Positions 1 to 64,000 of a stretch of 64,000 nucleotides of DNA are shown piece by piece. Each line of letters starts with the position of its first letter. Within the stretch, counting starts at the first letter, position 1. A program made the translations under genes and the position numbers. The DNA is from Lepidodermella squamata (Eukaryota > Animalia > Gastrotricha), in contig JBLDXI010000003.1 of assembly GCA_047495785.1 (NCBI GenBank), forward strand, positions 2,542,001 to 2,606,000, read 5' to 3'. Below the pieces are notes generated by a model. That model worked only from the letters and a program-made list of their open reading frames with translations. It ran no database searches and had not been told where the DNA came from.

Positions 1-799
1 AACCTGTTGCGCCAGAAGAGGATTTGTCAGTCTGCGAGCGACTCCGCAAAGAGTTCAAAAACATCTTCAACCTCGAACTTTTCACCGACTACGTCTTCAT
101 CACCCTCTTAATCGCGATGGCCTTTTCTATCTTGGGATACTACGTTCCGACCCTTTTGGTAACTGCCCAGGCTGAAGATACGGAGAAGTACGGCGTGACG
201 AAGGAAGTTAAGGAGCATTTGATCCTACTTTGGGGTATCGCGAACCTTGTCGGGCGTCTTTTCGTCGGTGGCGTAGCTGATCTTAGCCGTTACACGCGTT
301 TCTGCTCATCTCTTTCCCTGTTCTGCATTGGTCTGATTGTTTCAGCTATTTGCCTACTCGTCTTCCCGCACGTCATGCACTACGGCAATCCGGCGTTCAT
401 AACCTTCGTCGTTATCTACGGCTTCTTCTCCGCTCCTTTCATCACCCTGAGATCGACAGTCGTTCAGGATTTGTACTACGACCGTAAGCAACAGATTGCC
501 AGTTCATTTGGCTGGACGCTTTGGGCTGAGGGCCTTGTCATAGTTGGCGAGTTCTACATAGCAAGTAAGTTCCGTGTGCCAAGTAAACTTTGGAGTTTTG
601 GCTTAATTATTAAACTCTCGTTTAATTAGCATTTTTCAACTCGATTTCACCGCTGTGGGCCTATTTATTCGCCGCTGCGAGCTTCATTCTATCCGCCTGT
701 TTCCTGGTCGTGTCGATCCGCCACTTTTTCAAAATGTATGATAGGAAGATCGCTGATATGATCCGCGAGCAACAACTACACCCGCACTGCATGCCGTGA
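1..799 (+). CDS. MFS monocarboxylate-transporter-like protein (SLC16-like), 3' part; 5' end is outside the window
   Basis: Multiple TM helices with SLC16-like motifs (FNLELF, GYYVP, GIANLVGRLFVGGVAD, YGFFSAPF). GT-AG intron 565-629 restores the frame to TGA at 797-799, followed directly by AATAAA. Confidence 0.8.
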
Positions 800-1062
800 A
801 TAAATCTCCGCCGCTTTTTATACATATCTACGCTGTGCGATGCATCATGTCGGCTTCTGACTGTGTACTTCGTACTTTCACAAAAAACCCTTTTGGATAT
901 GATCCGTTAAGCTGTATAACTCCGCTGTTCGCCAGCAGAATAAAACTCGATATAAACTGTGTCACGTAGAAAATAATCACGCAATCACCACGCACTTGGA
1001 AACGTGAAGAAAGCTAATTACAGAACCACGGCAAAGATGTACAAATCTTGAAAAATGCTGAC

Positions 1063-1260
1063 ATTTAAAATGGTGTCATGTCTATTTGAACACAGGATTG
1101 TGTATCGCCCAATGGCTATGCGTACACATCGAGTGTGCGTGATTGGCTACTTGAACACTGCGCGCGTTTAAATTTTACTATGTGTCACGCACAATTGTGT
1201 ACGCATAGCCATTGGGCGATACACTTTTCCCGTGTTCACATAGTCACATCCATTTAAAAT
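1063..1260. repeat. Inverted-repeat (MITE-like or hairpin) element
   Basis: 1100-1128 (gtgtatcgcccaatggctatgcgtacaca) is the exact reverse complement of 1196-1224. Imperfect complementarity extends outward (tgaacac/gtgttca, aaatgg/ccattt) and inward (tgtgcgtga/tcacgcaca). Confidence 0.8.
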
Positions 1261-3535
1261 GATCTTATTTCTAATCTTCCTTTTAGGCACCATCGAGGCC
1301 ATGGCTAGAAAACCAAAAGATATCGCCATGTTGGTTATGATACCTTTCACCGGCGAAGCACCAAAGGCTGGTGTCGCCTGCAAATTGGCGACACAAATCG
1401 TCTTGGATGAGGTAAACTCACGCCAGGACATTTTACCTGATTATCACGTTATGGCAGATTATCGTGACGAGGGCCCCGGTTCCTTTCTGGCGTCTCGAAT
1501 AACGCTTGACTTCAAGAACAATGCCTCGATACTGCAGTCACCTATCGTCGTCGGTCCCTACTTCTCCCCGGGCTGCAAGGCTCTTGCAGGGTTTGTCCAT
1601 CAACTTGATCTTGTCCTAATGGCAGCTGGATGCGGTTCATCAGTTTTCACCGCGAATAGGAAGATATACCCCAATTTGTACCGCCTACGATCGAGCGCGG
1701 ATTTGATAGTTTATCCTCAGCTGCGATTCATCCGTGAGGTTGGTAAATGGAATCGGATAGCCATTTTATCTTACGTGGGAAATCAACTGGACTACACAAT
1801 AGCCAGTCTTCTTCAGAAGGAAGCGGCAGGCAAAAATGTTTCGACCACTTTTTTCGATATCGTCACCGACTTCGATGATTTAGCAATGAATTCTCTGAAG
1901 CAAAGTGATTCGAGAGTGATTGTTTTACAGGTCGCTGAGCCTCCACTCGTGCTGCGATTTTTGTGCCAGTCATTCAAGTTCGGATTGACGGGTCCAAAAT
2001 ATGCATTTCTCTCACTAAATGCAGCCTTCTTGGAGCCTGACACACTACCTGAAGTGATTGAGCCGCAGTGCATGAAATCGATGATCTTCGAGCAGATGAA
2101 GGTAACAATCTGGGTTGGGGGTCTTGCTGTTACGGAGAAGCCGAACGAGCCAACATCGCTTGGCTTCAGCCTAATAGAGTTCGATAAAAAATTCAGCCTT
2201 GCCTCGAATGGATCCAAGCCTGCTGATTATGATAAAAGAACTCCATGTTTTGATGCTACGCTCCTTGCTTTATTAGCTCTAGATGGGACAGAGAGAAACC
2301 TAGCTATCCAAAACCTGAGTTTGACTGACTATACCACTAACCCAAAAGTTGTTATGCAAATAGCTAATTCCTCGTTAGGGGCATCGAACGGAATCGGGAT
2401 TCGAATGGGCCGGCTGCGATATTCAAAGCGAGGTGAAGTGGATGAGGACCCGTTTATAGCCACGGTATGGTCTCCAGATGACCATACCATGAACCACACG
2501 AAAAGCCGATACTTGTTAATCCCGAATAAGTCAGCAAATAGCTACGACAGCTACGTTTCAGAAAGGGTTGAAAGCATTGGCTGGGCAACTGTTAATGGAG
2601 AACCTCCTAAGGATTCTCCTTTTATAAGAATCGAAATACAAGACGTAGGGGACGAGTTGTTCCCCGTAGTTGCATCCTTCTCTTTCGTGGCTGCATCGGT
2701 ACACTTTATCGCTCAAGTTATATATTGGTCGAAGAAACCCGGTGAACACAACATTTTTCAACTATTTCCGATCGGACTTGCTGTCTTCAACGCTGGAGGA
2801 GTTATACTAAGTGCATCAGCGTTAGTCGGCTCGATGAAAGCCAGTTATGCTCCAGCAGCGGTTTGCGTCCTTCGATTGATATTCACTTTTACCGGTGTTG
2901 CATGCCTCACTGGCTCAATTTTCAGTCTAATGCTTATGTTCGCAAAATTTCACATCAACTCAGGGGCTGCTAAGCGTAAATCACGATCTCATTCTTCAAC
3001 GGCTTTCCCTAGGATATCAAATCAAGGAAGAAAGGTCAAACTCAGCACGGATGAACATAAGACAATTGCTAGTCTGCGTCACAGATTCATAACGATCGTA
3101 GTCGTGTCGGCATTCGGAGTGTTACTTATAATTTGGCTAATCGTCGATCCCACTCAGTTCAAGTTTCGCCAAATTGCTGACACACCCATATATATCGCAA
3201 GCGAAGATGCGTATGTCAGCTATCAAGTTCCAGTCTGCTATTCAAGCTATGATCATGTGTTCATAATCACGATAGGTGGGGTGATAGGGATTCTGTTACT
3301 AATCTCTGCACATCTAGCCCTCCAGCTACGTCACGCTGAAGAATTAACGCAATTCAAGGAGTTCAACATTGTCAGGATCCTGATTGCAACATTAGTTCCC
3401 ATTTTAGTTTGTTCATTCCTGCTAGGAATTTTATTGCCATCTCCAATCACTCAAAAGCTGATTTTGACATTCATGACGTTAATCTCCGCACTAGTAACAG
3501 GCATCGTGACGCTGCTAGCAGTGTGTCAGAAATAA
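1259..3535 (+). CDS. Class C GPCR, GABA-B-receptor-like (Venus flytrap + 7TM), intronless
   Basis: Signal peptide; ANF-receptor/VFT motifs (EVNSRQDILPDY, VVGPYFS, YPNLYR, WNRIAIL, DSRVIV); no cysteine-rich domain; seven hydrophobic helices including WLIVDP. Confidence 0.85.
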   Translation: MILFLIFLLGTIEAMARKPKDIAMLVMIPFTGEAPKAGVACKLATQIVLDEVNSRQDILPDYHVMADYRDEGPGSFLASRITLDFKNNASILQSPIVVGPYFSPGCKALAGFVHQLDLVLMAAGCGSSVFTANRKIYPNLYRLRSSADLIVYPQLRFIREVGKWNRIAILSYVGNQLDYTIASLLQKEAAGKNVSTTFFDIVTDFDDLAMNSLKQSDSRVIVLQVAEPPLVLRFLCQSFKFGLTGPKYAFLSLNAAFLEPDTLPEVIEPQCMKSMIFEQMKVTIWVGGLAVTEKPNEPTSLGFSLIEFDKKFSLASNGSKPADYDKRTPCFDATLLALLALDGTERNLAIQNLSLTDYTTNPKVVMQIANSSLGASNGIGIRMGRLRYSKRGEVDEDPFIATVWSPDDHTMNHTKSRYLLIPNKSANSYDSYVSERVESIGWATVNGEPPKDSPFIRIEIQDVGDELFPVVASFSFVAASVHFIAQVIYWSKKPGEHNIFQLFPIGLAVFNAGGVILSASALVGSMKASYAPAAVCVLRLIFTFTGVACLTGSIFSLMLMFAKFHINSGAAKRKSRSHSSTAFPRISNQGRKVKLSTDEHKTIASLRHRFITIVVVSAFGVLLIIWLIVDPTQFKFRQIADTPIYIASEDAYVSYQVPVCYSSYDHVFIITIGGVIGILLLISAHLALQLRHAEELTQFKEFNIVRILIATLVPILVCSFLLGILLPSPITQKLILTFMTLISALVTGIVTLLAVCQK

Positions 3536-3641
3536 TTAAGGTGTGCGGTAATTGAGCGCACGTCAGTGCGCGCACTGTCTTGAAGTTCGTGTGAGGGGAT
3601 AATAAAATATACTTCGCTATTTTACTTGAGCGAACTTCGAA

Positions 3642-4199
3642 ATGCATCTAACCGAGTTGAATGAGCTGTTGAAAACTGAAGGCGATGAGCCTGCCGATTT
3701 GCGGTTTCAGAAATTACTTGCAGTCTCCGGCATGCTTCTTGAACTTCAAGAAGCTCTGCTTGCCGCGTTGGGTGATCAATCGGACGACCTTATCTGGGCT
3801 TGCTTCCTGCAGGCCATGCAAGCACCTTTTAGCAATGCCTCTGTCAAGCCGCTTCAAGTGTCAAGTAACAACGCTGAAGTCGGGAGCCAGATGCCGAGAT
3901 CAAGATTTGCGGAGGGAGGGAAGGCAAGAATTCGACGACCTGTTGAGGCGATTTTACGAGAAATTGCGGAAGTTGCTGCTAAAATCGCAGCGAAACAGGT
4001 TACGCTGAAAGAACTCGGGGATCGTGTCAATGATCGTTATGAAATTCATCAAAATTTGACTGCTGAGAAGTCTAAACTTGATTCTGCAAAAATTGCTGTT
4101 GCGGAGAAGGTCGAAAACGACCGACGTTCCCGAATCGAAGAGCTCAACCGTCAGATTTCTAAAAGACAAAATGCTGGAAGAATTAACTTGGAAAATTGA
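3642..4199 (+). CDS. Orphan coiled-coil protein (family member A)
   Basis: ATG-initiated 185-aa ORF with a heptad-rich C-terminal half. Shares its N-terminal motif with 4630-5634 and its C-terminus with the nested gene at 35466-35750. Confidence 0.6.
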   Translation: MHLTELNELLKTEGDEPADLRFQKLLAVSGMLLELQEALLAALGDQSDDLIWACFLQAMQAPFSNASVKPLQVSSNNAEVGSQMPRSRFAEGGKARIRRPVEAILREIAEVAAKIAAKQVTLKELGDRVNDRYEIHQNLTAEKSKLDSAKIAVAEKVENDRRSRIEELNRQISKRQNAGRINLEN

Positions 4200-4316
4200 C
4201 ATGAAATGCTGGAAAAATAACTCGGAAAATTTACTGAATTGATTCGATTTAAATGCTATTTCTGATTTGAATACTGTAGACTTAGCGTACAAGTGTTTAT
4301 TCCTCCTGTTTTGAAG

Positions 4317-4574
4317 ATGAATTCTGATTCAAAGGCGACACACCCTGAAGCAAAGCTTGAGCAACTTTTAGCGAAGCTCGCGTGTATGGATAATGATGAG
4401 ATGGTTATGCGAGAGCTGATTTCAAAGTTGGATGCCGAAATCGAAGCCTTGCAAGCTGAAAATGCTAAGAAAACTGAGGACATCAAAAGCATGATAATGG
4501 AGTCGGAACGAGAACGAAAGGCTTACATTGAAATGATGGCAGCGGAGCAAGACACCTTTCTTGATATTATCTAG
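4317..4574 (+). CDS. Short coiled-coil ORF (possible family member or fragment)
   Basis: E/K/L-rich helical ORF (LEQLLAKL, MRELISKLDAEIEALQAEN) lying between the two larger coiled-coil ORFs. Confidence 0.4.
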   Translation: MNSDSKATHPEAKLEQLLAKLACMDNDEMVMRELISKLDAEIEALQAENAKKTEDIKSMIMESERERKAYIEMMAAEQDTFLDII

Positions 4575-4629
4575 TACTATACGCTAACTCTAACGTTTCT
4601 TGTCAATTTTTAGGGATTATAATTGAAAG

Positions 4630-5634
4630 ATGACATCTATTGATATGGCTGAAAAGTCGCAAGAGCCGCAGCTTGATGGAGCTAACGGAGATTCCGCTGT
4701 CCTGGAGCTTCGTCAACTTCTTGCCCAGCCTGGCGTGCCGGATTACCTTATATCTGCTATTGAGAAGAGCCCACCTTCAGCCGACTTGATTTATGCCGCA
4801 TACCGTTTCGCCTACGAAAGGAACAAGAAATGCAGTATGCTTTGGGGCAGAATTACTTCCTTAGAGAAATGCGCTGAGAAGTTCTGCTCGCTCGAAGTTG
4901 AATTAGCCAAGCAAACTGCCACATCAGAAGTTCTTCGAAGTGATTTGGAGGCTCTGCGAAAACAATCGCTAATAACTCGAAGACTTGCAGCTATTCGCAA
5001 ACGGCGATGCGATCGTCGAAAATTAGAGGTGATCCGGCGTCAACGGGAGATCAACAATTTACGTCGACAAAATGCCGACTTGAAGAAAGATGTTGAGATG
5101 AAGTCTTCCGAATTGGAAACATCTTTGCAGGTTGCGATCAAACCAGCTGAAATGGAAAAGCTATCTCGAGAGTTCGAAGAGCTCCGTTCGATGGAAAGCG
5201 AGGCTCGATGCGAATTGGACTTGAAAGTCGCAGAACTGACTGAGGCCCGGAATCAAATTGCTAAACTAGCCGATAGGGTCGCAAAGTACGACAGGTTGAA
5301 GGAGGATTACTTCAAACTGCGTTCCCACAGTGCTAAACTAGCAACCGATGGGCAAAATCTGATGGGTGATTTGAAACTGAAGGAACAATGTCTCGCTGTG
5401 TTGAGTTCTGACCTTGCTAAATCGAAAGGAATGGTTGGTCAGATGATGATGAGTTTATCGGACAAGGAAGCGGAATCTGCGCGTTTATTTGCTGAGCTTC
5501 AAGAGCGGAAAGTTGAATTCGAGCGTGAACGGTTATCTGCTTCGGAAGAAAAGGCTGCATTGGTTGAAGCTCTGAAATTAGTATCAAGCCGCAACCACGA
5601 ACTTGAAAATCGTGACAATACTGTTGAAAAATGA
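4630..5634 (+). CDS. Orphan long coiled-coil protein (family member B)
   Basis: 334-aa intronless ORF with continuous heptad periodicity and a basic cluster (RRLAAIRKRRCDRRK); AATAAA downstream. Confidence 0.65.
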   Translation: MTSIDMAEKSQEPQLDGANGDSAVLELRQLLAQPGVPDYLISAIEKSPPSADLIYAAYRFAYERNKKCSMLWGRITSLEKCAEKFCSLEVELAKQTATSEVLRSDLEALRKQSLITRRLAAIRKRRCDRRKLEVIRRQREINNLRRQNADLKKDVEMKSSELETSLQVAIKPAEMEKLSREFEELRSMESEARCELDLKVAELTEARNQIAKLADRVAKYDRLKEDYFKLRSHSAKLATDGQNLMGDLKLKEQCLAVLSSDLAKSKGMVGQMMMSLSDKEAESARLFAELQERKVEFERERLSASEEKAALVEALKLVSSRNHELENRDNTVEK

Positions 5635-6083
5635 AATAATTGATTATGCAGTGAATAAATTGAATATTGTGTGAATTCAACTCCTTTTCTCTTTATTCTC
5701 TGCGCAATAAGCGCAATGCGGGCCGCTGATGAATTTTACAAGAAACTGAAGATATAGGATTACAAGAGTTGCAGCTAATCCCTACAGCTTATAACCTAGA
5801 TTGATCTTGCTAGCATAGACGATTGAAGAAAAAACTGTCGTAATTACTTATCGTTTTAGTTTTTTCTATGTCTTATAGTCTGGGTTTTAGATTGGAGCTC
5901 TAATTAATCGCTGATCTCCAATCAATAGCAAGCCTCCTTAATTACGACAGGTAACCCTGGCGTGTCACCTGTCAGGCTAAAAACTGTTTTTAGCCCAAGT
6001 TCTGAAGTCTGAAGTAGTAGGGTTCTCTTTCACGTTGCACAGATTGTCTGTTTAATTTTAGCATAAACTTCTTGCGTCCTCGA

Positions 6084-8770
6084 ATGAGTCCTCGAAACCG
6101 AGTGTTACCTCGGTCTAATGATGCTCCAAGTCCAGTAATTGATGACTACAGCGAAGATGGTACGGAACGCATCTCAAGAAATAACACCACGACAAATTTT
6201 GACAAAGCCGGTTGGGCCAGCCGGCACTCCTCAAAATTCAACTTAGGGGATATTTTCGCTAACAACTGCCTGGCAGCTGTTTTCGATCCGCAAGCCGAAA
6301 CAGCAACTGGTCGTGGAATACAAATGTTTTGGGTACGATATTTTTTATAGAAACAGCAATGAACTTTGACTGTTTGCGTTGCCTAGGTCGTTATTGTTTC
6401 GATCATTTTCACCTCTTCGATTCTAGTTCAAGTGTATACGGACATCGATTTATCAAGATCTAGATCGATCAACGCCAGAGAAATCTACGTAGGCAGCGCA
6501 AATATGGGATTTGATTTGACTAAAAACTTTGTTTTTCAGGCATCTCGGTCGCTAGTCAATTCAGGTCAGGTTCAAAAGTTCGAAAATTTGTAAGCATATC
6601 TTGTCTGTTTCAGTTTTTGACATGGTGGAACTATTGGCAAAAGAGATGGATGTGACCTACGAGTAAATTCTCCAATTCAGAAAAATTGGACAAAATGATA
6701 ATTATTGATGAAAGGTTTAACAAGGGACCGTACGACATTTATCTACAGAAATCCCAGGATATCACGAGAAGTGTTGACCAGGTGAAAAAATCCATGGCGT
6801 TTTGGTCAATTTCGTATAATTCGATTTATATGTTCAGAATCTGCTAACAAATACGCGCTGGCCAACGGAGGCAGATTTGGCAGCTATACCTGTGGAGCTT
6901 AGAGTCAACCTTACCAATCCGACTGTTCTCAGGGCAGCCATCCGGGCACAGCGAGATATGCGTCGGGCTATTAATGGTACTCCAGGTAAGCTTGTGTGCA
7001 AGAGGGAATACAGGATGAAATTTTGCTGATAAATTCAGAGGCTGATGTATTGAGATTTTACTCTACAATAATCGAACAGCTCACTACTGTTGGCGGAGCC
7101 ATCATTTCAAGATCGCCAAGGTTTACTGGCTATCAAGATCTGCTTTCGATCACTCCAACTTTTCAAATGGTTGGTTCAATTTTGCCCAACAATTTTACTT
7201 TCATAAATTTTGGCTTCAAATTACAGTGGATGAGTTTTAAACAATACTCCTCAGTCGGGAGAAAGCTGGCTTATGAAAGCAAGTGCTTGATTATAAGTGT
7301 TATGAGGTTCTTGAATCGCTATTTAAACAGATCGCACAATGGAATACGACGACCCTGTGTACACTAATTTGCTGGGCTATTTCCTGAAATATCAGGAATA
7401 TATGTCTGTAGCTGCTCGAATGTCCGAATATGCCTCCGATCAGTTTGTAAACCTTACAGCTCAAGATGAAAACAAAAATGTAGAGGCCATGCACGCACTG
7501 GTGAGTTGAGAATCCACTGTTACTCTGTTCTCAGTCTCAAGGCTCAATCGAACTATAGGTATTGGGAGCAGACTTCAACCTGATAGATGGCTGGACGTAC
7601 GGAGATGTGATGGTTAAACAGGACGTGAACATTCAATATGCTCTAAATGAATTGAGACGACGGATCGACTACTTCTTGACTACTCAAGCAGAAGCTTGGC
7701 CAGAAAAAGATAAATTTTGTGAGTAGTGCAAAGAGTTTCAGGTTCTAACTATAACTCACTTGATGCCCTAGCTGCCCCAATGTTCGCGATTTCCGCTGCT
7801 TTTGCTGTTACAACCTTTATTTTGCACGTGGTTGCTACGCGCATAATTCAAAAAGAAATTTGGAAAAATTATTTATTCCTTGATGGGCTGAAAGAAGCTC
7901 TGAAGCTATTGTACGATTATCTACCTCGCGATTTGGTTGGCCTTGCAATGTCGGAGCAAGTTGGCCCCGTCAGACATTTCGGAGGTAAACGCACTTCTTA
8001 TATGACATTTTCTTTATCTCATGTAAACCAGACACGTGTATCGCAATGATGGACATATACAACGCCGATGATCTATATATGGATCATGAACCCAAAGACT
8101 TCGTTGCTATTCTGAACCGCGCTTATGAATTGGTTGAGAGCAACATTATGAAGTCGAATTGCTTCAAAGTTGAAGTCCTGAGTAAGTTTTTTACTAGGTT
8201 TTCTTCATGAAATGTATTGAAATGAATTCTTCTCAGGCGATCATTTCATCCTGGGAACCGGTGTTGGCGAGCATCATGCGCTGGACCACGTAGGCTCTTT
8301 CAACCTGCCAGCTAGATATATCATATCACATTTTCAGGTGGTTGAGCTGGTGTACATTGCGCTGGATTTGCAAGAAAAAGTAGCAGAAATGAACAGCTTT
8401 TTCCCTCCGAATGAAGAAGTCCGCTTCCGAATGGCGATTCACAGTGGCCCATGCTTTGCAAGAGTTGTCTATTTGCAAGTTGCTAGAATGGCCATAGTTG
8501 GAACCCTGCTTGAAACTACGGCGCTTGTTCACGCGACTAGCATCGGTTACTTTCGATTCTAATGCATTTTCTTATGATAATCTCGAGGTTTTTATAGCTT
8601 CAAAGGTTCAAGTTACTCAAACGGTTTATGAACGCCTCAACAATCTTGGCAGTGATGTCGCGTTCTCAGCTCGTGGCTCTATTGGAGTTAAGAGTGAAAG
8701 ACTCAATCTGTATTGGGCATTCTGGCTCGACGAATCTATGTTCGCTAACGAGAATGAAAGCATGCCCTAG
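6084..8770 (+). CDS. Membrane NIT-domain-like guanylyl-cyclase-fold protein 1 (multi-exon; catalytically incomplete)
   Basis: Manual splicing gives TM, helical NIT-like region, second TM, LYDYLPRDLV linker, then class III cyclase fold (MMDIYN, FKVEVLSD, RFRMAIHSGP, KVQVTQ, FSARG). Confidence 0.75.
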
Positions 8771-9134
8771 ACTCTTCTACCTCTCTCTATAATCCTGATA
8801 CTGATTTCAGGGTATTATGTACCAATCACGAATGTCTTATTCAGGCTTGCGGCATCAATTTTTTATGCAAAATCACGCAAAAAAATAGCTAATCTTTTAC
8901 TAATCACCCGCGTGCTTTGGCTTTTATTCATTGTGCAGCTTATTGTTCTGAAATCCTAAATGATATATCTGACGTTCTTTGGAAAAAGAAATTTATATAT
9001 AGCACTCAATAGATACTGCACGTGACATAAAATACTCTAAAATCACACGAATATAAAAACACTCAAAATAATAAGTTGCGTCTGTGTTCCGCAAAATGAT
9101 GGCAGTTTAAAGGGTTGTTAGAGCCATTTTCAGG

Positions 9135-11966
9135 TTACTTTCTACGCCTACTCCCTGCTTCAGATTCTCCATTTACAGATGCTGCTCGCGACGCGAGGGA
9201 GCTAACCGTGCTCAGTGTATCATGATCGTCGAATATCAGCCCGGCGGTTGCTTCGTCTGCAGAAACCCAATAGACGGGAATCTCAGCCTTAAAATAATAT
9301 TAATAACATTAGCCCGAAAGATTGCAGAATTACCTCCCCGCGATCGATAACGCCCCGGTATGTCATATCAAGTTCAATCGGGCTAGTTAGCAAGCGGCTA
9401 TAGGTCGTCGCAGTGACCTGCATTTTCATAGGCAAACAAGCCGCGTGAGCGATAGCAGCAAGCTGCAGAACGTTCCCGAATAGCACGACCCTTGGCACCT
9501 GGAGGTAGACGATGCGGCCGTAGCCAATGCCAACATGAACGCCAATGCGAATTTGTAGTATTTTGTGCTGCTCATCAGTGTTGTTGTTCAAAGCTTTCAC
9601 AGCGTCTATAAGCTCCAGGCCAGCGAAAACATGCTCGATAACATTATCGACAGGGTGAAATTCACCCATTCCACTAGCGATTGTAACGTTATCGCCTGGT
9701 TCGGAGTGTCAATGTAAAGAATTACTGTAAAAGACTTGGTACTTACCAAACACTTCAACTTTGAAGCAATTGTATTTGGTAAAGCAAAGCTCCATTTGTT
9801 CGAAATATTCCGAAAGTTTTTCTGAGAATTCGTTCGCTTCGAGACATTGGGCCAATGTCTCGGAGTTAAATAGGTCCACAATCATGACGCAAAGGCCTTA
9901 GCATGGAAAAATTGTGTTTAAATGGCTTTTAAATGCTATAAGATTACTGTCGAAGCGTTTAACAGTCGTGGCTGTATCGGATCCATTTCTTACAGGTTTG
10001 ATCAGATGAGATGGAACGTAGTCATAATGCAGCGAGAGCGCCTCCTTCAAAGCTCGAAGTTTCGAAATGTACTTATCGACTTGCTGCAAAAGGTGCCAGC
10101 TTCCAGCGATATGGATGAAAAATGCTACGACAGCGATTCCACCAGCGACAGCGTACATGGCAACCGCTTAAAATAGGAAATTTGTATGGACTATCAGTGA
10201 CTTTGGAAAACTTACAGAATATTTCGTCGCTGGCCAACTCACTAGGGTCGTAGATGTCAGCAGCTGCAGCGAAAGCCACCTTAACTTGGCTAATAACATA
10301 GAGAATCCCTTGCTCTGCCTTTGCCGCAGTTGAAATCCAGCTATCCAATGTAATTTTATCAAACCGCCGCTCATCCATCTGTTTATATTTGATATACATT
10401 CAAATTCACAATTTCACTAAAATGTTCGAGCTAACATAGCCTTGGTAGGCCTCCATATCCTTGTAAAAATCTTGCGATGTGTAGTTATCAAGTTGAGCTT
10501 TGCTAACTTCACTGAAAAGGCGGTTGTTTGACAGGGACTGTGCATATCCCTCACGAGCTCGAACAAGATCTCGGTACACTTTGTAAACAAAATAATCAAA
10601 AGCTGAAATCCGAGATACGATAATTACTTACCGAAGTCATTCATGCTTCTAGTAGCCATTCCTTTAAAAAAGTCCAAAAAACTCTCCGCAAATCCAGGAA
10701 TAAAAGTTTAAGAAACGAACGTTCTCTAAGCAGCTTTCGTCCAGCGGTCGTATACTTTCGATAGCTCATCCACTGAAAAAAACATGTCATCATTTAGGAA
10801 AAGGAAAAATGAGTCCGGTACCATTTGATGATTTGGATGAATGGAGATGAGTAGGCGGAATCCTGGAAATCTCTGGGTGTTGAGTACTGCCGAACGAATG
10901 ACTTGATAAAGGCTATCGATAACGTTCAAATAGAAGTAGGTTGCTGCCTCCTCTGTCATAGAAATAATAGCCGTGTGTGATTAGGCAATTCTCATACCTA
11001 TGTCCTATGTGATGAACCCATACCTGAGAGATTATTGCGCCTCGTTTCTCTGTGAAACCGCAGGGCCGTTCGAAGAGCTGTTTGTGAAGAAACATTTGCC
11101 CGAAACTCAGGCTCCAAGGTCATCAAGTCGTCATCGTTCGGCCAATCGTCAGTCATAATCAGTTTCTACGATGTATAGGTACATCACAGATTTTACAGCA
11201 GCTAAAATTTCTAAAATACCGTGTCAACGTTCTGCATGACACTTTGGGCATTTTGCTGGAAAAAGTCGTAGCTTCCGGTGTTATATTCGTAAAAAACCTC
11301 CATTTCGTAGACCAATAGAGTCACCAAATCAAGCTGGTTCATAATTATTTTCATATTCCGCTGAAAAACTCCTTATCAGTGCACTCATTCAAATAGAAAT
11401 TGTAACTTGCCCTCAACGTTGTGTCCTCAACTTGTCGATCAATAACGCCAGCAGCATCAGGTAATACTTGAACAATTATGCCTGCGACGAATCCAAGAGC
11501 GATAGTTACGACCTGGTTTGTAATGAAACATTTGAAATTATTCTCGGAGTAACGACATTAGTTGTCATACCAAGAAAAGTTGTAGCATTCTAGATCGATT
11601 GGTCGACTCGGAACAGAGCAGGTCTGACAATTGTTTTCCCAACCTTCGCGAGCCGTGAAAAGCCCTACCTCCTATCGTAGAGGCCCCAGTGTTAGTCTCA
11701 TAGTCGAAAGAAGACTCCATGGAACTATTCTGATCAGCGTCGTATGCCTGCTGTGTCATGTTTTTCATTGCGATGATATCCCGAGATTCAATCGCAGCTT
11801 CAGTTTTCCCGCGTGAGGACTTAGACTTCTTGTCACTAGCTTTCGACGGGTTGGGTGGTTTCGCTGATGTGGGAATAGGTACGGTATTTGGCCTAGGTTC
11901 CATTGCCTTTGCGGTGGCATGTTGGTCTTCACAGTCGCAAGGACAATCAGGTTTGTGTTGAACCAT
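9135..11966 (-). CDS. Membrane NIT-domain-like guanylyl-cyclase-fold protein 2 (multi-exon; catalytically incomplete)
   Basis: Paralogue of the previous gene: HYDYVPSHL, IVDLFN, FKVEVFGD, LQIRIGVHVG, VPRVVLFG, KMQVT, MTYRG. Last exon ends ...GSRRRK* at 9135. Confidence 0.75.
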
Positions 11967-12187
11967 TTCAAAAGACTGACAAATGTGAACTGAATTATGG
12001 GTGCAAAGTGCGTTTTATTAGTTGCTCAGTCCATTCGTTCAATGCAGATTATTTTCATCACACAGGGCATTAAACAGATAAACGCAATAATTATTTTGTT
12101 TTAAGCATGTCGAACTGACGTATGCAAAGTATGCAAGAATTATATGTGTTAATTAGAAAAACGAGATAGGTATCCAGGGTGCACTCG

Positions 12188-15100
12188 TTACGTCCTGATG
12201 ACGCTGTTGAATTCCTCGATAAGCCAAGCTCGGCACTCGCGTTTTTCGTCATCATCCTCCATCTCATCAAGTTCGTACCAGAGTGCCAGTTGCCAGTCCT
12301 CCATCTCGCCGGGCGACATGCCGATGTCTTCGATTACTACATCTTCTTCGTCAGCTCCGTCAGCACGGATTTCACGGTACCTTTCTACTACCTGAGCCCA
12401 GCTCACCACGTCTATCAGCTGGGCATGCTGGCGACCCCTGCGATAGTACGACACGCCGCGTAAGTCATCCTCGGGTCTTCCTGTGAGAACGGCATTTTCG
12501 TCGCTGCTATTGCCTCCGATTCCGAAAAGCCGTTCGAAAAACGCTTTGAAGCGGCCTTTAAGCTTAAATTCATGCTGAGCTGCTGCTGCTGGAGTCATTA
12601 CAGCGAGTCTTTCCACCGCTGCGTTTTCTCCAGCGTCAAAAACTCCAGCAGCGTCTTCAATCAACATCAGGTTATAGGCTGCTTCACTCATAGATATACA
12701 CATTCCTTTCTTGAATTGAACAAGAGCCTTGACGTACATAAACGGCTGTTGAAGAGAAAGAATTAGATTAGGAGAAATTAGGTCAAACAACGAACTTTGA
12801 CGAAGAGATTAAGGGGAGAAGGAGTTGGTGCGGTCTTTATCATTCCACGAATAAGCTTCGCTCGACCGAACTTCCATTCAATGTCACTTTGCCGATGCAT
12901 TCGTTCGTAGACATCGGCTGAAACTGCAATCATGAGGGTTAGGATGATAAGCACCATAATTATATGGAAAATGGCATATTGTATGCGTAGCATAGCTGTG
13001 GTAATATCTGCTGAGTTTCGAACCGATGGTACATCATTGTAGTCACCCAAGTTGAATACGCTGTACCATAGAAGTTGAAAGTTCGTCGTCAAAGTTGACA
13101 AAAATTCGTAATTAGCCCGGCATCCCTTGTCCTTCATGCAGAAATGAGTAAATAAAATTATTAGCTAGCCGTTTCTAATTTTTCCTCACCGAATTTGTCG
13201 GTGGCGAACATCCATACGGAACTTGCGTGTTACATATGCATGAATTAGTCAACTCGGGCAAAGCATCTGAGAAAATAAAAATAAAATAATTCTTTGTTCC
13301 CTCTAATAATTCGCTTGAGACCAGGGCAAAGTGGAGCGTAAACAGTGCTCAACTGAAGCCAAAACCCAACAAAAAATATCATGAGCATGATGAGGAGCAT
13401 TAGGATTTCCTCAATCATGTATTTCATGATTATAGTCATCGGACCGAAGCGATGATCCAAAGCTGTGAAATCCAAGCACTGCAACGTAAATCAAAGAATC
13501 AATATATTTGCTGTTAATTTCAGAATATAGTTACCATTTGGATTGAAAGGAGAACAGGTACAGACAAAACTTGATTCCGAATGTACATCATCATGTCTCC
13601 AGTTGGAGATTTAACGCTAAAGAAAAGGTTGATCGTTAGAATAAATATTCTGCAATTGGCTTACTCGTTGATACAGATAACAATTAGTTGTATGAACATG
13701 GCAACTGCACTGAGTCCCAGGGTAACTGATTTCACTATCCGCATCTCGCGATAGCCACTTGGATTTGTGAGCTCTGACGTTAAATTCCCGCCCAGCATTA
13801 AGAGTAGAATAACTTCGTTCCAAGTCGGTAGAAAATTTTCCCGCGTGTGGTTAGGGTAAATTGGAGAAACGGCAGTGATGAACAAAACAGCAATGAACAT
13901 GATGTGGGAAACGACGTAGCCTGGAACGTTTCCAACTGGTTCAAAAGTGAAATTCTGAATTTGAAGAAATTACCCATGAATCTGATGACTGGAATTCTGT
14001 GGTACTTGTGGGGCAAAGGTAGAACAAAGAAGGCGAGGATAGGAGGGCACAACAAAAAAGTGAAAAACAGGCAGACGAGCTGGAAGTTGGACCAGCCTAA
14101 ATTGCCGTCCCACCAAACGTCGGTGAGATAGCGCTGTACGGAAGGTTTCGCAATAACGGTTTTCAGGCCATCGTCCAGCATCACTGTCGGAAAAAGTATA
14201 CCTTCCGATGTACCTTGAATTTGAATCTTACCATCAATAACTTGTTGACCCTTGGCATCAATAGCCTGCAAGACAGCTGGGGCCGAAGATTGGCTAATGG
14301 CTATGTCAACCAATATCGAACACATTTTCTCGCAAAACCGACTGGCAACGAGAAGCTCTTTCGTATGTTGCTTATGGGTAACCGAAAGCTGCCTAAATCT
14401 TCGGTTAAGAGTGGCAGCCGTACTAAGAGGTGACGGCGAAACGAGGGTGAACTCTTCAATCGCTTGCTGCTTATTAACGCGGCCGCAACTCATCAGATCA
14501 AAAATGAATTCATCGTCTTGAAGCAACGCTTCGGCGTCGAATTTATGCTTCAGGAGAAAATAGAAAACTTCTGTGTGGCCAGAAGCTGCTGCGAGACTTA
14601 AGGGAGTCTTTCCGCTGATGCTTGAATGAGCTGTCGAAGCCCCAAGCTCGATAAGAAGGGCTGACACCTCAAGTTTTCCATGCTTCGTAGCAAAGAGTAA
14701 AGGAGACCATCCCATCTAAATTGGAACCTATTAGTATTCATTCAATTATGGACAATGTTTTTCAGTTACATAATCGACAGCGTTAACTTGTGCGCCTTGA
14801 CCGACGAAGCTTGCAACCATTTCCAAGTGCCCATATTGAGCCGCGAGCATCAATGGGGTCATGCCTGTGTTGTCAGATTCGTTCAGCAGATGAGGAGACT
14901 TCGCTAAGATCAAACTGCTGATTGTCATGTGGCCGTTGATAGCAGCCAAATGCACGGCAGTCATTCCTGTTTCCTTACTTCTAGCTTCAACGTTTACCCC
15001 ATGACTGTTCAGAAGTAGCCGCAGGGCAGCATCTTGCCCGGAAAAGGCCGCGAAGTCCAAGGCTGTGAAACCATACTGCAAAGCGAGTCACCTTAAAATG

Positions 15101-18100
15101 TTCCATTTCAAGTACAAATGCTCACATCGATGGACAACAGCTTCTGCAGTTGAACATCGCCGACTTTTGATGCGGGAATTCTGAGACGTTTTGAACAAAT
15201 GTCAGCTGGAATATTGAAAAGGAGTTCCCGAAGCGCGTCCCCCTTGCCGTAGAAGGCTTCAGGGTAACATTGAGAGCTAAAATTAATTTCCATATTTTCT
15301 TCAATTCTCATTACCTGCAACATGGATCGGGGACATCCCATTCTGTAACTTCAAAGTGAGAATTGGTTGCAGTCATTAAGCTATTTTACATTTTTGCTGA
15401 TTATATTGCATTCGATGCCCCGCGATCGTATCATAGCCAAAACTTCAGCATGACCATTCATTGCAGCGGAGTGAATGGTAGTCATACCTGCAGCGTTTTC
15501 CTCATACTGAGACGCACCTGCATCAATCAAAAAAGCGACGACTTCCACATTTCCCTTGAGAGCCGCCATATGAATAGACAATGACTCAGAATCCTGTTTA
15601 CAAAACAAATGGAAGTCAACAAATGATTTCACAAACGCGACTAACCCTGCTTCTGGTTGCGATAGCAACGCCTCTATTGAATCGCATCAATTCGCGAATG
15701 ACGGCAATAGAGCCGGAAGCAGCTGCCAAATGGGAGCACAGCATGCCATCCTGAATAATAATAGCAAGAGGATTTGCACAAGTCAACTCGAAAAAGTCCA
15801 ACTTGAGTGGTCGATATGAAGGCTAATTCGGGAAAACTGATCAGAAAAAACTTGACGACTTCTGAATGATTGTTTTTGGCTGCCAAATGAATAGGAAGCC
15901 CAACGACCTGATATTTTATAAAGAAGTGAAAAAACTCCGGCTAAACAAAGGCTGGGACGTACATCATCACGAGCTCGAACATTCGCCCTCAGACGCACTA
16001 AAGCCTGAACTACTTTCAGGTGGCCATTTTCAGCCGCCAGATGAAGGGGCGTTTTCTTAGCCTGGTATTCAAAATCAATAATATATCTCGCATGAAAAAC
16101 CTACGGTTGCCAAATTACCAAAGAAAATGCATCGACTGTAGCCCCGTATGCACGGATGAGGGTTTGGACCAAGTTTGAGTGTCCGTTTTCCGCTGCCTAT
16201 ACAAAAAAAGATGAAACTAACATAAAATTGTTTTAGGAAACAAATACCAGGTGTAGAGGTGTGATTCCCAATTTCGACTTCGCGTTCACGAAAGCTTTTC
16301 GTGACAATAGTAGCTCGCAACATTTCGTGTAGCCCTTCTCAGCGGCTAAATGTAAAGCACCGAGACCATGCTAAATAAACCAGAGAAGTTTGATGCAAGT
16401 TTCGTGAAACCAGGTCTACTAATCACCTCGTCAAATACATCAGCTCGCACTTCGTGGTCCAGCAGCAGCTTGACAACATCCTCGTGGCCATGGTAAGCGG
16501 CTGTCAACAAAGGCGACCATCCATTCTAGAATTTCCCGGATATCTAAAACCTTTGGCTTGCCACGCTAAATAGATCATTACCTTAGATTGACGATTCGCT
16601 ATTGAATGATACTCCGACGCAACGAATTTTCCAATTTCTGACAGAGTCTCGGCAGCATTGCATCGAGCGGCGTAATGTAACGGAAGTTCAGACGTCTGTC
16701 GTCAAATAATTGAGCCATGTCAAGTTCGCAGTCCCAAAACATCATCTCTTACCCATTTCGTTGAGGCAAGCAGGTCAGCGCCAAATTCCAGCAATAATTG
16801 CGCTAACAATGCTCCCTCTGTAAATCGAACTTCGCAAGCCATGTGAAGAGCTGTCTCGCCCTCTGAAGTCACCATGTTGACCAGAATCTCTGAGGCAGTC
16901 CGATCGCGCGAACTTCTCAATAAAGCCTTCGCAGCATCGTAATGTCGGTGGCGAACCGCGAGGTGAAGCGCTGATTCTTCGCGATTCGATAGCTGCGTAA
17001 CATTGGCTCCCTCGGATAAGAACAGCATTACCATGTCCAAATACCCGTGGCGGCAGGCAACATGAAGAGGCGTTTCGCCAGTTTCCGTATTCGTCGCATT
17101 CACGTCAGCGCCTGATAACAGTAGCATTTTCGCGCATTCATATCCGTGACTATGCCGACTTGCCGAATGAAGCGGTGTTTCCTTACGAGGGCCACCTTTT
17201 ACATTTGTACTAGCGCCGAACCCTATTAGTAGCTCAAGGAACTCAGGTTTGTTGTGAAGAACAGCTAGATGAAGCGCCGTATAACCTTCTTTCGTCTTAG
17301 CGCCAATTGGTGCTCCATGGTTAAGGAGGATTCGAGCAACATTTATGTGACCATTTTCAGCCTGTGAATTATTTGCTTAAAATCAACGTTTTGGTAATTC
17401 TGAAATCTTACAGCAATATGAAGCGGGGTTTTCTTGTCTTTATTCGCCATATGTAATGGAGCATCCCGCTTGATCTTAAATGCAAATAAATTCAATAATT
17501 TGTCACTTCGGAAACAACTCAATTCATACCAAAGCTAGGGCTGTCTTTTCGTTGCCCAGAAATGCAGACATGTGCATTAGAGTCGAGCCGTCTTTCGTCC
17601 TCATAAGGCTATCAGCGTCAATTTTGTCTATCATGTAAGTCATGAGAGAAGTTTCGCCAACTTTCGCCGCCAAATGGCAAGGTGTAGCGTCATGCTTGTC
17701 CTGTAAATTGGCGCTGGCACGGCCAACTTGGTGCAAAACTTTCATCAGAACGAAATCGCGAGTATCGGCCGCTATGTGCATCGGCGTTTTACCCTCGACG
17801 TTGACTACGTCAGCATTCATCTTGCCGTGAACAAGTAACGCTTTTGCTGTGTCGATGTCGTGTTTCAATGCGCACAGGTGAAGCAAAGAGTTGCCTGTGT
17901 TTGGCTCTTTCCAGGAAACTTGCTCGGATCGGAATTGCTCGAGTAGCAGTCGAATGAGTGGAATATTCGAGCTTTTAACCGCATAAACTATGGGCAAATT
18001 TCCATGCTGTATGAAGGTCAATTTGAAATTAGAGCGAGAGAAGTTCTCGGGAATTTACGTTATCCAATTCCAGACGAAATTTCGTTGGCATGCATTTCAG

Positions 18101-18675
18101 CAAAACTGTCGTGATGCCCATTGATCCCCCACTTCTTTGGCAAGAATAGTGTAGTGGCAGGCTGCGCGATCGCTAAAAATTAAAGACCAGTGAAAAAGTG
18201 GAATTGAATAAGCATGTTATTACCATGCTTCGGGCTAAAGGATTAGCGCCCCTCGAAAGAAGCATTTGCACTATGTCGACATGTGATTGCCGTGCCGCGT
18301 AATGAAGAGCTGTCATGCCTTCACTCGATAACTCTTCAATGTTTTGACAATATTTTGACAAAATATCGGTTAAATGGCGCTGGTTCCCTCGAACTGTTAT
18401 CATGAGTAGCGTCAAACCGGAAGCCTGATTTTCAAATATCTTGTAAATTTGCCAAAATGATAAGAATAAAATTCTGCTACCTGATCTCGTAGGCCAGAAA
18501 AATCAGCAAATTTTTGATGGCGATATTGCGCTATCAAAAGATCAACTTTGTGCCAATGCTTTCGAACGGCGTGCCATAATATCTTTTCGGTGTTGGAAAG
18601 CTGCTGAAATGAAACGCGATATTCATCGCTAGCAGTCTTTCGCAAATCGGGTAAGCTTCCGAGAAGTTTGGGCAT
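12188..18675 (-). CDS. nompC: TRPN/NOMPC-like mechanosensitive TRP channel (long ankyrin array + 6TM), many short introns
   Basis: More than 20 ankyrin repeats (TPLH/TALH motifs), VQRYLTDVW, channel region LILTLMIAVSADVYE, TRP box WKFGRAKLIRGM, PSPLNL, and C-terminal DVVSWAQVVERY. Confidence 0.88.
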
Positions 18676-18818
18676 TTTGCTATTTGCTCAACTTCAAATT
18701 CGCGCTTAAATACTGTGATCAAACTCAGACGTGTCAAATAAAAGAAATCCCTCGAGAAATGCGGCTTAAATAACACTTTCAGTATCAGGTAAACAAAAGC
18801 TTTTATTCGGCACAATTT

Positions 18819-20057
18819 TCAAAGCTGATTGGCATTCGCTCTAGACAGCGTATAAGCACTGTCATCAATCAATCTGCTGAGCTCCAACACAAATGCATCA
18901 TTTTGAGCAAAGGAATCAAATAAAGGCGTTGTCTTCTTTTGTTGCACAAAGTCGTATTCTGCTAGAGCAGGAAAGCGATTCAGCACCAACGCATATATGT
19001 CACAAATTTTCTTGAAATGATCATTCGTCAGCATAAACGGCGTGAAATTTTGATTAACGGATAGATTTGCTGAAAATCGATCCGCAACATCGGTGAGCTG
19101 AGGAGGGAAAAGGCACCTGATTCCGTATGAGAAAGATTTCTGTCGGTGGTGAAAGACCGTTCTGCAAACTCGCTCAACCAGTTCGAAGGGATGTTCAATC
19201 GTTGGCCTTACTAGAGGCCGAAATTGCACCAGAGCCGCATCGACTTTTGGTTCGGGAACAAAACAACCACCTAACAATTCATTATGTTGGCGATGGTATT
19301 TAAATATATTAATAGCTTACTAGGGATGTTGTATCGGAGGCGGACGTCGGTTAAATGTTGGCACATGACCGATAAACGGCACCGATGCTCATCATTAGGC
19401 TGAGCTAGCATGCGCTGAGCGACCTCTAACTGGAATGTCAGAGTCATCGGTACTCGGCCGTATCTAAAAATCCCATCTCGCCTCGAAATCGCCTTCAGCC
19501 AGCGGACAACCAGTGCGGTTGAAATGTTGAAGGGGAGATTGCCTATGTGAAGGAATTTCAAATTTGTTGCACAAGTGACAATCAGCGATTTTTGCGGATC
19601 TCACCGACGATATGCACTTTTGGCAGCTCAGTCGAGTCCCATGAAGTCACTGCGTCTTCCGGAAAAAGGTGAGTCATATCGAAATCAAGAACATCGCCGA
19701 CAAATATCGACATGTGATCCTTGCAGCTATCCGCTAACAACTAGTATCTTTGCAATTATCATTATGATGAAACTATTTCAACCTTGAATGTAGGCTTACC
19801 TGCAGAGATGGAATAAAGCGCCGATCTTTCTCGACAACATACAAGTGCTTCACTTCATTCTCAAGAATCGCGCGTGAAAGCGGGCCGGGGCCAGGCCCTA
19901 TCTCACAAACATAGTGGTCTTTGAGTTTTCCACATTTGCCGACCATTTTTCGCGCAACATTCATATCAAGGATGAAGTTTTGACCGAGCTGCTTCAACGC
20001 GCGAATTTTGTAGAGGTCCAAGATCTCTCTCGCAGTTGGGAGTGGAGGTAAACGCAT
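18819..20057 (-). CDS. TFB1M: Mitochondrial dimethyladenosine transferase / transcription factor B1
   Basis: RLPPLPT..ILDLYKIRALKQLGQNF, VCEIGPGPG, VEKDRRF, GNLPFNIST, LTFQLEVA, RCRLSVM, FVPEPKVD. Three short introns; a short upstream coding exon near 20140-20180 is possible. Confidence 0.92.
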
Positions 20058-20549
20058 TTCTTCAATATAATCTCGGCAACACTAAGAAATAATGCATTGC
20101 ACATATTGAATGGTTAAAAATGTCATACAAAAAAGCACCTACATGAAGTACGAAGTCTTCATGTCTGATGAGTCCCATCATAAGCAGAGCAAGGTTAATA
20201 ACTATTTTCCACAGCAAGGCTGCAATAGCACTAGGCTGAATTCATCATTGATTTTGGAAGCTTTATTTTCTCTCATTCACAGCCAGCCTGTTTTTCAAGG
20301 GATGATGTAAGCTATATTATCTGAGCTAAAATCCGAGTTGAGATGGTATTCAGATGATTGTGAACAGTTATTTAATAGCAGAAAAACAGTTCTCCGTTCA
20401 GCTACCTAAGAAGACACGGACGATACTAAAATAGATTAAGCGAGAATCTAATTAAGGCATGAGGATTTTGCCGTCTTCGATACGGAGGCACCAATTCGAG
20501 GGATTCAAAGAGCCAGAAAAGGCTTAACAGTCATCAGAGCCAGCGAGAC

Positions 20550-21100
20550 CGACCATTGGAAACCACGTGACGCGTCTCCAATAGTCACGTGACATTTCTG
20601 TAAATAAAACGTCAAATAAATTTAAAACTTTATTCAGCTAACACCGCATGAGTGCAGAATTTATTGTGAAAAGCTAAAAATAGGCAAATTCTTTTCGATT
20701 TTCTTTTTTTCACGACAGTTCAGCAAAAGCCGGCATACTCCTTTGTTCTTTTCGTCGGCTGCCTTCGGTTTTGCTCACTAAACACGAAACGCCGGACCTC
20801 TCCGCTTAGCGAGCCTCGAGCAAGCTAGAGTACATGGGACATCAAACTTTTCTCTCGAATTCCCTTCGTTCCGTCCGCGAGGCGTGAGGATTTTGCTGTC
20901 TTCAGCGCGTAACGCGGAGGCAAAAAAGCCGTTGCGGTCGCTGGCGTGATGGCAAAGAATTACTTGAAGCGTAATATCGGTTAAATCAGTAAGCCAATGC
21001 CTAATATTTCGATGCCGATTATACGAAAATGGCGTCGGCGTGTGTATCTCCTATTTCTTTTGTGGGCGGAGGGCGGAGACTTCGGACAAGGGCGGAGTGG
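20550..21100. promoter_or_regulatory. Putative bidirectional promoter for TFB1M and CDK7
   Basis: Lies between divergent genes. CCAAT/ATTGG boxes flank E-boxes CACGTG (20564, and GTCACGTGAC at 20584); YY1-like AAAATGGCG at 21026; three GGGCGGA boxes at 21064-21098. Confidence 0.5.
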
Positions 21101-21559
21101 CCACTGGTCGGTGGGTAGGCCTCGGTCGATATTGCGTTGGCCACCATCTCTGAAGTACATGGCCTCCTATTGAAATAGATATTGCCGGGATACAATCAGA
21201 ATGATGAGATTTTGGGCTGTTTTCATAGCTTGACGAATAAGTATTCTAATTTCTAACTAGGTTTCCCGTTGTTGAAGGATGTTTAAAGCTTGTTTGAAAG
21301 GCTAGGTTTCCCGTATGGTGCGAGATGCCGCTAATTAAGTAGTCAGTAGCTTAAAAATCTTAGCAACTTCTACCTTCATTTCTGAGGATCTCATTTGTCA
21401 CCTTCTACGCAGCTTCTTTTCAGGCTACTATTAGCTTTAACATAAAATCATGAGCAAGTATTTAGTTCGCCCTAGCTATTGGTTATTAACAGGATAATTT
21501 TAAGACCATTGTTGGTTTATATTTCATTCTTAGAAATCTTATACTACGCTCTGATTACC

Positions 21560-22666
21560 ATGGATATTGATATTGCTATGGGAATTTCCCGCAGACGTCC
21601 CAAGCGCTACTTGAAAGATCATTTCATTAACGAAGGTCGCTTCGCTGCCGTTTATAAAGCTAAAGAGGAGAGCTCTGGAAGGATCGTCGCTGTAAAAAAG
21701 ATCCGAGTTGGTACTAGGGAAGAAAGCCGTGACGGGCTGAATAGAACTGCTCTTCGCGAAGTAAAGTTACTGCGAGAACTCGAGCACCCAAATGTCGTGC
21801 GTCTGCTAGATGTGTTCGGCAAGCGTTCGGAGATATGCTTAGTTTTCGAGTACCTGGAGTTTGACTTGGATGCGGTATTAACCGATCCTAGCATTATCAT
21901 CACCCCTGCCATTGTAAAGAATTACATGGTCCAGCTGCTCTGCGGCTTGCGCTTTCTGCACGCTCATTTTATCATTCACCGCGATCTTAAACCGAACAAC
22001 TTGATGATGAATAATGATGGTGTCTTGAAAATCTGCGATTTTGGCTTAGCTCGTCGTTTTGGATCACCTGATCGTCCGTTAACCTCTCAAGTTGTTACCA
22101 GATGGTATCGCGCCCCTGAACTTTTATTTGGCGCAAGCTTTTATGGGGTTGGCGTTGACATGTGGGCTGTAGGATGCATTTTCTCACAGTTGTACACAAA
22201 GGCGCCGCTGTTTCCCGGTGAAAGTGATCTCAGTCAATTGGATTTCATCTTTCAACTCATTGGCGCTCCGAGCACCGACCCTGAGAACGAGTGCTACTGG
22301 CCAGATGCTAATATTCTCCCGGGTTATGTGACTTTCAACTCTCGCCCTGTTCAGGGCCAACCTACGGTTTTCCAAAAGCTTTCCGCGTACCTTCCAGCGG
22401 TATCAAACGACGCAATTGAGCTTCTTGTTCAGTTGTTGCGTCTTGATCCTAACAAGCGACCAACTGCTGCGGAGGCTATTGATCACAAGTATTTCTCTTC
22501 GCCTCCTCAGCCAGCTTCAGCTCGGGCGATGCCTAAACCGCAAATGGCTGCCAATGTCCCGACTGGTATGGACAAAAATGCTTTCTCGTTCGGTAGTGCT
22601 GTCGATAATTCACCTGCTGTTGTCGACGGATTTGAACTGAAAAGAGCTAAACTTCAGAAGAAATAA
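21560..22666 (+). CDS. CDK7: Cyclin-dependent kinase 7 (CAK/TFIIH kinase), intronless CDS
   Basis: NRTALRE helix, HRDLKPNNL, DFGLARRFGSPDRPLTSQVVTRWYRAPELLFGA. Confidence 0.93.
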   Translation: MDIDIAMGISRRRPKRYLKDHFINEGRFAAVYKAKEESSGRIVAVKKIRVGTREESRDGLNRTALREVKLLRELEHPNVVRLLDVFGKRSEICLVFEYLEFDLDAVLTDPSIIITPAIVKNYMVQLLCGLRFLHAHFIIHRDLKPNNLMMNNDGVLKICDFGLARRFGSPDRPLTSQVVTRWYRAPELLFGASFYGVGVDMWAVGCIFSQLYTKAPLFPGESDLSQLDFIFQLIGAPSTDPENECYWPDANILPGYVTFNSRPVQGQPTVFQKLSAYLPAVSNDAIELLVQLLRLDPNKRPTAAEAIDHKYFSSPPQPASARAMPKPQMAANVPTGMDKNAFSFGSAVDNSPAVVDGFELKRAKLQKK

Positions 22667-22776
22667 CTGTTTTAACTATTTTTCGACTTGATCGTCTTAA
22701 ATTTCTGCTCAGTTTTTATTTTCATTTGTGCTTTGTTTAGTATAGGTGAAATGCATGCTTTTATATAAAAAGTTTG

Positions 22777-25700
22777 ATGTCACAACCGGAAAACAACGCT
22801 GATACTCAGGGCGATGAGGTGCCGTCATCATCCTCCCCTGAAAAAAGCGTTCCAGAAACTCCTGATTCTGGGCCAGCCGTCGAATTCCCACCTGCTGTTT
22901 TGAAGCAGTTGGAAGACCAAGTATTATGCAGAAGTCGCTGGGTTGTTCCGGTATTACCCGGCGGAGAGCTGGAAGTTTTAATGCAGGCTGCAATAAAACT
23001 AGCAAAAGAAGGTGAGATTTGAGAACTTGGAAAAATAGATGTATTTAAACTCTGTCGTTTAGGTCGAGACGAGGAAAACGAATACTGCCGCAGATTTTAC
23101 AAAGATGCTATGGCTCAATCATACTATAAAATTCTTGCCGATGAGGCTTCGAGTGGGTGGCGCCATGAGATTCATGTGGCTATTTACAACTCCTGCAAGT
23201 TATTGATGGAGCTAATCGCTCTCAAAATCAACTCAGATGCAATCGGACTGCTGCAATTGCTTCAGTTCGCCCTGAACCCATCGGTTCGCTTTCACGTTCA
23301 CAACGCCTCAGAAAAATCAAACACTTGTCAACAACCTAATGACGTTCTATTATTCGCGAAAGCTTCGTCAGAAGGTCGCCCTCCTAAGGTAGAAAAAATT
23401 GATTATTTCTAGGAATAAATTGCATATTTTTTCATATTTTAGGGCTGGCTTGTTGATTTTATCAACTGGTTTGGAGAATTCGGTGGTTTTGAGCGTCTTC
23501 TGCAGCGTTTCTCGGCAGTTTCAGCCGCAATTTCCGCGGCGAAGCAGCAAAACCGGCCTGATTCTGGCACGTCGGACCGCCAATCGCCTGCCGTTCACTC
23601 GGAAAAAGAAGAAAACGGTCTCAGACCACCGTCTGCTAACCGGCAGCAATCTTCATCGCCAGTCGTCGGTGATTTGCTGAGTATACAACTGATTTCGGCG
23701 CTTTTGAAGCCGTTTTCGAACTGTCACGAATTTTTACTACCATCAACTATTCAGACTTATTTTGTGCCAATCCGCGATCATCTCTTCGAATTTTTCGATT
23801 CGCTATCTGATCAGCAGATTCAGAAATTTTCGTCGACCACCCCGAGAAGTGACGGTCGACTGGGCGAATCGCTCGGATCAGTTTTGCGTTATTTAAGGCT
23901 TCTACTGCTGGAATTGCCTGAATCTGAGCAAATCGTGTCTGGGCTCGAAGATTTACGCCTTCGCTTGATAATGCGGCAACTTCACAGCACGACTTTCAGC
24001 ACTAAAATGGCCGGTTTGGCCGAGCTCAATCGTTTAGCCAGCAGCCAGGAGCAGGACGACTACCCGGCCGTCGAGCGACTGACCGGCTGGTTAAGCGCGG
24101 GTAAACTACTGCCGTTATTGCTCAAAGACTTCCTGCATTTGCCGCAATACATCGACCGCGTGGAAAAACTGCTGCGTTTCATGATTCGCCACAAGGCGAT
24201 CGGAGCCGCTGAACTCGACCTGATTTGGTCGGTTCAAACCGACCAGCACGAGGCTATTGTCAAAAACGTCCACGACTTACTCGCCCGTTTGGCCTGGGAT
24301 TTCTCGGTCGAGCAACTCGACCACTTCTTCGGACTCATCGCTAAAGCGTGGCCTAGTGCGAGTCGCCGGCAACAGGAGCAGTTATTGCTGCTATTAAAAC
24401 GTCTGGCCGAGGAAGATAGGGACGGCCAAACTGCGATGAAAGTGTTAGACTCGTTGTGGACGATGGTTCGAGAGCCGGCTGTTTCAGTATTAGTCCTCGA
24501 ACAAGCCCTGGCGTGTCACGCCGCTGTTTTAGAAGCCTGTCTCATGAGTAAGAGAGACGAGGTTCGTTGGCACTGGCTTGTTCACTTCATCGAAGACATT
24601 CGCCGTGAACCAATTGCATTAGCCCTACCCGAGCTGCGTCAAATTTTGGCGATTATCGAAACGTGGCCACAGTCTAGCGACATGCGGCAGAGGATGAACG
24701 CGTCGATGGCGAATGAAGGCTCGCGGGTTGATGTTATCCACAAGTTACGCGAGCGGTATTCGATTTTCGATTTACTCATCGATAATTTGGGCGAGTATAT
24801 GAAATTCGTCCGCCTAAATTACGGCGCTCAACTCACGCCGGAAACCATGCCGGACAACCGATACGACCACGTTGCTCAAATTAAGGAGCGGCTGAAATTG
24901 ATTCGATTCCTGCTGCAAGAGGGTGATGTTTGGCTGTCTGATATGCATGCGTCTAAGGTTTGGCAGACGCTAGCTGTCGGGTGGGTTCACACTGTTGATC
25001 GTGATATTTGCTTCAAATGGTTCTCGAAACTTGTCGCGAATGGCCCGGATATGGATCCGAGTACGATTGGGCCGTTTTTTGTCAATCAATTCCTGCAACT
25101 TGACCCGACTTTGATGACGGAGAATGGGGTCGCGTGTTTCCGCGCCTTTTTCCACCACGCCAATAAAGAGCAGCCGCAACACCACCCGGCTCAATCCCAA
25201 TCTCACACGGCCGCAAATCGGGAGAATCAGGGCGATGAACCGTTGATTGGTATTGACTATCTCTGGCGAATGGTGTTACAAGCCGACGACCCGGCTGCAG
25301 ATTCAGCCGCAATTCTATTGCGGGAAACTTTGTCGGAAATCGCGTTACCCATCAATGCTACCGATAATTCGGTTGAAATGGTTGCTGAAAATTTTGTCGA
25401 GCGTTTTCGAGTCGCGGCTGATTCAGCTAGGGCCCTAATTGTCGAGGCCGAGACGGACCGGCAGCGACGGGTGGCTGTTTCGCGCCTCCTTCGAGTTTTG
25501 ACCCTGATTCGAGCTGTTATCGCGAATACTGACGCCGCTTTCACTGGCATTCGGCTCAACCACCCGCCGTTATGGCGGCTCTGTATCGGAAAGCAAATCA
25601 GGCTACGGCTGAGATTTTCATCCGGACCGACCGCTTCGACCTCAACAACGGATGAAGTGACGTATGACACAAATTCTCACGAACAAGTAGCCGCGTTGAG

Positions 25701-28700
25701 GCAATGGGCCGCTGCGAAATTGGGGGTTCATGATGTTCAGCTACTCCGACCTGGCTCGTCCCCCTTAATTCAGCAGGACTACGCCCGAGTTTTCGAAGAA
25801 GCCGGAATTACCGATGGGGCGCTTCTCATCGCCCGGGTAATACCAGTTTCAGCTTCAACCGGGGCTAATATGGGTCTTGAACTCAATGACGCTGATAGTA
25901 GTGACGCGGAATGCGCTGGTGCCGGGGCGGATTCGGGCAACGAAAGCGGGGCGGTGAATAACGGCCTTGACCACCCATCCGCCGTAATGAACGCAAGCAA
26001 CGGCCATTTGCCGCATCTTCAACCGGACGAATCGTCGTTACTAAGCGTTCAATTAGCTCGTTCACCGAGTTTCATCCATATGTTACTCGACGTAGCGGAC
26101 TGGGCGCCGGGTCCCATTCGATCAGCCACCCTACTGCTGCTAAGCCACCTACCCGCAAATCCTGAGGCGTTGGTTCGAATAACTAATTCGGCTAATTTAG
26201 CAGAATTTTTTCAAAATTGCGCTAAAACTCCTGTTGCGATTTTCTACAATTTGAAGTTGATGCATGCGCTGTTGTGCCCGGTTCGAGGCCAGCCTGATTC
26301 ACTATTCATGGAACGTTTCATCCGAACCGCTGTACCAGCACTTCACAGCCTAATGCTGACTGATTTAAAGTGGTCAGCCGATATTTTGACCCAGGGTTTG
26401 TCGCTGTTGAACGTAACTTGCGGCTTGTTGGCAGTAGCTGGTCTCATGGCGGCTCAACAACACGGCACGTATGCCTCGAAGCAATATCCAGACCACGAAA
26501 GGCAGTTACAAGCTATTTTGAGCGTCTGCCCGCCGCTCTGCTTCTCGAGCGCCATGAATTGGGGCGAATTTTTGCTGCAAAGATTTCGCCATAATTTACC
26601 GTTAAATTTGGCTGATAGTGAGCCGCTTGATCTATGCGTAGCTGTCCGAAATATGGCCTGGTCGACTTTATTTACATCATTCCCGAAAATCTGCGACTTC
26701 GATCGTGGCGGTCACGACACGGATTCGGCAAATTTTTCGATGAATGTCAACGATGAGTCGGCGGCGTTTGTTAATGAGGCGATTAAAACGCTGGTTTGCC
26801 TCGTCCTCCTTAATCCTACCCGAGCTGTGACTATTCAAAACGACGCGAAATTCCAGCAATTTTTTGTTGATTTACTGCTAATTTGCCCGCAAAATACTGT
26901 TCGACACATTGCCGGTACTTCTCTGTACCAGTTGTGTACTAACTCAGATTGCTGGCGTTATTTGGTCACCCTGCTATTTTCGACCCTCAGCTCGACAACT
27001 CAGCCAGTCTACCAGGAAAGGAGTTACGATTTTTGCGATTTGATCTGCCGGTTATTGACCCTGCCGAATCAAATGGCCGAGAAACCAGGCTATTGGCAGC
27101 AGCTGCTCGTCGAAAGGTGGCGGGCTATTGCCTCGATGCCAGCCGTTTGTTCGTCGCCGGTGTTCCGCGACAATCAACTCGCGATTTGCGCTCATCTAGC
27201 CGCTCTGTTAACTGCGGGCGAGAAAAGCGCGGTGGCAACTGACGATAAGGGCCCGCAAGTTCTCAACGCCCTGCTTGAAAACTTTATTTTCGCCCCATCG
27301 CTGTTTTTAATCAATAAAAACGCGACTAATGCGATTGTGTCGTTCTCGGCGAGCACCGTTGATTGCGCTCTAAATTTCGCTGGCCGCCTCTGTGAAGATG
27401 CGCTATCGAATTTGGAATATGCGACTGATATGGTGATAACGTGCATGGCGGCTGACCCGGACGCGTTGCCGGTGAATGAGTGGGAATGTGCGCCTGCGAT
27501 TGGCCCCCGGCCTGTTCACGGCTATGTCGGCTTGAAAAACGCGGGCGCGACTTGTTACATGAATTCGGTCCTGCAGCAGCTGTATATGCTGGATCCGATT
27601 CGTGATTCGATTCTATCGATTTCGGACTCGGTTGTTCAAGTGCCAAATGCCGAGTCTGAACAACAAGATGCGGCTACGCAAGTTCAAGCGACATCTGGCC
27701 AAGTCTACAACAAGGTTAGTATCGTTCAATTTTTTAGGTCTCATTCATTTCTTACAGTACTAAATGGAACAATTTAATTGATTTATACAATAATTGACGA
27801 ATTTATAGCATCAAAAAATGGGGATTAGAGAAATTTCAAATTTTAAATTTTTGGCAAAGTTCAATTTTCAATTTGTTAAAATTCCAGATTGGTTTTTGCT
27901 CTATGTAAGAAGATTGCTCTTGGTTTTAGTTAAAAAGTGGCGGATGGCCGGATTTTGTTTTATTTTTACGATGAGCATTCCGATTTTTTACACATTTTAA
28001 GTTGGGAATCCAGCTTAAAAAAGTTCAGCCAGATAATTTATGCGCTAAATTGAAATATTTAATGTTCATTCATTTTTTTTATTTTTCAAGGTGATTTTGG
28101 GAGACCTGCGGCTTACGTTCGCGTTTTTGCTAATGGCCGATGCTCAATTTTACACCCCGACTGACCTATGGCGGCACCTGCGACTCGGCGGTGAAGCCGT
28201 AAATGTTCGCGAACAGCACGACGCGCTCGAATTCCTGCATAATTTGGGCGATGCAGTCGATGAAGCGATGCGGTCATCGCTCCCAAAAGGCACTGCGCCG
28301 GTTATCGAACGCACCCTGGGCGGTACCTTCGCCGACCTGAAAATCTGCCGTGACTGCCCGCATCGCTACTCGCGGGAAGAAACGTTCACAACAATCAGCG
28401 TCGACGTGAGAAATCATCGAAATCTACACGAGTCTCTCGAACAATACGTCCGGCCTGACTTGCTAGACGGTCAAAACGCGTACTTTTGCGAGCAGTGCCA
28501 GGCGAAAGTGACGGCGATCAAGCGCATGTGCGTGCGAAGTTTGCCACCCGTTTTAGTCATCCAGCTCAAACGATTCGATTACGATTGGGAGCGAGACTGT
28601 GCGACCAAATTCAACGACTACTTCGAATTTCCTCGTCAGCTCGATATGGAACCGTATACTGAGGCGGGTATTGCTCGCCGGGACGTCGAAAATGGCCCTG

Positions 28701-31326
28701 TTAACGGTAAATTTCTTAATTATACTGCTAAATTTAGAAAAATGTAACGAATTTCGATTCGTTCAAAATTTTTACTTTTTTTAAATTGTTGGGTTTAAGG
28801 TCTTTTTTCTGAAATGAACTTCGACCTTTGACCTGTCATTGTTGTTGTTTCTTAATTTCTCGAAAATTTTCAAATATGGAATAAGTTTGCTAGGACTTAC
28901 TTTTTCTTTGCTATTTCAGGCAGTGGCTCCTCGAGTCCGACCGGGGGCGAACCAGCCCTGTATAACCTCATTGGTGTCGTGGTTCACAGCGGCCAAGCAT
29001 CAGGCGGTCACTACTACTCATTCGTGAAGAGGAAATCTGACCAGAAATGGTTCCGTTTCGACGATTGCGACGTAACGGAAGCGTCACTGGACGACGACCT
29101 CGAACTTCGAAACCAGTGTTTCGGCGGCGAAACCGACCCGGTTGTCAGCGCGGCTGGTGGCGGTTCAATGAGCCGAGGAATTCGGCGCCACCGGAACTAC
29201 TGGAACGCCTATCTTCTATTCTACGAGCGCGCGACTCAACCCCAGACGGAGCTTGCTAATAAAGTCCAACGCCTTTCGGTTTCCACCGACATTTCGCCTC
29301 GTCGAGACCCGTCGCCCACCCCAAATGTGGCGGCTAGGTTGATGCAGTCTGTCAATGAATGGAACGCTCTGGCCGGGCATCGCCGGCTTCATTTCTCGAC
29401 CGGCTACTTCAATTTCTGCCGGCAAATTCTATCGGCCTGTGCGCATTTCCGCCCAGCTGAGTCGGCTGAGGCTGAAGTAGCCGCCGCGTGTGGCTTGAAA
29501 CTAGCCGCTCGTCACCTCTTCGAACTCGCCCTTCGAGTTCGGCGGCAAATTCGAGGAAACGCCGTTGATCTGACGGATTGCTGCGCGAAACTACTGCAAC
29601 GCGCCCGGCCTCAAGACCGCCGCGCTTTCCTCCTCTTCACCGGCCTTTTAAACCCGCAACGAATCTGGGAATTCGTCGTCGATTGTCAAAGTGTGGAGGT
29701 TCGAGCCGCGGTTGCTCGGCTGTTGAGCTCAGTCATCGACTACTCGATGAACGACCCACCCTTGGACGAAAACTCGGCGAAATACATCGAAAAATTACCG
29801 CCAACCCTGCAAGAATACGCAAATCAGGGCCACTCGCTTGGCTTCCTCATCGCCACGGCTTGTTTGATTCTGATGAAACGGCGCGATTTCTGCGACTACG
29901 TCCGTCATAGTGCTCCGTTATTGCTCATCTGTTGCGATGTTGCATCGTTTGAGCGGCGAAAATTAGCGGTTCAACTCGGCGTGCCGCAAACGTTGATGAC
30001 GCTACTGCTCGATGATTCATTCTCATCATCAGCCCGGCATCATCAAACTGAACTGGCACCGATTTGCGCGGCGATTTCAACGCTGCTGCGGAGTATGGAC
30101 TTCTCAGCGTTGCACGATCAAACGACCGGGGAGAAGAATAAGGCGCCGAATCCGTACGCCGAGTCTTTCAATTTCGGCCCGGCTCCGAACACGATTTTGG
30201 ACCTGGTTCAGACTGGTAATAACCGCCAGACCGGTCCGAATTTCCCGCGTCGGCTCGCTAGTTGGCTCCAGGCGTCTAGCGAAGATATTACGAAATTATT
30301 CCAATTCCTATCTTGGGAAAACTGGAATTTTTCGGCTATCGCAATTTCAGTCGCGCTGCAATCCATGGTCTCGGTCGGAGTGGGTGATTGCGCGTTATAC
30401 GCGGCTCTGGTCGTAAATTTGGTCTCCATCACTGATTCGTGGCAAGTCTCGAGGTTAGAGCACCTTCTCCACGCTGGCGCCGGCCCATCAACAGCCGATT
30501 CTCTGCCATCTGTGGTCGAGCGGTTGCGGCAACAACAACCGCGCCGGGCTTACCTGTTTTTGAAGGTCCTAGTCACTTTGTTGACGAAAATGCCGATAGC
30601 GCGCAACGTTTTGGCCTCCGATCCGGCGGCTTCTCGAGCTTTCGTCGCCACGGTTGACTGGTTGCGTAATCAACTGGCTGATAGTGCTGATGTCGACCCT
30701 GTGCCTTCAGTATGGACTGGCCCGCTCTCAAACGAGAGCTCTGGCGGGTGAGTTGATTTCAAGCTTTGAAAGAGTTGAGCAAATTTAAATCTCGTAAAAT
30801 TCCAACAGAATATCAGAATTATTATCCCACCTTAATATTTTTATTATTTTTCTCCAATTTTGTAAATTTTGAATTTAATTAGAAATTTCTTTTTAATTCA
30901 AGTTCAAATTTTTGAATTTTGAATTGCATTTTTATTGTTTCGAATATAATTTTTTTTAAATTCTCTTCTCATTGAATTTTCAGTTATTATCTTGAGCACT
31001 CTCAATCGGCTCGAAATATTCTTGCTCAAGCCATGCAGTTGCTACCTACAATCAGTGCGTCAGCGGCTTCGGGAGACGCACCCGTTAGCCCTAATGCCGC
31101 GCCCGTGCCAAGCGCCATCAACATTCCGGTTTCCATCGAAATGACAGATGCAGACGAACAACCTATGTCCACCCTCTCGCCCCCTATTTCTAACCCTCTG
31201 AAGCGCTCACCGCCAATTGCTGTTGAAACCGTGACTAGCGGTCATGGTGATAATGTTAGTTCATCAGATGACGACGACCGACCTGTTTCGCCGAAAATTG
31301 ACGACTCGCCTTCGATGATGAATTGA
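22777..31326 (+). CDS. USP9X: Ubiquitin-specific protease USP9X/fat facets-like (~2500 aa, 6 exons)
   Basis: N-terminal [33 protein letters not shown]; Cys box [18 protein letters not shown]; REQHDALEF; [11 protein letters not shown]; His box [13 protein letters not shown]; SNESSG. USP24 is the alternative paralogue. Confidence 0.9.
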
Positions 31327-32394
31327 AACGAAAATATATCAAAACCTATCAATATATGCTATTTGGAAAAAAATCTTTTCTGTGCGCGAGTGTGAGTGTT
31401 ACAGCGTCTTTCGGGTTCCATCAAAATAATAATTTCATTTCATCGGATACAGTTGCCGCGTCTTGTTATGTGACAGAAATATTGATAATACGAAAGTTTT
31501 CGAAACTTGAAAAAATTGCGATTTGTGATTTGAGTGTAGTGTTCACTTATATACTTACCCACGTTAATCCAGCATGCGAAACTCGGTTTTTACCGCACTT
31601 ACAACAACTACAGCACCTAAATTCGATTAAGACAAGCCTCGCTGTGTAAATTTTTATTAGCCCATCTTAATTTTTTGAAATTTCAATCGAAACACAAGAT
31701 CTTGCTCGCAAGCTCCCGGTGTGTCTTTGCAGCAGCATTAGCGAAGTCTGAATGAGTATTAAGGCGGATGTTTCCGTTTCGTTCTCGATGATACGCGCGA
31801 TAAATATCGTTATATTCGTCACGGTACACGACCTATTTTTCTTTCGTATTCATCTTTGTCGTTTTTGTGATCATTATCTCGTGTCACGCTTTTTGTGTTA
31901 CTTTTACTGTATAATCTTGATCTTTTTACGCGGAAATGAAAAGACTCGAATTTTCTTATAATGAACGTTAAGCTTGTAGGTCGCGTGGAAACAAATTCGA
32001 AATAAATAATCAGCTAACTAGTCTTGCTACTTGAATTTTGTATTGTCGTTCTTCTTCGATCGTCGAAGCATTCCTTCGAATTCGTTGCACAAAAATGACA
32101 AAAATGGCTACCTACTCCATATCATAAGGGTTGCCTACTTTGTGAATGGTAAATTCGGAATATATAATTATAATTATTCGCCGATAACAAACAGAAAAAA
32201 TGACATCATATCTGTGGCTATCTATATATATTATATGATTTTTCGTGTTACATTCTTCATGATGCATTGGCAAAGTGCGTTTAAAACACTTTTATAAACA
32301 TATGAGAATAAAAACGAGCAACTGCTGTTGAATTTTCATGACCTAATATTTTTTATTCAATTTTTTCAATTTATTTTTAGACTTGTTTTATTGC

Positions 32395-35300
32395 ATGAAA
32401 ATGCATCCGGAACAAGTCAATTTGGCGCACTTGTGTCAAATATTTCGAATTGACAAACATGTTTCGAAGTACTTTACAGAACAGGTATGGTATTTTTTGT
32501 TTCGATAGAACGAGGTGTAAATTTATGAAAAATCGGAAGCATTTTTTGCGCTGAACAATCAATTATTTTGCATGCCCTCGCAATTTATACCAGTAATTTG
32601 AAAATACTAAGGTGGCTGATTTTTGTTGGCATAATTCGAGTCAAAATTATCGACTTCTTTTGATGACAATCGAATCTTGAGAATAATTCATTTTATTTTT
32701 ATTAAGGCGCATAAAGAAACGGAAGGCTTAGAAAAAGAATGCCGCGAAACTTGTGTAACCATGTGGAGCGTGGCCGCTTTCACCGATGTCCTGCGTCTCC
32801 ATTCGTCTGATGTACCTCTTTGTTGTCGACTCTTGGCCACCCTGTCCCACCCTACCCTGGCCGAACCAACGAATCTTCTCACCCCGTCTCGAGTTTGTAC
32901 CGCTGTTTTGGACGCACTATCGTTGCTACGATTAAACCAAGATCTACTCGCCGCTGTTTTCATCGAAATGGACCGAAGAGGCGAGGTAGCCTGTGTTCGC
33001 CACATGGCGCGACTCGTTTGCCGCGCCTTCTTCCACTCGATGGCCCTGGCGCATTACGAGACTGAATTCGTGCTATTCATCGGACGTTTGCTGGAACTGG
33101 CGCTTCTACCCGGGGTCGATCCGCGGCAAGTTCTATTCGGCGAATCTTCAGCTTTTGCGAACTTACTGACGACCTACGTTGACCACTCGCCAACTTTGAG
33201 AGCTTTTCTCGATTCGGGTCTTCGAATTCCGCTCCTTGCTGGTTTAAGTGCAGGTAATTATTTTAAATTTCCGAAATTTCTAAAAAAAATTAATTAAAAC
33301 ATTTAATTAATTCATACGGATTATTATATAAATTTGGGGAAAAAATATTAAAAAAATTAATCGAAAACATATTTTTTTATTTTGAATTATTTCAGGCGAC
33401 GCTTCTTTCGAATTGGGCCAATCAAGCCTCCTCGGGCCTAGTATGGTCGAGGTATCATCGAGCGACCAACAATCCCTTTGTCGCCAGATTATTTCGAGCC
33501 TCAACTCGTCCAAATCAGCCATTCCCCAAGGCTTCATCTGGCTGCTATCTCGCGTTTCGTCCCTACTTTCAGGCCGATTTACGTCTTTGACGCCAAACCA
33601 GCCACTTACAATGTGCGCGGAACTAGCCGCTCGTTGCTTGGCTCTTGCGATTGCCGATCCTTTCATACTGAATTTGGTCGATGATTTCCTAATTTCTTCG
33701 CCGCATTCGATCACGCTGTTGGGTCAAGTTGCGAATCTCTTCCAGCGGCAGTTCGTTGATGCAGCTTCATCCGCTTCTTCCGATCAAAGTTTACGCGATT
33801 TGACCGAATTGGTCAACACGCTGTTCCCTAACGAGGCCCCTGGCGCGCCTGAGGGTTTATCAACAGGCGAAACGTTACCCCTTGCCATGCTATTGACTGG
33901 GTCTGAACTGCGATTACTCATCGATTCTTGCCGAACTTTGTCAGCCATGCATTCTGAGGCAGCTGGGCGGCTTGCGACGTACGTAGCCGCGATTCCGTTG
34001 ACAGTTCTGCCGCAAGCTGTTACGGCGGCTCCTTCGAAAGAAGCATCTACTAGCCCGTTATGTGCGCTACTAGCGTCTGATGTTCTGCTGACTTTCCCGC
34101 CGTTGGCTGATGTCTTCACGATGGTGGGATTGCCTGATCGAAATAAAGTGCTATCTTCCGCTGAAAATGGAGTCGATTATCAGCAGCAACAGCAACAGGT
34201 AAATTTATATGAATGGAATCGAATATTTATTTTTTGTTGTCTCTGGATCATTTTAATCATTCTGATTACGTTTTATGTGGAATTTGGATTTCGAGTAAAA
34301 ATTTGCCTATTATTTTCTGGAAAATCATTAAAATTCGTGTTTCCAAATTATAACTTCGAATTTTGCTCTCAAAAATAAATTGGACTAAATTTAAGGGTTT
34401 GAGGTATAAGCTTTCGAGTCGCTCTCCCGTTGAGCTTCAGAGCATAAGACTATTTGGGTCTACCACGACCCCGCTTCACTACAACCTTGTCTTCTTTCTT
34501 CGACGGCTGCTGCGTCGATGTTTCGGATTCGCTGCCTATTGTGCCTTCGATGGACTTCTTGGGTCCAACGCGATGGAAGCTCTGCCGTTTCTGCTTCGCT
34601 GCTAACTACGCTGCCGCTCAACTTCCCTGGCCTACCTGGACAACGTATTGGTGACGTTTTCTAAGGCACTGATCCGCCTACACGGCGCTTTGGCGATTGC
34701 TAGGATTGAGAACGGATTGAGGTTCATCATCGTCAGACTCTGTCCTCCGACTCACTCTCCGACTCTTTGTCGGCGATTTGGCTGCCCGCAGCCACCCAGT
34801 CGGCCTCTCATTTTCAGTTTTGATGCCCACCTGGGAATGGAACTTGAGCGCCATCGCCATCCCATAGTATTTTTTGCCAACAGAATCGCTAAAATGACTC
34901 AATTAAAAGCGAAAATACGGCAGAAGTCAACGCACCTGTGCTGCATTACACAGTTGAACCATTTTCCCCCATTGTCCGTGCAAGTTTGGGCAATTATGGT
35001 CTGGATATACTGCCTGAAGCCAGTAAACCTGAAGCCTTTGCAGGCTTCGAAATTCCAGGTTACAAAGTCTGCCAAGATTTGAAGATCCGAGATAGCGAAC
35101 TTTTGACGCTACAACAAGGAATCGCGCTTCATTCTCGCGGTTGATATTCGCTAATCGTCATTTCTTCAGGTAGGCCGAACGAGCGTGGTACGTCGCCTTC
35201 GGGAAATTGACATACCCGTCATTATGGCAAACCTCGATCAATCAACAATCAACATATTCAAACAGTCATGGAATGTAGTAAAATGTCCGTTTCCTCGTTG

Positions 35301-38300
35301 AGCTGTGGTTTAACCTGAGTTGGCATGCTTAAAAATGCTTTAAATTATAGTGATCATGAAAACATAGTCAATTTCAGTATTCAAAACAGAAATGTCATTC
35401 AACTATAATTATAGTGCTTAGTGCTATACAAGTCAAACATCCGAATTAATGTTCTCAAGTCGAAATCAATTTTTCGAATCAATTTTTCCAGCATTTCGTA
35501 TCTTAGCTATCTTCAGCTTGAGCTGTTCAATCATCGGTCGTTGGTCGTTGTCAACAGCCATTTGTGCTGAAATAAGCTTCGCATTTTCCGCCTTCAATTT
35601 TTCAAGGATTCCACGACGATCATCCAAACGATCCTCTAGTACTACGAGCTCAACATGTTTCACCGCTATCTGGCATGCGTAAAATTGAAAAATTACAAAA
35701 AATTACAATCTTACTTCATAGTAAAACTGCAAGTTGTTTTCAAGAGGCATAAATTGCCTAATCGATTTTGAAAAATGAACATCTAAGCCAGACGCAGTTA
35801 ATCTGACTGATGGATTAAGGAGGATTTTTTAGCTCGGGCTTTTTTGTTCGATCATTATTATTTTTTAATTTTCAGGCCCAAAACCTACATCAGCAACAAC
35901 AGCAGCACCACCATCATTTGCATCAACAATCTACTGCTACTGTTGTTTCTGGCAGCCAACCGCCCACCCTCGCCCTGCGATGGTACGCCACGAAACGAGG
36001 TCGACGTACCGAACGGACCGCTTCAACTCACTCGAGTGGGTCTAACGAAGACCGACGAATGCGTCCGATGGAAAAGCGAACCCGTTTCATGTTGACCGCA
36101 AACTCCACATCAGCCTCGGCCTGTGCAGCCGCCGCAGCCGCCGCCTCGGATTTCCTAGAGCCGTCCGAAGCAGCCTCGACCCAGTTCGACCCAAGCGAGG
36201 CTGCGTCAACTCATTCGTGCGTCAGTTTGGACAACGACGGCAGTTTGAGTGACATGTCTGGCCGAGCGACTCCGGACGTTTCGGGTCGAGATACGCCTCT
36301 ATCAGCCGCCCCAGGCCCGGATCAAGAACCCCTGGCTGCGAGTAACGTTGTCCCATCTATTGCTTCAAGCATTCAGGGCAGTATTAGCACCCAGGTGAGT
36401 TATTATTTTTGATCCACCTTAAAAAAATTAAATATAATTTTGTAGGGTGGCTTTGCCGTACCAAATGCTCCAACCCCGCGAGGTCGACCGGGTGCTGGTG
36501 GTGAAATTCGGGCGACTGCCCCAGGTTCAGCCTCATCTAACCGGCAACAACCGACTGATGACGTCACTGAAAAATTCGGAAAATTCGACATTAAACCCGA
36601 GATTTTGCACGCTCATGGCAAGGCCCCAAGCGATTCATGGTCGACTGAAGTCATGGCGAGCGAAATAGACTGGGCCGGGTCTGAACCGGGCGGTGAAGAC
36701 AGTTCCCGATGGAGTGTTGAACCCGAGGCGGACGATGCGCCGAGTGTTAGTGAAATCGAGCATGAACAGGGCATGGGTAGCACTCATGGCGGGGCAGCTT
36801 CTTCGAGCTACGGGGCCGCGGCTGATGATATCGACGATGAGGAAATGATGATGATGGTCGCTGCGGCGGATGCTAACCGCTTCGAGACCAGCGGGTCAAC
36901 TGACTGGGGCGAACCGCCGGCTGTTCCCGAATCTTCGGCTGCGTCTTGGTCTATGCTATTTCGCCCGATTGCTCCGGCCTATGACGAAATGTCGGACCGT
37001 AAGTCTACTTACAATTTAACAAAATTAGGCGAAAATTGGTCTAACCAGGTAAAATACCGATAATACCGGTAACATCGGGGTTTTCCGGGTTTCCATCAAA
37101 AAAAATTTTTAAACCAATTTTCTCGATTATTTTCTTCATTTAATTGCTCCTTAATTGCCTTTTAGGCACAAGTGATCGTGCGAGTACCAGTTCAGCCCGC
37201 GAATCATTCGGCACAGCCAGCCTGCAGTTCGGCTCAACCGCGGCTAGCCAAGCCATGTCGCGGCTGAAAAACCCGTTCAAACAACTGGGCGACAAGTTGA
37301 AGAAGGGCAAACGTAAGGCGACTTCAAGTTCTGCGAAGCAACTGTCAAGCGCTGTTGCCGAAAATGACAACATGGACGAGTCTACCCTGACTTCATCTAA
37401 AGACGCTGTGGGTTTCACTGGAACCCTAAAACCGTCAAATAGCGCTACATCTACAGGTTTGCTAAAAAAAATTTATTAAGGTGGATTTTTTAATTTATCT
37501 TGAATTTTTTAGGAGGATTGGCAGAAGGCCCTGCGGATATTTTGAAGAAGTATGAGCGTGTTTCTTCGACGAATAACGCCGCCTCGGCTCATTCGACCTC
37601 CGTACCGTCTCTCGCTCAACCGCAGCTGCAATCTTCATCGTCCACCCCGGTCGCTGGAGTCGGCACCGGATCCGCTTTATCGTCGCCTGTGAAAGCTCCG
37701 CAGACCGATTCGAAGCCAGAGCTAACAATTGGGTCACGACTTTCATCGAACATGGGCTCAGCGTTTTGCGAGCAGATGCTTCAGAGCAAATTAAGATCTG
37801 TTTTAACCACTGTACCCGACCCAAATTCGAGCCTTTTGGCTAGTTTGCAACGCGCTACTGCCCAGGGCTCGATTCCTGAGCGAGCTGTAGCGCGAGAGGC
37901 ACTTCGCGGCTATAAGCAAGCTATGTCGAATGGAAGTTGCGATCAAGTCATCTCTGGTCTGATGGTCGATAGCGATTCTTGGCCGACTTACTACACCCAT
38001 CTGCTAAATTCACTACTCAACGCAATTACGATGCGAGCCCGGGTTAATTCGCTGATCGAATCAGCTCGAGCGCAAAATCTTGGCCTAGTTCGTTGCCTAG
38101 CAACGCGATTAGCCGCAATTTTGTTGATGGGCGATGCCGAGCGGCGACTGTTGGACGATACGTCCAATCGATTCCGGGCTGTTCAAATGGATGAGAGGAC
38201 TGATGTTGTGTTAGCGATGACTGAGCGCATTACGACTTCGATCAACCAGTGGCTGGCATCATGGGCGGCTTCTTCAACCACTGTCCACCAACACACGCCG

Positions 38301-41300
38301 CCGGCAATTGCGGACTTGCGTCATGTTACGTTGTATCAGATTGAACGAGTCTTTTTCGCTAGAAATTATACGGCTGGTCTACTTTCAGCGCCTTCGTTTA
38401 GAATATGCCAGGTATTTTTCTAGAATTTTAATTTTGATTTTTTAGTGGGTCTCAATCTTTGCACCACTAAAATTGAGGCATTACTAAATTTTCCCAATTA
38501 TTTTTATCTGGGCTTTTTCTTGACTTTGGTTGGGCTCGATGATGAATGAATTGGGATTCTAAGGAAGACCTAAAACTCGGAAAATTCATTTGGGAAAATC
38601 TAGGGATGGAATCTTCAATTTATTGCCGGAAACCTAATTTTTCCACTTTTTTGGGGAAAATTAGCTAAAATAATTTTTTAAATTTCTACTTCCAGGAAAC
38701 TGATGAAAGATTTGCGCAGCATGTTGCTCGACTTTCGGTTGTTTTAACGGCCGATCATCCTGCTTTGGCCTTGCCTCAGCAACTTCACCGTGACGTGCCA
38801 TGGCCGGCCGTTCAGTACCATATTCGGCAAATGGGGGCTGCGAGACACCCTCTAGATAAAGCCGCCTGTCTTTGCGACGCAATTACGTCACTGAGTCGTC
38901 TTCTCTCGCTTGCTCTGCAAGGTTTGTAACAAAAACTGTTTTTAATGTCAACTTTCTCAATTGAACTTTTAGGATTTTTTATTTTAGTTGCTCGGAATTT
39001 ACAGAGGAATTTCGTAGCAAAATTTCAGAACTTCTTAAATTTTGAATTTTTTGAATCTTGATTCAGCCTCTTAGCGGCGAGGCCTTCAACCTTCAACAGG
39101 AAATTTGTTCGAATTTTATTATCATTCAAACTTTTGGGCAGGCGATGCGTTCAAAATCAAAATCTTCGTGGCTCAAGTCAATTGACACAGAATACAGTTC
39201 TTTGCTTGAGACCGGAACTATCAAGGAAATCAAAAATTCTGAAATTCCGAAAGATGTCGAAATTGTGGATACAAAATGGGTTCTCAGAAAGAAAAGAAAT
39301 GCCCAAGGGAACATTCTCAAGAAAAGGCACAACTTGTAGCAAGGGGTTTTCTTCAAGTTACCTCATTTTCCGAAACATACTCGCCAACTGCCTCGCTAAC
39401 TATAATTGGACTTTTGATTATGTTTGCGGTAGTAAATGGTTGGAAAATCCGGGGTGTTGATTTTGTGACTGCCTATCTCAACGCTTATTTGCCTGAAAAT
39501 GAGAAAGTTTACGTTTCAATCCCAGCCCCGTATTCGAAGCCAGGCTATTCGTGGAAATTAATAACAAGTTTTACGGCTTGCGCTCGAGTGCGCGCAATTG
39601 GTATTTCTGTTTGAGAGATCATCTTTGCAAAATTGGATGGAAGCCATGTCAATCTGAACCTTGTCTTTTCTTCTACTTTTCTGGAACTGAACTTATCGCG
39701 GCATGTGCATTTTTTGTGGATGATTTTTTGACTGTTGGTCGAACTGATGAGATAATTGATGCAAGAATTGCAGAATTGAAAGCAAAATTCAAAATTGTTG
39801 AGATGCAAGAATTGAATCTCTTACTTGGAATATCAATCAAAATTGGACCAAATTTCGTTGCTCTCAATCAGTCTCATTACATCGAAAAAATCATTGAGAA
39901 ATTTGGATTGAAGGAATTACAACCTTGCAAAATTCCTCTTGACCCAAATGTGAATTTTTTACCGAATTCTGGAACTTGCGCTAATGATGACAGAAAGTTT
40001 TTTCAATCTTTAATTGGAAGTTTGAATTATTTGGCTATTGCAACTCGACCAGACATTTCTTTCGCAATCAGTGAATTATCGAAATTTCTTTGTAATCCTA
40101 CTGGGGATCTTTTTCGCGAAGAAGATTGCATGCATATTGACTTTGGTCTGATTTTTTCTCGCAACGAAAACGAAAAAATAACTGGTTTTTGTGCTGCAAG
40201 TTACGCTGGCGATTTAATTTCGAGGAAATCGCAAAGTGGTTTTTGCTATAAACTCGGTGGCGCTGTTTTTAGCTGGACTAGCAAAAGGCAAGAAACGATT
40301 GCATTGGCGACTTGCGCGCTAGAGGCTGTGTGGTTATCTCGTATTTTTCTCGATCTTCGAATGATAATTTCTCCGATAACGATTTTCTGTGACTCGCGCT
40401 CAGCTATTTGCATTTCGCAAAATCCTATTTCTTCGAGAAAAGTGAAGCATATTGAAGTGAAACATCACTAAATTCGCGAGCTTTGCGATAACAAAACTAT
40501 TGAAGTCAAATGGGTAAAATCGGCTGATCAAGTTGCTGATTTGCTTACCAAAGCGTTACCATATCTGCAATTTGAAAATCTTCGTGCAAAAATGGGAGTA
40601 CGTTCAACAAAATTTAACAATCTTTTATTATCAGTCACTCTCTTCGCTTTATTCTCGTTATCATGTGGGCAAAGTATTCAAACATCCAGTTTGACTTTGG
40701 TCAGCAAGATAAACATTACAAATGCCGAAAAGGCAGAAAGCGCCATGACCGCCAATAATTCGGTAATTGTCTTAACGATCGATGATTTGTCCTTGGCTGA
40801 TTCGATGAATGATCAAAATGTCCCAAAATTTAAACGTTGGCTTCTAAAACCAAATTGTGACGCTGATTATCCTCGAAAAATAATAGCTCAATGCACAATG
40901 GGTTTGGTAAACACACAATCTTGATTCAGCCTCTTAGCGGCGAGGCCTTCAACCTGCAACTGGAAATTTGTTCGAATTTTATTATCATTTACTTGAATTT
41001 CGGGGATGAATAACTCGAGCAATGACTTTCCATATTTCATCAAATAATAATAATAGTCGTTCGTGTCTACTGTTTTTCGAAACTCCAAAAATGGTCCAAA
41101 AAGAGGCAATTATCCGAGGGCGCTATTATTTATTGGCAATTGGCTAATTTCACCATCGCAAGTCGTTTGCGCTGTTGACTTCTCGGTTGTCTGACCCACG
41201 CTGCTAATAAATCCTCGGCATCCGTTATCCGTAAAATTTGCAGTTTAAGGCTACGCAATTGGGCATGGTAGAATAGTAATTCTAATTTCTATTCCTCCAT

Positions 41301-42984
41301 GCAATCGGGGCTGCTTCGTCCCTCCTCCAGCGCGCAACCTGCTTCAGATTGGCATGGCGTGACCATCATTGAGGGATGCTATTAATCGATGAAATACGGT
41401 AATCACATATGGTCCCAGTGTAGGTCCCACTGTTTAATTTCAGTCAGTTGCATTGACGCTATTCCGAGAAAAGTTTTCCAGTCAAAATGCCTAGTTGGTT
41501 GAGATGGCGCTGGAACGTCGACGATATGAAAGATTTGCAGGTGCTCGAATAAGGACCTAGGCTAGCAAAGCAGTTGGCGACGCTTCGTAGATGATGAGTA
41601 TGATGATGGGGAAGTTAGTTGCGAGTATGCCTCGCCATTTGCGTTTTAATGGCTGGCGGCGAGGATAGCGATTTATCCACGGATATGAATTTGGCCAGGA
41701 TTTTATTCATCTGCCTCTTCGTTAAAAAAGTGGTGGAACCATGAAACACATTGCTGCGCGTTCACCATCACTCACCATCACTTTCCATCAGATCATTACA
41801 CCATTACACCATCACTTCCCGTCGTAGCCCTTCTTCCTTCGAAGACGTTTTAAAGTCAGACCTGGGTTACTATATATCTCATATATCCCATGGGATGTTT
41901 CCCAATTTCGGCACTTTCGCGGGTCTTTTGGTGCCAGGTCAACTTCAAAGGGGCGCCTAGCGGTTCTGGTATCATAACACAATTATACAGAACTATTCAA
42001 ATTTGCGAATTATTTACCTGGTCTTCGTCAGCCCCTCGCGGAACTCGACGTATTCGCCCTTTTGGTCCTCGCACCAACTGGCCGAAGTTGCACTTGGCCC
42101 ACTCCGTCTTGCCCCGGGTTCCAAAATGTTGCATCCCAAGAAACCAGACCGTCCGCAACAGGACTACAGCCGGGCTGTAGCCGAGCATGCCGGTCGTCAT
42201 CATGACAAACACGTCGTTCGCCACGAGGCACTCGGCCTTGTTGGGCTTCAGGCCTAAGCCTGCCCCCTTGGCCTCCTTGCACTTCGCGCGAATTGTGGCG
42301 CGTAGGATGGCAAAGTCGGGATGGGCGATCGCGGAAATAACGATTGCATTGATGTGGTGGAGGTGGAATGTTGGTGGTCGTTTCGGAGCCCGAAAATTCG
42401 GACTGCGGGTAGCCCCTCTCCATGGTCTAGGGAAGTATCCTTTCAGTTGATCAATATACTAGTAAAATTCTCTGAAACTGACAAAAGACCACGTGATTCC
42501 TAAGAACTTCATGGTAATCGATGGTAGGCCAAAATTGGAGGCCTATAACCTATGTCTATAAATAAAGGTCGTTCCTTGGGGATTAATCACTCGATTCTCG
42601 AATATTTCGAATTATTTTCGTTAGTTGAAATTTGATTCGGCGGAAATTAGACCCTTCTATCGATTTTTTCCAAGATTTTTCTCTTGAATTTATTATTTTT
42701 ATTTTTAAGGTGGACCAGTTTCGTCGGACCACCAGCTTCCAGCCTTGGTGCTAGTTTTAGTTCGCGCTAATACGCCACATCTTATCTCGACGAGAACGTA
42801 CATCCAGACTTTCATCGGCATGGCCGATATTCAATCGATTGTCATTCAATCGACCTCGCCGAACGGAGACGCCCCGGTTCACTGGCCCTGGCGCCACTCG
42901 CCGCAGGTCATGGGCTTCGCTTTCGCCCAGTTTTCAACGGCGATTGCTGCGATTCAGCAACTTATTCAGCAACTTGTTACTTGA
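32395..42984 (+). CDS. GAPVD1: GAPVD1/Gapex-5/RME-6 (RasGAP-like + VPS9 Rab5 GEF), multi-exon
   Basis: Divergent RasGAP-like N-terminus (AIADP, LLGQVANLFQ), SGRATPDVSGRDTPLS, ADILKKY, and a VPS9 domain (PWPAVQ, PLDKAACL, SSDHQLPALVLVLVRAN..LIST..YI) split by intron 38922-42709. Start codon is approximate. Confidence 0.8.
35466..35750 (-). CDS. Nested antisense 79-aa coiled-coil gene inside a GAPVD1 intron; paralogue of 3642-4199
   Basis: Exon 35750-35715 (MPLENNLQFYYE), 45-nt GT-AG intron, exon 35669-35466. About 33/67 identities to the C-terminus of ORF 3642-4199 by manual alignment. Confidence 0.65.
39054..39126 (+). repeat. 73-bp direct repeat, copy 1
   Basis: aatcttgattcagcctcttagcggcgaggccttcaacc...ttttattatcatt; 71/73 identical to 40917-40989. 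Confidence 0.92.
39127..40916 (+). mobile_element. Degenerate Ty1/copia pol fragment (RT + RNase H) with in-frame env-like extension
   Basis: DTKWVLRKK, LVARGF, ETYSP, DFVTAYLNA, YGLRSSARNW, FFVDD, IGSLNYLAIATRPDI, SWTSKRQ, CDSRSAI, KHIEVK, QVADLLTK. Contains frameshifts and a stop; gag, protease and integrase are absent. Confidence 0.9.
40917..40989 (+). repeat. 73-bp direct repeat, copy 2
   Basis: Matches 39054-39126 with two substitutions. Confidence 0.92.
41856..42360 (-). mobile_element. Crypton-like (DUF3504 tyrosine-recombinase family) remnant
   Basis: Minus-strand translation HPDFAILRATIRAKCKEAKGAGLGLKPNKAE...MLGYSPAVVLLRTVWFLGMQHFGTRGKTEW, and further on IGKHPMG, match the DUF3504/Crypton pattern (AK.KEL...G.G.KPN.A...LG..SP..LL.TVWF....HFG.RG). 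The frame is interrupted. Confidence 0.7.
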
Positions 42985-43364
42985 AATCTTCAAATGCCGA
43001 CGAATTTTGAATAAAAATAGCCTCACCTAAACCCGTGTGACTCGATTGATCGAAACTAAGTCAAATTGTATTAATATAAATTTTCGTTTCTCGAACAAGT
43101 ATTATCGAACGACGTCTGTGTTTTTTTTGTGAACAATTTTCAAGTAATTTTTTTTTGAGTTCTCAAGTCCTCAGGTTGTTCATAATTAAATTTGTGTTGT
43201 CGAATAATCGATATATGAATATCTCCTAGAGATACCAAAAGTGATATATGTCGAGTGCATGTGCTGTCTATTCAATTGAAAAACAACAACAATGCTTCCC
43301 TTCATAATCATGCAAAAATTTAATAAAAATTTGTCTATCACCCGTGGTTTTTCTTGATATAGTA

Positions 43365-46300
43365 ATGTTTGTGATTAGACAAAGTTGTCAACAGTTATTG
43401 ATACTCAAGAAGGGCCGTGAGCCTGTTTCAGCGGCGATTTTCCAGGCTCTACGGCGGTTTTGCGATAAAAAAACTGGGTCGCTGAAAAATGGGAAGGTTC
43501 ACTTGAATGTTGGCACTATTGGCCATGTCGATCATGGGAAAACAACGCTGACTAGCGCTATCACACGGGTCGCCTCAAAGCATGGTCTAGCTAGATTTTG
43601 TTCATATGAGGTATAATTGAATGAAAAATGAATAAAATTCCGAAATTGTGCGATTTATCCGGTTTTTTCAGGATATCGACCGGGCTGAGGAAGAAAGAAG
43701 GCGTGGTATCACAATTAACGCTACTCATGTAGAGTATGCGACGAAATCGCGGCACTATGCGCACACTGATTGCCCTGGTCACGTTGATTTCGTGAAAAAT
43801 ATGCTCACAGGCGCCGCTCAAATGGACGCCGCTGTTCTAGTCATCGGTAGGTTGAAATTGTTCACCCAAAAAATTCACAAATTCACTATATTTTTCGGAA
43901 TTATTTGGTATTTTACGAATATTTTGTGGTAATTTACCCGGTAATACCCGAAAAAATCCCGTTCGGTATTATTCAAAAATTTTTGGAATTTTTTGTGATA
44001 TTAAGCATTTTTTTTTTAATTTTTATTTTAGCTGCAACCGATGGTCAGATGCCTCAGACCAGGGAGCACTTGCTGCTCGCGAAACACGCCGGTGTTCGCG
44101 ATATCGTTGTTTTCATCAACAAATCCGACGCAGTGTCCCCAGATTTGATCGAACTAGTCGAACTCGAAGCCCGAGAATTGTTGACCAGCTACGGTTTTGA
44201 CGGCGAAAACGCTCGAGTTATTCATGGATCAGCCCTTCTTGCGATGAAGGGTGAACGGGAAAACGACCTGGGCGCTGCTTCGATCGAAAAATTACTCGAA
44301 GCCCTAGACGCGCTACCCGCCCCGCCTCGAAATTCAGACGCGCCGTTTTTGTTACCGATTGAAAGCGCGTTGCATGTCGCAAATCGCGGCACAGTAGTTC
44401 TAGGCACCCTGAAAAGAGGTCGGTTGACTAAAGGCGCGTTAGCTGAGGTCGTCGGGGCTGGGCTGAGGATTAAAACCAGCGTTTCCGATCTGCAGGTCTT
44501 TCATCGCTCGGTGGATGCTGTTGAGGCGGGTGAGCATTTTGGCGCGTTGATTCGGGGTGGGATTCGGCCGGAGCAAGTCGAGCGTGGCATGGTATTGGCA
44601 CCCCGCGAACCGCCGATGAAAATGTCGGATCGTCTCACTGCTCGAGTTTATATGTAAGTTACTATGCCATCCAACAGATTATATAAAAATTAGAGCAATA
44701 AAAGAAAATCGATTTCCTATGTATTAGGAAACTTTCACTCAACAGTAGAAGTGCCAAATGTACAGCCTAAATTCTGGGTCACAAGCGGCCAATTTACGAG
44801 CTATATTTCAGCCTCCAGAATCGATATCGATTTACAGTATCGATTTTAAAAATCAGTGATTTTTTCGATTTTACTAGTCTAGGAAGTCCATATTGAAAAT
44901 GATTAAAAATACCTTATGTTTCCAGTTACCAGTTAGCTGAAATATAAATTCCCACGGTTCATAGGGTGCATTTTTATCAATGAAGTTGAGTAAGAAATGT
45001 CAAAAAATCGGGGAAATTTAATGCTTGTGCGCTGAAATTCAGTGGTTGCTATTCTTTTATTTTTTGGAATTTTGAAAATTATTATTATTTTATTTAAAAA
45101 AATTTAATTTTGAAAATTTTGAAAACTTGGTCATTTTTTAATTTGAAATTTTTTAAATGAAATTTTAGGTTGACTGGGCCTGAGGGCGGTCGATCGAGAC
45201 CGATTGCGAGCTCGGGTTACATTCAAATGGTGCATTCTTCAGTCTGGGCTGTTTCCGGTCTCGTTCATCGCATCGCCGATAAGCAAGTCGATGGCGAGAA
45301 AAAACCAGCCGCCGCTGAAGCTGGATCGGCTCAACCGGCTTCTACGATGATCATGCCAGGCGATGTGCTCGACGTTGATGTCACCCTACGCCAGCAGATG
45401 CCGCTGGAAACCGGACAGTTTCTAACTATCCGTGAAAACCAAATCACGGTTTTAACTGGTTTGTTGTCCAAATTTCTTCCTAGCCATGAGTTTTGTTAAA
45501 AACGCATTACCCGATTCACTCTTTTCATCGGACCGAACCCTGAAAGTACAGTCGCGATTAAGTCGTAATTTAACTTAATCGGAAGGCGGTACGAAATTTC
45601 TTGACCCCAACCTGGTCAGCTGTGGTGCCTTTCACGGGACCAGTTTTGGGGCTTACGGGACATGCGGAAGGCCTCGAACTCAACACGAGCCAGGTCAGGG
45701 ACCTTTTTTCAACCAGCTAGGCGAGATTAGGGGCAGTTTCGATTACTCCCGGCTTGAAGTTTTGAAGCTTGTGTCGCAGGCGTTGTTCTTCGGGTTCGTT
45801 GAGCCGCAACTCAAACTTGAAAATACGCTCACCTTGTTCCTTAATGGTTGAAGCTTGTTTGGAATTCTGTTTTTCTAGTTCAGCGAGGCGAGTAAAGAGC
45901 TGATCAAGCTTATCGAGCAGCTTGTTACAGGAGTCGTTTAACTTTTTTCATTTCTCCTAGGTCTTGCAGGCGGTTCCCCAGCGCTGAGCCAAAATGCTCT
46001 CGCGACGGTTGAATCTTTTACCGCTGTTAGCCAGTCCTTGCCGTCAAAGTATTTGAAGGCAAGGGGGAAGTTGCTTGCATTATATTTGAACTGATAGTCA
46101 ACGATAGCAGCTCCTGGAGCTCAGCAATCGAGGGAATGGGAGCTCTACGATTCTCGTATCGTTATCGTAAGATAGCTTAGCCTCTAACAGTTGAGTGATC
46201 TACAAATTACAATAAAATATATCAGCAAAGCTAGAAAAAGATAGCAAGGAGAGATCATTATAACGGCATTGTAGTTTGAGAACTCCTCTTGACTGTCGAG

Positions 46301-47332
46301 CAACTGATTGATCAACGCATTTTGACTGATATTGAGTTCGATGGGCCAGCACTGCTGCTGCAACATTACCATTGTTTTCCAGATACAACGTTACCATTTT
46401 AGCGCGTTGGACCATTTTTGCGGCCAATTATTTGGTTTCGAAAAATATTCTTCTCCTCCTTTCGTCCTATCCAGAAGTACCCAGAAGTTGATGTCTCTGT
46501 CATTCTCGAGCCCGTTTTCATAGACTGAAGGGTCGACGTTTTCGAAATTGGCAGTGCTCAATTGATTTTTGATCATTATTTTCGAATTATTTTCGAAATT
46601 TCAATAAGATTTGTGCGTCATCGTCTGACCTCTCAGAATTTTCAATCACATGAGGCGCCAAAGCCCAGGCGTTGTGGGTTTGAGTAATTTCCAGAATGCC
46701 GAGAAAGCGGTAAAAGTTGTCTGGCCTCGATTGAAGTCCATTTTTTGCGCATTCAAAAAAATCCAATAAAACTGACTGATTTGTCTTGATCTCATTCCAA
46801 AAAATTAAACTTTCGAGGGAAACACTCTTAAAAAATTGGGTGGCTGTGCTCAGACATTTTTGAAAAGGCAGTTCGGACTAATAGTGCAATGGCTTATTCA
46901 TCGATTACACCGGATTTGCGGAGGAGGTCGCCATTTTCATTATAAATTTTGTCGAATTTCAAGAACGCGTCGGCCGCGTTTTTCTTCCGATTTTTTTGTA
47001 TCGTTTCCGGAAGTTTCATCGGAAAATTTGTCTGAGCTTCGCGTCGACAAAAAGGTCCGCGACCAACTTGAAAATAATGTGGAAAATGGATAGAGATGGA
47101 AATAATTATGATTATTATCAAGGCAGAGAATTTTTTGTGATTAATTTCAAATTTTGCTATTATCTTTTTAGGTGTGATAACGTCCGTGGGTGACGAGAAA
47201 CCAGCCGAGCGTATCGTTGGCTTCAACGCACTGCCAACGCGGCCGATGCGAATCGAAGGCAACGCTGGCGCCCGAGCCCGTGCCAAGCAAAAGGAGAAAC
47301 GCCAAACGAAGACGCCTGTCAGCGATAAATAA
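43365..47332 (+). CDS. Mitochondrial elongation factor Tu, divergent (EF-Tu2-like), 5 exons
   Basis: Basic targeting peptide; [33 protein letters not shown]. Intron 45459-47171 joins TVLTG to VITSVG... in frame, ending at TAA 47330-47332. Confidence 0.88.
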
Positions 47333-48185
47333 AACGGAAATAGTATATCGCGCCCCTGAGGACCAAAAATATACAGTGCCATGAATGATTACAATAACAA
47401 AGCGAAAAATAGAAATAAATATTATACTATGCATATAAATAGTGTTTTGTCTTCGTTTTTGGACAATGGCCATCTATAGTCTAGCCTTAATTGTTCCTGG
47501 TCCCAGAGCGGCGGGCGGTCGTGACACGCCTGTAATTGGCACGTAGAAATATCTCATTTTTACTTGTCGTGTTGTTTGCAGATGTGATGAATAGCTGCTG
47601 CCTACGCCCTGAAGGGTGGTGATACAAAGTTTTTTACTCGCATATACCTAGAATTTATAGCGCAGTAGCGGAATTTCTATCGATATCGACCCGCCTCGCA
47701 GGAAAAAACACTCTGGTATACAACAAAGGAAGTTTACTTCTGATCTCATCGTTTTTCGTGACATTTTTAAGACGCCATTTCTCATCCGGCCGCGCGCATA
47801 ATTTATCGCCGAGGTGCCTGTCAGACATGAAAAGTAAACAAAAACCTGAGCGCTTTTTACTAGAAAAATGACATATTTTCACGCGGCTATATGCATAATC
47901 ACGGGGCGCGATTGAATTTTTTGCCTCGTCATGATGGGCGTAGTGTTTTTTCATGACGTGTATATTGGATTAGTCATTGAGGTGCCATTAGAAATTCACT
48001 CGACATAAGCGCTCCCCCTGGATATCGCGTTCGCCCCTCACGTCCGGTCGCTCTTTTGCGCGAATGCCCGAGAAATTTCACGTACATATATAATATAGCC
48101 TCCTCGGTTTCTGCAAACATTGTGCGCTTTTTAATAACACTATTCATTACCATATTTTTGAATCTGTAGAAAGTTGAATCTTACA

Positions 48186-48689
48186 ATGCTACGAGTCCTT
48201 GCTATTTATGTCTGTTTAAGCGTTGCAGTCCTGTCCAGCTCAATCACGGAAGCTCGATTTCGAAGGAAAACGTACACTGGTCAGTTTCAGAACTACCATT
48301 TCTAGCGAAATTTTGAATTCAATTTTTTAGTTGGACTGCGATTTGGCGACCCTTCGCGAAGATATCAGGAGAATAATGTAGCGCCACCTGATAGCGACTC
48401 TGTGATAATAATGGAACCTCCAATTTCCACTGACGATTTAATCGCAGCTGCCGATGCGATTTCCGACGCGGATAACGACAAGCGAACGAGTGGATTCAGC
48501 GCGGCTTACTTTCCAGGTCAAATGGCTGTCATTGAAAGTTGCGCTGGTCACGGCCAACCCTGTACCCGAGGTCGGTCTGTTGGCATCCTCGGCGCTAGAA
48601 CTTGCTGTCCTGGTCTCATTTGCGCGTCAAAGTCGTTCTCAATGCTAAGCGGTCACTCAGTCTGCTATCCTGATACAAGAATCAATTAA
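48186..48689 (+). CDS. Secreted precursor A: signal peptide, GLRFG motif, acidic spacer, 6-Cys knottin (ICK-like)
   Basis: MLRVLAIYVCLSVAVLSSSITEA-RFRRKTYT|VGLRFG (intron 48280-48330); C-terminal C-x6-C-x13-CC-x4-C-x13-C. Confidence 0.85.
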
Positions 48690-49798
48690 ACAACCTGGGT
48701 TCTAAGTCATTATTTTTCATCTATAGGAATCCTATTTTAAATTATGTTCAACGATTGCAACTTTTTGTAGATGATAGATGAATAATGAAAATTTTGGACG
48801 TGCCAAGCACGGGGTGTGAAATTAATTGATGATTCATCTATATGTTAGTTCTGAGTTCCTGTAGTCTCTAGGATTTATTATTTTAAATTGCTGCCATTAT
48901 GGTAATGGCACAATCGCGAGAGTCTGTTTCCGCCCTGTCTTCGGCTACTTTGATGTCAAACATACGCCTTCCTCATAAAAATCGTATTGATTTTTGATAA
49001 TGACTTACTGATGTTTCAACTTTCGGCACAGAAAGACGTGAAAAGAAAATAATAAAATATTTTACTTTTGTATGAATACAAATTTTGATCGCGAACTTGC
49101 GGTCCGCCTGCATTGTTACAATAGTATCAATCAATTTCCGCTGGCCATTTCCACGCGACCCACCTGGCCGGAAGAAGGTGATTTTCATCAAAAATCAGGT
49201 TTAACTTCTACGTTGAATTTTGATCCCCATTTTTGCTCTTGGGACAATTTATGTCTGTTTCGACACGCCTAACAATTGATTAAACTGATTATTCATGCTT
49301 TTAATGAACGACGCTAGCCTGACAATTAATTGCTGGTCTGACTATTGTCCATTGCAGAATTTCGAATGAGAGGGAAGTGCTCAGCCTGTGCTGCTATAAA
49401 AGGCGCATAAAACTCATGAAAACCCTCAGGTTTCGGATTTTGCGAGGATTCAAATTTAAATCCTGGGCAAAATTCCACGCGATCAATCTCCGCACTATTT
49501 ACATCTCATTTAAATTGCGGATAATTCCGGCCATTGTCTGGGGGCATGGGCGTTGCCGAAGAATATCGCTACGCGATCGATGGAGGGCTAATTTGATTTT
49601 CGCATATTATGCCAAGTTTTTTTGATAATGATTTGCTATTTATTAGATGGTCATTTGCTCCGTCTTTTATGTCGATTACTTGCTTATTTATTTCCTCTGG
49701 TTAATCAACTGAACATGTATATTGGCGATCAGAAAACCTTTTCAGTACCAGACTTACTCCGCTCTTCATTAATTTTAGGTTTTATCTGTAATCTGAAG

Positions 49799-50304
49799 AT
49801 GATAACATCCTATTTGACTCGCAATCAATTATCAATATGTTTTGTCGCATTGCTTCTTAATTTGTATTATGCCGACGCTGGTAATTTCAGAAGAAGTAAG
49901 AACATCTTAAATATCAGTACCTAAGCATTTTACTATATTGAAATCTATGACTAGTTGGTCTTAGATTCGGCAACTTGAAGCCATCGGCTACCACAGCTGC
50001 CATTCCCGTTCCAAGCGAACGAGAAATAGACTTGCTGGAAGCCGCAGCAGAAAACATGGCTGCCCAAACAGATGATGACCACAACTTCACCCAGGTAATG
50101 GATGATACCAGTGCCGCAATCAGCGATATGTTTGGTCAGCGCTACGGTCCGTCTGTAATTGCTACGTGTTCGAATGTTGGGCAGGCCTGTACGCGAGGCT
50201 CGTGGGGTGGAGTAATGCTGTCGAGGCAGTGCTGCAGAGGACTTCGCTGTGTATCCAAGCATTCTTCAATGCTGACTGGGAAATCTTTCTGTCGAGCAGC
50301 TTAA
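49799..50304 (+). CDS. Secreted precursor B: paralogue with GLRFG motif and 6-Cys knottin
   Basis: MITSYLTRNQLSICFVALLLNLYYADA-GNFRR|IGLRFG (intron 49896-49954, same phase and position as in A); identical cysteine spacing. Confidence 0.85.
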
Positions 50305-51562
50305 TAAGATTCCGTAATACCATCACTATGTTTCAGTGCGGAAACATTTCAAAATGGTATTTCCAGTTGCATCACGATTTTAGCGTGCCTGAAGGCTAAT
50401 AAAACATGGACAGCGAATTACTGTCGTTATATTCTTCCATTCAATTTACATTCGTCGTAATCAGACTGAACGGTAGGTTTGAAGCGTTTACTTTCGAAGT
50501 TCAAAAGGGGTTATTCCAAGAAAAATCGCGACTTACAGATCTCTGCAGATCTATGGAGGACTATGGGCTATATCTGTATGATTTTATTAGAAAAATTAAA
50601 AGAGATGCTGGATTTGTTTATTTCATTTGATATTCATCGCCGCTTTCAACATGCGCCAACTTAAAAGCCAGTCAATCTAGTTTGCTAGAGAAATTCGCAT
50701 TAAGCTCAATAAAAGTTGAACGGGAGTGATTGTTTTACAAACTCCGAATATGACGTTGATCGTTCTATGAATTCAAGCGTCCGTCGGCAAATTTCCGTGT
50801 GATTCGATCTGAAAATTCTCCATGATTTTCATTTTATTTGAAATCAAGGTATCTCTGCGTCCGAAGCAAGGTTTGGTGACCGCTCATCGCGCCTGTCAAC
50901 CGCCGAATGGTAGCACAGCTGAAAGTTTAAGCATGTTGGGCAGGTCAAGACAACAGATTCCTCCTTCTTCATTGTCTCCCCGTCGTTTTCGAGAGTACTA
51001 CGATTTCTAACAATGTAAAGCAATCAAAAATTCAAACAATGATTCTTGACCTGGTGAAATTATGCAGACTTGTGGCGGAATCCTGGCGGAAAAAAATCAG
51101 CGATTTGTCATTCAAAAAATGTAATGCGGCTGCGTAGTCCAATTTTAGAAAATATTTTGTTTATATTACTAATTCTATATTATTAATATCAAAATATGGA
51201 TAATATATAAAACTTTGAAAATGATCTTCACGACGGGGCCTGCGCGCTAAATTTTCAATATTTGTTTTTGGTATCTGCAATATTAGCAGCCGCAAAAAAC
51301 CTGTGCACACAAGTCGCATTACGCTTATTACTGGGCGTATTCGCCATTTCTTGGTCCACTTGGGCGCTAGCTAATAAGTATCGGCTTATTCTGTTGTTTT
51401 GCAGCGTCACATTCAGCTGAATTTCGCGCATTCGAGATGAGCAATTCCTTATCTCTTATCTCTGATTGTTGTCTCCGCCATCTTTTGAATCTGATATCTA
51501 TGTGCGACTTTGCCTTTAGACGGAATAACATACCATTCTATCATTTTAGGCGCTTTGTGCAA

Positions 51563-54500
51563 ATGTCCATACTTAAAGTTTATGCAATCATCCTGTTGTT
51601 GCTTCAGTATGGATTAACACAAGATTCGCCTGTCGGAGGAGAAGCGGACACTGGTCCGTGTTCACTATTAGCAGCCCCTTCAGTTAATTGTTCAATTTCT
51701 CGCTTGTTCAAAACATATGGCTCATTGACCGGTATCAACTTTGAAGGATTTGAGCATCTTCTTGAGCATGTTCATGCGGCCGACTATTTTTTTAACCATT
51801 CTCTTATCGAACATCTCGACAACGCTACCAGACAATTCCTGCCTCGCCATATCAGCCATAACCACACTCCGGCTAGTGACGATGAGCCCGAAGAACCCGG
51901 GCCTGTCGAAGGAGGGGAGGAAAAGTCGGCAGAGGTTGCTCTCTCAAAGAAATGTTGTTCGTGTACCGGCGGAGAGAACGCGAACGAGCATAATGAACAT
52001 AAGCATATAGAGAGAAAGCGACTGAAGAAGCGTGAGACCGGTGAATCAATCGACGTTCCAGCTGTGATACAACAGCCGCAGCAAAAGTGTTTCACGCCCG
52101 GTGAAATTATGGCGTCTGTTCAACTTACCACTGAAGACCGGATAACTGCAACAACTTTCAAAGACTTGTGCCCTGTTATTTTGGACCAAATAGACCGTGG
52201 AGCTTGTCTTACGCCACCCAATCTAGGCAAGAAAAAGGCGAAGAAAGAGCATGAAGCAACTGGAGACGGAATCTCTGTCCCACCATTATATGGTATGCAT
52301 TTTTTCATTAAAAAATTGTTCTCATGCATTTCTTTAATAGTTTGGCTGATTGCTCTTGGAGCTGTTACCCTGATTAGTTTATTGGGATTTTTGATCGTGG
52401 CTATCCTACCGTTGATGTATACTGTGTTCTACAATCATTTGCAACAATTTTTGGTCGCTATGGCAGTCGGTACTTTGAGTGGTGATGCAATTCTTCATTT
52501 GATACCACACGCGTTCTTTCCCCATCGTGACGAGGAAGGCGGCGACGAGGAGGAGCACGAAGCTAACCAGCGGCAACTGGTTTGTTTACTTGAGGACAAT
52601 TTGATGCAATTTTATCGAGGCATGTGTTTAGATTTACTTTGGGACGTTGATTTTGGTCGGAATATTGACGCTTTACGTCATTGAACAGTTCATTAACATA
52701 TTCCCGCAGCAACTCGAGAAAAGGCGGTTGGCTAAGGAAAAGGATAAATACAAACAGCAATATTCATCGCCACCGCGTATTTATCTTTCTGCTTCGAGTT
52801 ATTATGTCGGTGAAAAACTGGGCAATCCTCATACGCATGAGGACGACGAGTATGGCGAAGAAGACATTCATTCCAACACAATGGTTAGGTCTAGCTCAAG
52901 AGGCGGCTATTCAGAACGGCATCGATTTTGCTACCCGTTTTACGGGTCGTGCAATGATATTGTTTTCCGACTGCAATCGCGTTCTAGAAACAATTTGCTT
53001 GCCGCAAGTACGTCACGGCCGTTTTCGATGAACGACGCCGGGTCGGATAATGAAAACGCCCCGGAAGCTGTGAAATTTTTACCTCATTCCAGCGGCTCGT
53101 TAGACCGCCATAAGCAACGTAGAGCCAGCGATCGCCCTGGGAATATGGCGTCGAGTTCTACCCGAGATTTCATCTCGAAAACCGGGAAGCAATTGACTAT
53201 GCCTGAAAATGTGATCAGTGAAACTAGCGAGGAGCATAAGCCTGAAGAGCAGAGGACTCCGAGTTTGAATGGTCACGGTCATAGTCACGGTGGAGGAAAT
53301 GGCGAACATGGCCATAGCCATTCGCATAGTTATCATAAAAACGAAAATCAATCATCGCAGCATTCTCATGGCCACGGTCATGGTCACGGTCACGGTCATT
53401 CGCATGGTGCGAAGACGGCTAAACCGGAGCAGGGTAGTCCGAAGAAATCATCTGAGGGGCACGGTCATGGCCATGGCCACTCCCACGGTGCTGGTACGTC
53501 TCATGAAGAGCATGAAGAGCCGAAAGAAACCGGTGGTCACGGTCACGGTCACGGAGGTGGCGGGCATGGGCATGGACACGGCGACGGGTCTTGCACTGGG
53601 TTTGTCTTTGTTTTTCGCATCGATCTTAACCCACCTATAAGCCACTTGATTTTATTCAGAACCGCAATGATGGTTGCTTTCGCCGATATTTTCCACAATT
53701 TTATCGACGGCATGGCTATTGGTTTGTTTAATATTAAATCGTGCCAGACCGTACGTATTTTTACCACACCCAATAGGCGCGGCGTTTACGCAACGACTCG
53801 CCGGAGGCCTCAGCACGTCAATAGCAGTCACTCTCCACGAATTGCCGCACGAACTAGGTACGATTTTTTTTGTCATATCTTCGATCAGTGCACCAGTAGC
53901 GTGCTCGATTTTTTCACTATACACCGCATTAAGACCGAAATTACTGCGGCGAGGCCACGCGGCTCATCAATGATTAATTAAGGCGGCGCTGGCAAGGCCC
54001 GTTTTATTTTCTCTACAGTTAAAACTTTGCTTTTTTTACGCGCTGTTTTGTTGATCAAATAAACGTTAGGAGTTTTTAATGGCGGAAGCGATCCCTGCTC
54101 TTTGTACTTGAATTGCTTTTAATCGATCTTGTGCGCGCATGCCAGGCAGCGGAAGTGTTGCAAAATAAGGTGTATTAAAAAACAGGCCCAATCGTGCGGA
54201 AATTGGCAACCGGGCGGCTCCTCGATGTTGATTACGATGATATTAGACCGAGAAAATTCGCGATTCAATCTGCTCTAAGTGGAATTAGATGGTCGCTATA
54301 TACTTAAATGAAATAAAATATAAAAAATAGAATAAAAATAAACAGCGGGTGCATTGGAATTGAATTTTTTTCTTTTCCCCGCCGCCCAGGGGAGGATTTT
54401 CTTAAGAAAGCGCGCGGTAATTGAATCCGCCGATTTTGATGCGATTTTTTGTTTTGTTATTTAGGTGACTTTGCGCTGCTTCTGCAGGAGGGGCTCAGCA

Positions 54501-54972
54501 TAAAGCGCGGCTTGATGCTAAATGCGCTATCGAGCGTGGTGTGCCTCATCGGTGTTGCGCTCGGCGTTGGTCTCGGCTCAATCCCAATGTTCAACCAGTT
54601 CATATTTTCCGTCGCCGCCGGCATGTTCCTCTACGTATCGTTAGTCACAATGGTGAGTTGATAAATTATAATATAACTGACCCTTGGAAAAGTGGGTCAA
54701 TTAAGATAAGCCGTAATATTTTGACCAGTCGACTCGGATGATGATGATAAGAAATTAACTCGTATTTATTTTTATCGAATCGTGTTTAACAGCTGCCGCA
54801 GGTATCGTCGATAAAAACGAAGCCGGACGAGAACCCGTACAAACACTTGGCTTATCAGTTGTTCGGCGTGCTCTGCGGCATTGGATTAATGTTTCTGATC
54901 GCCATGTACGAGGAACGCCTGCAGGAGGCTATTGTCACGCTAGTCATAGCTACAGGATTAACAGATTCCTGA
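51563..54972 (+). CDS. ZIP zinc transporter, LIV-1 subfamily (ZIP6/ZIP10/foi-like)
   Basis: Signal peptide, LCPVILDQI ectodomain motif, AVGTLSGDAILHLIPH, (HG)n His-rich loop, HNFIDG, HELPHELGDFALLL, AGMFLYVSL. Confidence 0.92.
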
Positions 54973-56257
54973 ATTTCGAGGCGGCATTTTTTACGACGAG
55001 GCATACAAAAAAATACATGACAGAAAAAACAACACAAACCAAATCGATTCTTTCGCTAAAAATAAATTTACCAATTTTTCGATAATTTCTAATCATTATT
55101 ATTGTTATTAATCGTGTCGATCACAACGCTATGCAACCCGCTTTTTCCGCGCCTTCTTATTCCATGTTTTTTTGAATCGAACTATATAAAATGACTACCG
55201 ATAAAAAAAATCGCGTCGATATTTGCCAAGTTCCATAATATTTTTATGTGAAGACGGTTATTTGCTCTTGTTGCGCCGGTGCATTTTATGATGACTTATT
55301 TGCGAGAGAAAAATTCATTCATTTTAGGCTACCTACTACGTGTATTTGCGTAGAGACATACTTACACACAAGCAGGTATATTTATTGGCCAAAAAAACTT
55401 GATAATAATTCGTTTTTATATATTCATGCATCAGTGCGTTGTTATGATAACAAAATTTCGTTTGTTCAAATTTGGCGAGTGAAAACATGAAAATAATGTC
55501 CCGTATACCCAACCTACCTGGTGTTGTGAGTGATGAGCGATAACAAGTACCACTTGCGATTCATCTGCTGCTTTTCTTGTTGAGTAAACTTGACCTTTTT
55601 CATGGTGATTTTTTACCTCCCTTTAAAAATTGTATGTTCAATTGTTTAAATAATAATAATGATTGATGTACCAAAACTCAAAATTCAGGTTAAAAAATGA
55701 TTGCACATCGAGGTTGTTACTCTTGTAGTCTTGACGCGGCTATATTTTCATCCTGGCGTCGGAATCAATTCAGTTGTGATTTTTGAGTATAATTATATAC
55801 CGCGTAAATTTTTCCCGATTTTTTCTTTGATTTTTATGTATAATCGATTTATTTATGGAAAAATTCATGTATTTGTTTTTTTACCTATTTCATCTCTTCG
55901 ACTCTTTACATGTTTCACGCATAATTTCTGTGTCTACGAAGTACTACCGATGATTCTGATGATTTCTTTTTTGATACTTTTAACGGCACTCAGAGGGAAA
56001 CTCGGAAAAACTAATTGCAATTCCACGGATAATTATATGAAAAAAATATCCTCGATTTTTTGTTGAATGATTGAATGTTTCTAATCGCATCACGGAAAAG
56101 TATCCTGCCTATATTTATTCATATAATGGTGAATGATTTTCCTTTGGTCAGTAATGTTGCAAACTATTTTGCTAAATTCTATATATATATATATTACAAT
56201 ATTAAGATAGTGAATAAAAAAATAATGTCGATAGCAACAGCGAAAAAATTGCTGTGC

Positions 56258-56512
56258 TCATTCACACGGTAGAACAATTTGTCTGGTTGCACTCGAAATG
56301 CTCGCTCCTGGCAAAAAAGTGATTAATATTTTCTTTCCAGAATAGACTATCAAAACACATAGCAAAGATGCGAAAATTGCTCCCGCGGCTATAAAACACA
56401 ACGGCGTAAGAACCGTATCTGACACTCGTTCTGCATTTGTGGGTATCAAATACAACGTATGAAAAACAACGATCGCAGCAGTGAGAACCGGGCCCGCTGA
56501 GCTTCTGTTCAT
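56258..56512 (-). CDS. Possible small membrane protein (signal-like segment + one TM)
   Basis: ATG ORF 93 nt downstream of the DEG/ENaC stop, with two hydrophobic segments; no recognisable homology. Confidence 0.25.
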   Translation of the reverse strand: MNRSSAGPVLTAAIVVFHTLYLIPTNAERVSDTVLTPLCFIAAGAIFASLLCVLIVYSGKKILITFLPGASISSATRQIVLPCE

Positions 56513-56605
56513 GATAAGCCGCGTTAAAAAAACCAGACCCGATAACAGCGTAACACAACAGGTGTTTTATTCTATCAGCATGTCTTTTTCGCGTGAAAAA
56601 ACAAG

Positions 56606-58611
56606 TCATAAAACTGGATCGATTGGTTCCTGGATAGGTATGATAAATGATGAGCGGTGATCACCCAGACTTGGCTGCTGGGTTATCGATTTTTTCGATT
56701 CTTCCTGTGCGCAAGGTTTCGTGTTGCTACCAGGGGTTTCCTGGCGGCTTTTAACGTTGCTGCTGATAAGGTTGAGATAAGCTCTGTAGAGGAAAATGAC
56801 GCATATTTCGATGATTTGAAACATCGTGATGACAGATATGCCCATTAGCAGGCCCATGTTTCCTCCAATGTTTCCTGAGTGCAAGATAGAAGAGAGTATA
56901 TTGATCGGATTTCAAGTGCTTTGCCAAACTGAAAAGTTTGAATATCGAAGCCCGAATAAAGAAAAAAAATGAAAGCGAAAATTATTTTAGGATCTTGGTG
57001 CTGCCTTTAGATTCAGTTTAAGCTACCGCCGAATTTCATTTTTTGATTCCATACGATTGGAACGGACAGCTCTGAATACCAATGAGAAATGAGAAGTTCT
57101 GGACTCTAACTGAACCCTCTGATGCTTGATGAATCTTAGTGCGAACAACAGCTAATAATTATGAATCTTCACTGCATTTTTTGCATGGTGATGATTCATA
57201 ATTTGTGCAAAAAGACCGCATCAAGAATGAAATGAACAGGCAACACAAATGTAGGGTTTCCCCATTCGATAAGTAATAGTGACAATTAGGCATACCTAGC
57301 AGCGTCTCTACTGACATGTCTTGTTCCCTTTTAAGTATCGTCTGGGCTATCTCATTGAAATATACATCAATAATCATGATTTTCGATGGGTTCAGGCTGC
57401 TACTTTGAGCCTGGCGCTGAAGAAGGGGGGCATAGGAAACCTGGAATATACAAGAGAATTGAAATTTTCAGTATGACTGGCCTATGGGTATGACTAACTG
57501 TGGTCTCATATGAATTCTCATCGCATCCAACAGTGCAGCTGCACACGCTCTCGTAGTTCGTGTCGAAAAACCCTAGAGAAGGACGTTTAGGAGTTTTAGG
57601 TATTTGGAAGATTTCGCTGTCTCTAACCTTTCTTCTCCTGGTAACAAGTCCAGCCATCGTCGTCGCATAAAGGATAGGAGCTGTCTTCGTATGGTGAACA
57701 GTCGCATTCGTCCTCAAGGAATCGTGTCTTACAGCTATTGATGCACCCTGCTCGATTATGGGGTAGAGGCATTTCGTAGTTCATATCCAAGCTACAGTTT
57801 CCATAGGGCGGGCCCAGTTCTATGGTCTGTATAATCAAGAGTTTACAAGAGTAATTGCAGCTTCGCGAAAAGATCTTACCCTTGTCTGCCGAACGGCGAT
57901 GTAAGCATGCTGACCAGGAGCCACAGGAATGCCGCGATTTTCAACCAGGGCTGGTTCACTGGGCGAATGAACGGCAACTCGGAGTCCGATCTCCGTTATG
58001 TTCAGCGATCGTTCGTAATTCAAGGTATCGTCGAGAATCTCATGCGTTAGATTCAGCACCAGATACAGCCCGTTTTCACTGCCAGGCAGCAATCTAGTTG
58101 AGTGATTTCCCGAGGAGTCTTTGTCATTGGCGGGTGGATAGAACGTGAAGCAATTGCCTAACCAATGACGCCGCAGTATGAAGGATGATGCGTTGCATTT
58201 TTGGTGGAAACGGCACTCGTGCATCTCGAGAGTAAGATTCCAACCGAAATATCGCTCACTACCAGTCAAAACGCTCGATCCGTTATGAACTACGACGAAG
58301 TTATTGTTGCATAGCGTTACAGCTGGGAAGTCTACCTCATCAAATTGACGAATGAAGACAACGTGAGTTTTATAGCTGAAGTAGTCTTCAATAGACAATC
58401 CAACTAGGAAGATAGTTCCGCCGATAGCAACCAGTAGAATTGTTACCCAAAATATCCTGAGAGGAAGCAGGTTTGTTGTCCAGGGCTTCGCGCAGCCATC
58501 TGCGTGTGCTGTTAGGGCGAAGTGATAACATATGCTTTCAGCATACTTTTCACTGTACAGCTCTTCGTCTAGAACGCGTTTTTTTGTCGCTTTTTGATAT
58601 AAACTCGGCAT
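56606..58611 (-). CDS. DEG/ENaC (ASIC-like) channel subunit 1
   Basis: TM1 (RIFWVTILL), FPAVTLCN, GNCFTF, GLYLVL, GLRVAVH, Cys-rich thumb, GNIGGNMGLLMGISVIT. Confidence 0.9.
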
Positions 58612-58863
58612 TTTACTTCGGTGAGAAAAAAGAGCGGAAACTATCCCGAAGTTACATACTGTGGCAAATTAAACAGGTGCGCCAAATTCTAAGAATTACG
58701 GCACAGGTGACAGAATTTTCCCGTGTATGACGTGATCTTCGTTAGCAAACTCATGTTTTATCTCAAGCGGAATATATCACCTGTTGAACTAATGGGTGCG
58801 GCTAGTTTAAATACCCTGAGGGCCAAAGGATAAAACTGCAGTTTCGGATAGTTTTTTGTAAAC

Positions 58864-59531
58864 ATGCGAATTTTGATTGTTTTGTCGATCGCGGCGTTTG
58901 TCGCTGCGGCTCACGCCATGGATAATTCACCTGACGATGAATCTCCGGTATAAGTTTAATAAGGTCATATTCAGCTGGTATTAAGTTTTGTTCACAGGTT
59001 TCGCGTGGCTACGGAGTTCAAGTTAGAGGAAAAATCGCCGCTAGACGACCTTCACAAGGCGGCACAGTCAGTTCTTCTGCTCAATACAAAGCCGCAAAAA
59101 CTACGATGAAGAGCAGCAAGAAGGCTGGAAAGCCTAAAACAAAGAAATCCATCAAGTCTAAGAAGGCTAAGAAGGCGCTTCGCGGGAAGGATCTGAAAAA
59201 GTTGCTTAAAAAGACCTTAAAGAATGCGATCACGTCTGGCGATCTCCGCAACTGGGTCAAGAAGTTCAAGAAGCAGTCGAAGAAGGGAGCATCTCGCTCA
59301 AAGAAAGCAGGTCGCAAAAACCGCGGCGCTGCTCGCCGAGTCACCAAGGCTGGACGCAAGAGCCGCGGAGGTCTAAAGAATCGTGGCCAACTTCAGGCAC
59401 GCAAGAACCGCTTCATGGCTGCGCGCAAAAACCGCGATCGCCGATTCCGCCGTGAACGCCCCAATACCCGAGACCGTCGCTCCCGCGCTTTGCGCCTTCT
59501 GGCTGCGCGCAATCGGCTTCGGAAGAATTAA
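58864..59531 (+). CDS. Secreted highly cationic Lys/Arg-rich protein
   Basis: Exon 1 MRILIVLSIAAFVAAAHA-MDNSPDDESP; intron 58948-58997; exon 2 in frame with ORF 59106-59531; AATAAA downstream. Confidence 0.8.
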
Positions 59532-59632
59532 CTCCTTAAATTAGTTTAAATTCAACCGTAGAATAAGAATAGTTAGATACTATTTTATTTCATAAATAAA
59601 AGCTGCAGGGTGAATTTGCGTGAGTCATTCTA

Positions 59633-61497
59633 TTATAAACTAGCTTCTTGTTCAATATAATCAGAATAATGTTCGCTATCTTGTTCGAAAGATTGATTTT
59701 CATGAGAATTATCGAGGCTGTCTAGCGGAAGAACGTCTTTGGTAATAGTTTCTTCTACGACACTTTCAGTTGGTTCATAAGTGGTCACGGTGTCCGCAAA
59801 ATGAACAGTTGATACGCGCCGGTTGTGACCAGGATGTACTGCGTCTTCGATTGTCACTGAATTTCTGTAGGGCTTCGTGACATTTCTATTTATCTGCCGT
59901 TGCAGACTGCTTGATCGCCGAACCAACCAGAGTATCACGATTTCGACAAATTCGCAAATCGTAATCACCGAAATTCCCATTAAAAGTCCCAGATTACCTC
60001 CAATATTTGCTAGAAAAACACGTAACAATCAAAATTGCTAAAGTTAGGAAATATTTTAAGCTACCAAACAAGGTTGCTAATGTCATAGCCGGCTGCCTGT
60101 TGATGACAGTTTGTATGGTGTCTCCAAAAAACACATCAACCACGATCAAGTGAGTACTTTTGTTCTGGTAACCGCTTTTCATCCTTTCAATTATCGGGGC
60201 ATACGAGACAGATGCCTCATATAACTCTTCCACGCAACCAGCTGTGCATTGTGAGCAGATTTCTGTAAAATTGGCTTCGACTTTGCCTTCGTTGAAATTA
60301 ATTCAAAATTTGGATCCTGTATCGAAAATGTGGTTACCTCTTGCTGATTGGTAGCATTGAATACCTTTGTCGTCGCAAAGTTCGGAACTACAGTTGTCGC
60401 CTTCGTACATAGAACAGCCACACGCTTCGCACATGTACTTGTTTTTGCAGTAGTTGGCACATCCTGCAAAAGATTGAGGTTGCCCTCCACTTGGATAGTC
60501 CATGTTTTCTGAACATTTGCCAATTGGGGGAGTTTGATCGAGCATCTGAAGAAAACGACGCGATAAATAAAATCGCAGTAAAAGAAGTTTCCCTTACTGT
60601 AGTTTGCTTCAAATCCAAGTAGAGATGTTGCCCTGGTCCGACAGGTATTCCTCTCATTTCGGCTAAAGATGGCTCGTAAGGCGGATGAATGGCTATGCGC
60701 AGCCCTAAATCAGTGATGTTTACAATATTTGAACGCGGTTCAAAATTGATTCGGTTATCTACAATCTCATGGTTGACGTCTAGAACCAAATAAAGTCCAT
60801 TTCCAGATCCCGCAATTACTGGTTCCTCCTTAGGCATGAAAGTGTAACAAAGTCCCAGCCATGTTGATTTTACATCGAAATTCTTAAAAAGAATAGTGAT
60901 CCCTTTTAATCTATGAGACAGCTGAGCTGACCTTACCTTGATGGAACATTCCTGCCGGTGATATTCGCAAACTAGCAATTCCTTGGTCATATTCCACATA
61001 AAATACTGGAGAGGAGATTCAACCTCATCATCTTCGTCCCGGTTTTTAAATACTGGCCTTTCCGACAAGGCAGGAGAAAATTGACGACGAATCTTTGCAA
61101 GTCTATCTATTCTGTATTTCACAGCTTCATCTGCATCATCGATAGGGTTAACCAACAGATTCGCATTACAAACAGTTATCGCAGGGAAAACCACTGTCCC
61201 TCGACTTTGAGAGTATTCAATGACGCTATTATAGCTGAAGTATTCGATCACCGTTGATGTTACAAAATAAATAGTCCCCGTCCCTGCTGCTAGTAATACG
61301 GCAATCCACGCCACTTGAAGCCATATAACGTTCGTTGTCCACGGTTTCGCACAGCCATCAATGTTGGCTTGCATAGAAAAGTGGTAGCACAAGTTGTCCG
61401 CATGGCTATCTGAGTAAACTTCGTCTGAATAGATGAGACCCCTCGGATTTGTCGGACTTGAGGGCCGAGATGCTCGAGGTCGAATTAGGCGTGGCAT
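59633..61497 (-). CDS. DEG/ENaC (ASIC-like) channel subunit 2, tandem paralogue
   Basis: FPAITVCN, GLCYTF, GLYLVLDV, GLRIAIH, Cys-rich thumb, ANIGGNLGLLMGISVITICE. Confidence 0.9.
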
Positions 61498-61925
61498 GAA
61501 TAACTCCGACTGGTTGAGTTGAGTCCATCACAGGAGCACTATTACCGGACTAGGGACGTTTCGCTATTATTCCTTATCACATGAAGCGATTCATTTTACT
61601 AAGCTACCCCTTTTCATTTATCTCGAAGACATAAAAATTGTCCAGATGATTACATTTTTCTCTGATATCTCCGTTATTTCCGAGAAAGCGACAAGGCTGT
61701 GATAATTTTTAATCTGACAGAGCGCGGACTCTCAGTGATAAAAATAGAGTACAACATCACGGGGAAATACGCACGTGTCTTTTCAACCAGGGGTGGGAAA
61801 GTTGTCGCCATCTGAAGCTGGGGATATTTGACGCCATGATGCAGCTTGAATTTCTCCCACACTGCCGCGGGGGAACCTTATAAATAAGATGTTGATTACA
61901 CTTGATTGCTGAAATTGATTGAAAA

Positions 61926-63155
61926 ATGGTTTGGTATCAGATAGCAACATTAACATTGTCTGTGACAATACTTGTGACACAAATCGCTGCAGGCGTAAGC
62001 TAACTTCAGCTATATTAATTTTTAAATAAGATTAGGTATTTCTTCAATAAGGACGTGGGTACTTCTGAAGGCATTGCCAAGCGACGATTCCGCGGATTTT
62101 TCGCCCCAAAACCGGCGCCAAGACCTGCTCCTCCACCACCCCCACCTTCACCTCCAAGATTTTCGCATGTAATGCCCGCTGTGATCATGCCTCCGCGACC
62201 ACAAGCCCCACCACGCTTTGTTCCACCCACACCAGTGCATGTGCCATCCGTAGTGGCGGATGTCCAGGCTCCGCCAGTGGCACCACCTTCTCCAGTGGCT
62301 CCGCCCGAACCTGTGCCGGTCCAGTCGGTTGCATCAATGTTGCATTCTGCTCCTGTGCCTGTTGAGGTTCCACAAGTGGCGCCACGACCTGAGGTTCAAA
62401 CTCCTGAGGCACAGCCAACTGCAACGCCTGAACCTACTCCATCACCGCCAGCTGTGGAGCCTGAGGTTTCGCCAAAAAACACTCAACCAAGTGCATCTGC
62501 ACCGGCAGCCCCTGCCTCGATTGCTAAAGAGCCCTCCGCCAAAACTGCTGAAGTTGACATGACAACTTCTACTTCCTGGGAAGTGTCAGAATCGACGTCG
62601 GCTTCGCCAAGTCCTATGGCCTCACACCCATCATCAACCCCAACTGTCAACCTGGAGTCAACCACGATTGCCACCTCGTCTGAAGCAACTAATGCCGAAT
62701 CCGTCCAAACAACTTCAACGCCAGCGCCTTCTGTCCAACTGTTAGGTATATGAAACTGACTTCATTCGTGCCAACATGCTAATGATTATTTTATAGGTGA
62801 GAGTAGTTCTCAAAATGAAGCGGAAAACGGGAATGAGAAGCCGCCAACGCAAGATATAGATTCCTTGGGAACTAACTTTTCAGGCAAGGAATCGGATGAG
62901 CTAAATAATGTCCAACCAGCAGTTGAAAAATTGGAAGAGCCAGAACTTCAAGCTTCTATTTCAAGGGCCAAGATAATGCCCAAGTTTAACAAACCGAAGT
63001 ATCCTGCCGTGGCTCAGCCAGAGGAAGATGAAATTACTGATGATGATAACGAAAAAGAAGAAGAAGAAGAAGATCTTTTGGATGAGCCCGAAGATGAGCC
63101 CGAAGATGAGCCCGAAGACGAAGGGTTTTATTTTGAATTTGATGAAGATTACTGA
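61926..63155 (+). CDS. Secreted Pro/Ser/Thr-rich (mucin-like) protein with acidic tail
   Basis: Signal exon MVWYQIATLTLSVTILVTQIAAG; introns 61995-62051 and 62746-62796 keep the frame; Pro-rich, then S/T-rich, then D/E-rich with 3x gatgagcccgaa repeats. Confidence 0.75.
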
Positions 63156-63751
63156 TTCAATCTGCGATCATTATCTTCTATTATACATCTTTCTGAAAGC
63201 GAATGATTTCAAGTGTTGAGTAACTGGTTGAATAAAAGGTGCAATCGATACGAAGAATTAAGTGAAATTCTTAGTTACTTATTATTCTTTGTAGACAAGC
63301 ATCCCCAACATAGCTCACACCTGCACAGTGACTTACCTGAGATAATCTCGAAGAGATCAACTCATGCTATCCAATCAGAAACTTTTTCATCATTTCGTTC
63401 ACATGATTTATATTATTGGTAATGTGCCTACTCATCTTCAGGAGCCGTAGACCTAATTCAATGAGAGGAAACCTATCGGAAGATTATCTCGCCATCAGCA
63501 ATCGTCGGCTCAAACTGCAACGTGCATATCCAGTTGCTTATTCACTTATTTTAATGTGATTTTTATCACCTGTGACCTATTCACTGGAAAAAGGATCCAG
63601 AATACTGCCCTAATACGTCAGTATCTGCCCGTGAGACCAGCCACCTTGAGCACGACTGCATTAACACATGCTGAATCTCACGATATTCGCACCTTATAAA
63701 CAATTCTTCATCTAACCATTGCCCTTTTTAGTATTTCGAAAAGAGCAAGAG

Positions 63752-64000
63752 ATGAATTTGTTCATAGCGTCTCTCCTCCTGGTCGCAGCGACCAGCAACG
63801 CCCATCGCATAGCCGTACGTCAAGATGCAGCGCCCTCTGCACCCCCATCTCCTAGTCCCGTTCCACCGGAAGTGATCACTTCTAGCCCAGCGCCAGTAAC
63901 GCAGGAAGCTCAGAATCCTGTTTCAGTGGAACATGCTCTGCCACAACAAGAGAAAGCGCCTGAACCTGAGCCTCCGAAGCAGCCGGAGCCAGTACAACCT
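63752..64000 (+). CDS. Secreted Pro-rich protein, 5' part (runs off the window)
   Basis: MNLFIASLLLVAATSNA-HRIAVRQDAAPSAPPSPSPVPP...; frame open to the window end. Confidence 0.7.
   Translation, partial: MNLFIASLLLVAATSNAHRIAVRQDAAPSAPPSPSPVPPEVITSSPAPVTQEAQNPVSVEHALPQQEKAPEPEPPKQPEPVQP

What the first reader, a model, noticed from the sequence alone, without database searches (positions are those of the whole stretch)
6084..11966. Convergent pair of NIT-like receptor cyclases that both keep only half of the catalytic site
Seen: both retain the two metal-binding Asp (MDIYN...LSD; VDLFN...FGD) and the KVE Glu. The canonical PRYCLFGDTVNTASRM is replaced by ARMAIVGTLLETTALV and PRVVLFGNVLQLAAIA, losing the Cys, Asn and Arg. 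Established: class III cyclases need the Asp pair from one protomer and Asn/Arg from the other. Inference: neither homodimers nor their mutual heterodimer should make cGMP. They would be obligate alpha-like subunits needing a third partner, or pseudo-enzyme sensors or inhibitors. Intact frames and splice sites argue for selection.
Basis: partly seen in the sequence, partly recalled or inferred. Interest (0 to 1): 0.72.

Follow-up and report, generated by a model that had tools for sequence, protein, structure and literature searches.

The report
Half-site NIT-type receptor cyclase pair
Two neighbouring, expressed and well-preserved animal genes encode membrane receptors related to the invertebrate NIT-type guanylyl cyclases whose enzyme part has lost half of its active site, so they probably signal only with a partner or without making cGMP; the scan has met this gene family many times in this genome.

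Summary
Window 6084-8770 (+) and 11966-9135 (-) are two intact, convergent, multi-exon genes (666 and 741 codons, about 35% identical). Each has a cytoplasmic N-terminus, TM1, a helical ectodomain of about 300 residues, TM2, a linker helix and a class III cyclase domain. Spliced RNA-like contigs confirm many introns, one GC-AG. A second haplotype differs by 24 synonymous and 7 replacement changes, with all 7 indels in introns. Both proteins keep the two metal aspartates and the KVE glutamate. Both lack the Cys, Asn and Arg of the canonical motif, and also the Gly-Phe-Thr phosphate loop. Five related genes on metagenome contigs from a relative show the same pattern, so it is an old, selected family trait. 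Pfam does not detect NIT on any exon. However, alignments of the ectodomain pieces match the NIT region of insect NIT-cyclases in the right order, well above shuffled controls. The first NIT 'ER' motif reads 'EM'. Best reading: ligand-sensing, alpha/C1-like half-site subunits of a very divergent NIT-cyclase branch, needing a complete partner or acting without catalysis. No partner lies in the window. The scan already noted this family on other DNA of this genome. It is a new variant of a known kind.

The parts
6084..8770 (+). Gene A, coding region of 666 codons plus stop, in 14 exons: 6084-6332, 6387-6564, 6614-6662, 6715-6781, 6838-6985, 7039-7169, 7227-7278, 7331-7500, 7559-7718, 7772-7984, 8032-8181, 8237-8289, 8338-8545, 8598-8770
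   Evidence: Frame-consistent exon model. Spliced contigs of run X1 show joints 6332|6387, 6564|6614, 6662|6715, 6781|6838, 6985|7039, 7278|7331, 7500|7559 and 7718|7772. A loose end supports 7169|7227.
7279..7330 (+). GC-AG intron of gene A (donor GCAAGT)
   Evidence: Two spliced contigs skip exactly these 52 nt, ends GC..AG (table 5).
6324..6437 (+). Gene A first membrane helix (MFW / VVIVSIIFTSSILVQVY), split by intron 6333-6386
   Evidence: Hydrophobic run read from the exon translations; inference.
6438..7771 (+). Gene A ectodomain (about 300 residues, helical, NIT-like). It holds the 'EM' motif at 6643-6648 and two conserved N-x-S/T sequons (NLT in exon 5, NLT in exon 8).
   Evidence: Family piece alignments. 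hhalign against insect NIT-cyclases is collinear, with scores 13, 28.3 and 19.5 against shuffles of 13.5 +/- 2.5 and 10.8 +/- 2.1. Pfam NIT was not detected.
7774..7984 (+). Gene A second membrane helix (7774-7836) and linker helix with the motif LLYDYLPRDLV
   Evidence: Translation. About 36% identical to the same exon of gene B.
8032..8716 (+). Gene A cyclase-homology domain. Asp1 8052-8054, Glu 8172-8174, Asp2 8239-8241. Degenerate motif 8482-8529, with Glu 8512-8514 in place of Asn and Leu 8524-8526 in place of Arg.
   Evidence: Pfam PF00211 on three exons, collinear; alignments with complete cyclases.
9135..11966 (-). Gene B, coding region of 741 codons plus stop, in 13 exons: 11966-11571, 11512-11411, 11360-11220, 11165-11024, 10952-10822, 10772-10721, 10661-10632, 10602-10418, 10378-10216, 10166-9948, 9896-9747, 9695-9334, 9287-9135
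   Evidence: Frame-consistent model. Spliced contigs shown for 9334|9287 and 10216|10166. The GC donor at 11410 and the 30-nt exon 10661-10632 are predicted only, from the paralogue.
10216..11461 (-). Gene B ectodomain (NIT-like). It holds the 'EM' motif at 11306-11301, the sequons NVS (exon 4) and NYT (exon 8), and WMSYRKYTTAGRKLL at 10772-10728.
   Evidence: Pfam NIT not detected.
9948..10164 (-). Gene B second membrane helix (10164-10102) and linker helix (LHYDYVPSHLI)
   Evidence: Translation; tblastn match to gene A.
9334..9896 (-). Gene B cyclase-homology domain. Asp1 9876-9874, Glu 9756-9754, Asp2 9693-9691. Degenerate motif 9495-9448, with Gln 9465-9463 in place of Asn and Ile 9453-9451 in place of Arg.
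   Evidence: Pfam PF00211, E = 7e-10 on exon 12. Alignments. RNA-like contig 9461-9548 has no differences (table 8).
8771..9134 (.). 364-nt gap between the two stop codons, holding both 3' UTRs
   Evidence: RNA-like contigs cover all of it (tables 2 and 8). Their strand is not known.

Best explanation
Genes A and B are two old paralogues (about 35% identical) of a lineage-specific, very divergent branch of the animal two-TM NIT-type receptor cyclases. Shown: each is intact, spliced, transcribed and under purifying selection. Each has the order N-terminus, TM1, helical ectodomain, TM2, linker helix, class III cyclase domain, with no kinase-homology domain. The cyclase domain keeps the two metal-binding aspartates but lacks the transition-state Asn and Arg, the guanine-specifying Cys and the Gly-Phe-Thr phosphate loop. 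This pattern is shared by every family member I could read, in two species. Inferred: a class III active site is built from the Asp pair of one chain and the Asn/Arg pair of the other. So A homodimers, B homodimers and A/B heterodimers cannot make cGMP. The most likely working mode is that each protein is a ligand-sensing, alpha/C1-like subunit. Its ectodomain binds a ligand, probably not nitrate or nitrite because the first NIT Arg is Met. Its linker helix passes the signal on. Its cyclase-homology domain pairs with a catalytically complete cyclase chain, giving one working site and one dead site, as in soluble guanylyl cyclase, membrane adenylyl cyclase and nematode ODR-1/DAF-11.
For: Gene models and expression: spliced contigs of run X1 confirm 8 introns of A and 2 of B shown (20 further joints were not listed). 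Selection: among the listed haplotype or strain differences, 24 are synonymous and 7 are replacements, over about 944 synonymous and 3277 replacement sites, so pN/pS is about 0.08. All 7 indels lie in introns, and one 51-nt intron alone carries 9 substitutions. Cyclase domain: PF00211 matches exons in collinear order. Residue pattern in seven genes (A, B and five genes on ENA metagenome contigs, loci L001, L002, L006, L007, L009): Asp1 in 7 of 7, Asp2 in 6 of 6 readable, the Arg of 'PR' in 7 of 7, Asn in 0 of 7, Arg in 0 of 7, Cys in 0 of 7, Gly-Phe-Thr in 0 of 7. The family is one clade (SH-aLRT 99). Invariant aspartates in a family that has diverged to about 30% identity argue that metal or nucleotide binding still matters. 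NIT-cyclase kinship: ectodomain piece alignments hit the NIT region of insect NIT-cyclases in the right order. They map to P0072 residues 7-65, 62-160 and 184-281, inside its Pfam NIT match 22-269. Scores are 28.3 (0 of 100 shuffles reach it, z about 6) and 19.5 (1 of 96, z about 4.2). Shared motifs are LQLERSEVAFY against L..EME.FY.Y, and YVNYIRYDALAKDLL against WMSYRKYTTAGRKLL; two N-glycosylation sequons also align. Precedents: obligate heterodimeric receptor cyclase ODR-1/DAF-11 (PMC5225109), and heterodimeric class III cyclases whose missing residues are complemented by the partner (PMC8815786). Lead only, not tested here: the scan's notes report complete NIT-type cyclases elsewhere in this genome.
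Against: No partner is identified: the window holds no third cyclase, and I could not search the genome. The Gly-Phe-Thr loop, which functional Asp-donating chains (sGC alpha, adenylyl cyclase C1; my own knowledge) keep, is replaced by a conserved Asn-x-x. The retained half is therefore not canonical either. The guanine-specifying Glu is kept in A and B but varies in the family (E, Q, F, A, S). The cyclase domain sits on a very long branch, and the tree cannot place it among guanylyl or adenylyl cyclases. That fits a domain that changed its job. Pfam NIT is not detected on any exon or ORF piece, and ectodomain piece I scores no better than shuffles.
Confidence: 0.5

Rival explanations
1. Pure pseudo-enzyme receptors. 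The cyclase-homology domain no longer takes part in catalysis at all. It serves as a dimerisation, scaffold or nucleotide/metal-binding module. The receptor then signals by recruiting other proteins, or damps complete cyclases as a dominant-negative partner.
For: Four separate catalytic elements are gone: Asn, Arg, Cys and the Gly-Phe-Thr loop. The cyclase-domain stem is very long. New family-specific conserved motifs have appeared, such as G-x-G-E-x-H and an invariant His two places after the lost Arg. The same genome is reported, in unchecked notes, to hold other dead-cyclase families.
Against: Both metal aspartates and the 'PR' arginine are invariant across seven genes at about 30% identity. 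A mere scaffold would not be expected to keep them. Strong purifying selection fits either reading.
Confidence: 0.33
2. Unconventional but active cyclases. Other residues, such as the invariant His or the Gln/Glu at the Asn position, take over transition-state stabilisation, and homodimers still make some cyclic nucleotide.
For: The Asp pair, the Arg of 'PR' and the RxGxHxG core are conserved. There is an invariant His close to the lost Arg.
Against: The residue at the Asn position is not conserved (Q, E, K, P), and the Arg position is always aliphatic. From my own knowledge of class III cyclase mutagenesis, loss of either residue lowers activity by orders of magnitude. The phosphate loop is also changed.
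Confidence: 0.08
3. The ectodomain is not NIT-derived. The family is an independent fusion of some other two-TM helical sensor to a cyclase domain, and the resemblance to NIT-cyclases is convergent or comes from shared helical composition.
For: There is no Pfam NIT hit on any piece. Protein-atlas and PDB sequence searches of a 244-residue ectodomain ORF gave nothing. Piece I is not above shuffles. The cyclase tree does not join the family to NIT-cyclases.
Against: Three pieces land in the right order, end to end, inside the NIT region of insect NIT-cyclases. Two of them exceed column-shuffled and reversed controls. They share motifs and two aligned glycosylation sequons. The overall architecture and size match NIT-cyclases of 583-750 residues.
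Confidence: 0.12
4. Decaying or unexpressed gene copies.
For: None beyond the lost catalytic residues.
Against: Frames are open through 14 and 13 exons. Transcripts are spliced. pN/pS is about 0.08 and indels occur only in introns. The same pattern is conserved in a second species.
Confidence: 0.01

Closest known systems
Animal NIT-domain guanylyl cyclases (NIT-GC; Moroz et al. 2020, PMC7400543; Platynereis NIT-GC1/2, bioRxiv 10.1101/2023.08.02.551600)
   Same: Two-pass membrane receptor with a helical ectodomain between the TM helices, a linker helix and a C-terminal class III cyclase domain, without a kinase-homology domain. Similar size: the insect members fetched here are 583-750 residues. 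The ectodomain matches their NIT region in order at the profile level. They also occur as lineage-specific expansions.
   Different: Known NIT-GCs have a complete catalytic centre (MPRYCLFGDTVNTASRM), and NIT-GC1 makes cGMP after an NO donor. Here Asn, Arg, Cys and the Gly-Phe-Thr loop are lost. Pfam NIT is not detected, and the first NIT Glu-Arg is Glu-Met. The cyclase domain is so diverged that a tree cannot place it.
Asp-donating half-site chains of heterodimeric class III cyclases: soluble guanylyl cyclase alpha, membrane adenylyl cyclase C1
   Same: They keep the two metal aspartates and lack the Asn/Arg pair, so they are active only with a chain that supplies it (PMC8815786 for the principle; residue details from my own knowledge).
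   Different: Those chains keep the Gly-Phe-Thr phosphate loop and have a known fixed partner. Here the loop is replaced and no partner is known. The sensor is an extracellular NIT-like domain, not H-NOX or a 6-TM bundle.
Caenorhabditis elegans ODR-1/DAF-11 obligate heterodimeric receptor guanylyl cyclase (PMC5225109)
   Same: Receptor-type cyclases in which each chain provides only part of a single catalytic site. They belong to a large, lineage-specific sensory expansion.
   Different: ODR-1 and DAF-11 are single-pass receptors with an ANF-receptor ectodomain and a kinase-homology domain. Heteromer formation is shown there and only inferred here.
Bacterial NIT domain (PF08376; NasR-type nitrate/nitrite sensor)
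   Same: A helical sensor of about 250 residues with two similar halves. The family aligns, through insect NIT-cyclases, to the region that Pfam calls NIT.
   Different: There is no direct sequence match. The conserved Arg of the first helix, thought to bind the anion (PMC7400543), is Met in all seven family genes.

Membership tests
Class III nucleotidyl cyclase catalytic domain (PF00211) | Sequence match to the domain profile | tested here: met
   Exon-wise, collinear matches in both genes. B exon 12 has E = 7e-10 and 39 bits against a cut-off of 21.9. The A exons score 18.3, 21.1 and 13.4 bits on consecutive parts of the profile.
Class III nucleotidyl cyclase catalytic domain (PF00211) | Two metal-binding aspartates | tested here: met
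   Present in A and B and in all readable family members.
Class III nucleotidyl cyclase catalytic domain (PF00211) | Transition-state Asn and Arg (TVNTASRM) | tested here: not met
   Asn is replaced by Glu (A) and Gln (B); Arg by Leu (A) and Ile (B). Both are lost in 7 of 7 family genes.
Class III nucleotidyl cyclase catalytic domain (PF00211) | Purine-specifying pair (Glu and Cys for GTP) | tested here: not met
   Glu is kept in A and B but varies in the family. Cys is replaced by Ala or Val, and lost in 7 of 7.
Class III nucleotidyl cyclase catalytic domain (PF00211) | Cyclase activity | not testable with these tools
   Needs expression and a cGMP/cAMP assay.
Animal NIT-domain guanylyl cyclases (NIT-GC) | Architecture TM, ectodomain, TM, linker helix, cyclase, with no kinase-homology domain | tested here: met
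   Exon translations. No kinase match on any exon. Same layout and size as the insect NIT-GCs.
Animal NIT-domain guanylyl cyclases (NIT-GC) | Pfam NIT (PF08376) match in the ectodomain | tested here: inconclusive
   No match at E up to 10 on any exon of A or B, or on larger ORF pieces of relatives. The whole spliced ectodomain could not be scanned, because the joined step was left out.
Animal NIT-domain guanylyl cyclases (NIT-GC) | Ectodomain homologous to that of accepted NIT-GCs | tested here: met
   hhalign of family pieces against 21 insect NIT-GCs gives collinear, adjacent matches inside the Pfam NIT envelope. Piece II scores 28.3 (0 of 100 shuffles reach it; reversed 19.3). Pieces III-IV score 19.5 (1 of 96; reversed 14.1). 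Piece I is not above shuffles. Support is moderate, not decisive.
Animal NIT-domain guanylyl cyclases (NIT-GC) | Conserved Arg of the first NIT helix (LQxER) | tested here: not met
   It reads E-M in A, B and all five relatives.
Animal NIT-domain guanylyl cyclases (NIT-GC) | Cyclase domain groups with NIT-GC cyclase domains | tested here: inconclusive
   The family is one clade (SH-aLRT 99) on a stem of about 4 changes per site. Its attachment is unresolved.
Half-site (alpha/C1-like) subunit of a heterodimeric class III cyclase | Asp pair kept, Asn/Arg pair lost | tested here: met
Half-site (alpha/C1-like) subunit of a heterodimeric class III cyclase | Gly-Phe-Thr phosphate loop after the first Asp kept | tested here: not met
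   The sequence is D-I-Y-N-A-D in A and D-L-F-N-S-E in B. An Asn replaces the Gly in 7 of 7 family genes.
Half-site (alpha/C1-like) subunit of a heterodimeric class III cyclase | A complementary partner chain exists and is co-expressed | not testable with these tools
   The 64-kb window holds no third cyclase, and the rest of the genome is not readable here. The scan's notes mention complete NIT-type cyclases elsewhere; I did not check them.

The most novel reading that the evidence does not exclude
The many genes of this family form a new chemoreceptor-like repertoire: this pair, the arrays the scan notes elsewhere in this genome, and the relatives in a second species. In this reading, variable NIT-derived ectodomains each sense a different ligand. 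Every member donates only the Asp half of an active site to one common, complete or Asn/Arg-only cyclase co-receptor. That would be a combinatorial 'tuning subunit plus common catalytic subunit' logic, not yet described for receptor cyclases with NIT-type sensors.
Probability: 0.22. Interest if true: 0.75.

Novelty: new variant of a known kind. Interest (0 to 1): 0.45.

Why it matters
NIT-type guanylyl cyclases were recognised in animals only in 2020, and one of them has been shown to work as an NO-dependent cGMP source. A whole, selected branch of that receptor type keeps the two metal aspartates but none of the partner-side residues. That would extend the half-site, obligate-heteromer principle (soluble guanylyl cyclase, ODR-1/DAF-11) to this receptor class, or add a new class of pseudo-enzyme receptors. 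It gives a clear experiment: co-expression with complete cyclases of the same animal. For genome annotation, these genes should not be named as active guanylate cyclases or as nitrate sensors.

Tried and rejected
1. Pfam NIT gave nothing on each ectodomain exon of A and B, or on larger ORF pieces of relatives.

2. A PDB sequence search and the protein-atlas search of a 244-residue ectodomain ORF (L009:964-1698) gave nothing usable. The atlas's own model has pLDDT 0.45. I therefore did not spend a structure job on half a domain with a shallow, partly misaligned alignment.

3. The search of 1.8 billion representatives with B exon 12 found only 58 hits. The nearest are ORF fragments from metagenome contigs, and there was no full-length annotated relative.

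4. A metagenome scan for relatives failed with an alignment, which had no conserved stretch. With B exon 12 alone, no relative was confirmed.

5. A cyclase-domain tree could not place the family, which sits on a long branch.

6. Identifying the organism failed. The CDK7 orthologue is only about 52% identical to all annotated animals and 78% to one metagenome ORF. The animal stays unidentified.

7. My first exon model of gene A was wrong at two places, a 116-nt intron and a 23-nt intron. The RNA-like contigs corrected it.

8. I expected the ectodomain to be more diverged between A and B than the cyclase domain. It is not: both are about 35% identical.

9. In one search, exon positions were chained only to find the codon of each variant.

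Full report
WHAT IS THERE

The stretch holds two convergent, intron-rich genes. Gene A runs on the + strand from the ATG at 6084 to the stop at 8768-8770. It has 14 exons and 666 codons. Gene B runs on the - strand from the ATG at 11966 to the stop at 9137-9135. It has 13 exons and 741 codons. The stops lie 364 nt apart. Introns are mostly 46-59 nt.

My first model of gene A was wrong in two places, and public data corrected it. Contigs of run X1 skip introns exactly and therefore come from spliced RNA. They show the joints 6332|6387, 6564|6614, 6662|6715, 6781|6838, 6985|7039, 7278|7331 (a GC-AG intron, two contigs), 7500|7559 and 7718|7772 in A. In B they show 9334|9287 and 10216|10166. Twenty further joints were not listed. 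The DNA run X2 has none of these joints. Two features of gene B rest on the paralogue only: the GC donor at 11410 and the 30-nt exon 10661-10632.

Both genes are therefore transcribed and correctly spliced. The RNA-like contig over 9461-9548, which covers the Gln codon that replaces the catalytic Asn in B, shows no difference from the DNA. No difference is listed in the motif of A either (40 further differences were not shown), so there is no sign that the transcript restores the canonical motif.

ARCHITECTURE

Each protein has a cytoplasmic N-terminus (about 80 residues in A, 130 in B) and a first membrane helix. An ectodomain of about 300 residues follows, then a second membrane helix. Next comes a linker helix carrying the LL..Y(L/V)P motif, which corresponds to the LLxQMLP motif that precedes guanylyl cyclase domains. 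A class III cyclase domain ends the protein. There is no kinase-homology domain.

Pfam PF00211 matches the cyclase exons in collinear order. In A these are profile positions 10-56, 77-139 and 144-180. In B they are 10-56 and 75-162, with E = 7e-10. A and B are about 35% identical along their whole length, ectodomain and cyclase domain alike. The window holds no third copy.

THE CATALYTIC RESIDUES

I aligned both proteins with complete cyclases: insect NIT-cyclases, a scallop two-TM cyclase and a kinase-homology receptor cyclase. Both keep the first metal Asp (MMDIYN, IVDLFN), the second metal Asp (LSD, FGD) and the Glu of KVE. They also keep the Arg of 'PR' and the RxGxHxG core.

Both lack the Cys of PRYC (Ala or Val instead). 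Both lack the Asn of TVNTA (Glu in A, Gln in B) and the Arg of ASRM (Leu in A, Ile in B).

If anything it understates the loss.

THIS IS A FAMILY TRAIT, NOT AN ACCIDENT OF TWO GENES

HMMER read 1.8 billion representative proteins with B exon 12 as query. It gave only 58 hits. The nearest (29-45% identity) are short ORF fragments, and the rest are ordinary cyclases at about 30%. The fragments lie on ENA metagenome contigs (loci L001, L002-L005, L006, L007/L008, L009). These carry whole genes of the same build, split by short introns at similar places.

In seven genes (A, B and five of these) the counts are as follows:
- First Asp: present in 7 of 7.
- Second Asp: present in 6 of 6 readable.
- Arg of 'PR': present in 7 of 7.
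- Asn, Arg, Cys and Gly-Phe-Thr: each present in 0 of 7.
- Position of the Gly: always Asn.
- Two places after the lost Arg: an invariant His.
- Position of the guanine-specifying Glu: variable (E, E, E, Q, F, A, S).

The family forms one clade (SH-aLRT 99) on a very long stem.

The CDK7 orthologue of the window is 78% identical to one ENA metagenome ORF and only about 52% identical to all annotated animals. So the contigs probably come from a relative of an animal lineage that has no close annotated genome. The half-site pattern therefore appears to predate the split of at least two species. I could not identify the animal.

SELECTION

Run X2 carries a second haplotype at about half depth. 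Among the differences listed for X1 and X2, 24 are synonymous, 7 change the amino acid and 9 lie in one 51-nt intron. With about 944 synonymous and 3277 replacement sites, pN/pS is about 0.08. All seven indels lie in introns. Only 40 of 80 differences were listed, so the figure is rough, but its direction is clear.

IS THE ECTODOMAIN NIT-LIKE?

Pfam NIT is not detected on any exon of A or B, nor on larger ORF pieces of the relatives. A PDB sequence search and a protein-atlas search of a 244-residue ectodomain ORF gave nothing.

I then fetched accepted NIT-cyclases: 25 insect proteins carrying PF08376 plus PF00211, 519-933 residues long. In P0072 the Pfam NIT match covers residues 22-269 (E = 9e-26). 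I compared alignments of the family's ectodomain pieces with an alignment of 21 of these proteins. The three pieces land in the right order and end to end:
- Piece I maps to P0072 residues 7-65, with score 13.0. This is no better than shuffles.
- Piece II maps to residues 62-160, with score 28.3. Column shuffles gave 13.5 +/- 2.5 and 0 of 100 reached it. The reversed alignment scored 19.3.
- Pieces III-IV map to residues 184-281, with score 19.5. Shuffles gave 10.8 +/- 2.1 and 1 of 96 reached it. The reversed alignment scored 14.1.

The aligned motifs are telling. LQLERSEVAFYIYT of NIT-cyclases corresponds to L..EME.FY.YN of the family. YVNYIRYDALAKDLL corresponds to WMSYRKYTTAGRKLL. Two N-x-S/T sequons align as well, which also fits an extracellular position.

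I conclude that the ectodomain is a distant relative of the NIT-cyclase ectodomain. The evidence is moderate. The Arg of the first conserved helix, one of the two arginines thought to hold the anion (PMC7400543), is Met in all seven genes. A nitrate, nitrite or NO-derived ligand is therefore doubtful.

The cyclase-domain tree does not help. The family's stem is so long that its place among guanylyl and adenylyl cyclases is unresolved.

HOW IT MOST LIKELY WORKS

Established knowledge: a class III active site lies at the dimer interface. It uses the Asp pair of one chain and the Asn/Arg pair, plus the base-specifying residues, of the other. Heterodimeric cyclases exist in which each chain lacks what the other supplies (PMC8815786). 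ODR-1/DAF-11 is an obligate heterodimeric receptor cyclase (PMC5225109).

It follows that A/A, B/B and A/B dimers have no complete site. Two readings remain.
- The proteins are ligand-sensing, Asp-donating subunits that pair with a complete or Asn/Arg-bearing cyclase. The invariance of both aspartates and of the 'PR' Arg in a family at about 30% identity favours this. I put it at about 0.5.
- The domain is a non-catalytic module for dimerisation, scaffolding or nucleotide binding, or a damper of complete cyclases. The loss of the Gly-Phe-Thr loop, the long stem and the new conserved motifs favour this. I put it at about 0.33.

Unconventional catalysis is unlikely, at about 0.08. Decay is excluded. 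No partner is in the window. The scan's own notes mention complete NIT-type cyclases elsewhere in this genome, which I could not check.

COMPARISON WITH WHAT IS KNOWN, AND NOVELTY

NIT-domain guanylyl cyclases are known in placozoans, cnidarians and many bilaterians (PMC7400543). Platynereis NIT-GC1 makes cGMP after an NO donor, and this requires its NIT domain (10.1101/2023.08.02.551600). Those proteins have complete catalytic centres. The two full-text searches aimed at this turned up no description of a half-site branch of this receptor type.

The scan itself has noted the same family repeatedly on other DNA of this genome, in arrays of eleven, six, three and two genes, with similar conclusions. 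Those notes were leads; what is stated above rests on my own tests.

The pair is therefore a further member of a new variant of a known kind, not a new kind.

Noticed in passing
window 7279-7330 and 11361-11410: GC-AG introns with the donor GCAAGT. The one in gene A is confirmed by two spliced contigs. The one in gene B is predicted from frame and from the paralogue.
   Followed up: partly
window about 11929-11949 (-); L007:2231-3673: Gene B starts with a Cys-rich CPCDC motif. The relative on L007 repeats such C-x-C..P..C-x-C-x-C motifs four or five times in a 480-residue N-terminal exon before TM1. This may be a metal-binding or lipidation module; gene A has none.
   Followed up: no
window 8771-9134: RNA-like contigs cover the whole 364-nt gap between the two convergent stop codons, so the 3' UTRs abut or overlap. 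Their strand cannot be told from contigs.
   Followed up: no
window 21560-22663 (+): Intronless CDK7 orthologue. It is about 52% identical to all annotated animal CDK7s and 78% identical to one ENA metagenome ORF (P0201). The genome belongs to a lineage without close annotated relatives, and a relative occurs in environmental metagenomes.
   Followed up: partly
window 9897-9947: The second haplotype in run X2 differs at 9 of 51 intron bases plus one indel, while the flanking exons carry mostly synonymous changes. Heterozygosity or haplotype divergence in the sample is high.
   Followed up: partly
P0033, P0038: Other guanylyl cyclase fragments in public data keep a fully canonical Asp half (YKVETIGDAYMVASG) but have Asn replaced by Glu and Arg by Leu. 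Half-site receptor cyclases may be commoner than annotated.
   Followed up: no
window 1259-3535 (+): Single 758-residue ORF with an ANF-receptor ligand-binding region (PF01094, E = 1e-14), followed by several hydrophobic helices. By eye it looks like a family C GPCR-like receptor.
   Followed up: partly
window 57835-61497 (-): Two neighbouring genes of the amiloride-sensitive sodium channel family (PF00858; E = 6e-32 and 1e-24).
   Followed up: partly
window 12778-18021 (-): Ankyrin-repeat exons (PF12796), followed by exons with hydrophobic helices that look TRP-channel-like by eye.
   Followed up: partly
window 39551-40471 (+): Fragment of a Ty1/copia-type reverse transcriptase (PF07727, E = 4e-19).
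   Followed up: partly

Follow-up and report, generated by a model that had tools for sequence, protein, structure and literature searches.

Reading and translating positions 47600-50900 of the 64,000-nucleotide stretch of the Lepidodermella squamata genome analyzed here (the window), we found two two-exon genes on the + strand, 1.1 kb apart (Table 1). The first exon of each encodes a predicted signal peptide followed by basic residues (RFRRKTYT in gene 1, GNFRR in gene 2), and ends on the first base of a Val (gene 1) or Ile (gene 2) codon that exon 2 completes immediately ahead of the sequence GLRFG, so that the two genes share a phase 1 intron at the same site. The second exon follows the same order in both: GLRFG, an acidic spacer, a KR (gene 1) or QR (gene 2) doublet, and a six-cysteine module, with 18 (gene 1) or 8 (gene 2) residues between the doublet and the first cysteine, among which Y..[AS]VI is conserved. 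The cysteine arrangement C-x6-C-x13-CC-x4-C-x13-C is exact, with invariant loop lengths, in both genes and in the only homologue that we found outside this genome (P0001, described below). All three sequences carry an N-terminal hydrophobic core with a Kyte-Doolittle mean of 2.5-2.7 over 12 residues (2.74 in gene 1, residues 4-15), and an AlphaFold2 (AF2) model of the full-length homologue places a helix at residues 2-21, in the signal-peptide region. Re-reading and translation bore out the original prediction as to the coordinates of both genes, their motifs and the identical intron position. A TATA-like box (TATATA) lies at 48087, upstream of the 5' UTR of gene 1, which is at least 56 nt long; no promoter repeats shared between gene 1 and gene 2 were found.

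Table 1. Features of the two precursor genes, in window positions
Feature	Position	Strand	Basis or remark
Gene 1 5' UTR	48130..48185	+	minimum extent; X3 contig starts at 48130, X1 contigs from 48165
Gene 1 exon 1	48186-48279 (ATG 48186)	+	translation; hydropathy; cDNA-type contig cover
Gene 1 intron	48280-48330	+	51 nt, GT..AG, phase 1; joint skipping 51 nt in X1 and X3 contigs
Gene 1 exon 2	48331-48689	+	translation
Gene 1 GLRFG codons	48333..48347	+	translation
Gene 1 acidic propiece, net charge -7	48348..48485	+	KR at its end, 48480-48485
Gene 1 predicted mature peptide and stop codon	48486..48689	+	67 aa, charge +3
Gene 1 six-cysteine core	48540-48665	+	within predicted mature peptide
Gene 1 3' UTR	48690..49054	+	cover to 49054 (X1) and 49023 (X3); AATAAA at 49051
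Gene 2 exon 1	49799-49895 (ATG 49799)	+	translation; hydropathy; X1 contig covers 49800-49895, joined to exon 2
Gene 2 intron	49896-49954	+	59 nt, GT..AG, phase 1; joint skipping 59 nt in one X1 contig, 96 letters on the shorter side
Gene 2 exon 2	49955-50304	+	translation
Gene 2 GLRFG codons	49957..49971	+	translation
Gene 2 acidic propiece, net charge -8	49972..50142	+	QR at its end, 50137-50142
Gene 2 predicted mature peptide and stop codon	50143..50304	+	53 aa, charge +7
Gene 2 six-cysteine core	50167-50292	+	within predicted mature peptide
Gene 2 3' UTR	50305..50403	+	X3 contig to 50377; AATAAA at 50398

Three public sequencing runs were compared over positions 48000-50600: X1 (2015), X2 (2024) and X3 (2014). 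The contigs of X2 cover every base of this interval without a joint, which identifies X2 as a genomic run. X1 and X3 cover exons and UTRs only, with zero depth from 49131 to 49739 and inside the introns, and their contigs carry GT..AG joints from 48279 to 48331 (X1 and X3) and from 49895 to 49955 (X1). This exon-only coverage, together with the exact joints, establishes that both genes are transcribed and spliced precisely as had been proposed, the cDNA-type contigs of the two older runs skipping exactly 51 nt and 59 nt. The + strand was taken from the GT..AG orientation, as the contig data carry neither strand nor expression level nor tissue. One X1 contig bears, before position 49800, a 20-letter loose end that is absent from the genome and that we take to be the reverse complement of a SMART cDNA primer; an adapter-like sequence missing from the genome fits a cDNA library for X1. 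A spliced leader at gene 2 was considered and rejected, the 20-mer being read as this presumed adapter. The same contig, the sole cDNA contig to reach the start of gene 2, begins with the second letter of the ATG, at 49800 (region 49780-49802), and an AG directly precedes that ATG, so that gene 2 may have a further leader exon upstream.

In a whole-genome search the two paralogues matched each other at E 4e-8, a similarity not attributable to chance, and protein and profile searches of the 121-Mb genome returned only these two copies, all remaining matches being weak (E above 0.2). Among 5.8 billion clustered proteins the sole match was P0001 (E 7.5e-24, 44% identity, full coverage), which was also the only hit of a HMMER profile against 1.84 billion representatives. 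A word-index search with the mature-domain alignment yielded no match, and a scan of JGI metagenomes for the pattern returned 221 stretches, none of which was confirmed. There was no significant match in Pfam, where the best entry was Toxin_12 (E 1.8), whose 9.7 bits fall short of the cut-off of 21, nor with a sequence profile against the PDB, where spider toxins matched at E above 5; by sequence, the genes thus fall outside the curated knottin and toxin families. Judged by these searches, they appear to form a lineage-restricted orphan family, in keeping with the original prediction, which had described a family that it did not recognize. Our literature searches found no work linking gastrotrichs with knottins and none on Lepidodermella neuropeptides; the L. 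squamata genome paper (PMC11660948) mentions neither knottins nor neuropeptides, and a paper on a 'two-finger toxin' fold was set aside as not relevant, dealing with 12-cysteine Argos-like domains.

P0001 is an ORF, probably starting in truth at Met36, on eukaryotic contigs in three metagenome assemblies of the European Nucleotide Archive (ENA). The ORF is intronless at the junction and runs straight through RFRRKSYT-I-GLRFG-G, which independently confirms the splice inferred in L. squamata. Searches and models were run with exon 2 of the L. squamata genes, and the intronless P0001 took the place of a full-length protein. The original prediction named three outcomes that would refute it, namely a shifted splice, homologues without GLRFG and a match to a described family; none of them was observed, and this homologue retains the motif. 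Its contig (L005, positions 1-10579) is collinear with window positions 28600-48700 over about 20 kb, at 60-86% amino-acid identity, a block that comprises a USP9X-like gene, a large unnamed gene, VPS9, an EF-Tu-type GTPase and a small minus-strand gene. This collinearity makes P0001 the positional orthologue of gene 1, and the occurrence of the block in three assemblies points to a related, unsequenced animal in those samples. No counterpart of gene 2 lies within 10 kb on the orthologue's contig. Downstream of the orthologue, at 10887-11836 of the contig, there is a different pair of ORFs (226 and 106 aa), possibly a single spliced gene, to which nothing in the window corresponds at E below 1e-5. 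Within the collinear block, two VPS9 exon matches (window 38923-42709) stand about 3.8 kb apart here and are contiguous in the metagenome relative.

The availability of three sequences (gene 1, gene 2 and the orthologue) allowed selection to be assessed module by module using Nei-Gojobori counts. Synonymous sites are saturated throughout (pS about 0.8-0.9). At the GLRFG codons, all five differ synonymously between gene 1 and the orthologue and four synonymous differences separate gene 1 from gene 2, with no amino-acid change in either comparison, so that the constraint acts on the peptide rather than on DNA or splicing. The acidic spacer contains indels and reaches a pN of 0.51-0.63 versus a pS of 0.68-0.87 (0.51 and 0.74 between gene 1 and the orthologue), and so evolves nearly neutrally. 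In the cysteine core pN is 0.19-0.36 against saturated pS; the values of 0.33-0.36 belong to gene 2 versus the others and 0.19 to gene 1 and the orthologue, and gene 2 is the long branch of the three. The original prediction had spoken of two selected modules. Both GLRFG and the six-cysteine domain are indeed under protein-level selection, but the conserved stretches extend further than that wording allowed: in the orthologue pair the N-terminal element runs RFRRK[TS]YT[VI]GLRFG.P.R, and on the C-terminal side a stretch of some 8 to 18 residues leading up to the first cysteine (Y..[AS]VI) is conserved as well.

Allelic differences among runs X1, X2 and X3 were classified as well. Across the whole coding sequence of gene 1, 13 are synonymous and 2 change an amino acid (V4I in the signal peptide and D20E in the spacer); the predicted mature peptide of this gene has six synonymous and no nonsynonymous ones. 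In gene 2, exon 2 carries four synonymous differences, none nonsynonymous, and a TAA>TGA change at the stop codon (window 50303, in run X1) that leaves the end of the reading frame unchanged; the signal peptide carries one synonymous and five nonsynonymous differences. Taken over both kinds of comparison, the mature domain is the slowest-evolving part of the precursor and the signal peptide the fastest. Run X2 contains two haplotypes at roughly equal depth, which differ at 7-8 of 129-169 positions (48259-48387 and 49798-49966) and at 5 of the 51 positions of the gene 1 intron, indicating high heterozygosity at the locus.

The order of the six cysteines, C-C-CC-C-C, is that of the inhibitor cystine knot (ICK) in all three sequences, so that the knottin-type framework of the original prediction holds in P0001 as well as in both genes. 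The classical ICK has a loop 2 of 3-6 residues and disulfides I-IV, II-V and III-VI, the third threading the ring formed by the others; the loop 2 found here, at 13 residues, lies outside that consensus. AF2 modelling of the mature domain from the three-sequence alignment gave a hairpin between cysteines 5 and 6 at a moderate pLDDT of 61, and the model of the full-length orthologue (pLDDT 50) combined the signal helix and this hairpin with a disordered region to which the N-terminal motif belongs. A Foldseek search with the model produced no significant match, its listing being dominated by ICK peptides and colipase-fold proteins. In an unbiased VIA-align scan of 48,161 representative PDB chains, 40 chains reached Z >= 2, all of them small disulfide-rich domains and mostly ICK, with every Z-score in the scan below 5. 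Two sea-anemone peptides scored best, Ms11a-2 and Ms11a-3, which aligned at Z 3.9-4.4 with an rmsd of 2.1-2.4 Å over 39-41 of 40-42 residues; behind them came, among others, psalmotoxin, tachystatins, atracotoxins and, at Z 2.0, AgRP; IGFBP N-domain types were also among the small disulfide-rich structural matches. ICK structures align with the model at Z values of up to 4.4, and colipase-type folds score similarly (PDB 3s2k, Z 3.7; 1imt, Z 4.0). A shape search of the ESM Atlas favored colipase-type domains, namely the Dickkopf C-terminal and prokineticin domains (TM about 0.55), and its feature neighbors were clusters of spider ICK toxins at a score of 0.86, below the level at which much meaning attaches and usable as a lead only.

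These colipase-fold proteins (the Dickkopf C-terminal domain, prokineticin/MIT1) resemble the predicted domain in their disulfide-rich, two-hairpin shape, but they have ten cysteines in five disulfides and, in prokineticins, an AVIT N-terminus, whereas the precursors described here have six cysteines in all after the signal peptide and no sequence match to that fold. Our reading of the model is a knottin-like, disulfide-rich hairpin domain with a putative cystine topology.

Like the ICK toxin and defense precursors of spiders, cone snails, sea anemones and horseshoe crabs, the proteins encoded here comprise a signal peptide, an anionic propiece, a basic site and a C-terminal C-C-CC-C-C domain, the predicted hairpin core of which superposes on the structures of Ms11a peptides, psalmotoxin and tachystatins at about 2 Å rmsd. 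Unlike ICK toxins, they lack sequence membership in those families, have long loops 2 and 4 (13 residues each), carry some 8 to 18 additional conserved residues ahead of the first cysteine, open the propiece with an ultra-conserved motif, and are conserved rather than hypervariable in the mature part. Cystine-knot ligands are also released from endogenous precursors: in vertebrate AgRP/agouti and in arthropod agatoxin-like peptides, a convertase cuts the pro-domain and frees the C-terminal ligand. The secreted precursor layout is shared with these proteins, and AgRP is one of the fold matches, but they have 8-10 cysteines in a different loop spacing and no sequence similarity to the genes described here. 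The architecture accordingly matches knottin prepropeptides such as the toxin, defense and AgRP-type precursors, in a mild variant and in an orphan family; what sets it apart is that the propiece opens with a short motif that is perfectly conserved.

An anionic propiece paired with a cationic disulfide-rich peptide is a classical combination, and in the three sequences the charge ranges from -7 to -9 in the propiece and from +3 to +7 in the predicted mature peptide. The KR doublet is conserved in the orthologue pair, and gene 2 has QR, a weak convertase site. We favor, at a probability of roughly 0.55, the reading that these are paralogous, lineage-restricted prepropeptides from which the anionic propiece is cut off to release a cationic, knottin-like peptide, tentatively an endogenous ligand. 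The N-terminal signal peptide would direct the precursor into the secretory pathway, where the propiece of 46-57 residues would be removed at the putative basic site (KR in gene 1 and the orthologue, QR in gene 2). Release of a peptide of 53-67 residues would follow, its six cysteines forming a knottin-like, disulfide-locked beta-hairpin core. The RFRR..GLRFG element at the start of the propiece would most likely serve the handling of the precursor, as a furin-type RXRR/RR site combined with a sorting or recognition element. The mature peptide may then act as an endogenous signaling or regulatory ligand, binding a receptor or an ion channel.

The same processing could deliver a defense peptide, an antimicrobial or antipredator toxin secreted from gland or epidermal cells. 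The predicted mature domain is cationic and nearly or wholly free of acidic residues (the six-cysteine core has none), it is preceded by an anionic propiece, and tachystatins and many toxins stand among its fold neighbors. Against this, the genome holds no more than two copies, the orthologue has kept its syntenic position, and the mature part evolves slowest and the signal peptide fastest, the reverse of the usual pattern in venoms and antimicrobial peptides. With conservation highest in the mature domain, a variable signal peptide, two copies and a syntenic orthologue, the family evolves unlike typical venom or defense families. Of the label 'toxin' in the original prediction, then, the knottin-type framework stands and the toxin role is unproven; we lean towards an endogenous ligand over a fast-evolving venom or antimicrobial peptide, and regard a defensive function as somewhat unlikely.

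The protein might also be secreted uncleaved, its basic motif, acidic linker and cysteine domain working as one unit, be it a matrix, cuticle, adhesive or binding protein. This would be in keeping with cleavage sites that are putative, with the QR of gene 2, which is not a strong convertase site, and with the Dickkopf- and IGFBP-type binding modules to which the Atlas shape search points. It sits poorly with a linker that is near-neutral, carries indels and is predicted to be disordered, as expected of a discarded propiece, and with the anionic-pro/cationic-mature pattern and the KR kept in the orthologue pair, both of which fit processing. We consider this reading distinctly unlikely.

What remains to be accounted for is the GLRFG motif, which occurs once per precursor and is predicted by AF2 to be disordered. 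It is no widespread cassette in the genome: searched with a degenerate DNA pattern for [V/I]GLRFG, it yielded 49 matches, compared with 50 in a reversed control, and in the 30 of the 49 that were examined an acceptor with a cysteine-rich ORF was present only at the two genes. The motif is preceded by a furin-type RFRR in gene 1 and the orthologue and by RR in gene 2, and its Gly is followed by D-P-S-R-R (gene 1), G-P-N-R-L (orthologue) or N-L-K-P (gene 2). Dibasic sites therefore flank it on both sides in gene 1, where a non-amidated 13-mer between RFRR and the downstream RR (a longer peptide elsewhere) could be a second product, in accord with the purifying selection on the motif; the orthologue and gene 2 lack the downstream RR, so that no common product can be drawn, and we think such a peptide very unlikely.

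A further possibility, and the one put forward in the original prediction, is that GLRFG gives rise to an RF-amide of kisspeptin type. As in the RF-amide precursors (FMRFamide/FLP, luqin, kisspeptin), RF-Gly here lies close behind the signal peptide with a dibasic site upstream, and kisspeptins end in G-L-R-F-amide. Amidation, however, needs a Gly at the C-terminus, which is normally exposed via a basic site right after it. No such adjoining K/R is present in any of the three sequences, as the original prediction had itself cautioned for the two genes, and no mono- or dibasic site is so placed that the usual convertase and carboxypeptidase route could leave the Gly at the C-terminus. Unlike RF-amide precursors, moreover, which pair Gly with a basic site, the genes here contain a single copy of the motif and none of the rest of the kisspeptin core: that core is N-x-x-S/F-G-L-R-F/Y-amide with a G-K/R-R flank, and the residues found upstream are KTYTV, KSYTI or RRI, with no basic flank. 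The RF-amide reading is thus unsupported, on the same grounds, in 3/3 sequences, and true RF-amide release from these genes is highly doubtful.

This also bears on the bipartite neuropeptide precursor of the original prediction, which would deliver both an amidated xGLRF-NH2 from its N-terminus and a free knottin, each bioactive: the perfect protein-level conservation of GLRFG despite saturated synonymous change, the RR or RRK ahead of it and its position right after the signal peptide, an arrangement also seen in luqin- or NPF-type precursors, speak in its favor, but D, G or N and then P, P or L follow the Gly, the next basic residues (RR at +4 in gene 1, a lone R at +3 in the orthologue, K-P in gene 2) would not expose it, and the motif is single-copy and predicted disordered, so that we rate it highly improbable. 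The same low credence goes to a dual-output prohormone, in which a basic RF segment would be freed by non-canonical processing to act with the knottin on one target class. The DEG/ENaC channels (FaNaC/ASIC-type) would be a candidate for that target, since both RF-amide peptides and ICK peptides such as psalmotoxin are known to act on them. Returning to the processed prepropeptide that we favor, and as no common cleavage after the Gly can be drawn, we regard GLRFG as the conserved segment with which the propiece begins; a role in processing, sorting or recognition is our best guess.

At present the finding stands as a well-supported annotation with a modest open question, and involves no new mechanism. 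Gastrotrichs are almost unexplored molecularly, and the two genes add a verified, expressed orphan family of secreted peptides with a clear processing logic. Were the dual-output prohormone to prove true, it would be a new bilaterian peptide-signaling family first found in a gastrotrich. If the motif is a sorting or processing signal, it would offer a handle on regulated secretion in Gastrotricha, and the knottin, should it act as an endogenous ligand, would add a further cystine-knot hormone from beyond vertebrates and arthropods.
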